64,000 bases of DNA from Candidatus Eiseniibacteriota bacterium (GTDB taxonomy: Bacteria; Eisenbacteria; RBG-16-71-46): NCBI GenBank assembly GCA_963717505.1, contig OY970342.1, positions 832,001 through 896,000 on the forward strand. Reading direction: 5' to 3'. The position numbers were made by a program, and so were the translations under genes. The notes beneath the pieces are model-generated. The model searched no databases. It saw only the letters and a list, made by a program, of their open reading frames with translations, and was not told where the DNA came from. Shown here piece by piece: positions 1 through 64,000 of the stretch (positions are counted from its first letter, which is position 1; every line of letters begins with the position of its first letter).

Positions 1-739
1 CGGCCTTCACCTGGTGGTCGGCGGTGACCTTGACCTCGCGACCGCCTCCGGCCAGATCGGTCACCGACACCTGGGTGTTGGTGATGCCGGCTGCGGCGAG
101 CTTCTGCTGGATCTCCTGCTGCAACTGCTGAGCCGACTTGCCGTCGACGCTGACCTGGATCACGCGATCGCGGGCGTAGGCGTACATCGAACCCCACACG
201 CGCTCGGTCTTCGGCGTCGCAGTCCAGGTCGCTTCATATCCACGCTCGCGCAGCGCCTGGCCGAACGCCTCCGCGCGCAACGCTCCCGACTTGCCGGGCG
301 CGTTGGCCTCGAGAACGAACCGCGGTGCGCCATTTTCGACCTCCGCCCGAACCCGCACGCCCTGGACCCCCAGGGCCGATTCGAACTCGCCGGCGATGCT
401 CTTCACCTGCGTCAGGTCATTCAGCCCGGTCAGGGTCAGCGCGACCTCATGACTCGAAGTCTTCTCGTACGAAAAAGGCACCACCATCAGGGCCACGACG
501 ATCACCGCTGCGGCAGCGGCCGTCGCCAGCCATGGATTTCGTTTGATTGGATTCATCATGGACAACCAGCGCTCCTTCCTGGGCTCGGCCGCATCGACGC
601 GGCGCGAGCGCGCCAGAGACAGGCTGTGCTCCAGACGGGGCAAGTCGCGAAGGGTTTCGGTCCGCAATGCCTCGAGATCGCCCGCCGCCTCACGCGGCAA
701 CCCGGCGTCACGAAGGTCCTCGGGCCTCGACTCAGTCAT
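1..739 (-). CDS. Putative membrane-anchored anti-sigma factor / hypothetical protein (3' end runs off the window)
   Basis: Not in the ORF track. Translated by hand from ATG at 739 (AGGAG RBS, start overlaps the end of the ECF gene): MTESRPEDLRDAG...NPWLATAAAAAVIVVALMVVPFSYEKT..., open to position 1. One TM helix; lies directly downstream of an ECF sigma factor. Confidence 0.7.
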   Translation of the reverse strand, partial: MTESRPEDLRDAGLPREAAGDLEALRTETLRDLPRLEHSLSLARSRRVDAAEPRKERWLSMMNPIKRNPWLATAAAAAVIVVALMVVPFSYEKTSSHEVALTLTGLNDLTQVKSIAGEFESALGVQGVRVRAEVENGAPRFVLEANAPGKSGALRAEAFGQALRERGYEATWTATPKTERVWGSMYAYARDRVIQVSVDGKSAQQLQQEIQQKLAAAGITNTQVSVTDLAGGGREVKVTADHQVKA

Positions 740-1367
740 GGCTTCGCTCCTTTCCCACTGCGGCGGTCGGAACCAACCGGGGAATCGAGTTCACGCGTCC
801 CACGACCTGCGCGTCGCGATGAGGCGACGTCGCCGCCGAGGCCAGCCCCAGGCGTTCGTAGTGGCGGCGCAACCGCTCCCGGCCGCGGACCAGGCGCGAC
901 TTGATCGCCGACAACGACACCTGCTGCATGGTTGCGATCTCCTCGATCGAGAAGCCGTCCAGCTCGAAGAGGACGATGGCCTCCCGTTGCACGGGCGGCA
1001 GCGTCGCGAGGGCGGCAGACATCCGCCGCGTCTCGATCGTCTGCTCGCCCCACCGGCTGCCGTCCTCGCTTGCCGGCTCGGCGCCGCTCGGGAACGCGGC
1101 CTCCCAGGGGAGCATCCGCTTCCAGAACGACCGCCGCGCCCGGCTCCGATGCCTGGACAACAGCGTGACGAAGAACCAGGACCGGAACTTCGATTCGTCG
1201 CGAAGCGTGTCGAGCTTGTCGAACGCCCGGAGCACGGCCTCTTGATAGAGATCGTCCCCGTCGGCCGTCGAGCGGCACAGGCGACGTGCGGTCGCCACCG
1301 CCTGCTCGTGAAACGGTGCGAGCAGGGCGGCCAATCGGCGCCAGCGGGCTTCGGTCAAGTCGGTCAT
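732..1367 (-). CDS. ECF (sigma-70 group 4) RNA polymerase sigma factor
   Basis: Region 2 'DGDDLYQEAVLRAF...FRSWFF' and region 4 'LPPVQREAIVLFELDGFSIEEIA...SAIKSRLVRGRERL'. Confidence 0.93.
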   Translation of the reverse strand: MTDLTEARWRRLAALLAPFHEQAVATARRLCRSTADGDDLYQEAVLRAFDKLDTLRDESKFRSWFFVTLLSRHRSRARRSFWKRMLPWEAAFPSGAEPASEDGSRWGEQTIETRRMSAALATLPPVQREAIVLFELDGFSIEEIATMQQVSLSAIKSRLVRGRERLRRHYERLGLASAATSPHRDAQVVGRVNSIPRLVPTAAVGKERSHD

Positions 1368-1397
1368 CCTCGCGTCGCGTTCAGTCCTCTGGAGCGG

Positions 1398-1425
1398 AGA
1401 CGCCTGGAGGGGGTGAAAAAGTCGC
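1398..1425 (-). promoter_or_regulatory. Possible ECF-type autoregulatory promoter
   Basis: Minus strand GCGACT-N17-CGTCT about 30 nt upstream of the ECF start; resembles ECF -35 (GxAAC-like) and -10 (CGTC) elements. Confidence 0.3.
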
Positions 1426-1456
1426 AGGGAGTCGACCTCAACCCACGAGTCCGCCG

Positions 1457-2746
1457 TCAGGATGGCACGCTGCTCTTCAACTCCTCGAGGTCGTGCACCA
1501 GCGTGGACGGATCAGGGTAGCGGTCTTCGAGGCGCTTGCACATCATCCGCCGGATCACGCGGGCCAGCCCGCCGTGGACCTCGGGGTTCCGCGCCTCCAG
1601 AGGCTGGGGCTCGACATTGAGGACGTCCTCCAGCACCTGCGTGAGCGTCGTCGGCGCGAAAGGGGGCTCGCCGCACAAAGCGTAGTAATAGGTGGCGCCA
1701 AGCGAATAAACGTCGGAACGCAGGTCGGCGCGCGACCCGTCGAGCACCACTTCGGGGGCCATGTACATCGGGGTCCCGCGCATGTCGCCGGTTCGCGTGA
1801 ACCGCGCGTGCTCGGCGCTCGAGACCATCTTGGCGAGGCCCCAGTCGGCGAGCTTGGGAACGCCGTCGGCAGTCAACAGGATGTTCGCCGGCTTGATATC
1901 GCGGTGCACGAATCTCTGGCGTCCGGCGTGCTCCAGCGCGCCGGCGATTCGGATCAGGTGATTCATCGCGTCGTGGCTGGTTAGAGGTCCAGCGCGCTCG
2001 ATGCGCTCGCGCAGCGAGCCCCCTTCCATGTACTCCATCGCGAGAAACAGCAGCCCGCCGGCCTCACCGAAGTCCAGCACGCGAACGATGCTCGGATGGT
2101 TCATCCGGAGGCCCGTCTGGGCTTCGCGGATGAAGAAAAGCGCCGTCTGCGAGCTTCCCTGGAAATCGATCGTCTTGATGACGCAAGGCTCCTCGACTCC
2201 GACCGGTCGCGCGAGGAAGGCGACACCGGTCGAGCCGTTTCCGAGCTGGCGGAGAAGTGTGTACCCCTCGATCGAGGGCAGGGTCGATCCGGTCCTCTGG
2301 CCGCCGTCCTCCCGTCGCGGCTCCTCCGCGGTCGTCGCAGCCGGCGGCACGTGGGGCACAGCGTGCGGCGTGGGGGCGACATCGGTCACCCGCTGGAGCG
2401 TCGCGTGGAGGATCGCGGTCCGGTTCGGCGTTCCCGCAGGCGGAGAATCGCGTCCGAGGAGGAAGGTGATGCGCGCCTCCCCGACGAAAAACTCCTCGCC
2501 GGGATCGAGTGCCAACCGCTCGATGCGGCGGCCCCGGGCGTAGACGCCGCCCGGCGCGCCTAGATCGGTGACGAGTAGCTGGTGGCCGACCACTTCGACC
2601 CGACAGGGACCGTGATCGGGTTGCCGTGCGCCGGGAACGCCCGCCGTATCGGCGTCCAGAATCATCGACCGGTTCTCGATCTCCACGCTCTGAGCGGGAG
2701 CACCGTTCCGCTCGATGCGCAACGTCGCGAGCATGCAGGTACCCAT
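1457..2746 (-). CDS. Hanks-type Ser/Thr protein kinase with degenerate N-terminal FHA-like domain
   Basis: GNGSTG loop, VIK, HRDIKPAN, DWG, GTPMYMAPE. The N-terminal beta domain 'LLVTDLGAPGGVYARG' is FHA-like. ORF is open to 2908; the start is more likely at 2746 or 2734. Confidence 0.9.
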   Translation of the reverse strand: MGTCMLATLRIERNGAPAQSVEIENRSMILDADTAGVPGARQPDHGPCRVEVVGHQLLVTDLGAPGGVYARGRRIERLALDPGEEFFVGEARITFLLGRDSPPAGTPNRTAILHATLQRVTDVAPTPHAVPHVPPAATTAEEPRREDGGQRTGSTLPSIEGYTLLRQLGNGSTGVAFLARPVGVEEPCVIKTIDFQGSSQTALFFIREAQTGLRMNHPSIVRVLDFGEAGGLLFLAMEYMEGGSLRERIERAGPLTSHDAMNHLIRIAGALEHAGRQRFVHRDIKPANILLTADGVPKLADWGLAKMVSSAEHARFTRTGDMRGTPMYMAPEVVLDGSRADLRSDVYSLGATYYYALCGEPPFAPTTLTQVLEDVLNVEPQPLEARNPEVHGGLARVIRRMMCKRLEDRYPDPSTLVHDLEELKSSVPS

Positions 2747-2906
2747 CGGGTCTGTGTCTTCCGGGAGCAGCTGGAACGATACACCCGTGCTCCACCCTCC
2801 GGCCACCCAAGCCTCGGCCGGCGCGGCCGGGCGGAGGACAGAGGCGTGGATGACGGCTCCTTCATGAGGTATCTTCTCCTCCCTTCCTCTCGACTCAGGA
2901 GGTGCC

Positions 2907-3311
2907 ATGGCCGTAGCAGATCAGCCGCCGGACGCTGGCAGTGCCTTGGAGGCTACCGTCGCATCGCCGCAGACGCGACCCCGCCCGGATCGCACGATGG
3001 GCGCGGACCCGCTGGCCGCGATTCGACTCGAAGTCGTCGGGGGACCGATGGACGGCATCACGGTCCAGAGCGACGCCGAAACCGTGACGATTGGCCGGGA
3101 TCCGGACTGTAACGTCTCGCTGCCGCTGGACCTCCTAGTGTCGAGTCATCACGCCCGCATCGTGCGCGAGGGCGGAGCATTCTGGCTCGAGGATCTCGGC
3201 AGCCGCAACGGCAGCTACGTGGGCGAGCGCAAGGTGGACGGCCGAGTTCAGATCACCCCGGGAACGCTTTTCGTTCTCGGGAGTACCTGCCTCGAGTTCG
3301 TGCCCGCCTGA
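2907..3311 (+). CDS. Standalone FHA domain protein
   Basis: 'VTIGRDPDC...VSSHHARI...LEDLGSRNGSYV' has the intact GR, SxxH and NG pThr-binding residues. Start may be at 2997. Confidence 0.9.
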   Translation: MAVADQPPDAGSALEATVASPQTRPRPDRTMGADPLAAIRLEVVGGPMDGITVQSDAETVTIGRDPDCNVSLPLDLLVSSHHARIVREGGAFWLEDLGSRNGSYVGERKVDGRVQITPGTLFVLGSTCLEFVPA

Positions 3312-3324
3312 CGAGCACAGCGCT

Positions 3325-5571
<2,247 letters not shown>

Positions 5572-5578
5572 TCCTTCG

Positions 5579-6373
5579 TCAGCGAGCGTCCCGCCGGGAT
5601 CGGCCAGATGGCAGCTTCTCGTTGTTCCGCGCGCCGCCTCGCGGCTCGACCGGAGCGAGCCGCGCATCGCCCGAGGCATCGAGCATCGGGCTCGAGCGGT
5701 CTTCGGCGTGAGGTCCGTCCGAGTAAAGGAGCTTGAGCATCCCCCAGCTGACCTTGGGAACGTAGTCGGCGTCCATGCCATCCCAGGTCTGCGCCGGACC
5801 CGGCGCCGCAGACACCGGTGCGACGAAGTGAAAACGAGAGGCCGTGCGCTCGGGCTCACGCCGGCGCCGGCTGGCCGTGCGGACCCGGCGTCCGTCGAAG
5901 ATCAGGATTGAGAACCGCAGCGGCCGATCCGGAGCCAGGGCGACGCCGGCCACAACCGCCGTCACCGTGTCCCGCGCGGGATGGCGGCGAATACCGATGT
6001 GCCTCCACCCCGGATCGCGGAGCCGCTCGCCCCCATCGATTGACACCAGGAACCGGTACCAGACGACGACGGTCGAATCGCTGTTCGACCCGCGCTCTGG
6101 ATTCCACAGCTCGCACGACAGGGTGAGCGTGTCCTGGCTCACCGACGTCACGCGCAGATGGCCGGCCTTGACCGCCGCCGCGGCGTTACCCGTTCCGCCC
6201 GCGACCGCAGACCACAGGAGTCCCGACAAGATACCGATCCAGGTGGCGATGCGGCCGAATCGAACCGTAACCACAGCCGGACGGCGAGGGATGCAATCCA
6301 TCCCTCGCCGCGGCGTGACGTCACGATCGCCGGTCCTGACCCGATTGAGGACGATCATGACTCCGGTCCTCAC
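5579..6373 (-). CDS. Hypothetical exported protein
   Basis: 264-aa ORF with a hydrophobic segment (IATWIGILSGLLWSAVAG) followed by a beta-rich domain. GTG start overlaps the TGA of the upstream gene (GTGA); true start uncertain. Confidence 0.6.
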   Translation of the reverse strand: MRTGVMIVLNRVRTGDRDVTPRRGMDCIPRRPAVVTVRFGRIATWIGILSGLLWSAVAGGTGNAAAAVKAGHLRVTSVSQDTLTLSCELWNPERGSNSDSTVVVWYRFLVSIDGGERLRDPGWRHIGIRRHPARDTVTAVVAGVALAPDRPLRFSILIFDGRRVRTASRRRREPERTASRFHFVAPVSAAPGPAQTWDGMDADYVPKVSWGMLKLLYSDGPHAEDRSSPMLDASGDARLAPVEPRGGARNNEKLPSGRSRRDAR

Positions 6374-6762
6374 CAGCAGAAGTTGGGGTAGGAGACCGCC
6401 CGTTGCTGCTGATTGACCACGGTACCGGGGACGGTCTCGACCTCGATGCTGAGCTTGAGGCCGTGGGCGTCGCGCGGTGCGTAGAGCCGGAACACCTGAC
6501 CGGGCGCCAGGGGCATCAGCACCAGCTGCCAGGTGTGCAGCGGCGGCATGAACTCGCTGGCGCGAGCGATCAGGCGATAACGCATGGTCGAGGAGGTGGT
6601 GGTGCCGGCGTTGCGGATGTTGAAGATGTTGGAGCCCCGGCCGCAGACAGATTCGACGTTGAGGGTGACCTGGGCGTTGCTGCCATCGGCATGGGCGAAC
6701 GGAATCGAGAGGCAGAGGGCGGCGACCAGGGTCAGCATGAGCGACTTGCGATTGCGGTACAT
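6370..6762 (-). CDS. Small secreted protein, 130 aa (copy 1)
   Basis: AAGGAG RBS; signal peptide MYRNRKSLMLTLVAALCLSIPFAHA; beta-sandwich-like mature part with two Cys. Protein identical to 11323-11715. Confidence 0.85.
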   Translation of the reverse strand: MYRNRKSLMLTLVAALCLSIPFAHADGSNAQVTLNVESVCGRGSNIFNIRNAGTTTSSTMRYRLIARASEFMPPLHTWQLVLMPLAPGQVFRLYAPRDAHGLKLSIEVETVPGTVVNQQQRAVSYPNFCW

Positions 6763-7097
6763 GGTGGTGATCTCCTTAGAGTTGGTTGAGAGTGAGTGGT
6801 TGAAGTGAGTGAAGGGTTTTTGGTGGAGCGATCGAGCGAACTGGGATCCTCGGGGTAGAGCCGGTGGTGTTCGGGTGGTGCCGTCCTCCTTTCGCGAGAG
6901 CCATCGAGTGGTGAGTTGCTTCGCGGGGGAGGTAGAGCAGCGCACGTGCCGGTCGTGCGGCGGAGCGGGGCAAGGGCGCGAGGTGGCTCGGGGAGAGCGA
7001 GTTAGCGGGATGGGGGACGCGGGGCGGCGGCGCGGGCGGACTCCGCGCGCGGAGAGAAACTCTACGTCCGGCGAGGATTCCTCTCAGGACGTGAAGA
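6372..7097 (-). repeat. 726-bp inverted repeat, left arm
   Basis: Reverse complement of 10988-11713. The one mismatch I found is 6987 vs 11098 (non-coding part compared base by base; coding part gives identical translations). Confidence 0.97.
6936..6951 (-). promoter_or_regulatory. Sigma54 -24/-12 promoter (copy 1)
   Basis: CGGCACG-TGCG-CTGCT, i.e. GG-N10-GC, matching TGGCACG-N4-TTGCW. Confidence 0.7.
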
Positions 7098-7260
7098 GGG
7101 ACACGGGTGGGCGGCTTCGGGTGCGGGGGCCTTGTGACCCCATGAAGGCTCGCCTACATTTGCCCTGCTTGGAGAATTCTCGAGTGAGACAAGCGGCTCG
7201 ACCGCCATCAGGGATGCTCGAGGCGCAGCACGATCACCCGATCGACCGGAGGCAATCATC

Positions 7261-9204
7261 ATGATCGGCAGCGTGATCGACCGAACCTATCGCGTTGTCC
7301 GTCTGGTCGGCGACGGCGGGTTCGGAGTGGTTTACGAGTGCCAGGAACTGGAGCTCCATCGCTCGGTCGCCCTCAAGATGCTGAAGCCGGAGGTGACCGG
7401 AGAGAGTGAGATGCGGCGGTTCCTGGCGGAAGCGAAGAACATGGCCAGCTTGAACCACGCCAACGTGGTTCACATCTACCGTTTCGGCGTCTTCGAGGAC
7501 CGACCCTACATCGTCATGGAGTTCGTGCGCGGGCAAACACTCGATGAGCACGCGAAGCGGCAGCCTTCGATCCGGAACGTCCTCCAAGTGATGACCCAGG
7601 TGGCATCCGGCCTCTCCGCCATACACGGGATGACGATCGTGCACCGCGACCTGTCGCCAACGAACATCATGATCACCGAGGACGGCACGGCGAAGATCCT
7701 GGACCTCGGTCTGTCGCGGGACATGAGCAGCATGTCGGGCATGAACTCGAACCATCAGCTTCGAGGGACGCTCCCGTATGTCTCACCCGAGCAAATCGAG
7801 GAGCGGGGGGCCACGACTCTCTCGGAAATCTTCTCGTTCGGCGTGATCCTGTACGAGCAACTGACCGGGCAGCACCCGTTCCACGCCGAGCACCCGGTCT
7901 CGCTGATCTACAACATTGCCCAACGGGATCCGGACCCGGTCGGCGATCACCTGGAGAACTGCCCGCCGGAGCTGGCGGACCTTGTGCACGAATGCCTGCA
8001 CAAGAAGCCTGAGGATCGGCCGGCCAACATGGCGACGGTGAAGGAACGGCTCGACCGCATCTTGTCACGCCCGAGCCTCACCGCAGCCTCGCGCCCCGTC
8101 GTGGTAACCGCTGTCGAACCGCGGGCGACGCCACGCAATCCATACTTGAACCGCGTCATGATCAAGCACCGCGCCGACTTCTTCGGCCGCTCGCAGGACG
8201 TCAAGCGAATCTTTGCGCGGCTCAACGCTACGCCTCCCGGATCGATCTCCATCGTCGGGGAGCGCAAGATCGGGAAATCCTCGCTGCTGAACCACGTGTA
8301 CGCGCGCCAAACCCGGCAGACGTTCCTCGAGAATCCCGACGCGATGGTCATGGTGTTCCTGGACCTCCAAGAGGAGAAGGGAATGTCCATGCAAAGCTTC
8401 GTCAAGACCCTGCTCGGCATCGCCAACTATGAATTGCGCGGACGGCTGGACGTCTCCAGCTGCGCCCACAACCTCGACGGCGTGAAGGACTTGGTGCAGC
8501 GCCTGGACGCTGCGAACTACCGGCTGGCGATCCTGCTCGACGAGTTCGAGGGAGTGACGACGAACCCGAATTTCACGCTCGAGTTCTTCTCGTTCCTGCG
8601 CTACCTGGCCAATCACTACAACGTGGCCTACCTGACGTCTTCGGCATGCGACCTCCAGGTTCTCTGCCACACGAAGGAAATCTCGGACTCGCCATTTTTC
8701 AACATTTTTTCGACGATGCGTCTGGGGGTCTTCGAGCGATCGGAAGCCGATGAGCTCATTCGCGTTCCTTCGGAGCGTGTCGGCAAGCCGCTCGCCACCC
8801 ATACGGATCGGATCCTCGAGATGACGGGGCTGTTCCCGTTCTTCATCCAGATGGCGTGTTCACACGCCATCGAGCACCTGGACGAACACCCCGAGGCGAA
8901 GGCGCCGGATTTCGACGCGATCCGCCGCCGCTTCTACGAGGAGGCACGGCTCCACTTCCGCTATGTGTGGGATGGACTGGACGCGCACGAGCGGAGCACT
9001 CTGGTTCGGGTGGCTCAGGGCCGAGGCATTCCGGACTCGCTGAAGCACGTCCTGTCGGAGCTCGAGGTCCGGCACTACGTCGATGAAACACAGCGAGGCC
9101 CGCGGCTCTTTGCCGGTACGTTCGGACAGTACGTCCGCGAGGAAGCGAAGCGGATGCGGAAGCCTTCGCTCCTCGAGCGCATGTTCCAGGGCGCGGGGGG
9201 GTGA
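7261..9204 (+). CDS. Ser/Thr kinase fused to a STAND-like P-loop ATPase
   Basis: Kinase: GDGGFG, VALK, HRDLSPTN, DLG, GTLPYVSPE. ATPase: NPY...FFGR, Walker A GERKIGKS, Walker B LLDEFE, GLFP (GxP-like). GGAGG RBS. Confidence 0.9.
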   Translation: MIGSVIDRTYRVVRLVGDGGFGVVYECQELELHRSVALKMLKPEVTGESEMRRFLAEAKNMASLNHANVVHIYRFGVFEDRPYIVMEFVRGQTLDEHAKRQPSIRNVLQVMTQVASGLSAIHGMTIVHRDLSPTNIMITEDGTAKILDLGLSRDMSSMSGMNSNHQLRGTLPYVSPEQIEERGATTLSEIFSFGVILYEQLTGQHPFHAEHPVSLIYNIAQRDPDPVGDHLENCPPELADLVHECLHKKPEDRPANMATVKERLDRILSRPSLTAASRPVVVTAVEPRATPRNPYLNRVMIKHRADFFGRSQDVKRIFARLNATPPGSISIVGERKIGKSSLLNHVYARQTRQTFLENPDAMVMVFLDLQEEKGMSMQSFVKTLLGIANYELRGRLDVSSCAHNLDGVKDLVQRLDAANYRLAILLDEFEGVTTNPNFTLEFFSFLRYLANHYNVAYLTSSACDLQVLCHTKEISDSPFFNIFSTMRLGVFERSEADELIRVPSERVGKPLATHTDRILEMTGLFPFFIQMACSHAIEHLDEHPEAKAPDFDAIRRRFYEEARLHFRYVWDGLDAHERSTLVRVAQGRGIPDSLKHVLSELEVRHYVDETQRGPRLFAGTFGQYVREEAKRMRKPSLLERMFQGAGG

Positions 9205-9263
9205 CGCTCGGCGGCGCCGCCGCCCCCGGCGACCGCGGCGCACGAGTCACCGAGCCCGGAGCA

Positions 9264-10868
9264 TCATCCCCCGAGGCCGTACTCCTTGAGCTTCTTGTAG
9301 AGGTAGGACTCGCTGATTTTGAGTCGCGCCGCGAGCTTGGCCCGCGTCATCCGCGGATAGCGGCGGAGGGCTTCCTCGAGCAACGCCTTCTCCTGCTGAG
9401 CCAGACTTGCGGTCAGCCCCTCGTCGATGTCGGCGACCTCGCCGCCGAGAGCGACTCCCGGCGTTGCACCCCGTTCAGGGGGGGCCTGGTCGGCGGCCGC
9501 GGCCCCTGAGCCACGCGTCGGGCCCAGCAGCCGTAGAACCATCCCCTTCCCGACCCGGCCGTCGGGCTTCTCCAGGACGAGGCGCGCCGCGAGTTGTTCG
9601 AGAGAGCGAACGTTGCCCGGCCAGGCGAAGTCCAGAGTCCTCAGGAACTCCTCTGCCTCGGGCTCGAGCTCGACCCAGCGCCCCTCTTCGCTCTGATCCA
9701 GGCAATGGCGTAGGACCAGGGGAATGTCCTCGACACGTTCGCGGAGCGGCGGGATGCGCACGGGAACGAAGTTGAGCCGCTCGAAGAGATCCCGGCGGAA
9801 CCGGCCCTGCATCACCTCTTCCTCCAGGTCGCGATTCGTGGCGGCAATCACCCGGACGTCGGACTTCAGTTCCTTTGGATCTCCGACACGCTCGTATGTC
9901 CGCTCCTGCAGCAGCCTCAGCAGCTTTGGCTGGATCTCGAGAGGAAGGTCCCCGATCTCGTCCAGGAACAACGTCCCCCCGTCTGCCGCCGGGACCTTCC
10001 CCAGACGATCGCTGACCGCACCGGTGAACGCTCCCTTGCGGTGGCCGAACAGCTCTGCTTCGACCATGCCACGTTCGAGGGAGGGGCAGAAGACCGTGAT
10101 CAACGGCTGCCGTGCGCGGTGGCCACCGTAGTGAATGATGCGCGCCAGGATGCTCTTGCCGGTACCCGTCTCACCCAGGATGAGAACGGGGAAGGTGGCC
10201 GAGGCGATCTTGTGCACTTGAGTCCCCAGTTGCTGAACCACCGGGGATTTTCCGATGAAGCGGCCGAAGGACCAGTCGCGGGACTGCGCGTCGCGGCTGG
10301 CTTCGGCTTCTTCGCGGAACTTCGACTCCGAAATCACGAGCTGATCCCGCTCGTGCAGGACGCTCCGGCTGGCCCTCAGCGCCTCGAGGACGGGGCCGGC
10401 CAGGTCGAGCAGGCCCCGCAGCAGTTCCTGGTGTTCGCGGGTGAAGTGTCCGGCCCGCCCGTTCTCGAGATGGACCAGGGCGGCAATCCCGTCGCTGGTC
10501 TTGATCGGCATGCACAGCACCGCCGCCATATGCACCGCCATGACCGAGCGCTGATGCTTGAAGCGCGGATCCAGAACCGCGCTGTAGAGGGTGATGCCCT
10601 CGCCGGTCTTCAGGACCTGTTCGAAGATGCCCTGGCTGAACGACGCGGACTCCCCATCGAGTCGTTCGGGCGAGAAGTTGTGGAGCACCTGGAAACTCAG
10701 CGTCCCACCACTCGACACCTCCACGAACACGCCGCGATCGGCCTGGGTCCGTGCGACCGCCTCGTCCAGAATCGTCCGCAGGACCGTGATGGGTTCGGCG
10801 ATCTGACACAGAACGGCCCGCAGAGCGTCCAGTAGAGGTTTCGAAGGAAGTGCTTCGGCAGCCGGCAT
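9264..10868 (-). CDS. Sigma54-dependent transcriptional activator (GAF-AAA+-HTH bEBP)
   Basis: GAF-like N-terminus (DPRF...AVLCMPI), GETGTGKS, ELFGHRKGAFTGA, LFLDEIG, WPGNVR, C-terminal Fis-type HTH. Confidence 0.95.
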   Translation of the reverse strand: MPAAEALPSKPLLDALRAVLCQIAEPITVLRTILDEAVARTQADRGVFVEVSSGGTLSFQVLHNFSPERLDGESASFSQGIFEQVLKTGEGITLYSAVLDPRFKHQRSVMAVHMAAVLCMPIKTSDGIAALVHLENGRAGHFTREHQELLRGLLDLAGPVLEALRASRSVLHERDQLVISESKFREEAEASRDAQSRDWSFGRFIGKSPVVQQLGTQVHKIASATFPVLILGETGTGKSILARIIHYGGHRARQPLITVFCPSLERGMVEAELFGHRKGAFTGAVSDRLGKVPAADGGTLFLDEIGDLPLEIQPKLLRLLQERTYERVGDPKELKSDVRVIAATNRDLEEEVMQGRFRRDLFERLNFVPVRIPPLRERVEDIPLVLRHCLDQSEEGRWVELEPEAEEFLRTLDFAWPGNVRSLEQLAARLVLEKPDGRVGKGMVLRLLGPTRGSGAAAADQAPPERGATPGVALGGEVADIDEGLTASLAQQEKALLEEALRRYPRMTRAKLAARLKISESYLYKKLKEYGLGG

Positions 10869-10921
10869 CGAACGAAGCTCCTGCGGATCGACAGAAACGC
10901 AATCGATAGAAAAGCGCTCGG

Positions 10922-10927
10922 ATTATA
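10922..10927 (-). promoter_or_regulatory. Sigma70-type -10 box for the bEBP gene
   Basis: Perfect TATAAT on the minus strand about 55 nt upstream of the bEBP start, in GC-rich DNA. No good -35. Confidence 0.45.
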
Positions 10928-10992
10928 GGACGGCTGGGGTCTCCGGAGCACTCCGGAGGGATGCAAAGCCTCTCGCGCCGCGCACGGTCTTC

Positions 10993-11044
10993 ACGTCCTG
11001 AGAGGAATCCTCGCCGGACGTAGAGTTTCTCTCCGCGCGCGGAG
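10993..11044. promoter_or_regulatory. Candidate upstream activator sequences (two palindromes); mirrored at 7041-7092
   Basis: ACGTCCtGaGAGGA-a-TCCTCgCcGGACGT (10993-11021) and perfect CTCCGCGCGCGGAG (11031-11044), about 90-140 bp upstream of the -24 GG. Confidence 0.5.
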
Positions 11045-11133
11045 TCCGCCCGCGCCGCCGCCCCGCGTCCCCCATCCCGCTAACTCGCTCTCCCCGAACC
11101 ACCTCGCGCCCTTGCCCCGCTCCGCCGCACGAC

Positions 11134-11149
11134 CGGCACGTGCGCTGCT
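11134..11149 (+). promoter_or_regulatory. Sigma54 -24/-12 promoter (copy 2)
   Basis: CGGCACGTGCGCTGCT with GG at 11135-11136 and GC at 11147-11148; divergent from a sigma54 activator gene. Confidence 0.72.
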
Positions 11150-11322
11150 CTACCTCCCCCGCGAAGCAACTCACCACTCGATGGCTCTCGCGAAAGGAGG
11201 ACGGCACCACCCGAACACCACCGGCTCTACCCCGAGGATCCCAGTTCGCTCGATCGCTCCACCAAAAACCCTTCACTCACTTCAACCACTCACTCTCAAC
11301 CAACTCTAAGGAGATCACCACC

Positions 11323-11715
11323 ATGTACCGCAATCGCAAGTCGCTCATGCTGACCCTGGTCGCCGCCCTCTGCCTCTCGATTCCGTTCGCCCATGCCGAT
11401 GGCAGCAACGCCCAGGTCACCCTCAACGTCGAATCTGTCTGCGGCCGGGGCTCCAACATCTTCAACATCCGCAACGCCGGCACCACCACCTCCTCGACCA
11501 TGCGTTATCGCCTGATCGCTCGCGCCAGCGAGTTCATGCCGCCGCTGCACACCTGGCAGCTGGTGCTGATGCCCCTGGCGCCCGGTCAGGTGTTCCGGCT
11601 CTACGCACCGCGCGACGCCCACGGCCTCAAGCTCAGCATCGAGGTCGAGACCGTCCCCGGTACCGTGGTCAATCAGCAGCAACGGGCGGTCTCCTACCCC
11701 AACTTCTGCTGGTAA
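11323..11715 (+). CDS. Small secreted protein, 130 aa (copy 2)
   Basis: Same protein as 6370-6762; AAGGAG RBS preceded by a C/A-rich tract. Confidence 0.85.
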   Translation: MYRNRKSLMLTLVAALCLSIPFAHADGSNAQVTLNVESVCGRGSNIFNIRNAGTTTSSTMRYRLIARASEFMPPLHTWQLVLMPLAPGQVFRLYAPRDAHGLKLSIEVETVPGTVVNQQQRAVSYPNFCW

Positions 11716-11742
11716 CGCCGGTTCGACAGGCGGCAATGAATG

Positions 11743-11774
11743 CGAGGGGTGGCGAAAGCCACCCCTCGTTGTTT
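11743..11774 (+). terminator. Rho-independent terminator
   Basis: CGAGGGGTGGC-GAAA-GCCACCCCTCG (11-bp perfect stem) followed by TTGTTT. Confidence 0.85.
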
Positions 11775-11801
11775 CGTGCGCGCCGCACCGCCTGGGCACC
11801 G

Positions 11802-14800
11802 TCATCGGATGAGCACCATGCGGGCGCGCAGCACCTGACCACCGTGCATCAGTCGAATGAAATAGAGCCCCGCCCGCAGACGCGGAGAGTCGAGCGTCAC
11901 CACGTGGCTCCCCGGGCCGAGCCCGCCGACATCGCGGCGCAGCACCCGGCGCCCGGCGAGGTCGATCACCTCGAGCACCCCCGGGTCGCGGCTCGGCAGG
12001 GTGAATGCGATCCGTGCCGTTCCTATCGCGGGGTTGGGACGCGCTCCGGCCAGCGCCAGCTTCGGCGGTCCTTCAATCTCGACATCAGTGGTCGAGGTGA
12101 TCTGGACGTCAAATCCGGGCGGACCCGGCGGGTCCTCGCGATTGTCCACGTGGTCACGGGCACGGCTGTAGAACGCGTACGTGTGGGGCTGGAGGTCACC
12201 GGGGCGCCGCTCGAAGATGGCGGAGGTGAGCGGGGTGGTGAGCCACTCATCTTTGAAGGCACCGTCCTCGAAGTAGTAGACCGTGTAGTTCAGGACGTCG
12301 GCGGGGTCGCCCTCCGGTGCCCAGCTCACCGTGAAGCTGCGCTCCATCTGGGGATTGCCCAACGTCAGCACGTGGCTGGCCGGCGGCGTGTCGTCCACGT
12401 AGTTGGTCCACGCCGGGATCGGGACGGTCATCGGCGGGTTGGTGTCGAATCGGATGGTCGCCGAGTTGGTGATCTCGGTGTGCTGGGGCAGGCCGCTGCG
12501 CGGTCGCACGGTGAACAGGACGCTGCCCTCGCCCTCGGGTGAGTTGTTGTTGGCGGGCAGGAACCCGGCGCCGGGCGGCAGCGGACCATTGGGGTTCACC
12601 GAGTTGAAGTACCAGGTCAGCGTCCTGCCGATCAGGGTCACGTTCACGTCGACTCTCAGGTTCGGGTTCAGGAGCTTCGATTCCGTCCGATCGAATTGCG
12701 GGTAGCAATGGTAGGGAGTGCCGGTCGGGTCCTTGCCGAAGGTGACGGTGCCGAGCCTGAGGGTGGCCGGGTCGAGATCGGCGTCGAGCACGTCGGTCAC
12801 CTGCGCGTGCTGGGCGGGGAACATCGCGCCGGCCAGGTTCTCGAAGTGGATCGTGTAGGTGAGGTCATCCCGACTGGTGATGGTGCCGCCGATGCCCCGG
12901 TTGCCGAACTTGTCGCTGGGGTCGACCGCCCCCCCGGCCTCGACCAGCAGCACCTCGCGCCAGGTGGTCGACAGCGACTGGCCGCAGCCCGTCGGAACCG
13001 AGTCCTGCTCGACCGACTGGAGCATGAAGCCCAGCGCCTGGCGGGCTTCGGCCAGCGCGGCGGCCAGGCTGGCGGCGCCCTCGCACTGCCAGCCGATCTT
13101 GGCCCACACCCCGATCCCATTCATCGCCTGGACTTGCGGCTGGCCGGCGAGACTGTCGTTGAGTGCCGTGAGCTGGCTCCCCATGCAGGCGGTGTTGGTG
13201 ATCACGGCGCTCATGCAGTTGCGAAACGCGGTGTTGTTCACCCACGGCGGCGTCAACGCCACGGTGAGCGGGAACGTCGTGGGAGCGGGGACCGTCAGGT
13301 ACACCCTGCGGACCGAGGTCCCCGGCGGCACGCGCGGGATGATCATCGCCAGGTAGCGGCCGCCGGCACTGGCCAAAGTGTCCGGGAGCAGGCTCCAGAT
13401 GGGTTCGCCACCGCTCTGCGGCGGATCGGCGAGCGGGAAGTCGAGCGCGACGGTGGCACTGTCGGGTATGCCAGCGATCCACAGCGGCACGGTCAGCGCA
13501 TCGATATTGCCGGGGTTCTGGAGAACGAGGTCGAAGGCGGTTGGATAGCCGGTGCGGATGACGTCCGGGCCAATGATGTCGACGCGCAACGGGGCCGCCG
13601 CCCCGCTGTCGATGGTGAAGCCGTTGGGCAGGGACGCAGTCTGGAGGTCGGGGTTGACGACCACCACGTCCCACAGGCCCTGCGCCTGGCCGGCTAGGTC
13701 GAAGGTCGCGGTGAGGCTGAGACCATCGTCCGCCACTAGCACCCCGCTGCCCGGAATGTCCGGTTGTCCCGAGCGCGAGAGCCTGACCGTGGCGCCGTTC
13801 AGCAGGTTGTGTCCCGCGACCGTAACCGTCACGACGCCAGTGTTACCGCCGCTCGCTGGCTGCACCGCCTGGACGTCCGGCATGGCTGCGATGGCAGCGA
13901 TGCCGCTCTGTGGCAACCCGCCGATGCTGGTGAAGGACCCGCCTGCGTAGATCGTAGAGCCGCTCACCGTGAGGGCCAACACGAGGCTGGCGGCGTCCGG
14001 ATTCCAGGCGGTGGCGGCACCGGCCGTGGCATCGAGGGCGGCGACGTAGTTACGCGCTTGCGCGCCGATGCTGGTGAAGTCCCCGCCCGCGTAGACCGTG
14101 GAGCCGCTCACCGCCAGGGCGCGGACCCCGGCGTTGGCGCTCGGGCTCCATGCGGAGGCCACTCCGGTGATGGTATCAAGGGCGGCGACGTAGCTGCGCG
14201 CTTGTGCGCCGATGCTGCTGAAGGCCCCGCCCGCGTACACCGTTGAGCCGTTCACCGCCAGGGCGAGGACGAAGCTGTTGGCGTTTGGGTTCCAGGCAGT
14301 GGCGAGCCCGGTGGTGGCATTGAGCGCCGCGATGCGGTTGCGCGCCTGCCCGCCGATGCTGGTGAAGTCCCCGCCCGCATAGACCGTGGAGCCGCTCACC
14401 GCCAGGGCGGAGACGTAGCCGTTCGCGTTCGGGTTCCAGGCGGTGGCCATGCCGGTCGTGGCATCGAGGGCGGCGATGTAATTGCGCGCTTGCCCGCCGA
14501 TACTGGTGAAGTCGCCGCCCGCGTAGACCGTGGAGCCGCTCACCGCGAGGGCCCGGACACTCTGGTCGGCGTTCGGGCTCCAGGCAGTGGCGAGCCCGGT
14601 GGTGGCATCGAGCGACGCGATCCGGTTGCGCGCCTGCCCGCCGATGCTGGTGAAGCCCCCCACCGCGTAGACGGTGGAACCGCTCACCCCCAGGGCCAAG
14701 ACGGGCCCATCGGCGTTCGGGTTCCAGGCGGTGGCGGCCCCGGTTGTGGCGTCCAGGGCGGCGATGTTGTTGCGCGTCTGCCCACCGAGGCTGGTGAATT

Positions 14801-15989
14801 CTCCCCCTGCATAAATGGTGGAGCCACTCACGGCGAGGACCCACACCCCGTTGTTGGCGTTGGGGTCCCAGGCGGTGGCCATACCGGTCGTGGCATCGAG
14901 AGCGGCGATGAAGTTGCGCGCTTGCCCACCGATGCTGGTGAAGTATCCGCCCGCATAAACGGTAAGACCGCTCACCGCGAGGGTGTAGACCTCGCCGTCG
15001 GTGCTCGGGTTCCAGGCAGTGGCGGCACCGGTCCCGGTGTCGAGGGCGGCAATGGTGTTGCGTGTCGAATCGCCGATGCTGGTGAAGGGCCCGCACGCGT
15101 AGACGATGTTGTCGCTTACCGCGATCCCCCAGACGTTGGAGTTCGCGTTCGGGTTCCAGGCGGTGGCCGCGCCGGTCGTGGCGTCGAGGGCGGCGATGTG
15201 GTTGCGAGTCGAATCGCCGATGATCGTGAAGTTCCCTCCCGCGTAGATGGTGGAGTTTCTCACCGCGATCACGTAGAGGTAAGAGTTCGCGTTCGGGTTC
15301 CAGGCGGTGGCCGCGCCGCTCGTAGCATCGAGGGCGGCGATGTAGTTGCGAGTCGAATCGCCGATGCTGGTGAAGGCCCCGCACGCATAGACTGTGGAGC
15401 TGCTCACCGCGAGGCTGCGGACCTCGCCGTCGGCGCTAGGGTTCCAGGCAGTGGCCTCACCGGTCGCGGCATCGAGGGCGGCGATGTAGTTGCGCGCCTG
15501 CCCGCCGATGGTGGTGAAGATCCCGCCCGCGTAGACGGTGGTGCCGCTCACCGCGAGGCAATTAATCAGCGCGTCCGCGTTCGGATTCCAGGTGGATACC
15601 GACATGTCCGAAGCCACGTGGGCAACGTTTGACCGTGGAATGCCTCCCACGGCGGTGAACCATCCTCCCACGTACCAGCCACCTGCTCCGTCGGGGACCG
15701 CCGCATACACGATGCCGGTGATTCTTGGGAACGACGACGGCAGCCCGCCGCTCGCGACATCGATGGGAACGCCACCGCCGGTGGCGGGCCCCACCTGGCT
15801 GAAGGATCCGCCAATGTAAACCGTCCCTCCCTCGCGGACGACGCCATTCACCTGGCCATTCGTGACCCAAAGGTTCTCGTCGATCGCCTGTGCGATCCCC
15901 TCGCCGGCCGTCAACGGCACGAACGCGATGGCTAGGCCGAGGGTGACCAGGTCACGGAAGCGCCGCAAAAAGCCCCGTCGACGCGCCAG
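11802..15989 (-). CDS. Large secreted beta-propeller repeat protein with IPT-like, DP(N/S)DK-type and T9SS-A/FlgD-like C-terminal domains (paralogue 1)
   Basis: About 48-aa repeats 'ALAVSGSTVYAGGxFTSIGGQARNxIAALDATTGxATAWNPNA'; C-terminus 'RPNP...DLAGRRV...GLYFIRL...MVLIR'. ORF is open to 16184; start placed at a CTG behind GAGGAGG (uncertain). Confidence 0.88.
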   Translation of the reverse strand: MARRRGFLRRFRDLVTLGLAIAFVPLTAGEGIAQAIDENLWVTNGQVNGVVREGGTVYIGGSFSQVGPATGGGVPIDVASGGLPSSFPRITGIVYAAVPDGAGGWYVGGWFTAVGGIPRSNVAHVASDMSVSTWNPNADALINCLAVSGTTVYAGGIFTTIGGQARNYIAALDAATGEATAWNPSADGEVRSLAVSSSTVYACGAFTSIGDSTRNYIAALDATSGAATAWNPNANSYLYVIAVRNSTIYAGGNFTIIGDSTRNHIAALDATTGAATAWNPNANSNVWGIAVSDNIVYACGPFTSIGDSTRNTIAALDTGTGAATAWNPSTDGEVYTLAVSGLTVYAGGYFTSIGGQARNFIAALDATTGMATAWDPNANNGVWVLAVSGSTIYAGGEFTSLGGQTRNNIAALDATTGAATAWNPNADGPVLALGVSGSTVYAVGGFTSIGGQARNRIASLDATTGLATAWSPNADQSVRALAVSGSTVYAGGDFTSIGGQARNYIAALDATTGMATAWNPNANGYVSALAVSGSTVYAGGDFTSIGGQARNRIAALNATTGLATAWNPNANSFVLALAVNGSTVYAGGAFSSIGAQARSYVAALDTITGVASAWSPSANAGVRALAVSGSTVYAGGDFTSIGAQARNYVAALDATAGAATAWNPDAASLVLALTVSGSTIYAGGSFTSIGGLPQSGIAAIAAMPDVQAVQPASGGNTGVVTVTVAGHNLLNGATVRLSRSGQPDIPGSGVLVADDGLSLTATFDLAGQAQGLWDVVVVNPDLQTASLPNGFTIDSGAAAPLRVDIIGPDVIRTGYPTAFDLVLQNPGNIDALTVPLWIAGIPDSATVALDFPLADPPQSGGEPIWSLLPDTLASAGGRYLAMIIPRVPPGTSVRRVYLTVPAPTTFPLTVALTPPWVNNTAFRNCMSAVITNTACMGSQLTALNDSLAGQPQVQAMNGIGVWAKIGWQCEGAASLAAALAEARQALGFMLQSVEQDSVPTGCGQSLSTTWREVLLVEAGGAVDPSDKFGNRGIGGTITSRDDLTYTIHFENLAGAMFPAQHAQVTDVLDADLDPATLRLGTVTFGKDPTGTPYHCYPQFDRTESKLLNPNLRVDVNVTLIGRTLTWYFNSVNPNGPLPPGAGFLPANNNSPEGEGSVLFTVRPRSGLPQHTEITNSATIRFDTNPPMTVPIPAWTNYVDDTPPASHVLTLGNPQMERSFTVSWAPEGDPADVLNYTVYYFEDGAFKDEWLTTPLTSAIFERRPGDLQPHTYAFYSRARDHVDNREDPPGPPGFDVQITSTTDVEIEGPPKLALAGARPNPAIGTARIAFTLPSRDPGVLEVIDLAGRRVLRRDVGGLGPGSHVVTLDSPRLRAGLYFIRLMHGGQVLRARMVLIR

Positions 15990-16180
15990 GAGATGACCCT
16001 CCTCGCGATGCCCAGCACCGCCATGCTCTCCTTGGACCTCAACGGATGTACACGGCGACGACGCGAAGGTTGGCAGTCGCCCCGGTTGCGAGCGGTCGCC
16101 GAATTCATCCGAACACCCCAATCGCGCCGGCACCGACTGCCACGCGGCGCATAGCTCGGGCTTCGGCCCAACCTGAGCGG

Positions 16181-19100
16181 TCATCGGATGAGCACCATGC
16201 GGGCGCGCAGCACCTGCCCACCGTGCATCAGTCGAATGAAATAGAGCCCCGCCCGCAGACGCGGGGAGTCGAGCGTCACCACGTGGCTCCCTGGGCCGAG
16301 CGCGCCGACGTCGCGGCGCAGCACCCGGCGCCCGGCGACGTCGATCACCTCGAGCACCGCCGGGTCGCGGCTCGGTAGGGTGAACGCGATCCGTGCCGAA
16401 CCAATCGCGGGGTTGGGACGCGCTCCGGCCAGCGCCAGCTTTGGCGGTCCTTCAATCTCGACGTCGGTGGTCGAGGTGGTCTGGACGTCGAATCCCGGCG
16501 GATCCGGCGGGTCCTCGCGATTGTCCACGTGGTCACGGGCCTGGCTGTAGAAGCGGTAGACGTGGGGTTGGTGGTCATCGCTGCGCGGCTCGAACACCCC
16601 AAAGGTGAGCGGTGTGCTGAGCCGCGGCAGGAAGGGACCGCCGTCCTCTGAGGCGTAGAGGGTGTAGTTCAGGACGTCGGCGGGGTCGCTATCCGGGGCC
16701 CAGCTCACCGTGAAGCTGCGGCCGATTTGGGGACTGCCCAACGTCAGCACGTGGCTCGCCGGCGGCGTGACGTCCACGAAGTTAGTCCACGCCGGGGTGG
16801 TCATCGTCGGGTTGGTGTCGAATCGGATGGTCGCCGAGTTGGAGATCTCGGTGTGCTGGGGTAGACCGTTGCGCGGTTTCACCGTGAACAGCACGCTGCC
16901 CTCGCCCTCGCCGTGGTCGCCATTCGGAGGCAGGAACCCGGCGTCGGGCGGCAGCGGACCATTGGGGTTCACGGAGTTGAAGTACCAGGTCAGCGTCCTG
17001 CCGATCAGGGTCACGTTCACGTCGACTCTCAGGTTCGAGTTCAGGAGCCTCGATTCCGTCCGATCGAATTCCGGGTAGCAATGGTGGGGAGTGCCGGTCG
17101 GGTCCTTGCCGAAGGTGACGGTGCCGAGCCTGAGGGTGGTCAGGTCGAGATCGGCGTCGAGCACGTCGGTCACCTGCGCGTGCTGGGCGGGGAACAAGGC
17201 GCCGGCCAGGTTCTCGAAGCGGATCGTGTAGGTGAGGTCATCCTGGCCGGTGATGGTGCTGTCCAAGCCGCGGTTGCCAAACTTGTCGTTGGGGTCGATC
17301 GAACCGCCGGCCTCGACCAGCAGCACCTCGCGCCAGGTGGTCGACAGCGACTGGCCGCAGCCCGTCGGGACCGAGTCCTGCTCGACCGACTGGAGCATGA
17401 AACCCAACGCCTGACGCGCCTCGGCCAGCGCGGGAGCCAGACCGAAGGCGCCCTCGCACTGCCAGCCGATCTTCGCCCACACCCCGATCCCATTCATCGC
17501 TTGAATCCCGAGATGGCTCACGAGGTCGTTGAGTTCCGTGAGATGGCTCCCCATGCAATTGGTGTTGGTGATCACGGCGCTCATGCAGTTGCGGAACACC
17601 GTGTTGTTCACCCACGGTGGCGTCAACGCCACGGTGAGCGGGAACGTCGTGGGTGCGGGGACCGTCAGGTACACCCTGCGGACTGAGGTCCCGGGCGGCA
17701 CGCGCGGGATGATCATCGCCAGGTAGCGGCCGCCGGCACTGGTCAAAGTGTCGGGAAGCATGCTCCAGACTGGCTCGCCTGCGTCTTGGGGCGGATCGGC
17801 AAGCGGGAAGTCGAGCGTGACGGTGGCGCTGGTGGGTATACCGGCGATCCACAGCGGCACGGTCAGCGCATCGATGTTGCCGGGGTTCTGGAGGACGAGG
17901 TCGAAGGCGGTTGGATACCCGGTGCGGATGACGTCGGGGCCAATGATGTCCACGCGCAGCGGGACCCCTTCCACGCTGTCGATGGTGAAGCCACCGGCGA
18001 GCGTGGCTGTCTGAAGATCGGGGGTGGTGACCACAACGTCCCATGCACCGACCGCTGCATCCTGCAGATCGAATCTCGCGCCCAGGCTCATTCCGTCTGA
18101 CGCCACCGGGAAGGTGGTGGCGATGATGTCCGGCTCGCCCGAACGGGAGAGTTTCGCCTCCGCGCCGGCCACCAGCCCGCTCCCCGACAACGTCACCGTC
18201 ACCTCGCCGCCGTTGCCGCCGCTCGCCGGCTGCGAGGAAACGAGCGACGGGGCGGCGGCGATCGCGGCGGCGTAGGCCTGGGGCCGACCCCCGACACCGA
18301 GAAAGTCTCCGCCCACGTACAAGGTGACGCCGCTGACCGCGAGCGCTGAAATGCTGAAAGGCTGGGTGGGCCCCTTGGTAAACACCCTGGCGTTGGGATC
18401 GAAGGGGCTGACCCGGGGATTCCACGCGCCGACGGCCGTGCTAGCCGCATCGAACGCGGCGATGAACTTGCGCGGCTGACCGCCGATCGTCGTGAAGTCT
18501 CCTGATGCATAGAGCGTAGTGCCGCTCACTGTCAGTCCGAGGACGTCGAGATCGGCGCCCGGGTCCCAGAGGGTGGCGTGTCCACTCGTGGTGTCGAGGG
18601 CGGCAATGTGGCTACGCAGCTTGCCATCCACGCTGGTGAAACCTCCGCCGATGTAAACCGTCGAGCCGCTCACAGCGATCGCCGACACGTTGTCGTTTGC
18701 GTTCGGATCCCAGGCAGTGGCGGCCCCGGTCGTGGCGTCGAGAGCGGCAATGCGATTGCGGGTCTGGCCGCCGATGCCGGTGAAATACCCACCGGCGTAG
18801 ACCGTCGAGCCGACCACCGCGAGCGCGTCCACCTCGCTGTTGGCGTTCGGGTTGAATGCCGTGGCCGCTCCGCTCGTGCCGTCCAGGGCCGCGATCCAGT
18901 TGCGCGTCTGACCTCCGATCTGACTGAAATTGCCGGCGACATAGATGGTCGAGCCGCTTGGTGCGATGGCGTAGACCGGTCCGATGGCATTGGGATTCCA
19001 CGCGGTCGCGAGGCCGGTCGTGACATCGAGCGCGGCGATTCGATTGCGCGGTTGACCACCGATGCCGGTGAAGTCCCCGCCGGCGTAGAGCGTGGAGCCG

Positions 19101-20407
19101 CTCACGGCCAATGTGCGGACCGGCGCAGTCGCGTTCGGGTTCCAGCTCGTGGCGGAGCCGGTCGAGGCGTCGAGCGCGGCGATGTTGTTGCGTACCAGTC
19201 CGCCGAAGCTGGTGAACACGCCGCCCGCATAGACCACGGAGCCGTTCATCTCCAGGCACTGGACCTCGTGGTTCGGGTTGGGATTCCATGCGCTGGCAAA
19301 CCCGGTTGCTGTGTCGAGGGCCGCAATGAAGTTACGCGACTGGCCGCCGACGCTGGTGAAGCCGCCACCCGCATACAGTGTCGACCCGCTCAGGCGGAGG
19401 GCGTACGTCCTGCCGTTCGGATTTGGGTTCCAGGCGGTCGCGAGCCCGCTGGTCGCGGAGAGGGCGGCGATGGCGCGCCGGGGTTGACCGCCGATACTAA
19501 GGAAGTCGCCGGCCACGTAGATTGTCGAGCCGGCGACCACGATATCGAGAACCGGATGGGTCGAGTTCGGGTCCCAGCTCGTGGGCGTATTGCTCCCGGT
19601 GTTGATCGCCGCGATCCGATTCCGTGGCTGGCCGGCGACGTGCTCGAAATAGCCGCCGATGTAGACCGTCGAGTCGCTGAGCGCGAGTGCATAGACATCG
19701 GCGTCCGGCTGTGGATCCCAACTCGTGGCCAGCCCGGTCATGGCATCGAGGGCCGCGACGTGCCTGCGAGTCTGCCCGCCGATGCTGGTGAATTCGCCGG
19801 CGACATAGACCGTAGAGCCGCTGACGGCGATCCGCCTGATAAAGAACCCGTTCGAGCCGGGGCTCCAGGCGGTGGCGGCGCCGGTCGTGGCGTCGAGTGC
19901 GGCCAGATTGTGGCGGGCCTGACCGCCGATGCTGTCGAAGCTGCCCGCGACGTAGACCACGGAACCGCTCACAGCGAACGCGCAGACGTACCCGTACATC
20001 CCGGCGCCGGTTGACGCGCCGCCAAACATGCGCGGATTCCAGGACGTCACCGACAGGTCCGCGGCGAGATGGGCGACACCGGAACGCGGCACGCCACCCA
20101 CGCTGGTGAACGATCCGCCGAGATACCACCCACCCGCTCCGTCCGGGACGATCGTCCGCACGATGCCGGCGACCTTCGGGAACCCGGCGATTGGTGCTCC
20201 GCTCGTCGCATGCAGCGGCACCCCGCTGCCGGTCGCCGGCCCGACCCGCGAGAACTGACCCCCGATGTAGATCGTACCCGCATCGCTCACGATGGCGTTC
20301 ACCGCGCCGTTCGTCACCCAGAGAGTCGAATCGACGGATTGGGCGGAGGCCATGCGGGCCGCGCCGAGGAGCGCGAGCAGGACCAGTCCGAGCGGTCGGA
20401 GAGCCAT
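16181..20407 (-). CDS. Large secreted beta-propeller repeat protein (paralogue 2)
   Basis: Signal peptide MALRPLGLVLLALLGAARMASA|Q, 14 propeller repeats, SIDPNDK motif; C-terminal part nearly identical to paralogue 1. Confidence 0.92.
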   Translation of the reverse strand: MALRPLGLVLLALLGAARMASAQSVDSTLWVTNGAVNAIVSDAGTIYIGGQFSRVGPATGSGVPLHATSGAPIAGFPKVAGIVRTIVPDGAGGWYLGGSFTSVGGVPRSGVAHLAADLSVTSWNPRMFGGASTGAGMYGYVCAFAVSGSVVYVAGSFDSIGGQARHNLAALDATTGAATAWSPGSNGFFIRRIAVSGSTVYVAGEFTSIGGQTRRHVAALDAMTGLATSWDPQPDADVYALALSDSTVYIGGYFEHVAGQPRNRIAAINTGSNTPTSWDPNSTHPVLDIVVAGSTIYVAGDFLSIGGQPRRAIAALSATSGLATAWNPNPNGRTYALRLSGSTLYAGGGFTSVGGQSRNFIAALDTATGFASAWNPNPNHEVQCLEMNGSVVYAGGVFTSFGGLVRNNIAALDASTGSATSWNPNATAPVRTLAVSGSTLYAGGDFTGIGGQPRNRIAALDVTTGLATAWNPNAIGPVYAIAPSGSTIYVAGNFSQIGGQTRNWIAALDGTSGAATAFNPNANSEVDALAVVGSTVYAGGYFTGIGGQTRNRIAALDATTGAATAWDPNANDNVSAIAVSGSTVYIGGGFTSVDGKLRSHIAALDTTSGHATLWDPGADLDVLGLTVSGTTLYASGDFTTIGGQPRKFIAAFDAASTAVGAWNPRVSPFDPNARVFTKGPTQPFSISALAVSGVTLYVGGDFLGVGGRPQAYAAAIAAAPSLVSSQPASGGNGGEVTVTLSGSGLVAGAEAKLSRSGEPDIIATTFPVASDGMSLGARFDLQDAAVGAWDVVVTTPDLQTATLAGGFTIDSVEGVPLRVDIIGPDVIRTGYPTAFDLVLQNPGNIDALTVPLWIAGIPTSATVTLDFPLADPPQDAGEPVWSMLPDTLTSAGGRYLAMIIPRVPPGTSVRRVYLTVPAPTTFPLTVALTPPWVNNTVFRNCMSAVITNTNCMGSHLTELNDLVSHLGIQAMNGIGVWAKIGWQCEGAFGLAPALAEARQALGFMLQSVEQDSVPTGCGQSLSTTWREVLLVEAGGSIDPNDKFGNRGLDSTITGQDDLTYTIRFENLAGALFPAQHAQVTDVLDADLDLTTLRLGTVTFGKDPTGTPHHCYPEFDRTESRLLNSNLRVDVNVTLIGRTLTWYFNSVNPNGPLPPDAGFLPPNGDHGEGEGSVLFTVKPRNGLPQHTEISNSATIRFDTNPTMTTPAWTNFVDVTPPASHVLTLGSPQIGRSFTVSWAPDSDPADVLNYTLYASEDGGPFLPRLSTPLTFGVFEPRSDDHQPHVYRFYSQARDHVDNREDPPDPPGFDVQTTSTTDVEIEGPPKLALAGARPNPAIGSARIAFTLPSRDPAVLEVIDVAGRRVLRRDVGALGPGSHVVTLDSPRLRAGLYFIRLMHGGQVLRARMVLIR

Positions 20408-20608
20408 TGTCCTAGCTCCCGGACCTACGATGCGGGGTGAGTGAGTGTGCGGCCTTCATTACTCCACCTTGGGTGCAACCGCGGCGCCTCGTGGGGGGCC
20501 GGACGAGCGCCAGTCGGGGGATCATACTGTCCGTCTTGAGCCTTGAATAGACCCCTTCTCACCCCCACTACTCCGGTTCCCCGGAATGGTTGAAGCCGCC
20601 AGCCCAGA

Positions 20609-23600
20609 TCAGCGAATGAGAAGGGCCCGCCCCACCCTCGATTCACCGCCAGCCCGAACCCTCACGATGTAGAACCCCGCCGGCGCCGGGCCCCCCTCGT
20701 CGGTCCTGCCGTCCCACACGACACTATGTGGGCCGGCTTCGAACGGGGCGTGACGAAGGGGCGTGGCCACCCGCTGGCCTTGCACATTGAACACTTCGAC
20801 GTCCACCCGCCCGGCGCGGGGTAGCCCGAATCGAACTAGCGACGCCCACTGGAACGGGTTGGGCGTGGGTGGATCCAGGACGAGCCGGGCCGGGATCTCC
20901 GCCGCGGAGGCGGTGTGCGTCTCGACGTACTCGGGTGTGCCCGCGACGATGTCGAGGCGGTAGGGACGACTGCCGGAGGAAACGATCACATGCCGCAAGA
21001 CGATTCCACCGTTCTCTGATGTGAGTGGGTCGATCGGAATATTTCGTTCCCGATCGTGAAGGCGGATCGTGAACACGGGTGAGGGCTGAAGGCCCGAGAT
21101 CTCGAGCGTGACGGGTTCTCCAGCCGTACTGCTGCGCACCTCGATCTCCCACGTCTGGCCTTCCGCTCCTTGGCTACGTAGGTCGCGCCGGTACGGACCC
21201 GACCATTCGCCCCAATCGGCGTGAACGAACGCCGCCTGGACCCACGATCCGGGTGGCGGTGGGGGCTCGGGCTGGTCGAGCAGGTCGAAGCCATCGACGG
21301 CATCGGTGTGGAGCCCGAGGACGTTGGACCCGTCCACAGCGACGGGGGTCAATGCCCGGAGCTGAAGGCTCCACGTTCCTTCCGGCACCTGGGTCGCTGG
21401 GGTGCTTGTGCCCGCTGCGGCCGTCCCCCGAGTAGGAAGTCGAGACGCCTCGCGCGGCGGTACCCACAGGGTCGCGGGTCCGGCCGCTTTGACGAAGTAG
21501 CCTTCGAAGGGTTCGAGGATCAAAACGCTGTCCCTATAGTCACCGAGTGAGGGATCGAACGCGACCGGGTCGCCGACCATGAGGGAATCCCTGCGCACGT
21601 CCGCCCAGGCCACCGGAAAGTCGAACGGATTTCCGAATTGATTCCATCCCGGAGCCAGGGGAATCGCGCGCTCGCGCCTGGTCGTCGTGGAATACCCGGA
21701 GAGGGGTTTCGTGTCGATGCGATGGGGCTCACGGCTGATGAGCCAGAACGCGCGCCCGGGCTCGGGCCGGAAGCGACTTGCCTCGGCGGCCGAGAACTCG
21801 ATGTTGCTTTCGCTGACTGGGTCGTACACAAACGAGCGCCAGCGCACGGGGTCGTAGGTGCCCAACTGGTCCGTCAGGAGCGCATCCAAACTGCCTGCGA
21901 AGTCGGAGCCAAAATCGAGGGGCACGCTGAGGATGCGGTACCGGCCGCCCGAGCGTGTGTGTTCTTCCGCCAGGTCCTGCACCTTCGTTCGCACGGTGTC
22001 GAATCCGCCCGCATCATCGGGATAGTGCAGCGTGTCCCTGAGGGTCATCACCTCGATGCGGTACTCGACTCCGCGTGGACCCACCGCCCGTGCGGGGATG
22101 AAGCCGACCGGGCGGCCCAGGAAGCCATGAGGCGCCAGCGAGTCGGATTCGAACCCCGACTCGCCGCCACGGCGGAAGTGGATCATCCCGGATTCAAAGA
22201 TCGCGCCTTCAGGCAACACGATCTCGACCTCGATATCGCGATTGGCCAGGAAATCCGATCCTGGCGTCGGACGTGGCACCGCATACATCGTGTCGGGCGG
22301 AGCAACCGCCTGCGTGAAAACAGAGTCCGGCGCGGTCGGTGGTGGTTGCCTTGCCGTGGAGTCGCTGTTCTCGACCCAGACGTAGTACTCGATACCGTAC
22401 TCGGTCACCTTCTGCGCAGGGATCGCCGCAATGAGGTCCTGCGCGAGCACGGTGAGCATCTCCGCATCGAACGCACCCCCGCCGCGCGCAGCTCTGAAGA
22501 ACAAGGTGCCACGCTCGACATGAACATCCCGCCTAGGCGTGACGACCACCACGATCGGCTTGCCAAGGGGAACTTCACGGGGCTCGCCCAGCACTCGGAC
22601 GTCGAATTCGAGCTTGAGCACGTTGGACTTGAGAATCACCTGCCGGCGCGGTTCCAATCGATCATTGCAGAGGATCACGATACTGTCCTGCGCTTGCAGA
22701 GGCGCCCTCGCCGCCAGGACCAGGGTTTCCACGACCGACTCGTTCCACGCCAGCTCGAAGGGCGCAGGCGGCCCGACTCGCAGCCCGGCCGAATCTCCGG
22801 TCGACGTCTTCGGCAGGAGAAAGCCCGTGACCTGAAGGGGCTCGAGCCCGCCGTTGGAGATCTGGAGCAGCGCCGAGACGGTGTCCCCCACGGTGACCGT
22901 CTTCAGCTCGATCTCGCCGGAAACCCGAATCACCGGGCGCAATGGACTCCACTCCATGGCCGAACGCAGGGAGAACGCCCAGGTCTGGAGGGAGTCGTCG
23001 CGGTTGCCGCCAAAGATCACCGCCCGGTCGTACGCAATATCGAGAACCGCGGTCAGGAATCTTCGTCGGCTGCCTGAGTTACCCATGTTGAGAATGGGAG
23101 ACCACGACGTGTCCGCAAACGTGAGCTCCCAAACGTCACTCCGGTATGGGTCGGAGGAGTAGCCGCCGCAAACGATCATTCGATCCCGAAGCGAATCGTA
23201 GAGGGCGGCGTGACCGTAGCGAACAAGTTGAGTGGGCCACGGCGGGACCAGCTCCCTCCATACCGATGTGTCCCCGAATGACAGCGCCCAGGTATCGTTG
23301 GGGGTCCAAGAGGTACCACCGAACACGATCATGCGGTCGCGGACGGGGTCGTAGATCGCGGAATGGCCGAGCCGCGGGGGGGGCAGTGGCCTCGAGATCG
23401 GGGGCTGCTCCCACTGCGGCGTCGGGGGAGCGAGACTAAGGCACCAAACATCCTCGAGCCCTGAGTTGGGATCGCCGCCACCGTAGATCACCACACGATC
23501 ACGGAGCGGGTCGTAGATTGCCGTGTGATAGACGCGCGCCTGCGGCTTGGGACCGGACGTGACTAGGCTGTCCCACGTGGGCGGATCCGACAGCGACAGG

Positions 23601-23956
23601 GTCCAGACATCGTCGAGTGCCTGCTTACCGACCTGACCACCGAAGATGATCATGCGATGGCGGACGGGATCGTACACGGCCGAGTGGCCGAAACGCGCGG
23701 ACGGAAGGGGTCCAGCCGTCACCAGCGTGCTCCAGGCTGGAGAGCGCCCGAGCGTCAGCTGCCATGTGCTGTCCGTGGGCTGGCCCTCGGCCAATCCCCC
23801 GAAAACGATCATGCGCTTACTCACGGGGTCGTAGATGGCCGCGTGGCTTTCGAGCGTCACGGGCTGGCACCAGGCCACGCCTTGCCAGACCATGGCGAGG
23901 ATCGCGGCAAGCTCCAACGCCCGGGGGCGGCGCGGCGATGCGAGTAACGCACACAT
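20609..23956 (-). CDS. Secreted Kelch-repeat protein with Ig-like domains and FlgD/T9SS-A-like CTD
   Basis: Six 'H(S/T)A(I/V)YDPxRxRMI(I/V)FGG'-type repeats; C-terminus 'TPNPF...VFNVQGQRV...WDGR...GFYIVRV...LLIR'. Confidence 0.88.
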   Translation of the reverse strand: MCALLASPRRPRALELAAILAMVWQGVAWCQPVTLESHAAIYDPVSKRMIVFGGLAEGQPTDSTWQLTLGRSPAWSTLVTAGPLPSARFGHSAVYDPVRHRMIIFGGQVGKQALDDVWTLSLSDPPTWDSLVTSGPKPQARVYHTAIYDPLRDRVVIYGGGDPNSGLEDVWCLSLAPPTPQWEQPPISRPLPPPRLGHSAIYDPVRDRMIVFGGTSWTPNDTWALSFGDTSVWRELVPPWPTQLVRYGHAALYDSLRDRMIVCGGYSSDPYRSDVWELTFADTSWSPILNMGNSGSRRRFLTAVLDIAYDRAVIFGGNRDDSLQTWAFSLRSAMEWSPLRPVIRVSGEIELKTVTVGDTVSALLQISNGGLEPLQVTGFLLPKTSTGDSAGLRVGPPAPFELAWNESVVETLVLAARAPLQAQDSIVILCNDRLEPRRQVILKSNVLKLEFDVRVLGEPREVPLGKPIVVVVTPRRDVHVERGTLFFRAARGGGAFDAEMLTVLAQDLIAAIPAQKVTEYGIEYYVWVENSDSTARQPPPTAPDSVFTQAVAPPDTMYAVPRPTPGSDFLANRDIEVEIVLPEGAIFESGMIHFRRGGESGFESDSLAPHGFLGRPVGFIPARAVGPRGVEYRIEVMTLRDTLHYPDDAGGFDTVRTKVQDLAEEHTRSGGRYRILSVPLDFGSDFAGSLDALLTDQLGTYDPVRWRSFVYDPVSESNIEFSAAEASRFRPEPGRAFWLISREPHRIDTKPLSGYSTTTRRERAIPLAPGWNQFGNPFDFPVAWADVRRDSLMVGDPVAFDPSLGDYRDSVLILEPFEGYFVKAAGPATLWVPPREASRLPTRGTAAAGTSTPATQVPEGTWSLQLRALTPVAVDGSNVLGLHTDAVDGFDLLDQPEPPPPPGSWVQAAFVHADWGEWSGPYRRDLRSQGAEGQTWEIEVRSSTAGEPVTLEISGLQPSPVFTIRLHDRERNIPIDPLTSENGGIVLRHVIVSSGSRPYRLDIVAGTPEYVETHTASAAEIPARLVLDPPTPNPFQWASLVRFGLPRAGRVDVEVFNVQGQRVATPLRHAPFEAGPHSVVWDGRTDEGGPAPAGFYIVRVRAGGESRVGRALLIR

Positions 23957-24030
23957 GGCGCGAGCCTAGCCCTCGGACAAAGGCGCGGGCAACCACCAGG
24001 CCGGGTTGTGTCGAGGGCGACGCGGTTACA

Positions 24031-25122
24031 CTAGTGCAGCCGCTTCCGGCGGTTCCTGACGAAATCCCGGAACACGTAGGCGCCCAGATTGTTGGGGTCG
24101 GTCTCGTAGATGCGCCCGTGGTTGAGCGCGGTCAGGCGCCGCACGAAGTCGAGCAGGGTCGGGTCGGTGGCCAGCATGAACGTGGTGATCGTGATCCGCT
24201 TGCGCCGGCACTGCGAGGCCTCGTCGAGCGTCTTGTTGACGATCTTGGGGTCGAGACCGAACGGGTTCTTGTAGAGCTTCCCGAACTCGCGGATCGCCGA
24301 GGGCTTGCCGTCGGTGATCATGAAGATCTGCTTGTTGACCCCCTTGCGCGCCTCGAGGATCCGGCGCGCGAGCTGGATGCCGGCGCGCGTGTTGGTGTGG
24401 TAGGGCCCAGCCTGGATCTTGAGCAGGTCCTTGAGCGGCACCTGCGCGGCGTCGTCGCCGAACAGCACGACGTCGAGCGAGTCCTTGGGGTAGCGGCTCT
24501 GGATGAGCTGAACCAGGGCGAGCGCGATCTTCTTGGCCGGCGTGATGCGATCCTCGCCGTAGAGGATCATGCTGTGGCTGATGTCGACCATGAGCACGGT
24601 GGCGCAGGCCGAGAGGTTCTCCTGCTCGAACACCGACAGGTCCTCTTCGGTCACCGACAGGTCGTCGACTCCGGAACGCTTGACCGCATTGCTGATGGTG
24701 CCCAGTGGATCGAGATCCGACAGGTTGTCACCGAACTGATAGGCGCGAGTCTCCGACAGGCGTTCGCCACCCTTGCCCGCGTTCGGCGTTCGATGGTCCC
24801 CGGATTGCCCTGCTTCGAGCGTGCTGAAGATCTCGTTCAACGAATCCTGGCGGATGCGCTTCTCGCCTTTGGGCGTCATCTGATACCCACCCGGCGTGCG
24901 CTCAGCTTCACCCGTTTGCTCGAGCAACTTCTTGAAGTCCTCGATCCCGAACTTCTCGTTGAAGAACCCGTACTGCTCGCCGAAGTGCTCCATCCAGCGC
25001 AGCGCTTCGTCGACGTCGCCGCCGGTCTGGAGCAGGATCTGCCGGTACATGTCCATCAACTGCTTGATGAACTCGATGTCTTCGGGCCGGGGGCCGCGCC
25101 ATTTGGTGTAGTCGAAGCGCAT
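24031..25122 (-). CDS. VWA domain protein (partner of the AAA+ ATPase at 26793-28301)
   Basis: MIDAS motifs DISHS, HTNT, MITDG. Confidence 0.9.
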   Translation of the reverse strand: MRFDYTKWRGPRPEDIEFIKQLMDMYRQILLQTGGDVDEALRWMEHFGEQYGFFNEKFGIEDFKKLLEQTGEAERTPGGYQMTPKGEKRIRQDSLNEIFSTLEAGQSGDHRTPNAGKGGERLSETRAYQFGDNLSDLDPLGTISNAVKRSGVDDLSVTEEDLSVFEQENLSACATVLMVDISHSMILYGEDRITPAKKIALALVQLIQSRYPKDSLDVVLFGDDAAQVPLKDLLKIQAGPYHTNTRAGIQLARRILEARKGVNKQIFMITDGKPSAIREFGKLYKNPFGLDPKIVNKTLDEASQCRRKRITITTFMLATDPTLLDFVRRLTALNHGRIYETDPNNLGAYVFRDFVRNRRKRLH

Positions 25123-25124
25123 GC

Positions 25125-26740
25125 CTAGCTCCTGCGACCCACGGTGGTTTCGGGCGCGCGCGGCGGCGATGCCGGGCGCGTCTGCTCCACGGCCAGCGCC
25201 ACGCGCAGCGCCGTGTTCTCGTCCCAGGGGCGCGCAACCACCTGCACCGCGAGCGGCAGGCTCGACGCGGTCTCGCCGGCCGGAACCACCACGGCGGGCC
25301 AGCCGAGCGCGTTGAACGGCGACGTGAAGCGCACCGACGACGGTACGCCGAGCACCGGCGCCGGCTCCGGCATCGCGGGCAATACCAGCGCGTCCACGCC
25401 GTCGAACACCGAAAGCGCGCGACGCGAGAGACCGGCGCGCGCCTGCCGGGCACGCGCGTAGGACTGCGGCCCGTACGCGAATCCGGCGAGCAGGCGCTGG
25501 CGGCAGAAGTCACCGTAGAGTTCGGGTCGCGAGCGCAGATCGGCCTCGTGGTAGGCCCCGGCCTCGGCGGCGAGGATCGCGTAGTTGACCACGCGCAGCG
25601 CGTCGAATTCGCGCAGCGTGACGTCGCGCAGTGCCGCGCCCGAACGCTCGAGGCTCGCGAGGGTGCGGCGCCAGACCGCAACTGCCTCGCTGCCGGCGAT
25701 CGACTCCACGGCGGGATTCACCAGCACACCCACCTTGAACACGCGCACGCCGCCGGCCAGGTCAGACTGCCAGGTCCTGGGTGCGCGCTGCGTCCGCGGG
25801 TCGCGCGGGTCGGGACCGGCGATCGCTTCGAGCACCAGTGCTGCGTCGGCGACCGTCGTGGTGATCGGTCCGGCGTGATCCAGCGACCAGGCGAGGGGGA
25901 TTGCGCCGTGCAGGCTCACGCGGCCGAAGGTCGGCTTGAGGCCGACCGCGCCGCAGTTCGCCGCCGGAATGCGGATCGAGCCGCCGGTGTCGCTGCCGAT
26001 CGCCGCGAGCGCCATGCCGTCGGCGACCGCAGCACCGGAGCCACTGCTCGAGCCACCCGCGTCGCGCGAGAGATCGTGCGGGTTCGAGGTCGGGCCGAAG
26101 TGCGGGTTGTTCGAGCCGGGCGAATACGCGAACTCGGGCATGCGCGTCTTTCCGACGATCACGGCACCCGCCTGCTGCAGGCGCTCGACCACCGCGGCGT
26201 CGAAGTCGTCCGGACGATCCCGCAGCAGGGAACCGGCGGTGGCCACGGTGCCCGCCATCGCGTACAGGTCCTTGACCGCGATCGGAATGCCGTGCAGCGG
26301 CCCGCGCCAGTCCCGGGAATGGATGGCCAGCTCGGCCCGCTTGGCCGCCAATCGGGCGCGATCGACCAGCACCGTCTGAAACGCGTTCAGCTCGATCTCG
26401 CGAGCCGCGATGCGCGCGAGGCATTGCTCGAGCAGCTCGACCGGAGAGACCGCACCCGAGCGGAGCCGCGGCGCCAGGTCGGCAATCGAGTTGCCGCTCG
26501 TGCCGGCCTCAGCGTCGCGCGCCGGCGGCGCGGCCGGCGGATCCGGCGGGTTCGTGTCGGCCATTTCGGGCACGGTGTCGACCGGCACGCCGGCCACCGC
26601 GGCTTCGAACTCGACCACGTTCGCGAGCATTCCCGATGCCAGGATGCCATCGAGGTCGCTGGCGGACAGCGTGATCCCCACCGCCTGCAGGTTCGCATGC
26701 AGCCGGTCGAGGACGACTCTGGGTGGCCGGTGGTCCTTCA
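25125..26740 (-). CDS. Amidase-signature family enzyme (GatA/AtzE-like)
   Basis: GIPIAVKDL, GKTRMPEF, GGSSSGSG, GSDTGGSIRIPA. ORF is open to 26771. Confidence 0.92.
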
Positions 26741-26792
26741 TTGGCTCTGGAGCCTCATCTCTGGGCGGCAATCCGTTTGCGCCGGCCCGGGC

Positions 26793-28301
26793 TCAGTCGT
26801 CGCCGAGCCCCGACAACATGCTCTTGAGCATGTCCTTGAAGCTGGTCGCCGCACCATCACTCCGGTCGCGCGACAACATCGAGTGCTGATGCAGGCCTTC
26901 GAGCACCAGCTCCATGGCCACGGCGCGCTCGGCGTCGTGGACCTTCATGTGCCGGCCGACCAGCTCCGGCAGGCCTTTGACCTCGCCCAGCGCATGCGCG
27001 TACTCGTCCTGCGGCATGTCGTCGGTGATCTCGACGTGGTTGCCCGAGGCGAACCACTCGAGGATCGGCCGATACTCCGAGGTCGCCAGCTCGCTCTCGG
27101 CTCCGCCGGCCAGCTCCCCGGCGGCGGCACGCTTCGAGCGGCGCGGCTTGTAGGCGTCCGGGAAGCGCTGGGCGAACAGCGACTTGATGCCGCGGCCCAG
27201 CAGTGCCCGCGCCACGTTGATCGCGCCCTCCTGCTCGCCCTCGAGCACCAGCTCGACCTTGCCGCTGACCGCCGAGACCGCCTGCTGCAGGTCGCATATC
27301 CGCGCCACCACCTGTTTTTCGCCGGTCACCAGCCCGCGGCGTTCGGCGTTCGACACCACGTTCTCGATCAGCGCGATCGGCAAACGCGCCGACACGCCGG
27401 AATTCTGGTCGACGTACTCGCTCTTGCGCGCCTGGATCGCGACCTCCTCGATCAGCTCGCGCAGAAACGCCGGGAGGGTCACGCCGATGCCGCCCCGGTC
27501 GGTCCACGACTCCTGCGCGGTGATCGCCATGCCGTCTTCGCGGCGCTGCGGATAGTGGGTGATGATCTGCGAATTGATGCGGTCGCGCAGCGGCGTGATG
27601 ATGTTGCCGCGGTTCGTGTAGTCCTCGGGGTTCGCCGAGAACACCATCAGCAGATCGAGCGGCATGCGCACCGGGAAACCGCGGATCTGGAAATCCTTCT
27701 CCTCGAGAATGTTGAGCAGGCCGACCTGGATGCGCGGCTGGAGGTCGGGCAGCTCGTTGATCGCGAAGATGCCGCGATTGGTGTGCGGGATGATGCCGTA
27801 GTGGATGACCCGCTCGTCCGAGTAGTCGAGGCGCAGCGTTGCGGCCTTGATCGGATCGATGTCGCCGATCAGGTCGGCGATCGTGACATCGGGGGTCGCC
27901 AGCTTCTCCTGGTAGCGCTGGTCGCGGTGGATCCACACGATCGGGGTCGCCTCGCCGCGGGTCTCGAGCAGGGTTCTCGCGTGATGCGACTGGGGCTGGA
28001 ACGGATCGCTGTTGAGCGGACAGCCGTCGATCGCCGGAATCCACTCGTCGAGGAACTGGACCAGCGAGCGCAACAGACGGGTCTTGGCCTGCCCGCGCAG
28101 GCCGAGCAGGATGAAGTCATGACGCGACAGCAGCGCGTTGACGATCTGCGGCTCGACGGTGTGCTCGTAGCCGACGATGCCCGGGAACAACGGCTGCCGC
28201 GCGCGCAGGCGCGCGATGACGTTGGCGCGCAGCTCGTCGCGCACGGTGCGCGAGTGGTATCCGGCGGCCTTGAGCTCCCCGAGAGTGCCGGGTCGTGACA
28301 T
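26793..28301 (-). CDS. Magnesium-chelatase-like / MoxR-related AAA+ ATPase
   Basis: GLRGQAKT, ATPDVTIADLIGDIDPIK, INELPDL, ANPEDYTNRG. Confidence 0.9.
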   Translation of the reverse strand: MSRPGTLGELKAAGYHSRTVRDELRANVIARLRARQPLFPGIVGYEHTVEPQIVNALLSRHDFILLGLRGQAKTRLLRSLVQFLDEWIPAIDGCPLNSDPFQPQSHHARTLLETRGEATPIVWIHRDQRYQEKLATPDVTIADLIGDIDPIKAATLRLDYSDERVIHYGIIPHTNRGIFAINELPDLQPRIQVGLLNILEEKDFQIRGFPVRMPLDLLMVFSANPEDYTNRGNIITPLRDRINSQIITHYPQRREDGMAITAQESWTDRGGIGVTLPAFLRELIEEVAIQARKSEYVDQNSGVSARLPIALIENVVSNAERRGLVTGEKQVVARICDLQQAVSAVSGKVELVLEGEQEGAINVARALLGRGIKSLFAQRFPDAYKPRRSKRAAAGELAGGAESELATSEYRPILEWFASGNHVEITDDMPQDEYAHALGEVKGLPELVGRHMKVHDAERAVAMELVLEGLHQHSMLSRDRSDGAATSFKDMLKSMLSGLGDD

Positions 28302-28430
28302 GAGTGGGTCTCCAGAGGCGTCGGCGTGGCAGGTGGCGCGGCCGGGCCCTCAGTTTAGGTCGGGTGGGCGGGCCGGGCAACGTCCCCACCGAGTTCAGGA
28401 CTGTCATCGGCACCTGCTAGGTTGCCCAAC

Positions 28431-29579
28431 ATGACTCGCGACCCCGCGTTCGAGGCCGAATGCCGGTCCCTGGTCGACGCGGTCCGCCGGTTCCCCACGC
28501 TCGTGGCACTGCGCGAAAGCCCGGAGTGGCGGGATCTCGGCCCGCGGCTGACGCGCGTCCTCGGCACGGTGCGCCGGACGCCGCCTCCGGCGACGTCCAC
28601 CCCGACGCCGCACCGCGACCACGTCCGCGCCGTCCACTGGAACATCGAGCACGGCAACTGGTACCCGCAGGTCGAACAGGCGCTGCGCGAGAACCCGGCG
28701 CTCGCGGACGCCGATCTGGTGAGCCTGAACGAGATCGATCTCGGCATGGCACGCGCCGGCAATCGTGACGTCGCCGCCGATCTCGCTGCTGCGCTCGGCA
28801 TGTACGGCGCATGGGCGCCGCTGTTCCTCGAGACCACGGTCGGCCGCGACGACGATGCGACCACCGCCGCCGGCCTCGAGAATCACGAGTCGTTGTTCGG
28901 GGTCGCGATCCTGTCGCGCTGGCCGATCGGTGAGGCGCGCATCATCGATCTGCCGAGCCCCGAGCGCTATCAGTTCGACCTCGAGCGCATGTACGGCCGG
29001 CACATCGCGCTGGTCGTGGTCATCGAGCGGCCGGGCGCGCCGTTCGTGGCGGTGACCGTCCACCTCGAGGTGCACCGGACGCGCCGCCACCGGGCCGATC
29101 AGGTGCGCGTGATCACCGAGACACTGGCCGGCGAGAAGCGACCCATCATTCTCGCCGGCGACTTCAACTCGCACACCTTCGATCGCGGACGTCCGTGGGA
29201 CGTCGCCGCCGGTGCGGCGGCACTGCTCCTGAGCCCGGGTGAAACGCTGCGCAACCGCCTGCTCATGCCCGACCGGGGCCCGGCGCGCGAGCCGCTGTTC
29301 GACGAGCTGCGCGCGGCCGGCTTCGAATGGCAGGCCTACGCCGACTACGAATCGACGCTCCAGCTCCGGTTCGACCGCATCGACGAAGTCCGTTTGTTGC
29401 CGGGATTCGTCAGGGGCATGGCCGATCGCGTGCTGGCGTGGGCCGAGCGGCGCGCATCGCTCCGGCTCGATTGGTTCGCCGGGCGCGGCTGGTCGGGCGG
29501 CCGAGGGTTCACCGTCCCGGGAATCCACGGGCCGGGTAAGGCGTCCGACCACGCGCCGATCGTGGCGGAGTTTCGCTGA
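28431..29579 (+). CDS. Endonuclease/exonuclease/phosphatase family protein
   Basis: HWNIE, LNE, GVAILSR, VHL, AGDFN, SDHAPI. Confidence 0.9.
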   Translation: MTRDPAFEAECRSLVDAVRRFPTLVALRESPEWRDLGPRLTRVLGTVRRTPPPATSTPTPHRDHVRAVHWNIEHGNWYPQVEQALRENPALADADLVSLNEIDLGMARAGNRDVAADLAAALGMYGAWAPLFLETTVGRDDDATTAAGLENHESLFGVAILSRWPIGEARIIDLPSPERYQFDLERMYGRHIALVVVIERPGAPFVAVTVHLEVHRTRRHRADQVRVITETLAGEKRPIILAGDFNSHTFDRGRPWDVAAGAAALLLSPGETLRNRLLMPDRGPAREPLFDELRAAGFEWQAYADYESTLQLRFDRIDEVRLLPGFVRGMADRVLAWAERRASLRLDWFAGRGWSGGRGFTVPGIHGPGKASDHAPIVAEFR

Positions 29580-29588
29580 TTGCGGACG

Positions 29589-31385
29589 CTACGAGGCCCG
29601 CGGGCGCAATCGCTCGAGAAACGGCGCCTCGCGTGCCGGGTCGGCGAATCCGTCGAAGTAGAAGCGACGACTCTTCCCGTACATGTCCGCGACCGCCGAA
29701 TCGGGAAGGCTCGGCATGTCGGCGATGAACCGGTCGAGGATCGCCGTGAAGTCCTCGACCCGCGCTCCGCGCCGCCGCAACTCGGTCATGATCGGCGGAT
29801 CCCAGGTCAGCACCGTCGCTTTGGCGGACCGGTAGTGAAGCGGCAGCGCCGGCACCTGCCGACTGAGCGAGTCGAACGAGACCGGATCCCACCCGAGAAA
29901 GAAGTGGGCGCGCCGTTGATCGATCAGGTAGGAACTCGACGCCTGCTTCTCGTGCCCGACGCGGCCCCGGCGCTCGAGCCTCTGGCGCGCAACCGTGGCG
30001 TCGGTCAGGCCCGCTCCGGCTTCGATCGCGACCGGAACCGCCGAGTAGTAGGCGACGATCGCCTGAGTACCGTTCACCACGCCGCGGATCGGCAGACCGC
30101 GGGTCAGCTCCTCCAATTCGAGGCCGCGCCGGCGGGCCCCCGCGCGATCGACCCCCAGGTAGTAGTCGCGCTCGCTCACGATGCCATGCACGAACGCATT
30201 GCGGTCGAACGGCTCGATCGCCAGGCCAATGCTGGCGACGACGGCGGCGGCCGCGAATGCCGGGAAGGTCGCTGCGAGCCGCGGGCGGAGCGCCCAGCGC
30301 GCGGCCAGGTCGCCGAGGGCGCGCTCCACGGCGATCGCGTAGAACGGGGTCGCGGGGATCAGAAGACGCGCGAACATGAAGTCCCCGCCGACGCGGATCA
30401 CGTAGGCGGTGTAGGCCAGAGCAAAGAGCGAGGCGAGTGTCGCGGGAGCGAGCGATGTCGCATGAGCGGAACGCCCCGGCACCGGCCACAGGCAGTGAGC
30501 CGCCCACGAGACCATCGTGAGCAACGGACCGGCGAGGAGCATCGGGTACTTCTGGAAATAGAGTTGGGCATACAACCAACCCTGGCCATACCAGGCCGTG
30601 GCCGCCGACTTGGCGTAGAACGTGTTCGGCAGGAGATCGCCGTAGTAGGCGAGCTTCCATAGAGCATAGGGACCGCCCACCGCGACCAGCACGGCCGAGT
30701 AGGCGAGCGCGGTCGCGAGCCGTCTGCCGGCAAACGCGGCCAGGTAAGCGCCGCCGAGTACACAGAAGAGGACGCCATCGGGGCGCGTCAGTGCGGCGGC
30801 CGCCAGGAGGAATCCCGCGAGAGCCGACCGGCGAATCGCGACCGACCTCTCCTGCGATTCGGGTACTGAGCCGGCCGACACCAGAGCCACGTATCCCGCG
30901 ACCACGAGGAGCGTGAAGAGTGCGGTCTCGAGCCCGCTGGTCGCGAACACTGCCGCGTCCTCGTGAAACGCGAGCATCAGCGCCGCGAGCGGCACCAGGA
31001 GCGGACCCCGGCGGCGAAACGCGGGCGACGAGATCGCTACCAACGCGATGGTCGCGAGGTAGCATGCGATGCTGGCGGCATTCGCCCACGCTTCGGCGGT
31101 AGCGCCCAGGCGCAAGCCGAGTGCGCACCACAGGGTCCAGAGGAAGTTCGTGTAGCCCTCGACCCGCTCGCCGGCGTTGAAGACGAGACCGAGGCCCTCC
31201 ACCAGGTTGCGCGCATAGCGGAACGAGATGTAGGCGTCGTCGCTGATCCACGCGAGCCGCACCGCTTGAAAGGCGCCGGCGACCATCGCGACCGCGGAAA
31301 GCAGGAGGGCGACCCGTCGCGAGGGCGACAGGCCTTCCGAAGACGATCGAGTCTCAGTGGAAGCCGTGCGGATCGGATCGATCAC
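29589..31385 (-). CDS. Polytopic membrane GT-C-fold glycosyltransferase (AftB-like)
   Basis: 'DDAYISFRYARNLVEGLGLVFNAGERVEGYTNFLW', SGLET, TRPDG, 'YYGDLLPNTFYAK', many TM helices. Start inferred at GTG 31385. Confidence 0.85.
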   Translation of the reverse strand: MIDPIRTASTETRSSSEGLSPSRRVALLLSAVAMVAGAFQAVRLAWISDDAYISFRYARNLVEGLGLVFNAGERVEGYTNFLWTLWCALGLRLGATAEAWANAASIACYLATIALVAISSPAFRRRGPLLVPLAALMLAFHEDAAVFATSGLETALFTLLVVAGYVALVSAGSVPESQERSVAIRRSALAGFLLAAAALTRPDGVLFCVLGGAYLAAFAGRRLATALAYSAVLVAVGGPYALWKLAYYGDLLPNTFYAKSAATAWYGQGWLYAQLYFQKYPMLLAGPLLTMVSWAAHCLWPVPGRSAHATSLAPATLASLFALAYTAYVIRVGGDFMFARLLIPATPFYAIAVERALGDLAARWALRPRLAATFPAFAAAAVVASIGLAIEPFDRNAFVHGIVSERDYYLGVDRAGARRRGLELEELTRGLPIRGVVNGTQAIVAYYSAVPVAIEAGAGLTDATVARQRLERRGRVGHEKQASSSYLIDQRRAHFFLGWDPVSFDSLSRQVPALPLHYRSAKATVLTWDPPIMTELRRRGARVEDFTAILDRFIADMPSLPDSAVADMYGKSRRFYFDGFADPAREAPFLERLRPRAS

Positions 31386-31476
31386 CGCCAATGCCCTCGG
31401 GGTCCCACGCGAGCGGGGGGTAGCGTATGATGTTGCACCGCCTCGGTAGCTTTCGGCCTGTGGAGACCCCTCCTTG

Positions 31477-32697
31477 ATGCACATGCCCGCCCGCAATTCG
31501 CTTGCCGTGATCGGCGCCGGACCGATCGGCCTCGAGGCTGCCGTTGCCGGCCTCGACGCCGGCCTCGACGTCCATGTGTTCGAGCGCGGCGACGTCGCCG
31601 ACCACATGCGCGCCTGGGGCCACGTGCAGATGTTCACGCCCTGGCGGATGAACGTCGGACGGGCTTCGGCGGCGCGCCTCGCGGGCTCGGGCTGGAAGCG
31701 ACCCGATCCGGAAAGTTGCCCGACCGGCGCTGATCTCGTGAGCGAGTATTTGGAGCCGCTCGGCAAGCTCGCGGAGCTGAAGGATCGCTTGCACACGCAC
31801 GCGCAGGTGGCGCACATCAGTCGCTCGGGTGCTCTCAAGGGCGACTCGGGCGCCGCGCGCGCCGCGCATCCCTTTCGGCTCCTGGTGCGCGATCAGGGCG
31901 GGCGCGAGAACTTCCTCCACACCTTCGCGGTGATCGACGCTTCCGGCACCTACGGGCAACCGGCGTGGGCGGGCGATGGCGGCATCCCGGCGCGCAACGA
32001 GCTGTACCTGGCGCCGCAGCTCTCCTACCACCTGGACGACGTGTTGGGCTTGAGGCGCGAGCGCTACGCGGGCAAGCGCACGCTGGTGATCGGCGGCGGT
32101 GCTTCGGCGGCGACGTTGGTCGGCGATCTGGCGAAGCTCGCCGATGAAGTCGCGGGCACGTCGGTCGTGTGGGTGACGCGCAAGCCGGCCGCCGAACTCT
32201 ATCGCCTCGCCGACGACCCCCTGCCGGTGCGCCGCGCGCTCTATCAACGGGCGCGCGAGCTGGCGAACGGCGGGCATTCCGCCGTCGTCCACGCCGGAGG
32301 CGCCCGGGTCGAGGGTTTCGAGTTCAATTCGGCGACGCACCGGTACCGCGTCACGCTCGAGATCGGCGACCAGCCGCGCGTCGAGGAAGTGGACCAGATC
32401 CTGGTGGCGACCGGCCTCGGTCCCGACAATTCGATCTATCGAGAGCTGCAGGTGCACGAGTGTTATTCGTCGCGCGGCCCGATGAAGCTCGCGGCGGCCA
32501 TTTCGGGATCGACGGACTGCCTGACCGCGCCGGTCGCCGGCGTCGACGTGCTCGCGAACCCCGAGCCCAACTTCTGGATCCTCGGGCACAAGAGCTACGG
32601 GAGAAGCTCGCACTTCCTGCTCGAGACCGGGTACAAGCAGGTGACCGAGGTGATCGCCAAGTTGGCCGAGGATCTGAAGCTGGCCGTTCAGGCCTGA
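31477..32697 (+). CDS. FAD-dependent oxidoreductase (flavoprotein monooxygenase-like)
   Basis: VIGAGPIG, VIDASG, VIGGGASA, ATG motif, C-terminal 'GHKSYGR..FLL.TGY.Q'. Confidence 0.88.
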   Translation: MHMPARNSLAVIGAGPIGLEAAVAGLDAGLDVHVFERGDVADHMRAWGHVQMFTPWRMNVGRASAARLAGSGWKRPDPESCPTGADLVSEYLEPLGKLAELKDRLHTHAQVAHISRSGALKGDSGAARAAHPFRLLVRDQGGRENFLHTFAVIDASGTYGQPAWAGDGGIPARNELYLAPQLSYHLDDVLGLRRERYAGKRTLVIGGGASAATLVGDLAKLADEVAGTSVVWVTRKPAAELYRLADDPLPVRRALYQRARELANGGHSAVVHAGGARVEGFEFNSATHRYRVTLEIGDQPRVEEVDQILVATGLGPDNSIYRELQVHECYSSRGPMKLAAAISGSTDCLTAPVAGVDVLANPEPNFWILGHKSYGRSSHFLLETGYKQVTEVIAKLAEDLKLAVQA

Positions 32698-32831
32698 AAA
32701 TGCGATTGCCGGGGCAGCCCGGTCGGTCTAATCTCCTCCCACGCGTGCAGGAGTCCCGCGTCGGCGCAGCGTCGCCATCGGGTCGCCGCCCGCCACCTTG
32801 CCCAAGGTGAGTGACCGGGTAGGAGTCTCCG

Positions 32832-35084
32832 ATGCGGTCCGTATTCTCGTTTCTGGCCGCGGCCTTTCTGGCTGCGGCGGCTTTGCCGGCGGTTGGCGGC
32901 GAGGCCAGCGCCCAAACCGATCCTATGGTGGGCAGTTCCCTGCCCTTCGTATCCCAGGTCGAGATCGGGACCCGAACCGCGGCGAATCCGGTTGAGCAGC
33001 CGCTCTGCCCCACGGACAGCATTCACGTCCGGCTCTCAGGTGAGTTCCTAAACACGTGCTACGCCATCGACGGCGTCACGATCCTGGAAACCAATCCCCC
33101 GTCGTTGCTCGTTTCCATCGATGACGGCTGTTACTCGATTTGCGGCCAGCAACCCCGACCCTGGCGGGTCGACGTCGTTTTTCCGCCGCTGCCCTTCGGG
33201 ACCTACAGCCTCTCGGTCACCTATACGAAGAACCTGTGCCCCGACAGCTCGGGCGCTGACACGACGTTAGGTACGGTCCGCTACCCGTTCATGGTCGACG
33301 AGTGTTCCCTGCCGAGCCCCTTGCTCCCGTACGTGAATTCGGTCGCGATCGAGCCCAAGTCCGGCAACCTGTTGATCTGCCCGAGCGACAGCATTCGGGT
33401 GCGGCTCGCCGGCGTGTTCCCCGACCACTGCTACCGACTGGAAGGCATTGGCGTCGCCGAGTCGTTCCCGCCGTCCCTCAACGTCCTCGTGGCCGTTGCG
33501 TGCAGCACCTACTGCATCCAGTCGCTCAAGCCGTGGGACGCCGAGGTGATGCTGCCGCCGATGCCGGCTGGGAACTACGGCCTCGGCATCACGGTCTCGC
33601 GCAATGTCTGCCCCGACGGCTCACGTCCGGACACCGTGCTCGGCAGCGCCCGCTTCCCCTTCGCGGTGGTCGATTGCCCGTATCCGCGGCCGTGCTTCAT
33701 GGAAGGCTGGGTGCAGAACGGCATCTGTGACGCGACCGTCGGTCCCGGACGTCCCGCGACCGTGACGTTCACCGTCGCTCCCGAAGTTCCGCTGGCCGGG
33801 CTCCAGGGGGAGTTCTCGCTCTACCCCGAAGGCCTTCGAATCACGAAGCTCGAGGCGGTTGGACCCGCGGCCGGCATGCACGTGACCTGGAAGCCCAGGG
33901 GCTCGGGCGCCGAGTTCGTGATGTTCGCCGAGAACGGCGCGCCGATCCCGGGCTGCAGCATCGTGGGGGACTCGGCGGGCAACAGACCGTGTCCCGTGCC
34001 CGTGCTCGCGGTCACGCTCGAGCAGACCGGGACCCACGCGCCGCCGGTCACCCACGTCACCGCCAGCGCTCTGCTCGGCTCGGACGTCAACGGCACGGGA
34101 GTTCCTCGGTGTCCGATCCTGACCCTGGTGCCGATCGAGGCGCGGGTATGCTCCGCCGAAGGCGGCTGCGACATCAATGCCGACGCCCGGCTCGACATCC
34201 GCGACATCGTGCTGCTCGCGCACTGCCTCGAAGAGCCCGACACGACCCAACTCGACCTGCGCGTTTCATGCCCGCCGGACTGCAACCAGGACGGGGAGCG
34301 CAATCTCGACGACGTGCTGTGCTGTGCGCGGCAGATCCTGCTCGGCCCGCCGTGCGTGGATTGCCCTCCGGACACCTCGGCCCCGCACCCGGCGCCGCAT
34401 GTCCGTGTCGCCTTGGGTGAGATCGTGGTGCGAGACGCGGTGGTCACGCTGCCGTTCTGGGTCGAGGGACTCGGCGACATCGGCGGGGCGTTGCTGTCGT
34501 TCGACTATCCCGAGGATCGCTACCAGGCCGTTGTCCGTTTCGCGGGAGCGGGTTCAGGTTGGCTACGACTGCAGGAAACCGCGGGCGGCGAATCGCGGGT
34601 CGGGTTGATGCGCTTCAACGATGGAAAGGTGGGCCCCATGTCCCCACCCGATGTCTGGCCGGACATGGCGCTCGAGTTGACGCTCAAACCCGGACGCGAA
34701 CACGGTGGCCGGGTCGCCGTGAATCGTGCCGAGTTCAGCGGCCCCGCGGGCGAGCGGCTGGCCGCCAATACGGCCCTGCCCTCCGTATCCCTCGGGAGCG
34801 TCGCCTCGATCGAGCTCTCGGAGCCACGCCCGAATCCTTCGCTCAATGGCACGCGCATCTCGCTGACGCTTTCGGTCGCGGCCGACGCCGAAGTTCAGGT
34901 CTATGACCTGGGCGGACGCGCGGTGGCGACCATCCACCGGGGTCCATTGCCCGCGGGCGTTCTCGAGTTGTCGTGGAACGGGCGACGCGACGGAGGCGGC
35001 GGCTTGAACGCCGGCATCTACTTCCTGCGCGCGACGGCGGCCGGGGCGAGCGCCATGCGCAAGCTCGTCGTTCTGGGTCGCTGA
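32832..35084 (+). CDS. Secreted Cys-rich multidomain protein with dockerin-like/cohesin-like domains and FlgD/T9SS-A-like CTD
   Basis: AGGAG RBS, signal peptide ...ASA|Q, two tandem 6-Cys domains, paired EF-hand-like DINAD..LD..D and DCNQDG..N..D, C-terminal 'RPNP...YDLGGR...GIYFLR...RKLVVL'. Confidence 0.85.
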   Translation: MRSVFSFLAAAFLAAAALPAVGGEASAQTDPMVGSSLPFVSQVEIGTRTAANPVEQPLCPTDSIHVRLSGEFLNTCYAIDGVTILETNPPSLLVSIDDGCYSICGQQPRPWRVDVVFPPLPFGTYSLSVTYTKNLCPDSSGADTTLGTVRYPFMVDECSLPSPLLPYVNSVAIEPKSGNLLICPSDSIRVRLAGVFPDHCYRLEGIGVAESFPPSLNVLVAVACSTYCIQSLKPWDAEVMLPPMPAGNYGLGITVSRNVCPDGSRPDTVLGSARFPFAVVDCPYPRPCFMEGWVQNGICDATVGPGRPATVTFTVAPEVPLAGLQGEFSLYPEGLRITKLEAVGPAAGMHVTWKPRGSGAEFVMFAENGAPIPGCSIVGDSAGNRPCPVPVLAVTLEQTGTHAPPVTHVTASALLGSDVNGTGVPRCPILTLVPIEARVCSAEGGCDINADARLDIRDIVLLAHCLEEPDTTQLDLRVSCPPDCNQDGERNLDDVLCCARQILLGPPCVDCPPDTSAPHPAPHVRVALGEIVVRDAVVTLPFWVEGLGDIGGALLSFDYPEDRYQAVVRFAGAGSGWLRLQETAGGESRVGLMRFNDGKVGPMSPPDVWPDMALELTLKPGREHGGRVAVNRAEFSGPAGERLAANTALPSVSLGSVASIELSEPRPNPSLNGTRISLTLSVAADAEVQVYDLGGRAVATIHRGPLPAGVLELSWNGRRDGGGGLNAGIYFLRATAAGASAMRKLVVLGR

Positions 35085-35092
35085 ACGAACAC

Positions 35093-36241
35093 ATGGTGCG
35101 ATCGACTCGCGGGATCGCGCGTGGCACCGCGCTGCGCGCGATCCTGCCGGTCGCACTGCTCGCAACGCTCGCCGCCGTCGCACTCGGCGGCTGCGAGAAG
35201 AAACCGACGCGAAGCACACCCGCGCCATCGCGCGCGTTCCGCCTGGCCATGGTGCCCTTCCCCGCCGAGCCCAACGTCGTCTCGTTCTACGAAGCCATGG
35301 ATTTCGTCGGTGAGCATGCCGACCTGGTCGTCCATCATTTCGATGACGGCGTGCCTTGGGACTCGGCCCTGGTCGGCCACGACCCGCCGCAATCCATTCG
35401 CGACGAGTTCGAGTATCGCCGCTACCGGGCGGCCCAACTCGGCATGCCGGTGCACGTCACGATCACCTGGCTCAGCACGTTTCGCGAGTCGCTGGCGACC
35501 GGACCGGGAGGTGCGCCACGCCCGCCGGCGATCGCCTCCGACGCCAACTTCGCGAATCCCGACGTCCGCCGGGCGCTCAAGTTCTGGTCGGCCTGGGTCG
35601 CGACCTACTTCGCGCCCGAGGCGTTCTCGCCCGGTATCGAGATCAACCTCTACGCTCGACACCAGCCCGCGGACTGGCCCAACCTGGTGTCGCTCTATCG
35701 CGAAGTTCGTGACACGCTGCAGTTGCTCAACACGCGGCTCAAGATCTTCCCGACCTGGCAGCTCGATGAATTGCACGCCCACAATCAATTCGGACTGCTC
35801 GCCGATCTCGACGGCAACCTGGATGTGGTTGGGCTCTCGCTCTATCCCGGCGGTTACGGGAAAACCCCGGCCACGATGCCCGTCGACTACTTTTCGCGGG
35901 TGCGCACATTCGTCAGCAGCAGCAAGCCCATGTGGGTCAGCGAAACCGGGTACGGCGACTCGGCGCTGGTCGCCCTCGGCGTCGAGGGCTCGGACGCGCT
36001 GCAGCGCGACTACATTTCGTGGCTGGTCGGGCAGGCAGAAACCCACGGCATCGAACAGCTCACCTGGTTCTTCCCGGCCGACGCCTGGGGCGTGATCGAG
36101 CTGGCGCCGCCGGCGGCGCGGGTCTGGCTCGAGTTCTTCGGCCCTATGGGGCTGCGCAAGCGCAACCTGGCGCGCAAGCCGGCACTGGATACGTGGGACC
36201 AACAATTGGCGAGACCTTATTCGGGGTCGCTGCCCCGTTGA
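35093..36241 (+). CDS. Lipoprotein, putative clan GH-A glycoside hydrolase (TIM barrel)
   Basis: Lipobox ALGG|C; 'GIEIN' (acid/base-like), 'SLYP', 'WVSETGY' (nucleophile-like). Confidence 0.7.
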   Translation: MVRSTRGIARGTALRAILPVALLATLAAVALGGCEKKPTRSTPAPSRAFRLAMVPFPAEPNVVSFYEAMDFVGEHADLVVHHFDDGVPWDSALVGHDPPQSIRDEFEYRRYRAAQLGMPVHVTITWLSTFRESLATGPGGAPRPPAIASDANFANPDVRRALKFWSAWVATYFAPEAFSPGIEINLYARHQPADWPNLVSLYREVRDTLQLLNTRLKIFPTWQLDELHAHNQFGLLADLDGNLDVVGLSLYPGGYGKTPATMPVDYFSRVRTFVSSSKPMWVSETGYGDSALVALGVEGSDALQRDYISWLVGQAETHGIEQLTWFFPADAWGVIELAPPAARVWLEFFGPMGLRKRNLARKPALDTWDQQLARPYSGSLPR

Positions 36242-36242
36242 C

Positions 36243-38693
36243 GTGACTCACGCCCTCGCCATTCCGATCCTGCTGGCCTCGCTCACCGGCGCGATCCCGG
36301 ATTCATCGAGCATGGCGCCGGACTCGACCGGAGCGATGCCGGTTTCGGTCGGGTCACTGCCGGACTCGAGCGCTGCCCGCCCCGACTCGGCGCGCGTGGT
36401 GCGCCAGTTCCCCGAGGTCGAAGTGCGTGCGTTGCTCCACGACTTTCGCTCGAGCCAGACCGTGCACCTGATTCCGCCGAGCGCCCTCCACTCGCTGCCG
36501 GTGGACGGCCTGGCCGACGTGCTCGAACTGCAACCGGGCGTCGTGGTGACCGGCGAGGAGCTGCATGTGCGCGGCGGACGCGCCGGCGAGACCGTGGTCT
36601 ACGTCGATGGGCTGCGCATCAACGAACCGCTGCGCAGCCGGTCGATGTCGGTGCCGCTGATCGGGCTGCGCAGTGCCGAGCTGATCAGCGGCGCCCCCGA
36701 AGCGCAATACGGCGGCGGACTCGCGGGCGTGCTCAACCTGCGCACCGCTGATCCCGCGGAGCGCCCGGAGTTCGAGTGGCGCTGGCAGACCGACGGCGGC
36801 CTCGACACGCGCTACGACCGGGTCGCTGCACGAGCCTCGACGCCCCTGCCGCGCGGTCTCGGCATGGTCGCTGCCGCCGACGTGACCTTTGACGACACCT
36901 GGCTGCCGGCGCTCGCCACGCAGACCCGGCACGACCTGGCCGGCTTGTCGGTGGGCTGGCGCGCGGACAATCACATGCTCGGCTCGCTCAAGATCGCGCC
37001 GGTCGGGCGCTCCGATGGGTTGAGCGCGGAGCTGTTCGCGGCCCGCCATGTGTATCAGCCATACAGTCCGAACTGGTCGGTCGACGGTTGGATCCTGGTG
37101 CCCGCGAACCTCAAGGTGACGCCGACCTACAGTCCGGTGCCGCTGCCCGGCTATCTGCGGTATATCGCCGCCGATCACCTGGCGATGACCGACGACCGCA
37201 GCGTGGCCTCACAGGTCAAGTACTCGATTCAGAGTCCGTCGTTCGTTGGGGGACTCGGCCTCGGCTGGCTCCACAACCGCACCTGGCATTCGATCCAGGG
37301 CCGCAAGACCGCGCACGATGCGATCGAGCGCCCGCGCTACGGCAGCCCGATCGACGTCGATGGCTTCTACGTCCTGTGGGGCGACGACCCGCTCTACCGC
37401 GAGAGCGGCAGCGACGTCTATTCGTTGCGGCTCGATGCCACGATCCCGAACACGCGCGGCTTCGTGGCCACCGGTTTCGGGATCAACTGCGAAGACGTGC
37501 AGCTCTACGAGCTGGACCACATGCCCCTGGCCCCGCGCTCGGCGGACGCTTCGGCGACGGTCCCACTCGACTCGGTGCGAACCTTCGACGTGCAGGCCCC
37601 GGGCTTCTACGGCTATCTTCAGACGCGCTGGAACTTCGAGGGCTTCGTGCTCAACGCCGGCCTGCGCGCGGAATACTTCGCCCCCGGCGAAGCCGCCACC
37701 GAGCAGACGTTGCCGGGCAGCGCGGACGGCCAATGGTCGTTCGGCCCGCGACTTGGCGTCGCCTACCCGATCTCGAACCGGGACGTGTTCTCGCTCGCGT
37801 ACGTTCGGATTCAGCAATCGCCCGGGCGCGATTTCCTCTACGACACGCGTACGGCGATCACCAATCGGCAACCACTCGGCAATCCCGCGATGGCGCCGGC
37901 GACGTCCATTTCGTACGAAGCATCGGTGAAACACGTGTTCGATCCGACCTGGGCGTTCCAGTCGTCGGTCTTCTATCGGGACGTGTACGGGCAGGTCGGG
38001 TCACTCGACCTCGAGGACCCCAATGGCCTCGTGAACCTACAGTACGTCGATGAAGATCAATGCCACTCGATCGGCTTCGAGCTGGGCTTCCATCACGCGA
38101 GCGGCGAGCGTGCGCGGTTCGATGCGGTCTACACCTGGATGCAGGCTTGGGGGAACGAGTCGCGGCCCGAAGGCGATCCCTATGGCCCCATCCGGTCGCC
38201 CAATACCCCGGCCCTGGGGACCCAGCCGTTGTCGTGGGACCGGCGGCATTCGATCGCGTTCAGCGGCAACTGGCGATGGCGGGAACGCTGGTCGCTGGGC
38301 TGGTCGACGGCGATCGGATCGCCGCTGCCGTGGACGCCCAAGCCCCGCCGCGAGCCGTTCACCGACTTGAGCCAGGTCAACAGCGAGCGGCTGGGATGGA
38401 CCGAGAACACGAACCTCTCGATTCAGTGGTCGCCGCGTCTGCTCGGACTCGCTTTCGGACTCGAGGTGCGCAATCTGTTCGGCGGCCAGTACCAGCGGGT
38501 GGCCACGGTCGACGGTTACCCGAATCCGACGATCAACACGACCTACGACGACTACGGCGCCTACCGCACTGAGACCGGGCAGTCGGGTGGCGGCTACTGG
38601 TCGACCATCAACGATCAGTGGGTCGCGGTGAACGATCCGCGGCTCTACACGCCGCCACGTATGGTCCGAGCCAGCGTCGGCGCCCGATGGTAG
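36243..38693 (+). CDS. TonB-dependent receptor-like outer-membrane protein
   Basis: Plug 'LELQPGV...LHVRGGR...YVDG...AQYG..LAGVLN', barrel strands (NAGLRAEYF, PRLGVAYPI), C-terminal Trp. Confidence 0.88.
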   Translation: MTHALAIPILLASLTGAIPDSSSMAPDSTGAMPVSVGSLPDSSAARPDSARVVRQFPEVEVRALLHDFRSSQTVHLIPPSALHSLPVDGLADVLELQPGVVVTGEELHVRGGRAGETVVYVDGLRINEPLRSRSMSVPLIGLRSAELISGAPEAQYGGGLAGVLNLRTADPAERPEFEWRWQTDGGLDTRYDRVAARASTPLPRGLGMVAAADVTFDDTWLPALATQTRHDLAGLSVGWRADNHMLGSLKIAPVGRSDGLSAELFAARHVYQPYSPNWSVDGWILVPANLKVTPTYSPVPLPGYLRYIAADHLAMTDDRSVASQVKYSIQSPSFVGGLGLGWLHNRTWHSIQGRKTAHDAIERPRYGSPIDVDGFYVLWGDDPLYRESGSDVYSLRLDATIPNTRGFVATGFGINCEDVQLYELDHMPLAPRSADASATVPLDSVRTFDVQAPGFYGYLQTRWNFEGFVLNAGLRAEYFAPGEAATEQTLPGSADGQWSFGPRLGVAYPISNRDVFSLAYVRIQQSPGRDFLYDTRTAITNRQPLGNPAMAPATSISYEASVKHVFDPTWAFQSSVFYRDVYGQVGSLDLEDPNGLVNLQYVDEDQCHSIGFELGFHHASGERARFDAVYTWMQAWGNESRPEGDPYGPIRSPNTPALGTQPLSWDRRHSIAFSGNWRWRERWSLGWSTAIGSPLPWTPKPRREPFTDLSQVNSERLGWTENTNLSIQWSPRLLGLAFGLEVRNLFGGQYQRVATVDGYPNPTINTTYDDYGAYRTETGQSGGGYWSTINDQWVAVNDPRLYTPPRMVRASVGARW

Positions 38694-38745
38694 GCTGAGC
38701 GCAATCCCGTTCCGTTCCACGAAGCTTTCGACCGCGGAGTGCCTC

Positions 38746-39312
38746 ATGCCCGACCGTCCGCTGTTCATTCCCGTGATCCTCGGCACGGTGCGCAAGGGGC
38801 GAAGGAGCGAGCAGGTCGCGAAGCTCATGGTCGACGAGGTCGCGAAGCGCCCCGGCGTCGAAACCGAGCTGATCGACATTGCGAAACTGCCCATCCAGGT
38901 CGACGACACCGGGACCGATGCGCCGATCCCGGGTTTCCGCGAGGCCATGGCACGCATGGACGGCCTAGTGATCGTGTCGCCCGAGTACAATCACGCCTTC
39001 TCGGGGCTGCTCAAGCACGTGCTCGACAGCGCGCTAAAGGAATACATCCACAAGGCCGTCGGCATCGTCGGAGTCTCCGCCGGTCCGTTCGGTGGCACGC
39101 GCGGCATCGAGAGCCTGCTGCACGTCGTGCGCGAGCTGGGATTGGTGAACATCTTCTGGGACGTGAACTTCGGCGCGGTGCACAAGCAGTTCGACGCCGG
39201 CGGCCGCCTGCTCGACGAAGCCTGGTTGCCACGAATCGACAAGTTCCTCAAGGAGCTGATCTGGATGTCGAAGGTCCTGCGTCACGGCCGGGAGCTGGTG
39301 GCGCTCGAGTAG
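38746..39312 (+). CDS. NAD(P)H-dependent FMN reductase
   Basis: GTVRKGRRS, SPEYNHAFSGLLKHVLD, GPFGG. Confidence 0.92.
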   Translation: MPDRPLFIPVILGTVRKGRRSEQVAKLMVDEVAKRPGVETELIDIAKLPIQVDDTGTDAPIPGFREAMARMDGLVIVSPEYNHAFSGLLKHVLDSALKEYIHKAVGIVGVSAGPFGGTRGIESLLHVVRELGLVNIFWDVNFGAVHKQFDAGGRLLDEAWLPRIDKFLKELIWMSKVLRHGRELVALE

Positions 39313-39322
39313 GAGGATTTCG

Positions 39323-39505
39323 ATGAGAGGCAAGCCACCGATGAAGTGCCCCGGGTGCGGGCAACCGATGAATCTTCACGGCGAGAAGCCGATGGACCCG
39401 CGCGACGAGGTCGAGCTGCGAGCCGTGGATGCAGCCCTGGGCGTCCTCATCGCGGAAGCCCACACCTGCCCCGCCTGTGGCCGGAACGAGTCGCGCCTCG
39501 GATAG
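39323..39505 (+). CDS. Small CPxCG zinc-ribbon protein
   Basis: CPGCG...CPACG; AGGAGG RBS overlapping the upstream stop. Confidence 0.75.
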   Translation: MRGKPPMKCPGCGQPMNLHGEKPMDPRDEVELRAVDAALGVLIAEAHTCPACGRNESRLG

Positions 39506-39599
39506 CCGACCGAGAACCCGCGGCCAGGCTGCGACTTCATCGGGTCCATGCTAGGGTGCCGGCCATGATTCGTGCGCGAACCAACCCCAGGGTTTCCGC

Positions 39600-40745
39600 A
39601 TGACCCGCACGCTCGACCGCCGTGCGTTCCTCGCGGGCGCCGGGCGCGCGGCCCTCGGCGCCGCCGCCCTCGCCCACCTCCCGTCGTGGGCGCACCAGGC
39701 CCTGGCCGCCGGACCGGCGGGCCTGATCGAGCGCAACGACTATCCCGAACACTGGGAAACCACGCTGGGCGCGCTCGACGGCAAGATCATCACGCCCAAC
39801 GACCTGTTCTTCGTGCGCAGCCACTTCCCGGTGCCGCGGCTGGAGACGCACACGCTCGAGGTCGCGGGACTGGTCGAGAATCCGCTCAACCTGACCGTGG
39901 CCGAAGTCGGCGCGCTGCCACGCACCGATCGCCAGCACGTGCTCGAATGCGCGGGCAACGGGCGCGGACTGATGAAGCTGGCGAACACCTCGGGCACCCA
40001 GTGGGGCTACGGCGCGGTCGGCAACGCCTCGTGGGGCGGAGTCCTGCTCTCGAGTCTGCTGCGCAACGCCAACGTCCTGTCCGACGCCAGGCACGTGTGG
40101 TTCGAGGGCGCCGACCGCTCGCCGCGTTCGTCGACGCCGACATTCACCCGTAGCCTGCCGATCGAGAAGGCGATGGCCGACGTCATTGTCTGCGACACGA
40201 TGAACGGTGCTCCGCTCCCGACGCTTCACGGCGGCCCCCTGCGTCTGGTCGTTCCCGGCTGGTACGGCATGGCGTGGACCAAGTGGCTCAACAAGATCAC
40301 GCTCGCCGCCGAGCCGGTGGTCAACCACTTCATGAATCCCGGCTATCGCTGGGTCGAGCCGGGCGGCGATCCGGCCTTGTCGCTACCGGTCGAAAACCTG
40401 CGTGTGAAGTCACTGATCACCACGCCGCTCGAGGGTGCGAAGGTGCCGGTCGGCAAGATCCGCGTGGACGGCTTCGCGTGGGCAGGGGCTTCAGGAGTGA
40501 AGCTGGTCGAGATCTCGTCCGACGGTGGCAAGACCTGGCAGCCCGCGGGCTTCGTCGGCGAGTACCAGGAGAACGCGTGGCGCCGATGGGCGACACAAGT
40601 GACGCGCGAGAAGGCGGGCAAAGTCAGCGTGTTGGCGCGCGCCACTGACAATGCCGGCAACGTCCAACCGGCCGAGCCCATGCTCAATACCGGGGGCTAC
40701 GGCAACAACGCGATCCACAAGGTGACCTTCAGTGTCACCGCGTAG
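39600..40745 (+). CDS. Sulfite-oxidase-family molybdoenzyme (SorA/SoxC-like), Tat-exported
   Basis: Tat motif DRRAFL, FFVRSH, LECAGNGR, HGGPLRLVVPGWYG..W.KWL. Confidence 0.92.
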   Translation: MTRTLDRRAFLAGAGRAALGAAALAHLPSWAHQALAAGPAGLIERNDYPEHWETTLGALDGKIITPNDLFFVRSHFPVPRLETHTLEVAGLVENPLNLTVAEVGALPRTDRQHVLECAGNGRGLMKLANTSGTQWGYGAVGNASWGGVLLSSLLRNANVLSDARHVWFEGADRSPRSSTPTFTRSLPIEKAMADVIVCDTMNGAPLPTLHGGPLRLVVPGWYGMAWTKWLNKITLAAEPVVNHFMNPGYRWVEPGGDPALSLPVENLRVKSLITTPLEGAKVPVGKIRVDGFAWAGASGVKLVEISSDGGKTWQPAGFVGEYQENAWRRWATQVTREKAGKVSVLARATDNAGNVQPAEPMLNTGGYGNNAIHKVTFSVTA

Positions 40746-41070
40746 GCTCGCGGCCGCGGTCCTGGTGACCGGCGTCGTCATGCTCCTGGCGATCGCGAGT
40801 GTGGCTCCGCGGCTGTCGGCACAGAGTTCGGGACCGCCGCGGCAGCAGCCCTACCCCAAGGTGTTGCCGGCGGGAGACGGCGCAGAACTCGTGGGCGCGA
40901 ACTGCGTGCTATGTCACTCGACGATGCTCATCACCCAGCAACACAAGGATTCGACAGGTTGGGAGAAGAGCGTTCAGCTCATGGAGCGCTGGGGCGCGCG
41001 ACTGGTGCCCGACGAGCACGCGAAAGTCGTCGCCTACCTGGTGGCGAACTTCGGGCCGGTGAAGCGATAG
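40732..41070 (+). CDS. Monoheme cytochrome c (SorB-like)
   Basis: Signal peptide, CVLCH, distal Met (QLMERWGA), YLVANFGP; overlaps the end of the molybdoenzyme gene. Confidence 0.88.
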   Translation: MSPRRLAAAVLVTGVVMLLAIASVAPRLSAQSSGPPRQQPYPKVLPAGDGAELVGANCVLCHSTMLITQQHKDSTGWEKSVQLMERWGARLVPDEHAKVVAYLVANFGPVKR

Positions 41071-41089
41071 CGGCTCGCGTTTTCGGGGA

Positions 41090-43876
41090 TCATGCGGCGG
41101 CCCGGTCCGAGGCTCGAGGCGGCGCCTCCTCGTCGAGCATCTCGCGCACCTTCCGCACCAGGGCGGACAGCGCATACGGCTTCTGCATGAAGGCGGAGCT
41201 TTTCTCGAGCACACCGTGGCGCACCACGGCGTCGTCCGTGTAACCCGACACGTAGAGAACCCGAAGCCCGGGGCGCTGGGCGACCAAACGCTGAGCCAAC
41301 TCCCCGCCCCCCATGACCGGCATGACGACGTCGGTGACCAGGATGTCGATGACCCCCTCGTGCGCGGCGGCCATCCCGAGCCCCTCGGCGCCGTTACGCG
41401 CCTCGATCACGCGGTAGCCGTTGGACTCCAGCACTTCGCGAGTCACCGAGCGCACCGGGTCTTCGTCTTCGACCAGCAGCACGGTCTCGACGCCACGAGC
41501 CGAGCCCGCCTGTTCTTCGACCGGTTCCGCCGTGGCCGCCGGAGCGCCCACCTGCGGAAAGTAGACTTTGAACGTCGAGCCCAGACCGGGCTCGCTGTAC
41601 ACGCTGACGTGGCCGTGATTCTGCTGCGCAATCCCGTAGACCGTCGACAATCCCAGACCGGTGCCCTTGCCCGGACCTTTGGTCGTGTAGAACGGCTCGA
41701 AGGCATGGGCCAGGGTCTCGGCATCCATGCCGCAGCCATTGTCCGCCACCGACAACATCACGTAGGCGCCCGGGGACACGTCGGCGTGCTGTTGGGTGTA
41801 GGCCCCGTCCAGCTTCACGTTCTCGACGCCGATGGTCAGACACCCACCCCGGGGCATCGCATCGCGCGCGTTCACCGCCAGGTTCATGACGATCTGCTCG
41901 AGCTGGCCACGATCCGCATAGACCGCTGCCGGCTTCGGCGACGGCACCACCGTCACCTCGATGTCCTCGCCGATCAGCCGCCGGAGCATGGCCTCGATCT
42001 GCAAGACCACAACGTTGAGATCCACGACCGCGGGCGTGAGCACGTCCTTGCGGCTGAACGCCAGCAGCTGTCGGGTCAGCAGCGATCCACGCGTCCCGGC
42101 CTTCTGGATCTCCTCGATGCTGCGCCGCATCGGATGGCCGGGTTCCACCCGGGCCAGCGCCAGCTCGCTGTGGCCGAGGATCGCCGACAGCAGGTTGTTG
42201 AAGTCGTGGGCCACGCCCCCTGCCAGGCGGCCGATCGCCTCCATCCGCTGGGCGTGCCGGAGCCGTTCCTCGAGCGTGCGCCGTTCGGTGACGTCGGTGG
42301 CCACCCCGATCAGACCCGTGACTTCTCCGTTGGGGTCACGCACGGGCGTGTAGCGCGTTTCGAATCCCAATCGGCCGAATTCGGTGACCTCGGTGAATTC
42401 CTCACCGGCAAGCGCCCGCCGCACCGCGGCCACGATGCGCGGGTAGTCCTTGTAGACCTCGAACACCGAGAGCCCCACCACCTGTCCCGGCTCGAGGTCG
42501 AGCTGTCGGAGCCCGCGCCCCTCCGACATGGTGAAGGTGCCGTCGCGGTCGATCGCGAACAGCACGATCGGGGTGTTGGCAACCACCGCGCGCAATCGCT
42601 CCTCGAGCCGCTGCAAAGCCGCGTGGACTTGCTTGTGCTCGGTGAGGTCGAGGTACTCGAGCATCAGGACTTCCAGACCGTCCAGGTCGTACGGCGTTCC
42701 GGAGAGAAGCGCGTGCAGCTCCGAGCCGTCGCGCGCCTTGATGCGGCATTCCTGGTTGCCCAGGCCCTCGCGCAGACCGGCAGCGTAGACCGGCTCGAGT
42801 CGGCGCCACTCGCTCTCGGAATGCAGTCCCGGCAGGGTCAGGTTCAGCAGCTCGGTTCCGCTGAAGCCGGTCGCGCGGCTGGCCATCGGGTTGGCGAGCA
42901 GGATGCGGTGCGTCGCCGGATCCACGAGCAGGATCGCCTTGGCACTGCGCTCGAACAGGAGGCGATAACGAGACTCGGATTGCCGCAGGCTTTCGAGGCC
43001 GCTCAAGTCCTGGACCATGACCATGGCCTCGGTCGGCCTGCCGTCGAGCCCTTTGATCGGCAGCGCGCTCAGATAAAGACTGTGATTCTGCCCCTGCTCG
43101 CTGCGGCGAAACTCGCGGTGAACGACGTGGTTGTGCTCCAAAGCCTGGGCGACCGGACAGTCCTCGCACCGACTCGGACGGGCGTGAGTGGCGTCGTGGA
43201 AGCTGGCGCATACCGCGTCGCAGCAGCGTCCGATCCAGCCCTCGCCCTCGCGAGGCTGCTGCGAGGCGAGCGTACTGTTGGTCCACAGGATGGTGCGCGA
43301 GGGATCGGTCACGAACACCAGAGCATCGGTCCGGTGCACGATGGCCGCGAACTTCTGCCGTTCGCGGTCGAGGACCCGGACCTGCTCGTCGAGATGGCGA
43401 AACCAGCGATCGTACTGAGCCCGGATCGACTGAGCGTGGATCAGCTCATGATAGGTCGCGGCCTGCCAACCCAGCGTCTCGAGGACCCCGGCCAGCGGGC
43501 CTTCGGGCAGCCGCTCGACATCGGGCGCCTGCGGCGCGCCGAGACACAGCACACCCTGCACCCGGCCGGCGGCGCGGAGCAGGAATATCGGCGGCCCAGG
43601 GGTCGTCGGGGGCATGCCGCGTTCCAGGGCTGCCAGGGCGCGCATCCGCATCGCGGTTCGCAGGTCCTCCGGAAGATCCGCCTCGAAGTGCCAGATCTCC
43701 CCCGCCCCGGCCGAGCCATTGGGCGTGAACAACGCCGAGGCGCGCGAACCGGTCGCGTTCGCCAGAGTCTTGAGGCTGCTCGCGATCGCGTCCCCGACCA
43801 GCGAGGGGGCGAGCACCAACGCCCCCAACACCGGGATGCGGCTCGATTCGGATGGTGAGACCGGGTCGACGGCCAT
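41090..43876 (-). CDS. Hybrid multi-PAS histidine kinase with receiver domain
   Basis: Three PAS-like domains, GGVAHDFNNLL, NLAVNARDAM, DNGCGM, GTGLGLS, receiver LVED...TDVVMP...K. Confidence 0.95.
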   Translation of the reverse strand: MAVDPVSPSESSRIPVLGALVLAPSLVGDAIASSLKTLANATGSRASALFTPNGSAGAGEIWHFEADLPEDLRTAMRMRALAALERGMPPTTPGPPIFLLRAAGRVQGVLCLGAPQAPDVERLPEGPLAGVLETLGWQAATYHELIHAQSIRAQYDRWFRHLDEQVRVLDRERQKFAAIVHRTDALVFVTDPSRTILWTNSTLASQQPREGEGWIGRCCDAVCASFHDATHARPSRCEDCPVAQALEHNHVVHREFRRSEQGQNHSLYLSALPIKGLDGRPTEAMVMVQDLSGLESLRQSESRYRLLFERSAKAILLVDPATHRILLANPMASRATGFSGTELLNLTLPGLHSESEWRRLEPVYAAGLREGLGNQECRIKARDGSELHALLSGTPYDLDGLEVLMLEYLDLTEHKQVHAALQRLEERLRAVVANTPIVLFAIDRDGTFTMSEGRGLRQLDLEPGQVVGLSVFEVYKDYPRIVAAVRRALAGEEFTEVTEFGRLGFETRYTPVRDPNGEVTGLIGVATDVTERRTLEERLRHAQRMEAIGRLAGGVAHDFNNLLSAILGHSELALARVEPGHPMRRSIEEIQKAGTRGSLLTRQLLAFSRKDVLTPAVVDLNVVVLQIEAMLRRLIGEDIEVTVVPSPKPAAVYADRGQLEQIVMNLAVNARDAMPRGGCLTIGVENVKLDGAYTQQHADVSPGAYVMLSVADNGCGMDAETLAHAFEPFYTTKGPGKGTGLGLSTVYGIAQQNHGHVSVYSEPGLGSTFKVYFPQVGAPAATAEPVEEQAGSARGVETVLLVEDEDPVRSVTREVLESNGYRVIEARNGAEGLGMAAAHEGVIDILVTDVVMPVMGGGELAQRLVAQRPGLRVLYVSGYTDDAVVRHGVLEKSSAFMQKPYALSALVRKVREMLDEEAPPRASDRAAA

Positions 43877-43882
43877 TGCGGA

Positions 43883-44371
43883 TCACGCGGCGCGCGTGCG
43901 GGTCCTCGCCGCGTAGAGGTCGGCAAGGCAGTCGGCGACCTTCTGGACTCTGTCGACCGCAGCATCATCGAACGCCGAAACCATGTGGCTGTCGATGTCG
44001 ATCTGCGAGTAGATGTGATCGCCGGAGCGTATGAGCACCACCAGCTCGGAGCGGGTCTCGGTGCTGCATGCCAGGTAGTTCGAGACCTTGGTGACGTCCG
44101 GGATGTTCATGTTGCGCTTCTCGGCAACCGCGCTTCCGCACACGCCTTGGCCGACTCCAATGAAGACGTGGTCGGTGGGGGCGCCGATGAAGGGTCCGAG
44201 GCGCAGGACGTTGTCCGGGAACAGCTCGTAGATCCCGGTCCAGTGGAATCGCGGGTTCGACTCGTGCAGTCCGCGCACCGCGGCCTCGAGCACCGACTCG
44301 AAGGGGGCGCCGGCCTCGCCCATCTCCCTGAGTCGCGCGACGAGCTGATCCACTTCCATGGTCGCCTCCAT
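43883..44371 (-). CDS. msrC: GAF domain protein, free methionine-R-sulfoxide reductase family
   Basis: HWTGIY, LGPFIG, GQGVCG, YLACS, RSELVV, IDIDS. Confidence 0.75.
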   Translation of the reverse strand: MEATMEVDQLVARLREMGEAGAPFESVLEAAVRGLHESNPRFHWTGIYELFPDNVLRLGPFIGAPTDHVFIGVGQGVCGSAVAEKRNMNIPDVTKVSNYLACSTETRSELVVLIRSGDHIYSQIDIDSHMVSAFDDAAVDRVQKVADCLADLYAARTRTRAA

Positions 44372-44524
44372 TCACCGCCGGGGAAGGACTCGAGCCCTCG
44401 GCGGGTGAGTTGCGGGTCGACGGGAAGGGACGTCCCGCGACGGGGTCCGGGCCACATGGCCGACTCTCTTATCGGCCCCTGACCGTAGGCCCTTGAGAAC
44501 GTCGCGGGTCGACCGAGAAGTCCG

Positions 44525-45904
44525 CTAGGCCGCCTCCCGGCGTCCCTCCTCGCGCGGAATCGGTGGGCGCGCCGGACCGGCGGCAAACCAGTCCACGTGC
44601 CGGGTCAGCGTCATGATCAGCGCCAGGAGAACGAACACGCCGATCGAGCCGATCAGCAGCGCGTAGTCCTCGTTCACCAGAACGACGAACAGGTAGCCGT
44701 AAAGGGTCGCAACCAGACCACCCAAGGCCGCGGCGCGTCGCCGGGTGCCGAGCACCGACGCGCTGTAGGCCGTGACCTGACCGACGATCGCGACCGTGGC
44801 CACGGCGTAGGCCCAGCCGAAGCCGATGTGCTCCGAGAGGGAGAGTTCGAGCAGATAGAAGATGCACATCGCGCACCCGATCAGCAGGTACTGGATTGGG
44901 TGCACGCGCACATTGCACAACACTTCGACCAGCCACAGGGTCGCGAAGGTCAGCAGCAGGAACAGCCCGGCGTACTTCACACTGCGCGACGCCATGCGGT
45001 AGTGATCCACGGTCTGGATCAGATCGAAGCCAAAGCGTGATTGCTGGAGCGCATCGGCCGCCACCGCGTTTTCCCGCCAGGCTTGCGGGAAGTTGCGCCC
45101 CAGATACGACACCGTCCAGGCAGCCTCGAACCCCTTGCCCCCGACCTGGTGGCGATCCGGAAGCCAGTTGCCCTGAAAACTCGGGCTCTGCCAGTTGGAG
45201 GCCAGCTCGACCTGCGTCGTCTTGCCCACCGGCGCCCAGTAGGCGCCTTCGCTGCCTTTGAGTCGAAGCGGCAGCCGGAATGCGATCTCCTTCGCGGTCG
45301 GATCGATCGCGACCTCGGAGTGGACGCCGCTGGCGACGACCTGCGTTTCGCCGACGCCGGGCAACAATTCGGTGGACGCACCACCCCACTCGATCGCGGT
45401 CGGCGACTCGAGCGCCCGGATGTCGGAGAGGCCGAGGACCACTTGCGCCCGGTTCCACTGGACGTCGGCATCGGAAATGTTCCAGGCGTCGAACGACGGC
45501 CGCGCAAACGTTCCGGTCAGGTCGAGGCTCGCCCGATAGACCGGAACCGAGAAGATGCCGCGCCGTCGCGACTCGGCGTCGAGCCGGCCTTTGGCCACGA
45601 CCTGCTCGGGCAGGAACGTCGCGTGGCGGATCTCCTGTCGCTCGACCGGCTTGCCGTTCACCGTCTCGCTCGAGCGATGGACGTAGGGGACGATCAACAG
45701 CGGACCGCTCAGCGCCTGCATGCGGCCCCACTTCGAGCCCACTTCCTGCACCGCCGAATCACGCCGCGTCTGGCGCTCGCGGATCAAGCCGTCGATCATC
45801 CAGATCGGCACCTGCACGAGAACCACGAGCACCAACACGACGAACGCGCGCAGCAGGTGCGAGGAACTCCACGACGAAGACGGGAATCCGGGTCGGGGCT
45901 GCAT
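44525..45904 (-). CDS. creD: Inner membrane protein CreD
   Basis: LIRERQ, RRRGIF, SNWQSPSFQGNWLP, RSVKYA, VHPIQYLLIG, LSLSEHIGF, EDYALLIGS. Confidence 0.93.
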   Translation of the reverse strand: MQPRPGFPSSSWSSSHLLRAFVVLVLVVLVQVPIWMIDGLIRERQTRRDSAVQEVGSKWGRMQALSGPLLIVPYVHRSSETVNGKPVERQEIRHATFLPEQVVAKGRLDAESRRRGIFSVPVYRASLDLTGTFARPSFDAWNISDADVQWNRAQVVLGLSDIRALESPTAIEWGGASTELLPGVGETQVVASGVHSEVAIDPTAKEIAFRLPLRLKGSEGAYWAPVGKTTQVELASNWQSPSFQGNWLPDRHQVGGKGFEAAWTVSYLGRNFPQAWRENAVAADALQQSRFGFDLIQTVDHYRMASRSVKYAGLFLLLTFATLWLVEVLCNVRVHPIQYLLIGCAMCIFYLLELSLSEHIGFGWAYAVATVAIVGQVTAYSASVLGTRRRAAALGGLVATLYGYLFVVLVNEDYALLIGSIGVFVLLALIMTLTRHVDWFAAGPARPPIPREEGRREAA

Positions 45905-46064
45905 CGTTGCCTCCAGCCAAGAGTGAGCGCCGAGGGCGGGGTTTCGGGCGCGCCAGGAGCGGGTCGATCGGTGGCTCCGGTTGCCTCTTCGGCATACCGA
46001 GAGCGGAGCTTGAGGATAGGCCGCGGCGCGCCGCAGGTGTCAGGGTCGGGCCAAAACCGACTCG

Positions 46065-46367
46065 TCAGTGAGACTGGACCTGGCCAGTCTGAGGAGCGCG
46101 GACGGCCCGATGCGCGAGGAACAAGGCCAGGGCATAGGGAAACGTCAACCAAAAGTTCATTCCGATTTCGAACGGGAACAAGTTGTGGGACGTCGGATCC
46201 CGCTGCCAGTCGGGCATCAGGACGAACGCGAAGTAGGCGGCAATCGCGATCCAGGGCAGGGCCGCCGCCACCCGCCACTTGAGCCCGCGAAACTTGAAGA
46301 CCCCGATTGCCGACATCACCAGTCCGATCGGCACGGTGAAGAAACCGAAGATCATCAACAGATCCAT
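46065..46367 (-). CDS. Small membrane protein (3 TM)
   Basis: GGAGG RBS; hydrophobic segments flanking 'DPTSHNLFPFEI'. Confidence 0.75.
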   Translation of the reverse strand: MDLLMIFGFFTVPIGLVMSAIGVFKFRGLKWRVAAALPWIAIAAYFAFVLMPDWQRDPTSHNLFPFEIGMNFWLTFPYALALFLAHRAVRAPQTGQVQSH

Positions 46368-46498
46368 GGTCGACGCCTCCACCACTGGGTCGCGGCTACG
46401 GGCGTGCGCGACGCCTGGCATCGTTCATCCCGCCCTCGCGGTATCGGCCGAAATCGGCCCGGGCGAAACCCCGGTTCGGCAATGCTACCCTGCCACGA

Positions 46499-47962
46499 AT
46501 GCCCCTCTCGACCCCCCAGCTCGACGAGCTGCGCGCCCTGCTCGGTGACGACGGTGTCCTGGCGTCCGAGGCCGCCCGTTTCACCTACGACGCCGACGCG
46601 CTGACCCTCGAGCACCACACACCCGACGTCGTCGTGCTGCCGCGCTCGACCGACGAGGTCGCGGCGGTGGTGCGCTGGGCGCACGCGAATCGGATTCCGG
46701 TCACCGCGCGCGGGGCGGGCACCGGGCTCGCCGGCGGCGCCACCGCCGAGTACGGCGGCATCGTGCTCTCGGTCAATCGCATGGACGAGGTACTCCGGGT
46801 CGATCCGGACCGCATGCTGGCCTGGGTCCAGCCCGGGCTCGTGAATCTGTGGCTCTCGCAACAGATGGCGCCGCACGGGCTCTACTACGCGCCCGATCCG
46901 GCGTCGCAGCAGGTGAGCACGGTCGGCGGCAACGTCGCGACCAACGCCGGCGGCCCGCACTGCCTCAAGTACGGCGTCACGCTCAATCACGTTCTCGGGA
47001 TCACCGTCGTGCTCCACGACGGCATGGTGGTGACTCTGGGTGGCGAAGCCCCGGACGCGCCCGACTCCGACTTGATGAGTGCCGTGGTCGGCAGCGAGGG
47101 TACGCTGGCGATCGTCGCCGAGATCTGCGTGCGCCTGCTGCCCAAACCGCAAGCGGTGCGAACGATGTTGTTCGACTTCGTTAAGATCGAGGACGCCTGT
47201 CAGGCGGTTTCCGACGTGATCGCAGCCGGCATCGTGCCGGCGGCGATGGAAATCATGGATCAACACACGGTCGGCCTGGTCGAGTCGTGGCTGAAGCTCG
47301 GACTGCCGCTCGACGCCGGCGCGGTGCTGCTGATCGAGGTCGACGGTCCGGCGATATCGCTGCCGGCACAGGTCGACCGCGTGATCGCCAAGGCGCAGGC
47401 GCGGAATGCCCGCAGCACGCGTATCGCCAAGGACGACGCCGAGCGCGCCGCGATCTGGCGCGGGCGCAAGTCGGCGTTCGGCGCCTACGGGCGAACGGCG
47501 AGCGGCTTCTACATCATGGACGGCGTGGTGCCGCGCACGCGTCTGGCCGAAGCGCTCGCGACCATCGGCCGTCTGTGTGCCGAGCGCGGCCTCGATTCCG
47601 GCAACGTGTTCCACGCCGGCGACGGCAATCTGCACCCGCACGTGCTGTTCGACGCCGCCGACCCCGCAGCGCAGGCGCGGGCACTCGAGGCTTCGCTCGA
47701 GATCCTGCGCATGTGCATCCGCCTGGGCGGCACGATCTCGGGCGAGCACGGCGTCGGCATCGAAAAACGCCCGATGATGTCCGAGCTATTCGCCCCCGCC
47801 GATCTCGCCGCCATGGAGTCGTTTCGCGACGCGTTCAACCCCGAGGGTCTGCTGAACCCCGGGAAGATCCTGCCGGGCGGCGGCGGTTGCCGCGAGGCGG
47901 CACCGGCGCAGATGGGCGGCATGCGCGCGCGCGACCCGGGGCCGGAGGGACCGTGGATCTGA
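46499..47962 (+). CDS. glcD: FAD-linked glycolate oxidase subunit GlcD-like
   Basis: ARGAGTGLAGG, YAPDPAS, NAGGPHCLKYG, FHAGDGNLHP, SGEHGVG.EK, LNPGK. Confidence 0.92.
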   Translation: MPLSTPQLDELRALLGDDGVLASEAARFTYDADALTLEHHTPDVVVLPRSTDEVAAVVRWAHANRIPVTARGAGTGLAGGATAEYGGIVLSVNRMDEVLRVDPDRMLAWVQPGLVNLWLSQQMAPHGLYYAPDPASQQVSTVGGNVATNAGGPHCLKYGVTLNHVLGITVVLHDGMVVTLGGEAPDAPDSDLMSAVVGSEGTLAIVAEICVRLLPKPQAVRTMLFDFVKIEDACQAVSDVIAAGIVPAAMEIMDQHTVGLVESWLKLGLPLDAGAVLLIEVDGPAISLPAQVDRVIAKAQARNARSTRIAKDDAERAAIWRGRKSAFGAYGRTASGFYIMDGVVPRTRLAEALATIGRLCAERGLDSGNVFHAGDGNLHPHVLFDAADPAAQARALEASLEILRMCIRLGGTISGEHGVGIEKRPMMSELFAPADLAAMESFRDAFNPEGLLNPGKILPGGGGCREAAPAQMGGMRARDPGPEGPWI

Positions 47963-48002
47963 GCGTGCACCCGATGGTCGCGTTGCCCGCGAGCGTTACG
48001 CC

Positions 48003-49244
48003 ATGAGCACGGCCGTCGCGCAACCAATCGCCGGGTGCGCGGTCGATCCCGGGGGCTACTTGATCGGCGGCCTCGCGCCCCGGTTCGCGACGCGTCCCAC
48101 CAAATTCGACGAGCTGATCGAGATCGTCCGGGCGTGCGCGAACGACGATCTCGGCATCGTCCCCTGGGGCGGCGGCGTTTCGTTGCCGCAGGAAGCGCCG
48201 ATCGAGCGCTACGACCTGGCTCTCGACCTCACGCGTCTGCGGCGAGTGGTCGAGTACGAGCCGGAGGACCTGACGCTGACCGTCGAGTGCGGCATTACGA
48301 TCGCGGCACTCCGTGCCCGGCTCGCCGATTGCGGCCAGGAGTTGCCGCTCGAAGCGGCGCACGCCGATCGGGCAACGGTCGGCGGCGTGCTTGCGGCCAA
48401 CGCCAGCGGACCGCGGCGCCGGCAGATTGGTGGTCCCCGAGACCGAATCCTGGGTGCGCGGTTCCTGCTCGGCGACGGCACCCTGGCACGCACCGGCGGC
48501 AAGGTGGTGAAGAACGTCGCGGGCTACGGCATCCATCGCATGTTGGTCGGCTCGCGTGGCGGGCTCGCGATTCTGGTCGACGCCAGCTTCAAACTGCTGC
48601 CGGCGCCGGCGGCGCGCGTGGCCATGATCTACGCGGCCGACCGCGCCTGGCTCGAACGACCGGCGTGGGCCGAGGTCGCGCGCTGGGAGCCTGCGGTGTG
48701 CACCGTGGTTTCTGCGAACGTAGCGCTCGAGGCTTCGTTGCCGGGAGCCACGTCCGGGAACTTCTGGGTGGTCCTCGGCTTCGAGGATGACGCCCCGAGG
48801 GTCAACGAGCTCTACCTCGATGCCGTCCAGCGGCTGGGATTGCCCGGCGTCGAATTGCGCGAGGCCGACGCCGAGGGCTTGTGGCAGAACCTTGCAGACC
48901 TCGAGGTCCGGGGCGCGGCGACCCTGACCTTTGCGAGCGCGGACTTGGTACCCGGCGCCGCGCTCTTGGCCCAAGCGGCCGGAGTCACCGACTTCGTGCT
49001 CCATACCCCGGCGGGTCGCCTCCACGTTTTCCCCGGACCAGATCAATCGAGCGAAACCGCTTCGGTCCCTGGGTGGGTCGCCGCCTTGAGCGAGGCGGGC
49101 TTCGCGTTGATCGGGTCGCGGGGGGTTGAACTGGGTGCTCGGGCCCAGTCGGCGACTGCCGGGCTGCGCTCCAGAATCCGCACCGCCCTGGACCCGGCCG
49201 AGCGGTTCCCCCTCGGGCGGAACTGGCAACGGGGCACGGGGTAA
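48003..49244 (+). CDS. glcE: Glycolate oxidase FAD-binding subunit GlcE-like
   Basis: EYEPEDLT, ATVGG, GGKVVKNVAGY, GSRG.L; follows glcD. Confidence 0.85.
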   Translation: MSTAVAQPIAGCAVDPGGYLIGGLAPRFATRPTKFDELIEIVRACANDDLGIVPWGGGVSLPQEAPIERYDLALDLTRLRRVVEYEPEDLTLTVECGITIAALRARLADCGQELPLEAAHADRATVGGVLAANASGPRRRQIGGPRDRILGARFLLGDGTLARTGGKVVKNVAGYGIHRMLVGSRGGLAILVDASFKLLPAPAARVAMIYAADRAWLERPAWAEVARWEPAVCTVVSANVALEASLPGATSGNFWVVLGFEDDAPRVNELYLDAVQRLGLPGVELREADAEGLWQNLADLEVRGAATLTFASADLVPGAALLAQAAGVTDFVLHTPAGRLHVFPGPDQSSETASVPGWVAALSEAGFALIGSRGVELGARAQSATAGLRSRIRTALDPAERFPLGRNWQRGTG

Positions 49245-49408
49245 GCACTGTCGGACTTGCTGTCGCGGCGGGCGCACCCGGAAGCATGGGCCCGGGTCAG
49301 CCCGCCGGGCCGTTTATGGGCGGAGCCAATCTGGAGCTTGCCGCGCCTCCGGCCATCTCCTAGCCTTAGGGGCCTTCCCGACCCCCACCCACCTCCGAGG
49401 ATCCCCTC

Positions 49409-50311
49409 ATGCCCCCCGTCCTTCGCAAGCTCCTGGCCGCGTTCGCCCTCGTAACCCTGTACGCCGCTGGCACGGGTTGCAGCAGCAGTGACGGCGGCGG
49501 CGGCACGGGAGAGCCGCCGATCACCCAGGAAGCCGCCGACGACATCGTGCAGCAGTTCGCGATGTCGTTCGCGCTGGACAACGGTGGCTGGCAGGTGGAC
49601 ATGGAGAGCGCCAACCAGTCGACGCCTCGTTTCTCGGCCCAACGGATGAAGCCGCTGGCGTTCGCGTTCCACAGCGGCATCGGCAGGGGCCTCGGCATCA
49701 TGCGCGACACGACGTTCACGCGGGTCGACATGAGCTACTCCTACAACTACCTCTACACCGACTTCGACTCGACTCGTGTCGACACCACCGACTGGTTCCG
49801 GGACTCGCTCGCGACCTGGAGCACGCTGGTGGTCGCGATCGAGGGTCGCGGCCAGGGCACCGGGACGATCGATGTCGATACCACGTTCTCGGGCGACTTC
49901 CGGCACTTCGCTGACGAGCTCCACGTCGTCGGCATGGGGTCGGACGACGACACCCTGGTGGTCTTCGGTTCCGGCGACGATTCCTTGTTCGCCACCTTCC
50001 GCCCAGCCGTCCGCGGCGGCAGCAGTGTCTACTACATCTTCACGGCGTTGAGCGACCTCAACGACATCGCGTACCTCAAGGACAATTCGAATCCGTACCC
50101 GGTCGAGGGCAACATCGAACTGCTCGTGTTCGCGGATCACCTGGGGTCGGCAAATCCCGCGGATCTGATCCGGTCGTATTCCGGCGAGCTCAGGGTCACG
50201 TTCGACGGCACGCAGACCCCGATCGCCACGTTCTCCGGCGAAATCGACGATCCCTCGCCGCCCTTCCGATATCGGATCAACCTGCGCACCGGAGCCATTA
50301 CGCGCATCTGA
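49409..50311 (+). CDS. Hypothetical lipoprotein
   Basis: GAGG RBS; lipobox GTG|C followed by a Ser/Gly linker; acidic, beta-rich. Confidence 0.8.
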   Translation: MPPVLRKLLAAFALVTLYAAGTGCSSSDGGGGTGEPPITQEAADDIVQQFAMSFALDNGGWQVDMESANQSTPRFSAQRMKPLAFAFHSGIGRGLGIMRDTTFTRVDMSYSYNYLYTDFDSTRVDTTDWFRDSLATWSTLVVAIEGRGQGTGTIDVDTTFSGDFRHFADELHVVGMGSDDDTLVVFGSGDDSLFATFRPAVRGGSSVYYIFTALSDLNDIAYLKDNSNPYPVEGNIELLVFADHLGSANPADLIRSYSGELRVTFDGTQTPIATFSGEIDDPSPPFRYRINLRTGAITRI

Positions 50312-50335
50312 GCTGCGCCAATCACCGAGTCGCCG

Positions 50336-50375
50336 GGGCCGCGCCCTCTGATGGGCGCGGCCCTGATCGTTTGTT
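50336..50375 (+). terminator. Hairpin, probable terminator
   Basis: GGGCCGCGCCC-tctgat-GGGCGCGGCCC followed by a weak T tract. Confidence 0.55.
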
Positions 50376-50438
50376 CACGGCCCGGCAAGCGGGCATGATG
50401 ATCGCCTCGACCCCCGTTATTCCCGCGAGGAACTCGCC

Positions 50439-51470
50439 ATGGATCCGCTCGTGTTCGTTCCCTTGATTGCCGTCGTCTGCGGTAGCGCCCACGGCCCGGC
50501 GCCCGAGGATTCCGACCGCCGCGAAGCGACCCCGCTGGTGTCGACCTACTCGATCGTCGCGCGCGATCCGGCGACCGGGGAGATGGGCGTCGCGGTTCAG
50601 TCGCACTACTTCTCGGTCGGCCCGATCGTACCGTGGGCCGAGTCGGGAGTCGGCGCGGTCGCCACGCAATCGCTGGTGCTGGTCGACTACGGCCCCAACG
50701 GACTCGCGCTAATGCGCCAGGGTATGACGGCGCAGCAGGCGCTCGATTCGCTCAAGCGGGCCGACCCCAATCCCGCGGTGCGACAGGTCGCGATGGTCGA
50801 CGCCAAGGGCAACGTCGCCTCGCACACCGGCGACAAGTGCATTCCCGAGGCCGGGTACGAAAAGGGCGAGCAGTTCTCGGTGCAGGCCAACCTGATGGCC
50901 AAACCGACGGTGTGGCCGGCCATGGCCAAGGCGTTCCGCGAGGGTAAGGGCGATCTCGCCGAGCGCATGCTGCTGGCGCTCGAAGCCGCCGAGAAGGAAG
51001 GCGGCGACATTCGCGGCCGACAGTCCGCGGCGATCCTGATCGTGCGCGCCCAGCCGACCGGCAAGCCGTGGCTCGACCGGGTCATGGACCTGCGCGTCGA
51101 AGATCATCCCGATCCCAACACCGAGCTGCGCCGTCTGGTGCGCCTGCGCCGCGCGTACAACCTCGAGGACGCGGGCGACAACTACATCGCCGAGGGCAAG
51201 TCGAAGGAAGCGCTTGCCGCGTATGCCGAAGCGGCGAAGCTCGCGCCCGACGTGGTCGAGCTCCAGTTCTGGGCGGCGGTCTCGATGTATGAGAACGGGA
51301 AGCGAGCGGAAGCGCTCGAGATCTTTCGCCAGGTGTTCCAGGCCGAGGGCAAGCGCTGGGTCGATCTGATTCCGAGGCTCGCGAAAGTCGGGCTGTTCCC
51401 CAACGACCCGGCAAAGATCGCCGAGGTGCAGAAGCAATGGACCGGGGCCGGGAGTCCACCCCAACGGTGA
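50439..51470 (+). CDS. DUF1028 (Ntn-hydrolase-like) protein with C-terminal TPR-like region
   Basis: TYSIVARDP..GEMGVAVQS, GVGAVATQ, GGDIRGRQSAA, DLRVEDH. Confidence 0.88.
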   Translation: MDPLVFVPLIAVVCGSAHGPAPEDSDRREATPLVSTYSIVARDPATGEMGVAVQSHYFSVGPIVPWAESGVGAVATQSLVLVDYGPNGLALMRQGMTAQQALDSLKRADPNPAVRQVAMVDAKGNVASHTGDKCIPEAGYEKGEQFSVQANLMAKPTVWPAMAKAFREGKGDLAERMLLALEAAEKEGGDIRGRQSAAILIVRAQPTGKPWLDRVMDLRVEDHPDPNTELRRLVRLRRAYNLEDAGDNYIAEGKSKEALAAYAEAAKLAPDVVELQFWAAVSMYENGKRAEALEIFRQVFQAEGKRWVDLIPRLAKVGLFPNDPAKIAEVQKQWTGAGSPPQR

Positions 51471-53308
51471 AGAAGAAGGTCAACTACGCCTCGGCATGGT
51501 CCGAGGCGCAGGACTTGGTCTGGCGCAATCGGAGCCGCCTGGCGGTCGGCCTCGCGCTCATGCTGGTCAGCCGGCTGTCGGGCCTGGTGCTGCCGGCCAC
51601 CACCAAGATCCTGATCGACGACGTCATCGGCCACCGGCGCATGGATCTGCTCACCCCGATCGCGCTCGCCGCCGCCGGCGCCACCCTGCTCCAAGCGGTG
51701 ACCTCCTTCGTGCTTTCGCAGCTGCTCGGGGTCGCCGCCCAGCGCGCGATCACCGAGATGCGCAAGAGCGTCATGGAACACATCACCCGGTTGCCGGTCC
51801 GCTTCTTCGACTCGACCCAGAGCGGCATCCTGATCTCGCGCATCATGTCGGACGCCGAAGGCATCCGGAACCTGGTGGGCACCGGGCTGGTCCAGCTCAC
51901 CGGCGGAATCGTGACCGGCGTCGCCGCACTCGCGGTGCTCCTGTGGCTCAACTGGAAGTTGACCCTGACCAACCTCGCGATCCTCGGCCTGTTCGCCGTC
52001 TACATGTTCTGGGCGTTCCGCACGCTGCGGCCGCAGTTCCGCGAGCGCGGCAAGATCAACGCCGAAGTGACCGGCCGGCTGGCAGAGACTCTGGGCGGCA
52101 TCCGGATCGTCAAGGGCTACACCGCCGAGCGGCGCGAGCAACTGACATTCGCGCGCGGCGCCCACCGGCTGTTTCGCAACATCGCGCACACCATGACCGG
52201 CGTGTCGCTCTTTGGCTCGCTCTCCGGCGTGGTGGTCGGCGTGGTCGGGCTGATCATGATGATCATGGGCGGACGCGCGATCCTGGCCGGCGAGATGACC
52301 CTCGGCTCGTTCATCATGTACGCCACCTTCACCGGATTGCTGGCACAGCCTCTGATGGAGCTGGCTTCGATCGGCACCCAGATCACCGAGGCGTTCGCGG
52401 GTCTCGATCGCATCCGCGAGATCCGCCAGACCGCAACCGAGCTGGACGATGACGGCGAGCGTCAGCGCCCGGGAACGCTGCGCGGGGATGTCGCGTTCGA
52501 GAACGTGACCTTCGAGTACGTCTCCGGAACTCCAGTGCTCAAGAACGTGACGTTCCGCGCTCCGGCCGGCACCACGACCGCGCTGGTCGGCTCGAGCGGC
52601 TCGGGCAAGAGCACGCTGACCAGCCTGATCCTGGCGTTCAACCGGCCGCAGTCCGGGCGCGTGCTGGTCGACGGGCGCGACTTGACCACGTTGCGCCTGG
52701 GCGAGTACCGCGCCCAACTCGGCGTGGTGCTCCAGGACAACTTCCTGTTCGACGGCACCGTCGCCGAGAACATGGCGTTCTCGCGTCCGGGTGCGAGTCG
52801 CGCCGACATCGAGCGGGCCTCGGCGATCGCCCACTGCGACGAATTCGTCCGCCGGTTCGAGAAGGGTTTCGACCAGATCGTCGGCGAGCGCGGGGTCAAG
52901 CTCTCGGGCGGCCAGCGCCAGCGGGTCGCGATCGCGCGCGCCATCCTGGCCGACCCGCGCATCCTGATCCTCGACGAGGCGACTTCGAGCCTCGACAGCG
53001 AGAGCGAGGCGATGATCCAGGACGGGCTGCGCGCCCTGATGAAAGGGCGGACCACGTTCGTGATCGCTCACCGGCTGTCGACCATCGTCCACTCGAACCA
53101 GATCCTGGTGCTCGAGGCCGGCGAGATCGTCGAGCGCGGGACGCACCCCGAGCTGCTGGCCCGTGCCGGGCGCTACCGGGAACTGTACGAACGCCAGTAC
53201 GGGATCGAGACCAACCGGTTCATCAATCCGGGCGAGGATTTCACCCCGGAACTGGTGGTTCCGACGGCGGTCAGCGAGCGGGACGAGGTGGCGCCCCCGC
53301 GAGGGTAG
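51467..53308 (+). CDS. ABC exporter, fused TMD-NBD (MsbA-like)
   Basis: GSSGSGKS, LSGGQRQR, ILDEATSSLD, IAHRLST. GTG start overlaps the upstream TGA. Confidence 0.93.
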   Translation: MKKKVNYASAWSEAQDLVWRNRSRLAVGLALMLVSRLSGLVLPATTKILIDDVIGHRRMDLLTPIALAAAGATLLQAVTSFVLSQLLGVAAQRAITEMRKSVMEHITRLPVRFFDSTQSGILISRIMSDAEGIRNLVGTGLVQLTGGIVTGVAALAVLLWLNWKLTLTNLAILGLFAVYMFWAFRTLRPQFRERGKINAEVTGRLAETLGGIRIVKGYTAERREQLTFARGAHRLFRNIAHTMTGVSLFGSLSGVVVGVVGLIMMIMGGRAILAGEMTLGSFIMYATFTGLLAQPLMELASIGTQITEAFAGLDRIREIRQTATELDDDGERQRPGTLRGDVAFENVTFEYVSGTPVLKNVTFRAPAGTTTALVGSSGSGKSTLTSLILAFNRPQSGRVLVDGRDLTTLRLGEYRAQLGVVLQDNFLFDGTVAENMAFSRPGASRADIERASAIAHCDEFVRRFEKGFDQIVGERGVKLSGGQRQRVAIARAILADPRILILDEATSSLDSESEAMIQDGLRALMKGRTTFVIAHRLSTIVHSNQILVLEAGEIVERGTHPELLARAGRYRELYERQYGIETNRFINPGEDFTPELVVPTAVSERDEVAPPRG

Positions 53309-53359
53309 GGCTACGATTCGGGCTCGAGTTCCCGCTACCTCCGAAGAAAGGATGCCGCC

Positions 53360-53887
53360 ATGAGCACGATGACCCTCAGCCCGCCGGCCGCCACCGAGCA
53401 CGATCCCTACTACGGCAAGTACATCAGCCTGGTCCCCGAGAAGGACATCCTGGTGGCACTCGAGACCCAGATCCAGGACGCGATGAAGCTGTTGCGCGGG
53501 ATTCCCGAAGCCAAGGCCGGCCACCGCTACGCGCCCGGCAAGTGGTCGATCCGCGAAGTGGTCGGCCACCTGCTCGACGCCGAGCGCGTGTTCGGCTATC
53601 GGGCGATGCGCTTTGCCCGCAACGACGCCACCGATCTGCCCGGGTTCGACGAGAACACGTACGTACCGGCGGGCGGATTCGAAGCGCGAACGCTGGCGGA
53701 CCTGGCGACCGAGTGGGAGCACCTCCGGCTCGCGAACCTGGGGATGTTCCGCGGGCTGCCGGCCGAAGCCTGGGACCGGCGCGGCAACGCGAACGCCGCT
53801 CCGATCACGGTGCGAGCACTCGCTTACATCATCGTCGGGCACGGCTACCACCACATGAAGCTGGTGCGAGAGCGCTACCTGGCCTGA
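53360..53887 (+). CDS. DinB/YfiT family protein
   Basis: RYAPGKWSIREVVGHLLDAERVF, LPGFDE, GHGYHH. Confidence 0.92.
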   Translation: MSTMTLSPPAATEHDPYYGKYISLVPEKDILVALETQIQDAMKLLRGIPEAKAGHRYAPGKWSIREVVGHLLDAERVFGYRAMRFARNDATDLPGFDENTYVPAGGFEARTLADLATEWEHLRLANLGMFRGLPAEAWDRRGNANAAPITVRALAYIIVGHGYHHMKLVRERYLA

Positions 53888-53939
53888 GCGGTCGAGGCCG
53901 CCCCCCACGGCCGCGCTACCCCGGCTGCCGTCCCGCATC

Positions 53940-56303
53940 ATGCCCGCGTCTCTCGAACGCATCGGCCCCTATCGCCTGATCGCCCCCATGGGCGAGGGCG
54001 GCATGGGCCTGGTCTACCGCGCCACGGACGAGCGCATCGGACGGACCGTCGCGCTCAAGGTCTTGACCGCCGCGCGGGTCGGCGACTTGCGGGCCAGCCG
54101 TCGCTTCCTCGACGAGGCGCGCGCCATCGGCTCGCTCGATCACCCGCACGTCTGCACGCTCTACGAGTACGGCGAAGACGGCGACCGCGCCTACCTGGCG
54201 ATGCAGCTGGTCGAGGGCGAAACCCTGGGCGCCGCCATCGGCCGGGGTCCGCTGGAGGAATCGCGCGTGCGCGAGATTCTGGTGGCGCTCGCATCGGCCC
54301 TCGATGCGGCGCACGCGGTCGGCATCCTGCACCGCGACGTCAAGAGCGACAACGTCCTGCTCGGCCCGCGAGGCGAGATCAAGCTCGCCGACTTCGGGCT
54401 CGCGCGCATCTCCGAGGTGGGCGGAGTCACGTCGACGGGCGCGCTGGTCGGCACGCCGGCCTACTTCGCACCCGAAGTCCTGCGCGGCGAATCCGCGACC
54501 CCGGCGTCGGATCAGTTCTCGCTCGGAGTCGTGGCCTACGAAGCCCTGACCGGCGTCCGTCCGTTCGCCGGCGCCGATCCGTTGTCGCTGATGTACGCGA
54601 TCGTCAACACCTTTCCCGACCCGCCCACGCGTCGACGCCCCGGGATCGATCCCGTCTGGAACGAGATCCTGGCGCGGGCGCTCGCCAAGGACGCCGAGCA
54701 GCGCTTCGAGAACGTGCGCGCGTTCGGCGAGGCGGTGCGCACGCTGTCGGCGCGCACCCAGGCCGCCACACCTGCGTCCGGCCCTGCGATCTCATCGATT
54801 TCAGGGCCGCGCTCGGTCGCGGTGCTGTTCTTCGAGAACCAGGCGCCGGACCCCGACAACGACTACTTCTGCGACGGCATCACCGAAGACATCCTGGCCG
54901 ACCTGGCGAAGCTGCCCGGCCTGGCGGTGGCTTCGCGAAACGCCGTGCTGCGCTACCGGGGGCGCGCAATCGACGCGCGCCAGGTCGCCGCCGAACTCGG
55001 GGTCGAGGCCGTCGTCCAGGGCCGGGTGCGCCGGGTCGGCGACCGCGTGCGGATCACCGCCGAGCTGACCGATCCGCGCAGCGACTTCCAGATGTGGTCC
55101 GAGCGCTACGATCGGCAACTCGACGACGTGTTCGCGGTTCAGGAGGAGATCGCGCAGTCGATTGCCAACGCCCTCGGCTCGCGCCTGTCCTCGGCCGTGG
55201 CGCGCGAGCTGCGCAGCACGCGCCCACGCCAGGTGGAGGCCTACGACCTATACCTCAAGGGGCGCGAACGCTACCGTCGCTACACGCAAGCCGACGTTCG
55301 TGAAGCGCTCGCGTGCTTCGAACAGGCGGTGACCCTGGACCCCGGCTACGCTCTGGCCTGGGCGGGAATCGCTGACTGCTGCGCCCAGATGCTCGATCGC
55401 GGCTGGGATCTGGATCCGAACTGGAGAAGCCGCGGCCTCGAGGCGGCGCGGCGCGCGATCGAGCTGGATCCCCGGCGGCCGGAGGGTCACAAGGCGCGCG
55501 CGGTGCTCTGGCAGATCGCGCGCCAGCCCGGACCGGCGATCGAAGCACTCGAGCGCGCGCTGGCGTGCGACGCGCGCTACATTCCGGCGCTGATCAACCT
55601 GGCCTACGAACATTTGAGCGGCGGAGATTTTGCGGCGGCTGAACAGATGCTCAGGCGTGCCGTACTTTCCGATCCGGCGTACGGTCTGGGACACCTGATG
55701 CTGGCGGCGCTGTTCATCTACACCCGTCGTTACCGCGAGGCGATCGCCGCCTGCCATCGCGCGCAGATCGCGGGCGAGAGTCCGTTCCACGCGAGCCATG
55801 CCTATGCGATGCGCTCTCAGGCCCTGGTGGCGCTCGGTGACAACACCGCGGCGCGCGCCGAAATCGAAGGCGGGCGGGCGGCCGGGCTGTCGCCGCGCAT
55901 GCTCAACGCCGCCGAAGCGTTGCTCGAGGCTCACGGCGGCGATGTCGAGCGCGCCCGCTGGCTGCTGGAGAACCTCGACCGGGAGCCACCGGGTGAGTCC
56001 TACGGCTGCGAAATCGCCGCGGCGGCGGCCGGTTGTCTGGGTGACGCCGCGCTCTCCGCGCGCATGTTGGCGGCCGCCGAGCGCATCGACCAGCGACATT
56101 GGCCGTCGTGGCGGCTGAGCCCCGATCTTGCGCGTGTGCGGGACTCCGGGGAGTTCCGCTCGATCATCGGGGACCGCGGCCGGCGCATGGTATGGCCGAT
56201 CGAGGCGCCACTCTTGTCGGACGACGATCGCCGGCAGTTCGACGACGTTTCGTCGGCGAGCGGACGGGTGGATTCGGCAACGATGCCGGCTTCCGACGGA
56301 TGA
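53940..56303 (+). CDS. Ser/Thr kinase with TolB-N-like and TPR domains
   Basis: GEGGMG, VALK, HRDVKSDN, DFG, APE; 'SVAVLFFEN...YFCDGITEDI'; 'EAYDLYLKG' and TPRs. Confidence 0.93.
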   Translation: MPASLERIGPYRLIAPMGEGGMGLVYRATDERIGRTVALKVLTAARVGDLRASRRFLDEARAIGSLDHPHVCTLYEYGEDGDRAYLAMQLVEGETLGAAIGRGPLEESRVREILVALASALDAAHAVGILHRDVKSDNVLLGPRGEIKLADFGLARISEVGGVTSTGALVGTPAYFAPEVLRGESATPASDQFSLGVVAYEALTGVRPFAGADPLSLMYAIVNTFPDPPTRRRPGIDPVWNEILARALAKDAEQRFENVRAFGEAVRTLSARTQAATPASGPAISSISGPRSVAVLFFENQAPDPDNDYFCDGITEDILADLAKLPGLAVASRNAVLRYRGRAIDARQVAAELGVEAVVQGRVRRVGDRVRITAELTDPRSDFQMWSERYDRQLDDVFAVQEEIAQSIANALGSRLSSAVARELRSTRPRQVEAYDLYLKGRERYRRYTQADVREALACFEQAVTLDPGYALAWAGIADCCAQMLDRGWDLDPNWRSRGLEAARRAIELDPRRPEGHKARAVLWQIARQPGPAIEALERALACDARYIPALINLAYEHLSGGDFAAAEQMLRRAVLSDPAYGLGHLMLAALFIYTRRYREAIAACHRAQIAGESPFHASHAYAMRSQALVALGDNTAARAEIEGGRAAGLSPRMLNAAEALLEAHGGDVERARWLLENLDREPPGESYGCEIAAAAAGCLGDAALSARMLAAAERIDQRHWPSWRLSPDLARVRDSGEFRSIIGDRGRRMVWPIEAPLLSDDDRRQFDDVSSASGRVDSATMPASDG

Positions 56304-56320
56304 CATGTGCACATTTTCAG

Positions 56321-56350
56321 TTGCACGATGACGCCGGTTGTGGCTAGTGT
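56321..56350 (+). promoter_or_regulatory. Sigma70-like promoter of the basic-protein gene
   Basis: TTGCAC-N18-TAGTGT, preceded by the palindrome ATGTGCACAT (56305-56314). Confidence 0.5.
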
Positions 56351-56418
56351 GGCGTTGAACCGCACGACGCAACAACGCGCGTGCGGCCGTGTCCCTTCAG
56401 CAGGAGGCAGGAGGACGC

Positions 56419-56697
56419 ATGAAGCGAGCACGTAGGAAAGCCGGCCGCAAGGTCAAGAGGGCGAAGCGGAAGGCAGGCCGGAAGGTTCGCCGCGGCAAGA
56501 AGAAGGCTGGACGCAAGGTCCGCCGTGCGAAGCGGAAGGTTGGACGCAAGGTCCGCCGAGTACGCCGCAAGGTCCGCCGCGCGAAGCGGAAGGTTGTGCG
56601 CAAGGTCCGTCGTGTGCGCCGCAAGGTCCGCCGCGCCGTGCGCCGTCGCGTCGCCAAGAAGTTGATGGAAGGCGGCGATATGCCGCCGATGATGTAA
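56419..56697 (+). CDS. Protamine/histone-like Arg/Lys-rich protein, 92 aa
   Basis: Tandem AGGAGG RBS; 52 of 92 residues are R/K; xRKVRR repeats. Confidence 0.85.
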   Translation: MKRARRKAGRKVKRAKRKAGRKVRRGKKKAGRKVRRAKRKVGRKVRRVRRKVRRAKRKVVRKVRRVRRKVRRAVRRRVAKKLMEGGDMPPMM

Positions 56698-56730
56698 CCG
56701 GCGATCCGAACCAACGCTGCCTGAAGCATC

Positions 56731-56757
56731 GCGGGCGGGCCTAACGGACCCGCCCGC
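56731..56757. terminator. GC-rich hairpin between convergent genes
   Basis: GCGGGCGGG-N9-CCCGCCCGC. Confidence 0.6.
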
Positions 56758-56820
56758 AGGCGTTTGTCGTCGATGGGCCGCGTGCGGATTGAGGACTCGG
56801 CAGCGGCCCGGCTCGCCCGA

Positions 56821-59800
56821 TTATCGAATCAAGACGAAGCGCCGGGTGACCGCTGCCCGCCCGACTCGGAGCTGGGCAAAGTAGATCCCCGCCGGCGCCG
56901 GGCCGCCGGCGCTCGAACGTCCGTCCCACCGAATCTCGTGCACGCCTGCCGCCCACGTCGCGCCGCGGGCGAGTTGATGCATCCGTCGGCCAGCCACGTC
57001 CACGATGTCCAGCCGCACTTCTGCGGCGGATGGGATTTCGAATGCGAACGTGATGGCTCCGCGCGAAGGGTTGGGCCACGGCGCCGCAAACCGCATCGCA
57101 TTCCGCGGCAGCCTTTCGCCGACCGCCAGCGGGCTCGGCGCCGACGTGCCGAACAGGTGCATCGCGTAAATGTCGGGATCGGTGCCGCGCCCGTCGCTCC
57201 AGGTGACGACCGCTCCACCGGAGCCATCGGTGGTCAGAACCACGCCGGACTGCGATCCGTCGGCGACGCTCACCTCCAAACCGTCGAGCGGATACCGGGA
57301 ATCGAGCAGGCCGTTCCCCTGGACGCCCATGGCATAAATGTCGGCGCCCGCGCCGTTGCGGTCGTCTTCCCAGAACACCACCACCCCGCCCTGGGCGTCG
57401 CTCACCACCTGCGGATTCATCTGATCGGCGACCGCGTGGGTTAGCGCGACTCCGTCCACGGGCCACTGCGCGTCGACCGTCCCCGTGCCCCGCACGCGCA
57501 TGGCGAAGAGGTCGGTGGCGTTGTTGCCGGGGCGCAGGTCCTCCCATGCGACGACCGCTCCGCCAACACCGTCGGAGGCGAGACGCGGCGTGTTCTGATC
57601 CCCTGCCGCCTGCACCACCGCGACTCCCGAGAAACCCCACGCCTGCGGCGTCCGATCCGAACACTTCTGCGCGTAGACGTCGCGGGTGCCTAGGCGCGCG
57701 TCCCGCCAGGCGAAGATCGCGCCGCCGACGCCATCGCTCACGCCCGACACCTGATCCTGGTCGTTGCCCTGCGACATGATCGAGCTGCCGCCCGCCGTCC
57801 AACCGGTGACCAGCGTGCCGGTGCTGTCGACGTGCACGCCATAGATGTCCGCGTTGGCGCCGCGGACGTCGACCCAGGCGACGTATGCGCCACCCGAGCC
57901 GTCCTCGATCACCACCGGCCGGGTCTGGTTGCCGTTGACGTTGCAAAGGGTCAGGCCGCCGGCGCCCCACAATAGCGTGCCGTTGTCGCGCACGCGCTGC
58001 GCCACGATGTCCTGGCCGGTCACACCTCCGGCCTGTTCCCACGCCACGATCGCGCCACCCAGACCGTCGACCGCGATCGCCGGGTTCGAGTTATTGCCGC
58101 CCGGGGCGTGCAACGGGAGTCCACCCGCGGGCCAACCCTGGAAGAGCACCGAGTTTTCCCGGATGTGTTGCGCGCGCACGTCGCTACCGACGCCTACGAC
58201 CTCGGTCCACGCCACGATCGCGCCCCCGAGCCCGTCCGAGACGGCGACCGGCGTGAACTGGTTGTTGGCTGAAGGCGCGAGCTGATTCCCGTTACCCGCC
58301 CAGTCGGGATCGACATCTCCCGACTCGAGAATCTTGATGCCGGTCACCAGCGCATGACCGGGCCCGTGCAACCCAGGACCCCGGCCGGGCGACGAACCGG
58401 GCTCAGGATTGCCGTAGTCTTCCCACACGATGATCGCACCACCCTGCGAATTGCTGACCACCGCCGGTCGCTGTTGAACACCGAGCGGCGTGGCCGCTGG
58501 CACGCCGTTCAGCTGCCACTGGCCGGGCGGCGGCGAGGCCACGAACCCGTCGTACCGGATGCGCTGCACGCGCAAATTGGTTTCGCCGTCGACCAGCCAG
58601 CCGACGATCGCACCACCGTTGCCGTCGGAGGCCAGCCAAGGCGCGACCACATCCGGCTGAAGCGGTGTGGTGACCGACGTGCCTCCCGCCGTCCAGCCGT
58701 CGGCCGTGTTGCCGCTCGCGTCGATGCGCACCGTGTAGAAGCCTTCCTGATCGACCCAGCTCACGAGGGCGCCGCCGGATCCGTCTGGCACCACACGCGG
58801 CGCGGCGGGGTCTGCGACCGTGCTCATGAGTTGAACCCCGGTTGAGCCCCAGCGCCTGGTGCCCCCCGGACCGATGCGCTGGACGAACAGGTCGCCGCCA
58901 TCCCTCCAGGCGATCAGCAAACCGCCGGTGCCATCCGCCACCAAGTCCCACTCGCCCGTCGTGCCGGCAGCGAGCTCGACGCCATCGGACGCCCATAGAG
59001 GAGTTCCAAGCGAGTCCACGCGCTGGCCATACAGCCTTCCGATGGGTCCGCCGGCACGCCGGTCGTTCCAGACCACGATCGCTCCGCCGCGTTCGTCGGT
59101 GACCATCCCGGGGCTTCTCTGTTCGCTGTTCTCCGTGCACAACGCGACCCCGCCCGACGTCCACAACGCGTTGCCGGTCGCATTCATGCGCCGAATGTAA
59201 ATGTCGCCCTCGGCGCCTCCCGGCCGGTTGTCTCTCCAGGCCACGATCAAGCCGCCGCGCCCGTCGCTGGTTGCAGCCGGATCGAGCTGCTCGCCGGTCG
59301 CGGTCGAAACGCCGATGCCACGCGAGCTCCAGCCGCTCGCCACCGACCCTGACGCCAGAATCCGCGAGGCGTAGATGTTCGAGTTGCCGTCGATCGTGTC
59401 GCTCCAGGCCACGAACGCGCCGCCGTCGCCGGCCGCTACGACCGGGAAGTCGCCGGCGCGGACGGCGGCCGGGCCGATCGCGACGCCATTGTTCGTCCAC
59501 TGCGGCTGCCCGGTTCCGCTCAGGCGCTGGGCAAAGATCGACTGCGTGGTCCCGCGCGCGTCGGACCAGGCCGAGATGAAGCCGCCGGTGCCGTCGGCCA
59601 CCACGCTCGGCTTGGGAACGATGTAGCTATTCGGCACCTGCACGATGTTGAGGGACTGCCGGTCGATCGCGTTGGCCACGACCGTGCCCCCGGGATACCA
59701 GCCGGGAGCGAAGCGCCCGTCAGGGCCCACGCGCGTGCCGTGCAGGTCGACATTGTTGTCCGCCGTCTGCCAGACGATGACCGCTCCGCCCGCGCCGTCG

Positions 59801-62013
59801 GCGACCATCTCCTGATGGCTTGCTTTGCTGGCGACCGAGATTCCTGCTGGGTCCCAGGCTTCGCCGAGTAGGAAGGCGCTGGACGAAACCAGCGAGATCC
59901 CCACGAATCCCTGGGTCGGGAGGCCGCCGACACTCGAGAAGTTACCGCCGACATAGAGCGTCGAGCCGTGGGCGGCCATCGAGGTGATCGTTCCGTTCGC
60001 GTTCGGGTTCCAGCTGGACAGGGATCCGCTCACATCGGACGCCGCGAGGTAGGACCGACCCTGACTGCTGACGATCGTGAAGTTTCCGCCGAAGTAGGCG
60101 GTCGAGCCGCTGACCACGACGGACTTGACGGTGCTCTGAGCAAAAGGATTCCAACTGGTGGCAGCATTGCTCGAGACGAAGATCGAAGCGATGCGCGGCC
60201 GCATCTGCCCGCCGACGAAAAGGAAATCGCCGACCACGTAGACCTTGTCGCCATGGACTTCGACGTCCTCCACCCAATTGTCGAGGTTCGGATTCCAGCT
60301 GGTCGCCGTGCCCGTGCCGCCGACGTCGAGCGCGGCGAGGTAGTTTCGCGACTGGCCGCCGATGGTGGTGAACACACCTCCGGCGTAAACCGTGTTGCCG
60401 TCGATCGCGATCGAGCGCACCACACCGTTGGCGTTCGGGTTCCACGAAGTCGCGGCACCTGTGCTGGCATCGATCGCTCCGATGAAGTTGCGTCCCACCC
60501 CGGCAAGCGCGGTGAAGAAGCCGGCGGCATAGATGGTGTTGCCATCGACCGCCAGGTCGAGAACCCCGCTGCCCGCGGTGGGATTCCAGGAAGTCGGCAC
60601 CCCGGTGGTGGCCGAGAGCGCCGCGATGCTGAATCGGGTCTGCCCTTTGATGGTGTTGAAGCTCCCGCCGACATACACCGTGTTCCCGTCCACTGCTAGT
60701 GCAGTCACCGACCCGTTGCAGTTCGGGTCCCAGCTCGTGACCATACCGGTGTTGAGGTCGATCGCCGCGAGCCGTTGGCGCTCCGAGCCCCCTGCGCTCG
60801 TGAACTCTCCGCCGACCATCAGCGTTGTCGTGCCGGCCAAGCGCAGGGCATGCACGGGCAACGTCGGACTCGGATCCCAGCCCAGGGCCGTCCCGCTGCT
60901 CTGGTCGATCGCGGCCAGGTACCGGCGCGACTGTCCGCCGATGAACGTGAACTGACCGCCGGCATACACCTTGCCGCCGCTGACCTGGAGTGCTCGGACA
61001 TTGAAGTCGGCGGAAGGATTCCAGATCGTGGGAGCGCCGGTTGCCTCCGAGATCGCCGCGATCCGCAACCGCGTAATCGTGCCACCGAAGGTGGAGAAGG
61101 TTCCACCCACGTAGACGTTCCCGCCATTGACCGCCAGAGCGAGGACCTCGCCGTTCGAATTCGGATCCCATGCCAACGCGACGTTGGAGGAGGCATCCAG
61201 GGCGGCGAGTCGATTGCGTGGCGAACTACCAATGTTGGCGAAGTTGCCCCCGGCGTACAGGGTTGTTCCGTTCAAGGCCAGGGCATAGACGTGGCCGTCG
61301 GAGCCCGGATTCCAAGCGGTCGCGACACCAGTGGTCGCGCTGAGTGCCGCGATCCGGCTACGCGGCGCGAGTCCGATATTGAAGAACGCGCCGCCCGCGT
61401 ACACCGTGCTTCCAGAAAGCAGGAGCGCAAAGACCGGCCCGTCGGCGTTGGGAATCCAGTTGATGGCCGCGCCGGTAGCGATGCTCACCGCGCCCACGTA
61501 AGTTCGACCCGCTCCGCCGACAGTCGTGAATCCGCCTCCGAGGTACACCGCGGAGCCGCCGACTGCGATGGTGTAAACCGGGCCGCCGAAGGCTTCGGGC
61601 GCCCAGTCGGTCACCGTGTAGTCCGAAGCGATGTGCGCGATGTTGGAGCGTGGAACGCCGCCCACGTGCGTGAAGTTCCCGCCGAGGTACCAGCCGCCGG
61701 TTTCGTCGGGGGCTATGGCGTAGACGGTGCCGACCACCTGGGGCAGGCCGAGCGCTTGTCCGGTTGTGGTGTGTATCGGCGCCGCCGCACCCGTCGGCGG
61801 TCCGACACGGGTGAACAGGCCACCGATGTAGGCCGTGTTGCCCGAAAACGCGATGGCCTCGACGCTCCCGTCGGTGACCCAGAGGTCACTGCGAATCGGC
61901 TGTGCGTGCGCGCCCGCGGCAAGGGTTAGGAGCAGGGCGGCAGCGAATGAGGCACGCCTCGCGCAGAGGCGGAGAGAAGGAATCGTCAGGTGCAACCAGC
62001 GGCTTCGGCGCAT
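56821..62013 (-). CDS. Large secreted protein: 14 propeller repeats, 16 'DGxGGAxVxW' repeats, FlgD/T9SS-A-like CTD (paralogue 3)
   Basis: Signal ...LAAGAHA|Q; same N-terminal module as 11802-20407; C-terminus 'WPNP...VDVAGR...WDGR...GIYF...FVLIR'. Start inferred at ATG 62013. Confidence 0.9.
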   Translation of the reverse strand: MRRSRWLHLTIPSLRLCARRASFAAALLLTLAAGAHAQPIRSDLWVTDGSVEAIAFSGNTAYIGGLFTRVGPPTGAAAPIHTTTGQALGLPQVVGTVYAIAPDETGGWYLGGNFTHVGGVPRSNIAHIASDYTVTDWAPEAFGGPVYTIAVGGSAVYLGGGFTTVGGAGRTYVGAVSIATGAAINWIPNADGPVFALLLSGSTVYAGGAFFNIGLAPRSRIAALSATTGVATAWNPGSDGHVYALALNGTTLYAGGNFANIGSSPRNRLAALDASSNVALAWDPNSNGEVLALAVNGGNVYVGGTFSTFGGTITRLRIAAISEATGAPTIWNPSADFNVRALQVSGGKVYAGGQFTFIGGQSRRYLAAIDQSSGTALGWDPSPTLPVHALRLAGTTTLMVGGEFTSAGGSERQRLAAIDLNTGMVTSWDPNCNGSVTALAVDGNTVYVGGSFNTIKGQTRFSIAALSATTGVPTSWNPTAGSGVLDLAVDGNTIYAAGFFTALAGVGRNFIGAIDASTGAATSWNPNANGVVRSIAIDGNTVYAGGVFTTIGGQSRNYLAALDVGGTGTATSWNPNLDNWVEDVEVHGDKVYVVGDFLFVGGQMRPRIASIFVSSNAATSWNPFAQSTVKSVVVSGSTAYFGGNFTIVSSQGRSYLAASDVSGSLSSWNPNANGTITSMAAHGSTLYVGGNFSSVGGLPTQGFVGISLVSSSAFLLGEAWDPAGISVASKASHQEMVADGAGGAVIVWQTADNNVDLHGTRVGPDGRFAPGWYPGGTVVANAIDRQSLNIVQVPNSYIVPKPSVVADGTGGFISAWSDARGTTQSIFAQRLSGTGQPQWTNNGVAIGPAAVRAGDFPVVAAGDGGAFVAWSDTIDGNSNIYASRILASGSVASGWSSRGIGVSTATGEQLDPAATSDGRGGLIVAWRDNRPGGAEGDIYIRRMNATGNALWTSGGVALCTENSEQRSPGMVTDERGGAIVVWNDRRAGGPIGRLYGQRVDSLGTPLWASDGVELAAGTTGEWDLVADGTGGLLIAWRDGGDLFVQRIGPGGTRRWGSTGVQLMSTVADPAAPRVVPDGSGGALVSWVDQEGFYTVRIDASGNTADGWTAGGTSVTTPLQPDVVAPWLASDGNGGAIVGWLVDGETNLRVQRIRYDGFVASPPPGQWQLNGVPAATPLGVQQRPAVVSNSQGGAIIVWEDYGNPEPGSSPGRGPGLHGPGHALVTGIKILESGDVDPDWAGNGNQLAPSANNQFTPVAVSDGLGGAIVAWTEVVGVGSDVRAQHIRENSVLFQGWPAGGLPLHAPGGNNSNPAIAVDGLGGAIVAWEQAGGVTGQDIVAQRVRDNGTLLWGAGGLTLCNVNGNQTRPVVIEDGSGGAYVAWVDVRGANADIYGVHVDSTGTLVTGWTAGGSSIMSQGNDQDQVSGVSDGVGGAIFAWRDARLGTRDVYAQKCSDRTPQAWGFSGVAVVQAAGDQNTPRLASDGVGGAVVAWEDLRPGNNATDLFAMRVRGTGTVDAQWPVDGVALTHAVADQMNPQVVSDAQGGVVVFWEDDRNGAGADIYAMGVQGNGLLDSRYPLDGLEVSVADGSQSGVVLTTDGSGGAVVTWSDGRGTDPDIYAMHLFGTSAPSPLAVGERLPRNAMRFAAPWPNPSRGAITFAFEIPSAAEVRLDIVDVAGRRMHQLARGATWAAGVHEIRWDGRSSAGGPAPAGIYFAQLRVGRAAVTRRFVLIR

Positions 62014-62247
62014 GGCGGCGGCTCTCCGGTGCGGTACAAAGCAAGCAAGGCGCATCGAGTCTAGCAGCGATTCGAGACTCCTCGTGACCGAAATACCGGC
62101 CATCCCGGGCAAAGTTCGGGGGAGCCGGCCGAGGGCGCGGCTCGAGGGCAATCGCTGGAAGTCGTTGGGCCGCTTGCGGGCTCTCGAGGCGGGCTCTGGA
62201 AGCCGGCCCTTGCCCCGGCTACCATGCGTACTCAACCGAGGATCCCC

Positions 62248-63366
62248 ATGACGCCCAAGCGCAACCCCCACATCACCGGCAAGTCGATCAGTCCACCGGC
62301 GATCACCGGCCGCGAGACCGCGGCCGAGCTGGTCGAGAACAACTTCCTCGCCTATAACGCCGCGCGGCTGCGCGAGGGGGCTCGGCTCCTGACCGAGCGT
62401 ATGCTCGAGGACAACGTCACCGTCGGACTGTCGATCACGGGTGCTCTGACCCCGGCCGGGCTCGGCATGGGCGCGATCATCCCGCTCATGGAAGCCGGCT
62501 TCGTCGACTGGATCGTGTCGACCGGTGCCAACCTGTATCACGACGCCCATTTCGGCCTCGGGCTGTCGATGCACCAGGGCACGTTCCAGGCCGACGACGT
62601 CGTGCTGCGCGAGCAGGAAGTCGTCCGCATCTACGACGTATTTTTCGATTATTCCGTTCTACTCGACACCGACGCATTCTTCCGCGAGATCATTGCCGGG
62701 CCGGAATTCCAACGCGCAATGAGCACCGCCGAGTTCCACTTCCTGTGCGGCAAGTTTTTGCGCGCGCGCGAAGAGAAGCTGGGCCTCAAACGCAAGTCGC
62801 TGCTCGGGGCGGCGCACGAGTTCGGCGTGCCGATCTACACCAGCTCGCCGGGCGATTCATCGATCGGCATGAACGTGGCCGCGATGGCGATCGAGGGCAA
62901 CAAGCTCGTGTTCGACGTCAGCGCCGACGTCAACGAGACCGCGGCGATCGTGTGGGACGCTAAGTCGGGCGGCGGCAAGAGCGCGGTGTGGATCCTGGGC
63001 GGCGGTAGCCCGAAGAATTTCGTGCTGCAAACCGAGCCGCAGATCCAGGAAGTGCTCGGGATCGCCGAAAAGGGCCACGACTACTTCCTGGCGGTCACCG
63101 ACGCTCGGCCCGACACCGGTGGACTCTCCGGGGCGACGCCGGCCGAGGCAGTGAGCTGGGGCAAGATCGATCCCGACCAATTGCCGGGCACGGTGATCTG
63201 CTACTGCGACTCGACCATCGGTTTGCCGCTGCTAACTGCCTACGCTCTGGCCAAGCATCCGCCGCGCAAGCTCAGGCGGTTGTATGATCGGCGCGGCGAT
63301 CTGATGACCAAGCTCAAGGAAGCGTATCTGTCGCGCGGGCGCGCGGCGACGTCGGCCAAGCGCTAG
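62248..63366 (+). CDS. Deoxyhypusine-synthase-like protein (probable homospermidine synthase, SpeY-type)
   Basis: [54 protein letters not shown]. Confidence 0.9.
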
Positions 63367-63384
63367 CGACGTCGGGTGACCACC

Positions 63385-64000
63385 ATGGAACCCAAAATCA
63401 TTCAGGGGGGCATGGGCGTCGGGGTTTCGAGCTGGAACCTCGCCCGCACGGTCTCCCAGCTCGGCCAGCTCGGGGTCGTATCGGGAACGGCGATCGACGC
63501 GGTGGTCGTCCGCCGTCTGGCTGACGGCGACCGTGGCGGACACGTGCAGCGTGCGATGAGCGCCTACCCCTACCGGGGAATCGTGGCCGAAGTGCTGCGC
63601 CGGTATTTCAAGCCCGAGGGTCGAGCGACCGGCGAGCCCTATCCGCTCCTGCCGCTCCAGCAGCGCGAGCTCGATCCATTTCGCCAGCGTCTGATCGCCC
63701 TGTGCAATTTCGTCGAGGTGTTTCTCGCCAAGGAGGGACATGACGGCTTGGTGGGCATCAACTACCTGATGAAGATCCAGATCCCCACGCTGCCGTCGCT
63801 CTATGGCGCCATGCTGGCCGGCGTCGACTACGTGCTCATGGGCGCCGGCATTCCGCGCGAGATCCCGGGAGCGCTCGACGAACTGGCGGCGAACCGTCCG
63901 GCGTCGATTCGCTTCGACGTCACCGGTGGCACCGGCGCCGACGACGAAACGCTCGAGTTCGATCCGTCGATCATTTGGGAAGGTGGCGCGGCTCCCACGC
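63385..64000 (+). CDS. Nitronate monooxygenase family protein (partial, runs off the window)
   Basis: Hand translation: MEPKIIQGGMGVGVSSWNLARTVS..GQLGVVSGT...GINYLMKIQ...YGAMLAGVDYVLMGAGIP. Confidence 0.88.
   Translation, partial: MEPKIIQGGMGVGVSSWNLARTVSQLGQLGVVSGTAIDAVVVRRLADGDRGGHVQRAMSAYPYRGIVAEVLRRYFKPEGRATGEPYPLLPLQQRELDPFRQRLIALCNFVEVFLAKEGHDGLVGINYLMKIQIPTLPSLYGAMLAGVDYVLMGAGIPREIPGALDELAANRPASIRFDVTGGTGADDETLEFDPSIIWEGGAAPT

What the first reader, a model, noticed from the sequence alone, without database searches (positions are those of the whole stretch)
1..11774. Phosphothreonine-proteolysis-two-sigma signalling island
Seen: within 12 kb are an ECF sigma and probable anti-sigma, an FHA-like kinase, a standalone FHA protein, a Clp ATPase, a second kinase fused to a STAND-like ATPase, a sigma54 bEBP and exported proteins of unknown function. 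There is no histidine kinase, receiver or phosphatase. Inference: one pathway in which Ser/Thr phosphorylation is read by FHA and reset by Clp unfolding rather than by a phosphatase, with ECF and sigma54 outputs. I do not recognise this combination as a described system; it could be stress, developmental or anti-phage signalling.
Basis: partly seen in the sequence, partly recalled or inferred. Interest (0 to 1): 0.75.

Follow-up and report, generated by a model that had tools for sequence, protein, structure and literature searches.

The report
Kinase, FHA switch and Clp unfoldase
The 12-kb stretch is not one signalling machine but several neighbouring regulators, and its real core is a recurring pair in which a small phosphothreonine-reading FHA protein appears to dock on a Clp protein-unfolding ATPase next to a protein kinase.

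Summary
No histidine kinase, receiver or phosphatase lies in 1-11774.

The one-pathway reading is only partly supported. The supported core is FHA followed by Clp:
- The Clp belongs to a distinct ~750-aa subfamily with no M-domain and a conserved ClpP-type [LIV]GF loop.
- FHA relatives share a contig with subfamily Clp relatives six times (0.05 expected by chance), in both main clades of the subfamily.
- 80 generic Clp loci contain no FHA or kinase.
- A complex prediction passes (score 0.75, best control 0.41), and its interface uses the family-invariant motifs of both proteins.
- The FHA protein has the GarA/OdhI layout, with a conserved Thr-bearing tail.

Kinase-FHA linkage recurs on two contigs. 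I found no evidence tying the sigma54 activator, the nSTAND2 kinase or the secreted proteins to this core, and none for phosphatase-free reset.

The parts
2..739 (-). A: partial single-pass membrane protein downstream of the ECF sigma (candidate anti-sigma). It runs off the window's left end.
   Evidence: GC3 0.82. Its start overlaps the B stop by 8 nt. A TM segment is visible in the translation. No anti-sigma Pfam domain at E<=10.
732..1367 (-). B: ECF sigma factor with an intact DxxDxxQE (D-G-D-D-L-Y-Q-E) core-binding motif.
   Evidence: Pfam Sigma70_r2 3.3e-9 and Sigma70_r4_2 3.1e-15. NCBIfam sigma70-ECF scores 76.2, above its cutoff of 42.9. The motif is read from the translation.
1457..2746 (-). 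C: soluble Hanks-type Ser/Thr kinase (HRDIKPAN, DWG) with an N-terminal degenerate FHA domain. The start is at one of two ATGs, 2746 or 2734.
   Evidence: Pkinase 9.4e-46. FHA is not detected in C or in P0169 at E<=1 but is detected in orthologues P0171, P0173 and P0174 at 5e-9 to 5e-16. Alignment A4 shows that the GR, S and N pocket residues are replaced in C. The A2 FHA HMM hits C at 8.5e-4.
2747..2906 (.). About 160-nt divergent intergenic region between C and D.
   Evidence: Sequence read. An AGGAGG lies 5 nt before the D ATG.
2907..3311 (+). D: 134-aa FHA protein with the GarA/OdhI layout. It has a tail bearing a conserved Thr (T18 region) and an RPRPDR motif, followed by a canonical FHA domain with an invariant EVVGGPMDG.
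   Evidence: FHA 2.1e-17. Best solved relatives are GarA 1.2e-9 and OdhI 2.5e-7. Invariant residues come from alignment A2. A Thr lies in the tail window in 30 of 30 sequences.
3325..5571 (+). E: 748-aa two-ring Clp unfoldase of a distinct subfamily with no M-domain. It has a conserved [LIV]GF loop at the position of the ClpC-type ClpP-docking loop. It starts 13 nt after the D stop.
   Evidence: Pfam domains. Below the NCBIfam cutoffs for ClpA, ClpB and ClpV. Subfamily membership. Loop and linker comparison. Walker A/B and pore-loop motifs read from the translation.
5579..6373 (-). F: 264-aa protein of no known family with an N-terminal hydrophobic segment. Its start codon overlaps the stop codon of the left G copy (6370-6373).
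   Evidence: GC3 0.80. No Pfam, NCBIfam or PADLOC match. The Atlas gives only a 0.78 fn3-like lead. The single-sequence model is unusable, pLDDT 32.7.
6370..6762 (-). G: 130-aa secreted protein from a rare family, predicted to be a 7-strand beta sandwich.
   Evidence: Signal peptide and AAGGAG ribosome-binding site. 9 relatives among 1.84 billion representative proteins. AF2 model pLDDT 80.4. No PDB fold match at E<=0.001.
6372..7097 (.). Left arm of the 726-nt inverted repeat (G coding sequence plus 335 nt upstream).
   Evidence: 725 of 726 positions complementary to 10988-11713, the single mismatch at 6987/11098, and sharp ends on both sides.
6936..6950 (-). Sigma54-like -24/-12 element GGCACGTGCGCTGCT, about 175 nt upstream of the G ATG.
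   Evidence: The pattern GGCAC-N6-TGCW matches only at the two repeat copies in the 64 kb, with 1.13 matches expected. The count alone is not significant; the position and orientation are what suggest a promoter.
7261..9204 (+). H: Ser/Thr kinase fused to an nSTAND2 NTPase, with no C-terminal sensor repeats.
   Evidence: Pkinase 3.7e-54; nSTAND2 146.1 bits against a cutoff of 24. Walker A and B read from the translation. GC3 0.83, like its neighbours.
9264..10868 (-). I: sigma54 enhancer-binding protein with GAF, AAA+ (GAFTGA) and HTH domains, convergent with H.
   Evidence: Sigma54_activat 4.4e-62, GAF_2 8.1e-12, HTH_8 18.8 bits below its cutoff of 22. GAFTGA read from the translation.
10988..11713 (.). 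Right arm of the inverted repeat.
11135..11149 (+). Sigma54-like element, second copy, in the 455-nt region between I and G'. The palindrome CTCCGCGCGCGGAG lies about 90 nt upstream at 11031-11044.
11323..11715 (+). G': second, identical copy of the small secreted gene.
11742..11769 (+). Terminator-like GC-rich hairpin (12-bp stem followed by a T-rich tail) after G', outside the repeat.

Best explanation
The region holds at least two unrelated regulatory units.

Unit 1 (1457-5571, perhaps extending to position 2) is a kinase / FHA / Clp module. A soluble Hanks kinase (C) is transcribed divergently from a two-gene operon. That operon encodes a GarA/OdhI-like FHA protein (D) and an M-domain-less, ClpC/ClpA-like unfoldase (E) that keeps the ClpP-docking loop.

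Proposed mechanism for unit 1:
- D docks on the N-domain of E through its family-specific EVVGGPMDG surface.
- C phosphorylates the conserved Thr in D's N-terminal tail.
- The phospho-tail, or a phospho-substrate, then occupies D's pThr pocket.
- D thereby works as a phospho-switchable adaptor or gate that decides what E unfolds and passes to ClpP.
- The ECF sigma and the membrane protein (B, A) lie downstream of the kinase on the same strand and are candidate clients or co-regulated genes.

Unit 2 (5579-11769): the GAF-type sigma54 activator (I) probably drives the sigma54-like promoter that sits in front of both copies of the small secreted beta-sandwich protein G, and of F behind the left copy. 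The kinase-nSTAND2 protein (H) is an independent STAND-type switch.

Shown: the domain content, the subfamily status of E, the recurrence of D-E and C-D linkage, and the conserved motifs.
Predicted by model: D-E docking.
Inferred: phosphorylation of D by C, ClpP coupling, adaptor or gate function, and I acting on the G promoter.
For: 1. Operon structure. The D stop and E start are 13 nt apart, and C is divergent about 160 nt away.

2. E defines a separate clade. About 46 relatives of 690-785 aa share 53-67% identity, and identity then drops to <=45% for ClpB/ClpC types. The clade is monophyletic with 100/100 support. Its D1-D2 linker is 56-63 aa, against 105-112 aa in ClpC types and 173-177 aa in ClpB types. 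E's LGF aligns with the [LIVM]GF of ClpC types and has no counterpart in ClpB types. G610 and F611 are invariant in 44 of 44 sequences.

- FHA with Clp on 6 contigs (3170, 3809, 4553, 4805, 7536 and 38410 nt), against 0.05 expected. Three fall in each of the two main Clp clades.
- Kinase with FHA on 2 contigs (3268 and 207547 nt), against 0.2 expected.

4. Control. In 80 generic Clp loci (1.35 Mb), tblastn with D, C and H found 0 of 80. HMMs built from the FHA and FHA-kinase alignments found 0 of 8075 ORFs.

5. D resembles GarA/OdhI. These are its best solved relatives. It has the canonical GR, S..H and SRNG residues and a Thr in the tail window in 30 of 30 homologues.

6. Complex prediction of E residues 1-155 with D.
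- Score 0.75, best of 3 controls 0.41.
- The pass mark was reached by 58 of 80 solved complexes and 2 of 110 mismatched pairs. These counts hold only roughly because I supplied my own alignments.
- The runs agree in >=84% of contacts, and the partner's pLDDT is >=74.
- Among the residues named at the interface are D 42-51, which is the invariant EVVGGPMDG, and E 30-32, 82-85, 118-120 and 123. These overlap the subfamily-invariant G30, T82, R84 and R123 that I had listed before the prediction.
- None of the PDB sequence hits of D or E is named as an FHA-Clp complex, so a pass from memory is unlikely.

7. Unit 2. GGCAC-N6-TGCW occurs only in the two repeat arms, correctly oriented about 175 nt upstream of G and G', and one copy lies in the intergenic region next to the activator.
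Against: - No contig other than the window is shown to carry kinase, FHA and Clp together.
- Of 27 subfamily Clp hits on contigs >=7.5 kb, only 2 share a contig length with a listed FHA hit. This is my count from the lists.
- The closest FHA and kinase relatives (68-69% identity, a 207,547-nt contig, seen on 8-9 contigs) have no listed subfamily Clp of that contig length. The triad is therefore not obligatory, or the fingerprint and the word-based search miss partners.
- No C-type kinase among the best 120 hits shares a contig with a subfamily Clp. The 38,410-nt and 7,536-nt contigs are the informative negatives.
- The contig-length method is indirect and cannot show gene order.
- C's own FHA has lost its pThr pocket, so how it recognises D is unknown.
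- No clpP gene lies in the window, so ClpP coupling rests on a loop motif alone.
- The complex score is the model's own confidence, and the alignments fed to it contain the same conserved motifs.
- The sigma54-like element is not statistically enriched (2 copies of one sequence against 1.13 expected). The looser consensus scan was at chance level (50 matches against 58 expected).
- Co-occurrence could not be tested for A, B, F, H or I.
Confidence: 0.5

Rival explanations
1. All nine genes form one phosphothreonine pathway that is read by FHA, reset by Clp unfolding instead of a phosphatase, and has ECF and sigma54 outputs.
For: The genes cluster tightly within 12 kb and none has a phosphatase, histidine kinase or receiver domain. 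The kinase-FHA-Clp core is real. The ECF operon lies directly downstream of the kinase on the same strand.
Against: - By gene orientation there are six separate transcription units.
- The activator senses through GAF and has no FHA or receiver domain.
- B keeps DxxDxxQE, unlike kinase-activated ECF43 sigmas.
- Kinases are dense here, 3 in 64 kb, so H being nearby is unremarkable.
- I found no evidence of H, I, F or G co-occurring with the core.
- The absence of a phosphatase within 12 kb says little.
Confidence: 0.07
2. D and E are a functional pair, but kinase C is not their writer. C serves the ECF sigma / membrane-protein operon it heads, and D is phosphorylated by other kinases or works without phosphorylation as a plain Clp adaptor or inhibitor.
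For: FHA-Clp contigs without a detectable C-type kinase exist, notably those of 38,410 and 7,536 nt. C is followed by B and A on its own strand. ECF groups with neighbouring kinases are well known (PMC7826278 passage).
Against: Kinase-FHA linkage recurs on 2 contigs, including one of 3,268 nt where the two genes must be adjacent. D's tail Thr is conserved in 30 of 30 homologues. C and D share a divergent promoter region.
Confidence: 0.2
3. A remnant or variant of the type VI secretion threonine-phosphorylation pathway (PpkA-Fha-ClpV, with a VasH-like sigma54 activator).
For: The parts list is the same: a kinase, an FHA protein, a Clp ATPase without an M-domain and a sigma54 activator. In P. 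aeruginosa, Fha1 is required for ClpV1 recruitment (PMC3953482 introduction passages). That T6SS uses a VasH-like sigma54 activator is recalled, not taken from any call.
Against: No T6SS structural gene lies in the 64-kb window. E scores 614.9 against the ClpV1 cutoff of 884.95, and D scores 38 against the TagH cutoff of 120.25. E keeps a ClpP-type loop. There is no PppA.
Confidence: 0.02
4. An anti-phage or conflict island, with the kinase-nSTAND2 protein as sensor and effector and the rest as accessories.
For: nSTAND2 was defined in predicted counter-invader systems, and kinase and FHA domains are listed among the effector domains fused to STAND NTPases (PMC8195603 passages).
Against: PADLOC gave only generic kinase, AAA and activator matches. 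The published nSTAND2 system has two nSTAND2 genes, and here there is one. There are no nuclease, TIR, caspase or other effector domains. H has the same GC3 as its neighbours. A plasmid tblastn search found nothing.
Confidence: 0.05
5. Pure juxtaposition. None of the genes, D and E included, work together.
For: The genome is rich in regulators and kinases. Most subfamily Clp hits on long contigs have no listed FHA partner.
Against: There are 6 exact contig matches against 0.05 expected, spread over both Clp clades. The 80 control loci gave 0 hits. The gap between D and E is 13 nt. The complex prediction passed, with an interface built from the invariant motifs.
Confidence: 0.05

Closest known systems
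PknG/PknB - GarA (Mycobacterium) and PknG - OdhI (Corynebacterium) FHA switches
   Same: A small protein built from a Thr-bearing N-terminal tail and a canonical FHA domain. GarA and OdhI are the best solved relatives of D. OdhI is phosphorylated by PknG at Thr14 (abstract of PMC2784874, seen in the listing). That the phospho-tail folds back on the FHA domain is recalled knowledge.
   Different: The GarA/OdhI targets are metabolic enzymes (recalled). Here the conserved neighbour and predicted partner is a Clp N-domain. D is below the OdhI equivalog cutoff (41 against 200). The EVVGGPMDG and RPRPDR motifs appear specific to this family.
PrkA - ReoM - ClpCP control of MurA degradation (Listeria/Bacillus)
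   Same: A Ser/Thr kinase phosphorylates a small protein on an N-terminal Thr, and this gates ClpCP-dependent proteolysis (abstract and section headings of PMC7286690).
   Different: ReoM is an IreB-type protein, not an FHA protein. The ClpC there has an M-domain. The kinase is a membrane PASTA kinase with a partner phosphatase, PrpC. No gene linkage to clpC is described there.
McsB phosphoarginine - ClpC N-domain degradation tag
   Same: A phospho-mark is read at the N-domain of a ClpP-coupled two-ring unfoldase (recalled knowledge; the abstract of PMC13345244 in the listing mentions pArg directing proteins to ClpC1P1P2).
   Different: There the N-domain binds pArg directly. Here a separate FHA reader of pThr would bridge the mark to the N-domain. 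E lacks the second 'GTEH'-type site by my reading of the sequence against recalled ClpC motifs; this was not tested.
Type VI secretion threonine phosphorylation pathway (PpkA, PppA, Fha1, ClpV1)
   Same: A kinase, an FHA protein and an M-domain-less Clp ATPase act together, and Fha1 is needed for ClpV1 recruitment (PMC3953482 passages).
   Different: There are no T6SS genes and no PppA here. E is not a TssH equivalog and carries a ClpP-type loop. D is 134 aa, while the TagH profile is 420 positions long.
ECF43-type sigma factors activated by Hanks kinases (PknT-EcfP, PknS-EcfK)
   Same: An ECF sigma gene lies next to a Hanks kinase gene (PMC13147305 and PMC7826278 passages).
   Different: B keeps the charged DxxDxxQE motif and is followed by a membrane protein. 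C is soluble, with an FHA-like domain rather than a transmembrane sensor.
nSTAND2 conflict systems (Kaur, Iyer, Burroughs, Aravind 2021)
   Same: H carries a full nSTAND2 NTPase domain (146 bits).
   Different: There is one nSTAND2 gene rather than two. It has an N-terminal kinase and no recognised death or effector-associated domains nearby.

Membership tests
ClpC/ClpA-type ClpP-coupled class I unfoldase | Two AAA+ rings with Walker A/B motifs and pore loops | tested here: met
   AAA 3.4e-22 and AAA_2 1.5e-57. GDPGVGKT / FFDEIH / KYRG and GPTGVGKT / LFDEIEKA / GYVG are present in the translation.
ClpC/ClpA-type ClpP-coupled class I unfoldase | ClpP-docking [LIV]-G-[FL] loop in D2 | tested here: met
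   LGF aligns with the [LIVM]GF of 8 ClpC-type hits and falls in a gap in 5 ClpB-type hits. GF is invariant in 44 of 44 subfamily members. That this loop docks ClpP is established knowledge, recalled.
ClpC/ClpA-type ClpP-coupled class I unfoldase | Curated equivalog score (ClpA TIGR02639); ClpC-type M-domain | tested here: not met
   ClpA 633.8 bits against a cutoff of 993.15. The D1-D2 linker is 56 aa against 105-112 aa in ClpC types. E is therefore a separate subfamily.
ClpC/ClpA-type ClpP-coupled class I unfoldase | Physical activation of ClpP | not testable with these tools
   No clpP gene in the window; this needs biochemistry.
GarA/OdhI-type FHA phospho-switch | Canonical FHA domain with pThr-pocket residues | tested here: met
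   FHA 2.1e-17. G63, R64, S79, H82, S99, N101 and G102 are invariant in 30 of 30 sequences.
GarA/OdhI-type FHA phospho-switch | N-terminal tail with conserved phospho-acceptor Thr | tested here: met
   A Thr lies in the aligned 8-10-residue tail window in 30 of 30 sequences, and in 29 of 30 it is followed by a broadly defined residue pair (mostly hydrophobic, but also allowing Q, T, A, R and P).
GarA/OdhI-type FHA phospho-switch | Orthology (NCBIfam OdhI / FhaB equivalogs) | tested here: not met
   OdhI 41 against 200 and FhaB 86.7 against 125. D works like these proteins but is not a member.
GarA/OdhI-type FHA phospho-switch | Phosphorylation of the tail by a cognate kinase and intramolecular binding | not testable with these tools
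   Needs a kinase assay.
T6SS threonine phosphorylation pathway | T6SS core genes in the neighbourhood | tested here: not met
   None among the 38 scanned proteins of the window.
T6SS threonine phosphorylation pathway | ClpV/TssH and TagH/Fha equivalogs | tested here: not met
   614.9 against 884.95 for ClpV1 and 38 against 120.25 for TagH.
ECF43-like kinase-activated ECF sigma | Neighbouring Hanks kinase | tested here: met
   C lies 90 nt upstream on the same strand.
ECF43-like kinase-activated ECF sigma | Loss of the DxxD charges in sigma2.2, with a phospho-acceptor Thr | tested here: not met
   B reads D-G-D-D-L-Y-Q-E. The feature is defined in PMC13147305 (passage).
nSTAND2 two-gene conflict system | nSTAND2 NTPase domain | tested here: met
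   PF20702, 146.1 bits against a cutoff of 24, covering profile positions 4-278 of 279.
nSTAND2 two-gene conflict system | Two adjacent nSTAND2 genes | tested here: not met
   Only H carries the domain in the window. The feature is taken from the Figure 6C legend of PMC8195603.
Sigma54 enhancer-binding protein with cognate promoter | AAA+ Sigma54_activat domain with GAFTGA | tested here: met
   4.4e-62; GAFTGA in the translation.
Sigma54 enhancer-binding protein with cognate promoter | -24 GG / -12 GC promoter at a target gene | tested here: inconclusive
   GGCACGTGCGCTGCT lies upstream of G and G'. It is the only match in the window, but 1.13 matches are expected by chance.
Anti-sigma factor (for A) | Recognisable anti-sigma domain (zf-HC2, RskA and similar) | tested here: not met
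   No such Pfam hit at E<=10. Only the position and the single TM segment fit.

The most novel reading that the evidence does not exclude
D is a dedicated phosphothreonine 'degron reader'. It is an FHA adaptor permanently docked on the N-domain of a ClpP-coupled unfoldase through its EVVGGPMDG surface. Its free pThr pocket captures proteins marked by the neighbouring kinase and feeds them to proteolysis. This would be a bacterial pThr-directed degradation pathway, analogous to pArg-ClpC and to eukaryotic phosphodegrons, shared by Eisenbacteria-like and Planctomycetota-like lineages, and possibly controlling the adjacent ECF sigma / membrane-protein pair.
Probability: 0.22. Interest if true: 0.8.

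Novelty: new variant of a known kind. Interest (0 to 1): 0.55.

Why it matters
Kinase-gated proteolysis is known in bacteria through phosphoarginine (McsB-ClpC) and through ReoM. I found no description of an FHA reader coupled to a Clp unfoldase outside type VI secretion. Three full-text searches returned nothing on it (no papers; one unrelated paper), and a fourth (12 of 103 papers listed) showed none; subscription journals were not covered.

If D is a pThr-dependent adaptor or gate of a ClpP-coupled unfoldase, phosphothreonine would join phosphoarginine as a bacterial degradation signal. The system is compact and could be reconstituted from three genes plus ClpP.

The result also shows that the apparent 'island' is a neighbourhood of separate regulators in a kinase-rich genome. 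That is a caution for reading large regulatory clusters as single systems.

Tried and rejected
1. The single genome-contig scan used an alignment of the Clp subfamily. None belonged to the subfamily, so direct synteny could not be read. I reused the loci as a negative control.
Accession-number adjacency could not be checked.
3. Plasmid tblastn. The nSTAND2 part of H gave no match. D gave 8 generic actinobacterial FHA hits at 30-43% identity, which I did not follow up.
4. PADLOC gave only generic kinase, AAA and RtcR-like matches.
5. NCBIfam: nothing above a curated cutoff except the ECF superfamily model.
6. The sigma54 consensus with 2 mismatches gave 50 matches against 58 expected, which is uninformative.
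7. The sigma70 promoter scan found 0 sites. Terminator-like sites numbered 3 against 5.2 expected, and only the hairpin after G' is well placed.
8. The single-sequence model of F had pLDDT 32.7 and is unusable. The Atlas lead for F was 0.78, below lead level.
9. The G model gave only generic Ig-like folds, with 0 PDB matches at E<=0.001.
10. The G leader RNA is not structured, z = 0.81. Rfam found 0 families in 1-24000, and there are no tRNA genes.
11. The idea that H was recently acquired is rejected. Its low GC comes from GC2 (0.39), and its GC3 of 0.83 matches its neighbours.
12. The third contig-length match between the kinase and FHA lists (3170 nt, P0258, 747 aa, from a different source) is rejected as coincidence, because the genes would not fit on that contig.

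Full report
**Gene map**

The window is 67% GC, and raw ORF lists are dominated by spurious frames. I therefore called genes by third-position GC and assigned domains with Pfam, NCBIfam and PADLOC.

The region 1-11774 holds ten genes in six units, judged by orientation:
- C-B-A on the minus strand (about 2746 down to 2);
- D-E on the plus strand (2907-5571);
- G-F on the minus strand (6762-5579);
- H on the plus strand (7261-9204);
- I on the minus strand (10868-9264);
- G' on the plus strand (11323-11715), followed by a terminator-like hairpin at 11742-11769.

None of these genes carries a histidine kinase, receiver or PP2C domain. The 'probable anti-sigma' A is a partial single-pass membrane protein whose start overlaps the ECF stop, but no anti-sigma domain is detectable even at E<=10.

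Positions 6372-7097 and 10988-11713 form an inverted repeat that is complementary at 725 of 726 positions and has sharp ends. Each arm carries the whole coding sequence of the 130-aa secreted protein G plus 335 nt upstream. The repeat brackets the kinase-nSTAND2 gene H and the sigma54 activator I. The single mismatch argues for two real copies rather than an assembly duplication.

**The Clp ATPase**

- E has both AAA+ rings, with intact Walker and pore-loop motifs. It falls below the curated cutoffs for ClpB, ClpA and ClpV.
- Its relatives form a sharply separated group. About 46 proteins of 690-785 aa share 53-67% identity, and sources name some of them Candidatus Eisenbacteria or Planctomycetota. 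Identity then drops to <=45% for ordinary ClpB/ClpC.
- In a maximum-likelihood tree the 44 aligned members are monophyletic (100/100). They split into two well-supported clades of 13 and 30 rows.
- The D1-D2 linker is 56-63 residues in the subfamily, 105-112 in ClpC-type proteins and 173-177 in ClpB-type proteins.
- E's LGF aligns with the [LIVM]GF loop of ClpC types, which ClpB types lack. The GF is invariant in the subfamily.
- From established knowledge of Clp ATPases (recalled), that loop docks ClpP. E is therefore most likely a proteolytic unfoldase rather than a ClpB- or ClpV-like remodeller. This is an inference, and no clpP gene is in the window.

**The FHA protein**

- D is preceded by a strong ribosome-binding site. 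Its homologues have the same length, which fixes the start at 2907.
- It has all the canonical pThr-pocket residues and a family-specific invariant EVVGGPMDG.
- Its N-terminal tail carries a Thr in the same short window in 30 of 30 homologues, followed in many of them (chiefly the closer relatives) by an RPRPDR-like motif.
- Its best solved relatives are GarA and OdhI, the classic 'Thr tail plus FHA' switches. It is below their equivalog cutoffs, so it works like them but is not a member.

**The kinase**

- C is soluble and has catalytic motifs (HRDIKPAN, and DWG in place of DFG).
- Pfam does not recognise its N-terminal ~95 residues as FHA, either in C or in its closest relative. Pfam does recognise FHA in more distant orthologues, at 5e-9 to 5e-16.
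- The alignment shows progressive loss of the GR, S and N pocket residues across these orthologues. 'FHA-like kinase' is therefore correct, but this FHA probably no longer reads pThr.

**Co-occurrence**

The only genome scan returned generic Clp loci. I used them as a control. Around 80 generic Clp genes (1.35 Mb) there is no D-like FHA, no C- or H-like kinase (0 of 80 each), 2 ECF hits and 1 activator hit by tblastn. HMMs of the FHA and FHA-kinase alignments gave 0 hits among 8075 ORFs.

For the subfamily itself I compared the 'longest contig' length and source reported for each hit in the three protein searches.
- FHA hits and subfamily Clp hits share six exact lengths (3170, 3809, 4553, 4805, 7536 and 38410 nt), all from matching sources. 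Near-miss counts predict 0.05 such matches by chance.
- On contigs of 3-5 kb the two genes must be adjacent.
- Three of the six matches lie in each main Clp clade, so the link is old or recurrent.
- Kinase and FHA hits share two contigs (3268 and 207547 nt).
- A third match (3170 nt, a 747-aa kinase from another source) cannot physically fit on the contig and is a coincidence.

Evidence against an obligatory triad:
- Only 2 of 27 subfamily Clp hits on contigs >=7.5 kb have a listed FHA partner.
- No C-type kinase shares a contig with a subfamily Clp.

The method is indirect and depends on a word-seeded search, so these absences are soft. The triad is nonetheless shown only in this window.

**Complex prediction**

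The E N-domain (residues 1-155, from alignment A1) together with D (alignment A2) passed.
- Score 0.75, best of three controls 0.41.
- The pass mark was reached by 58 of 80 solved complexes and by 2 of 110 mismatched pairs. These counts hold only roughly, because I used my own alignments.
- The runs agree in at least 84% of contacts, and the partner's pLDDT is at least 74.
- The named interface on D is residues 42-51, exactly the EVVGGPMDG motif, plus 74-77 and 126-127.
- On E the named interface includes 30-32, 82-85, 118-120 and 123. It overlaps the subfamily-invariant G30, T82, R84 and R123 listed before the prediction.
- The pThr-pocket residues of D are not among the named contacts. This leaves open both an adaptor reading (pocket free for phospho-clients) and a switch reading (the phospho-tail competing nearby).
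- None of the PDB sequence relatives of D or E is named as an FHA-Clp complex.
- The score is the model's confidence, not a measurement.

**The right half**

- I is a complete sigma54 activator with a GAF sensor and GAFTGA. It has no FHA or receiver domain, so nothing in its architecture links it to phosphothreonine signalling.
- The only matches to GGCAC-N6-TGCW in the 64 kb are the two repeat copies, oriented toward G and G' about 175 nt upstream of their ATGs. One copy lies in the intergenic region next to I.
- The count alone is not significant (1.13 expected); the placement is what suggests a promoter. Palindromes with CTCCG/CGGAG half-sites lie upstream.
- G belongs to a very small family, with 9 relatives among 1.84 billion representatives. 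It models as a 7-strand beta sandwich with no specific structural match.
- F has no detectable relatives or fold.
- H has a full nSTAND2 domain. That family was introduced as part of a predicted two-gene counter-invader system (PMC8195603, passages read). Only one such gene is here, and PADLOC recognises nothing specific.
- H has the same GC3 as its neighbours.
- With three kinases in 64 kb, a second kinase a few kb from the first is expected by chance.

**The ECF sigma**

Kinase-associated ECF groups are well known (PMC7826278 passage). In the best-studied group, ECF43, the DxxD charges of sigma region 2.2 are typically lost and replaced by a phospho-acceptor Thr (PMC13147305 passage). B keeps D-G-D-D-L-Y-Q-E. 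It is therefore more likely controlled by the downstream membrane protein than by direct phosphorylation. Whether C or E acts on A or B is untested.

**Verdict**

The single-pathway interpretation is only partly supported.

The best-supported picture is a kinase / GarA-like FHA / ClpP-type unfoldase module, a new variant of kinase-gated Clp proteolysis. The closest known precedents are:
- PrkA-ReoM-ClpCP (abstract of PMC7286690);
- McsB-pArg-ClpC (recalled);
- the PpkA-Fha1-ClpV1 pathway of type VI secretion (PMC3953482 passages).

This module sits beside an ECF operon and beside an unrelated sigma54 unit and an nSTAND2 kinase.

Three full-text searches for FHA together with Clp and kinase terms returned nothing on an FHA-Clp adaptor (no papers; one unrelated paper). 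A fourth held 103 papers, and none of the 12 listed describes one. Subscription journals and supplements were not covered.

Noticed in passing
window 6372-7097 and 10988-11713: A 726-nt inverted repeat, 725 of 726 positions complementary with sharp ends. It duplicates the small secreted gene G with its promoter region on both sides of the kinase-nSTAND2 and sigma54-activator genes. No recombinase or transposase lies nearby. Recombination between the arms would invert the 3.9-kb segment without changing G expression.
   Followed up: partly
window 11802-16184 and 16181-20455 (minus strand): Two tandem giant paralogues (1460 and 1424 aa) built from roughly 11 and 11 copies of a 144-nt (48-aa) repeat matching the DUF5122 beta-propeller. 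They have DUF7619 and a C-terminal sorting-type domain, and share 300-nt blocks that are 88-95% identical. This shows that recent duplication or gene conversion is common in this neighbourhood.
   Followed up: no
window 20609-23965 (minus), 32832-35084 (plus), 56821-62574 (minus): Large secreted proteins (Kelch propeller, a protein of no known family, and a 1917-aa DUF5122 protein) all end in a FlgD_ig-type C-terminal domain. This is probably a lineage-specific sorting tag.
   Followed up: no
alignment A4; window 2460-2746: The kinase's N-terminal FHA decays stepwise across orthologues. P0173 and P0174 keep GR, SxxH and NG. P0171 and P0172 lose the Arg and the Asn. The window's C and its two closest relatives lose all three. 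The last group also has DWG instead of DFG in the kinase.
   Followed up: partly
window 10941-10958 and 11031-11044 (also 7041-7054): Three palindromes share CTCCG/CGGAG half-sites: CTCCGGAG twice, and CTCCGCGCGCGGAG. They lie between the activator gene and the sigma54-like element, and two of them are outside the repeat, so they are unique to the right copy. They are candidate activator binding sites. The long palindrome with up to 2 mismatches is not enriched in the window (4 matches against 4.15 expected).
   Followed up: partly
window 24031-28301 (minus): A VWA protein, an amidase and an AAA_5 (MoxR-like) ATPase lie in a row. This may be a MoxR-VWA chaperone pair with an amidase inserted.
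   Followed up: no
window 53940-56303 (plus) and 41090-43876 (minus): A third Ser/Thr kinase, fused to TPR repeats, and a PAS-rich hybrid histidine kinase with a receiver domain lie elsewhere in the window. They show how regulator-dense this genome is.
   Followed up: no
window 11160-11322: The roughly 170-nt leader of G/G' is C/A-rich and unstructured (z = 0.81), and a strong AAGGAG site lies 9 nt before the ATG.
   Followed up: yes

Follow-up and report, generated by a model that had tools for sequence, protein, structure and literature searches.

The window, a 64,000-nucleotide stretch of contig OY970342.1 from Candidatus Eiseniibacteriota bacterium, contained a 726-nt inverted repeat whose arms enclosed two genes. 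The features of the locus, numbered from the first base of the window, were as follows.

5579-6358, minus strand: gene that follows the left copy and encodes 259 aa when read from the ATG at 6358, with the frame open from a GTG at 6373
6285-6307, unstranded: hairpin CGAGGGATG-loop-CATCCCTCG, 60 nt past the left stop codon and within the downstream gene
6370-6762, minus strand: small gene, left copy, encoding a protein identical to that of the right copy
6372-7097, minus strand: left arm of the inverted repeat, carrying a candidate activator site, a candidate sigma-54 promoter, the leader and the small gene
6936-6951, minus strand: candidate sigma-54 promoter, mirror copy, with the predicted +1 near 6925
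7041-7054, left arm: mirror copy of the palindrome CTCCGCGCGCGGAG
7261-9204, plus strand: 647-aa fusion of a Ser/Thr kinase with an nSTAND2 NTPase (Pkinase 184 bits, nSTAND2 146 bits)
9264-10868, minus strand: GAF - sigma-54 AAA+ activator with a putative HTH, 534 aa, read divergently from the right arm
10988-11713, plus strand: right arm of the inverted repeat
11031-11044, unstranded: perfect palindrome of 14 nt, CTCCGCGCGCGGAG, a candidate activator site at about -129 to -116 relative to the predicted +1
11134-11149, plus strand: candidate sigma-54 promoter CGGCACG-TGCG-CTGCT (GG-N10-GC), with the predicted +1 near 11160
11160-11322, plus strand: 5' leader of about 163 nt, the first ~70 nt of which were conserved with the relative
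11323-11715, plus strand: small gene, right copy, 130 aa, ATG at 11323 and stop codon at 11713-11715
11742-11769, plus strand: terminator hairpin GCGAGGGGTGG-CGAAAG-CCACCCCTCGT plus a T-rich tail, beyond the identical stretch and 26 nt past the right stop codon

A repeat search and a base-by-base check showed that the two arms were complementary at 725 of 726 positions and lay 3890 nt apart. The sole mismatch was 6987 (C) against 11098, and in the base-by-base check the identity was lost at either end over a single base, beyond which only noise-level matching remained. The outer end was the T of the stop codon (TGA on the left, TAA on the right), and the inner end was located 5 nt before the dyad ACGTCC-N17-GGACGT (10993-11021). 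The arm sequence occurred exactly twice in the 4,162,540-base single-contig genome. The repeat with its one mismatch and its limits were thus real and as the original prediction had described them. The same was true of the outward-pointing gene for a 130-aa secreted protein in each arm (two identical ORFs with a predicted signal peptide), the GG-N10-GC promoter in both arms, the leader of about 160 nt (163 nt per arm from the predicted start), and a loop of just two convergent genes.

Each loop gene was divergent from one arm. Neither a recombinase nor a transposase domain was detected in the six ORFs scanned, which were the two loop genes and four neighbours, and the flanking bases read outside the two outer arm ends contained no direct repeat. 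A composite transposon or IS-bounded element was rejected because the arms encode only the small protein and their outer ends carry no direct repeat. A site-specific invertible element was rejected on the missing recombinase domain and the length of the arms. The locus resembles hin, fim and shufflons in that inverted repeats flank a potentially flippable segment; unlike them, it has no recombinase gene, and its arms of 726 bp compare with tens of bp in those elements. Its promoters are placed within the arms and point outward, so that a flip would change no promoter-gene link, which again differs from those systems.

Public contigs were aligned to positions 5000-10987; they were only 150-500 nt long, at a depth of 2-3. 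The original prediction had proposed reads across the arm junctions as a check, and this was achieved in part. Junction 7097/7098 was spanned by contigs of two studies (X2, 6988-7281, 0 differences; X3, 6934-7164, 2 differences), whereas among the matches listed from these short, shallow contigs none spanned 6371/6372 and none displayed a strand-changing (inversion) joint at the arm. Both alleles of position 6987 were present: C in the junction-spanning contig of X3, and T in a contig of X4 (6932-7082). The contigs listed from runs X1, X2, and X4 of study P1 matched the arm without difference except at 6987.

Sigma-54 promoters have a TGGCAC-N5-TTGCW-like consensus, with exactly 10 nt separating the GG doublet from the GC doublet. 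The arm promoter satisfied this spacing. The related loci L006 and L007 retained TGGCAC-N5-CTGCT, with GG/GC and spacing, inside upstream DNA that was ~70% identical in the alignment. Distant family members from other genera had TGGCAT-N5-GTGCT (upstream of L069) and TGGCACG-N4-CTGCA (upstream of L070), and the -24/-12 elements were kept in three other lineages. Genome-wide, 81 GG-N10-GC motifs were found against ~110 expected from our own base-composition estimate, which makes the motif no rarer than chance. The rpoN gene, at 3872746-3874180 of the genome, had a single locus above the Pfam cut-off; its amino-acid sequence was well conserved, but it was read in at least five frames in the assembly, which would reflect either a cluster of assembly errors or a dead gene. 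The arm promoter is considered a good sigma-54 candidate.

The palindrome CTCCGCGCGCGGAG was found only in the two arms of the genome, even when one mismatch was allowed; the background rate of perfect 14-nt palindromes in this genome was 0.033 per 150 nt. In the alignment, the relative kept a dyad, CTCT-N6-AGAG, at the place of the arm palindrome. The copy at 11031-11044 is a candidate binding site for the activator. The dyad ACGTCC-N17-GGACGT was rejected as a special signal, since it was no rarer than chance with free spacing and had a rate of 0.096 per 150 nt with fixed spacing. In the leader, an alignment fold of three sequences predicted a CCUCC...GGAGG hairpin with 15 consensus pairs and 0 compensatory changes. 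The fold of the whole leader was no better than that of shuffles (z -0.51), and an Rfam search over 5500-12500 returned nothing beyond a chance CRISPR-DR row (E 0.8). A Shine-Dalgarno sequence, AAGGAGA, was located at 11308-11314 ahead of the ATG at 11323.

The small protein had a predicted Sec-type signal peptide (AHA/DG), a mature part of 105 aa, a predicted C40-C129 disulfide and a C-terminal PNFCW. It had 0 matches in Pfam, NCBIfam, and PADLOC. Its AF2 model (pLDDT 79.9) comprised eight strands and aligned to the CARDB structure 3idu_A over 89 residues (Z 7.1, rmsd 2.9); this match was tied with many other Ig-like domains, including 2l0d (Z 7.1), and a Z of 7 is in the range of common arrangements. 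Foldseek against the PDB with the same model gave no match at E 0.001 or better. In the ESM Atlas, unnamed clusters and one CARDB cluster at 0.81 were observed, the latter as a lead only. The family was very small, with 4 matches among 5.8 billion proteins and 14 among 1.84 billion representatives. In Pfam, CARDB matched three of these 14 members with E values of up to 1, the best being 2.7e-5; L070, another member, scored 36.7 bits against the CARDB cut-off of 22.7. Based on the model, the protein appears to have a CARDB-like fold, that is, an Ig-like beta-sandwich as in PF07705. CARDB domains are typically found as repeats within large surface proteins. Unlike them, the protein in the window lacks a Pfam match, stands alone after maturation and carries the conserved PNFCW end. 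Family members were present in two of the 40 relatives searched first and in four of 206 genomes of the phylum sample, the present genome counted. Two members, P0002 and P0004, were found on contigs of 728 and 742 nt, which is about the size of an arm and is a weak hint of collapsed repeats in other organisms, in a collection whose contigs were mostly short anyway.

The activator scored 209 bits for Sigma54_activat (PF00158, cut-off 20.2) and 45.9 bits for GAF_2, and its C-terminal HTH_8 (18.8 bits) was under the cut-off of 22. It was intact, with the Walker A motif GETGTGKS at residue 232 and GAFTGA at residue 279. All NCBIfam scores were below cut-off. NifA (310 against 529) and NorR (299 against 476) were the best partial matches, and the protein belonged to no named equivalog, which sets it apart from NifA and NorR. 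The genome encoded ~25-30 activator paralogues, some of them split. The layout is like those of NifA, NorR, and PspF in that an activator with GAF, AAA+ (GAFTGA) and a putative HTH adjoins a GG-N10-GC promoter with an upstream dyad; unlike in those layouts, the target comes in duplicate, its second copy being 3.9 kb off and having an upstream site of its own. The closest activator orthologue (G104, 66%) adjoined unrelated peptide genes, and no activator was found near other members of the small-gene family in the flanks fetched. This means that the pairing of activator and target was drawn from adjacency in one genome. An activator on G024:C3 (65%) was rejected as orthologue of the loop gene, being instead the orthologue of a paralogue at 2.243 Mb in the present genome. 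The GG-N10-GC motif after that paralogue was rejected as a promoter, since no plausible gene lies behind it. The original prediction that one activator fires both copies was thus upheld as regards an intact, adjacent gene divergent from the right arm, whereas the link to its targets is one of adjacency. We infer that the adjacent activator is a plausible regulator of both arm promoters.

The kinase gene carried HRDL at residue 128 and the Walker A motif GERKIGKS at residue 333, and its nSTAND2 domain (PF20702) scored far above the cut-off of 24 bits. No other full-length copy existed in the genome, which had ~45 or more genes for Ser/Thr kinases. The PADLOC matches were confined to generic kinase and activator-domain ones. 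Orthologues were detected in eight of 88 family genomes, and all nine orthologue loci examined were without the activator and without the small gene. A gene of ~725 aa with STAND and PEGA domains stood upstream of the orthologue at the three loci that were inspected and assembled (L046, L047, and L048), and such a partner preceded the orthologue in G084, G081, and G072. The domains of the partner were ATPase_2, AAA_16, and PEGA; nSTAND2 was not found in it at E 0.001 or better. No homologue of the partner occurred inside the window; in the present genome it stood alone at 1762506-1764704. A two-gene counter-invader system with nSTAND2 is described by Kaur et al. (2021, eLife, PMC8195603). The present kinase is like that system in having nSTAND2 and in that its orthologues in relatives are paired with a second STAND-type ATPase, but unlike it in that the pair is split here. 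Since the orthologues in other genomes belong to another two-gene system, the kinase-STAND gene looks like a passenger that need not belong to the circuit. It was not a conserved partner.

The two copies differed beyond the identity. On the right, a terminator scan located the hairpin at 11742-11769, which was homologous to the hairpins behind both copies of L007. On the left, the hairpin at 6285-6307 aligned with hairpins trailing the copies of the relative. Both shared the motif GAGGG[GA]TG..CA[TC]CCCTC, which occurred at only these two places in 4.16 Mb, and the spacers between stop codon and hairpin (~60 nt on the left against 26-28 nt on the right) could not be aligned. This indicated that the original duplication extended past the stop codon and was much older than the 726-bp identity. 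Neither an entire transcription unit in each repeat nor symmetric arms, as originally proposed, agreed with these flanks: the right terminator is outside the identity, and the left copy runs into the downstream gene and thus heads a two-gene unit. The downstream gene had a predicted membrane anchor or signal segment and a GC3 of 0.80. It had no Pfam match and no known family, and was 37% identical at the amino-acid level (242 residues, E 4e-17) to the gene at the same position in L006, L008, and L009. A direct similarity of 40 nt (73%) was also observed between 6286-6325 and 10956-10995, which may be a hairpin remnant of a lost tandem copy or chance.

The search of relatives for copy number, which had also been suggested, showed that a related genus carries both types of copy. 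The left order of Clp gene, downstream gene and small gene was syntenic in that genus (L006, L008, and L009), and right-type copies with a terminator were present in L007. Positions 4830-9000 of L007 were 100% identical to G024:C128, and the Clp-side copy was on G024:C182; L006 and L007 came from different samples, though both were tied to one MAG. The gene beyond the right-type copies of L007 differed from the neighbour in the window, and positional orthology was seen for the left copy only. Within a genome, the copies were 99.9% identical here and 85% identical in the relative, while between genomes the identity was 69-70%. Along the copies of the relative, the identity per 50 nt was 94, 98, 88, 92, 70, 54, 72, 62, 60, 100, 98, 96, 100, 100, and 95. 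This mosaic, ranging from 54 to 100%, is the pattern expected of patchy conversion. Selection on the promoter and mature protein, if strong, could add to it.

Here, we consider it likely that the arms are old paralogues homogenised by gene conversion, that they are fired via sigma-54 and the GAF activator, and that the kinase was probably relocated. The arms would be old copies of one unit made up of activator site, sigma-54 promoter, leader and small-protein gene. We infer from the sequences that homologous recombination copies one arm onto the other, as gene conversion between inverted repeats, and the copied tract would end where the copies no longer resembled each other, spanning the regulatory DNA upstream of the gene and the gene itself to its stop codon. 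The tract limits would thereby be explained by the end of the older homology. The most likely means of switching on both copies is sigma-54 together with the GAF-domain activator encoded beside the right arm. Two copies may double the output of one secreted protein, and the left copy may also drive the downstream gene for a membrane or secreted protein. The kinase-STAND gene was probably carried into the loop by a rearrangement. Crossing-over between the arms would presumably flip the 3.9-kb loop and leave the promoter-gene links unchanged.

Another explanation is a single recent inverted duplication of the 726-bp segment with one substitution since, which would not require conversion. The one mismatch in 726 nt and the clean ends agree with it, as does the patchy distribution of the small gene, which could thus be mobile within genomes. 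However, the locus-specific hairpin stands behind each copy past the end of the identity and is set off from it by spacers that resist alignment, a related genus already holds both copy types, and the copies of the relative show mosaic instead of uniform identity. Between the two alternatives first named for the arms, homogenisation is therefore favoured and a single recent duplication is unlikely.

A three-part module was also considered, in which the STAND kinase acts as the signal sensor with control over the GAF activator, the activator fires both promoters, and the repeat is selected for cohesion of the circuit or for flipping of the loop. The tight packing, with each loop gene divergent from one arm, would fit such a module, and nSTAND2 proteins are predicted counter-invader sensors according to PMC8195603. 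However, with ~45 or more kinase genes in the genome, adjacency of one means little. At every locus examined, the kinase orthologues have neither the activator nor the small gene beside them, and at the three loci with an inspected and assembled upstream side they follow the STAND+PEGA partner, whose homologue here is alone at 1.76 Mb, and after a flip of the loop all promoters would remain with their own genes. We regard this module as improbable. Still less probable is that the 5.3-kb structure acts as a plastid-IR-like mini inverted-repeat region, with measurable flipping by RecA alone, copy correction that keeps the two sigma-54 units identical, and a relocated STAND kinase recruited to gate the GAF activator; if it did, a single counter-invader or stress signal would set free twice the dose of a new secreted CARDB-like protein. 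The least credible explanation is an artefact of assembly or polishing, with one copy placed twice or diverged copies merged by multi-mapped reads, for although the genome looks like an error-prone long-read assembly (one contig, 86.7% completeness, the rpoN frames and the split activator paralogues), both outer contexts have homologues in the relative, the inner-left junction is spanned in two studies, the listed contigs of the P1 runs agree with the arm except at 6987, where both alleles are seen, and the repeat lies inside the contig around a unique loop of 3.9 kb and so is not a fold-back at a contig end.

Homogenisation of old paralogues has a known counterpart. Concerted evolution of the tuf genes is reportedly the subject of original papers by Abdulkarim and Hughes (1996) and Hughes (2000). 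As described in PMC8262849, tuf genes of Salmonella are homogenised with linked inversions. The present arms are like tufA/tufB of Salmonella and E. coli, in the account given there, in that two inverted copies are nearly identical in one chromosome, the tract is confined to the homologous stretch with no dedicated recombinase, and the DNA between the copies is expected to become inverted as a by-product (PMC8262849). They differ from tufA/tufB in being 3.9 kb apart and not hundreds of kb, in that the tract spans the whole regulatory region, and in that the gene encodes a rare accessory secreted protein and not a core translation factor. Gene-conversion homogenisation is an already known process, here probably at work in an uncultured soil bacterium. 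Among the papers listed on Eisenbacteria, titles and abstract openings contained nothing on this locus.

The locus opens no long-standing question. Near-identical short repeats of such a kind break short-read assemblies of relatives exactly at the locus, and such arrangements are thus hidden from most MAGs. A very small, uncharacterised family of predicted sigma-54-driven secreted CARDB-like proteins is defined, together with a one-site candidate regulon for one of the many enhancer-binding proteins of this genome. The arms would provide a clean natural example of concerted evolution that takes in the regulatory and coding parts of a unit together, in a lineage of soil and sediment that is uncultured.

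A repeat search of the window recovered a single long inverted repeat with arms of 726 nt each at 6372–7097 and 10988–11713, which lay 3890 nt apart. Base-by-base comparison showed that the arms differed at one site (6987, C, vs. 11098), and at either end of the arms the complementarity fell to background within a single base. Outward, the identity of the arms ended after base 1 of the small gene's stop codon (TGA left, TAA right). The genome, which comprised 4,162,540 bases on one contig (67.7% G+C), contained exactly two copies of the arm. These results indicated that the coordinates and description of the repeat in the original prediction were correct. The inverted repeat is real and non-random.

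Arms, loop and flanks of the inverted repeat (window positions)
5579–6358, minus strand: gene downstream of the left copy (protein-level conservation, GC3)
7261–9204, plus strand: Ser/Thr kinase fused to an nSTAND2 NTPase (Pkinase 184 bits, nSTAND2 146 bits)
9264–10868, minus strand: GAF/Sigma54_activat/HTH_8 activator (Sigma54_activat 209, GAF 45.9, HTH_8 18.8 bits, the last below its cut-off of 22)
10993–11021, plus strand, right arm: dyad ACGTCC-N17-GGACGT (sequence)
11031–11044, right arm: perfect 14-nt palindrome CTCCGCGCGCGGAG (sequence)
11134–11149, plus strand: CGGCACG-TGCG-CTGCT, a GG-N10-GC motif (sequence)
11308–11314, plus strand: Shine-Dalgarno AAGGAGA (sequence)
11323–11715, plus strand: right small gene, from ATG to the end of the stop codon (ORF)
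11742–11769: strong terminator hairpin of the right copy, 26 nt past the stop (terminator scan)

An assembly artefact is an unlikely source of the repeat, because both outer contexts have homologues in a relative, the inner-left junction at 7097/7098 is bridged, and both alleles at 6987 were seen. This junction, which the original prediction had named as a check, was spanned by contigs from the public sequencing runs of two studies (X2, 6988–7281, no differences; X3, 6934–7164, two differences). The X3 contig carried C, the left-arm allele at 6987, and a contig from a further run (X4, 6932–7082) carried T, the right-arm allele. The X2 contig began one base past this SNP, which is what an assembly-graph branch at the SNP would give.

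The layout of the right arm was mirrored on the minus strand in the left arm. However, the symmetry was incomplete: the right terminator lay outside the identity, and the left copy ran into its downstream gene, whose GC3 of 0.80 was of coding type and whose protein was conserved (37% over 242 aa, E 4e-17) in a related genus. A 40-nt direct similarity (73%) connected 10953–10995 and 6286–6325, which had the exact 11-mer GAGGGATGCAA in common; that is, the left hairpin resembled DNA just inside the right arm. This may be the terminator remnant of a lost upstream tandem copy, or chance.

The bare motif GGCACG-N4-NTGC occurred 81 times genome-wide, compared with ~110 expected from our own base-composition estimate, so the motif alone proves nothing. 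The evidence for the predicted sigma-54 promoter is its conservation. The related genus kept TGGCAC-N5-CTGCT in register, though the upstream DNA was only ~70% identical, and it also kept the leader over its first ~70 nt. In two distant members of the small-protein family from other genera, TGGCAT-N5-GTGCT was found ~195 nt (L069) and TGGCACG-N4-CTGCA ~58 nt (L070) upstream of the start. The 14-nt palindrome occupied approximately positions −129 to −116 relative to the predicted transcription start, and a genome-wide search allowing one mismatch found it in the arms only. Perfect 14-nt palindromes were uncommon in this genome (911, or 0.033 per 150 nt), and a dyad was present at the same position in the relative too. 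Conservation of the leader at 11160–11230 (and 6855–6925) between genera nearly equaled that of the promoter. The conserved leader start contained GAAAGGAGG, far upstream of the real ribosome-binding site; the L069 leader had the same GAAAGGAGG, and a possible upstream ORF of 19 codons came after it there. The leader matched no Rfam family, and no covariation was seen in it.

A caveat on the sigma-54 promoter concerns rpoN. Its only locus in the genome (G000:C1:3872746-3874180, outside the window) had an lptB-rpoN-hpf-like context and read in at least five different frames. Each piece was well conserved at the amino acid level, and the C-terminus shared 93% amino acid identity with that of a relative. 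The frame breaks were read as indel errors clustered at this locus, because the assembly is a single contig of 86.7% completeness with other split genes. Alternatively, the gene may be dead and have broken only recently; the genome has ~25–30 sigma-54 activator paralogues.

The small protein has 130 aa, and its N-terminus, judged by sequence, resembles a Sec signal (MYRNRKSLMLTLVAALCLSIPFAHA/DG). Searches of Pfam, NCBIfam and PADLOC returned nothing for it. Its family is tiny: there were four matches in a search of 5.8 billion proteins, 14 at E ≤0.001 in a profile search of 1.84 billion representatives (three of them long proteins aligned in several short stretches), and matches in 4 of 206 phylum-sample genomes, including the window's own. 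C40, C129 and the C-terminal PNFCW were kept in the four closest members. The AlphaFold model, based on 14 sequences, had eight strands and a mean pLDDT of 79.9. Foldseek returned nothing at E ≤0.001 for this model, and VIA-align gave Z ~7 to many Ig-like sandwiches, including the CARDB domain 3idu (Z 7.1, rmsd 2.9, 89 residues). Pfam CARDB was matched by 3 of the 14 family members, and the further member at L070 reached 36.7 bits (cut-off 22.7); the window's protein itself had no CARDB match. We read the small protein as a predicted divergent, stand-alone CARDB-like secreted domain.

The loop contained two convergent genes, the kinase-nSTAND2 gene (with HRDL and a Walker A motif) and the activator gene (with GETGTGKS and GAFTGA), and no recombinase or transposase domain was found in the six ORFs scanned. 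The structure had been proposed to be a symmetric module in which one activator fires both copies of its target. The GAF activator is a likely candidate regulator of both copies. Neither the activator nor the small gene was found near the kinase-nSTAND2 orthologue in any of the nine loci examined. Such orthologues were present in 8 of 88 family genomes (58–71% in the STAND part). In the three loci where the upstream side was both inspected and assembled (L046–L048), the kinase gene was downstream of a gene for a ~725-aa STAND-type ATPase with PEGA domains, and the two formed a two-gene unit. In L050 and L051, which belong to two other genera, its neighbours were homologous to the large beta-propeller proteins of the window. 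The window's own two giant proteins, paralogues of 1460 and 1408 aa, are encoded side by side at 11802–20407, and the 1460-aa protein matched DUF5122 beta-propeller repeats and DUF7619. The pair in the relatives recalls the layout of the predicted two-gene nSTAND2 counter-invader system, as outlined in PMC8195603. In contrast, the pair is split in the window's genome, since the homologue of the STAND-PEGA partner stands alone at G000:C1:1762506-1764704, 0.92 Mb from the kinase-nSTAND2 gene. The loop kinase gene seems to have been carried along by a rearrangement; its membership in the module and a functional inversion of the loop found no support, although either may hold. The signalling families of this genome are very large for 4.16 Mb, with at least ~45 Ser/Thr kinase and ~25–30 sigma-54 activator matches.

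The best orthologue of the loop activator (G104:C110, 66% over 523 aa) adjoined an HlyD-like gene and a C39-peptidase ABC exporter (L068, 4357–11300). Three tandem genes in this locus encoded near-identical 43-aa lysine-rich peptides (MKTQTHLKAGRL.SNHNETLV...) and were located behind the GG-N10-GC motif TGGCAT..CTGCT. The region looks like a putative sigma-54-controlled exported-peptide cluster. Adjacent, multi-copy small secreted products of sigma-54 type may be a habit of this activator's clade, though the arrangement is no proof of the pairing in the window.

Three loci of the related genus (L006, L008, and L009) shared the window's left arrangement, in which the small gene was followed by the downstream gene and a Clp-family ATPase gene. 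A fourth locus, L007 (1–1060), contained the 3′ end of one copy and its terminator, then a full second unit (upstream region, promoter, leader, gene, and terminator), and represented a tandem direct pair of right-type units, each with its own terminator. Since L007 4830–9000 was 100% identical to G024:C128 and L009 was G024:C182, both copy types occurred in one organism, whose family also includes the window's genome. The related genus thus had at least three small-gene copies, the tandem pair plus the Clp-side copy. All of these contigs ended in or at the repeated unit; short-read assemblies typically break at repeats. The gene beyond the L007 copies differed from the window's right neighbour, so the orthology of the right copy is based on spacer-plus-terminator homology only.

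Two explanations had been proposed for the near-identical arms, recent duplication and homogenisation. Beyond the stop codons, the window's two copies could not be aligned. However, a hairpin GAGGG[GA]TG..CA[TC]CCCTC, absent elsewhere in the genome, was found behind each of them and also behind the relative's copies. Copy identity was 99.9% within the window's genome and 85% within the relative, but only 69–70% between the two, even though the left copy was a positional orthologue. The relative's copies were mosaic, with 88–98% identity in the upstream region and promoter, 54–72% in the late leader and signal peptide, and 95–100% in the part coding for the mature protein. A single recent duplication of the arm, without conversion, is less favoured given the shared hairpin, the identity levels and the mosaic structure, and old paralogues with conversion are favoured on the same grounds. 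The tract in the window ended together with the older homology, at the unit start on one side and the stop codon on the other, which is a prediction of homology-dependent conversion.

The class of mechanism, concerted evolution via conversion, is already known. In the Salmonella tuf pair, as described in PMC8262849, conversion between the inverted copies was RecA/RecB dependent and often linked to inversion; the window's arms share with that pair the inverted copies and the proposed homogenisation. Here, the most likely history is the concerted evolution of an old duplicate, in which gene conversion between inverted copies would have maintained a pair of genes for one small secreted protein, co-regulated through sigma-54.
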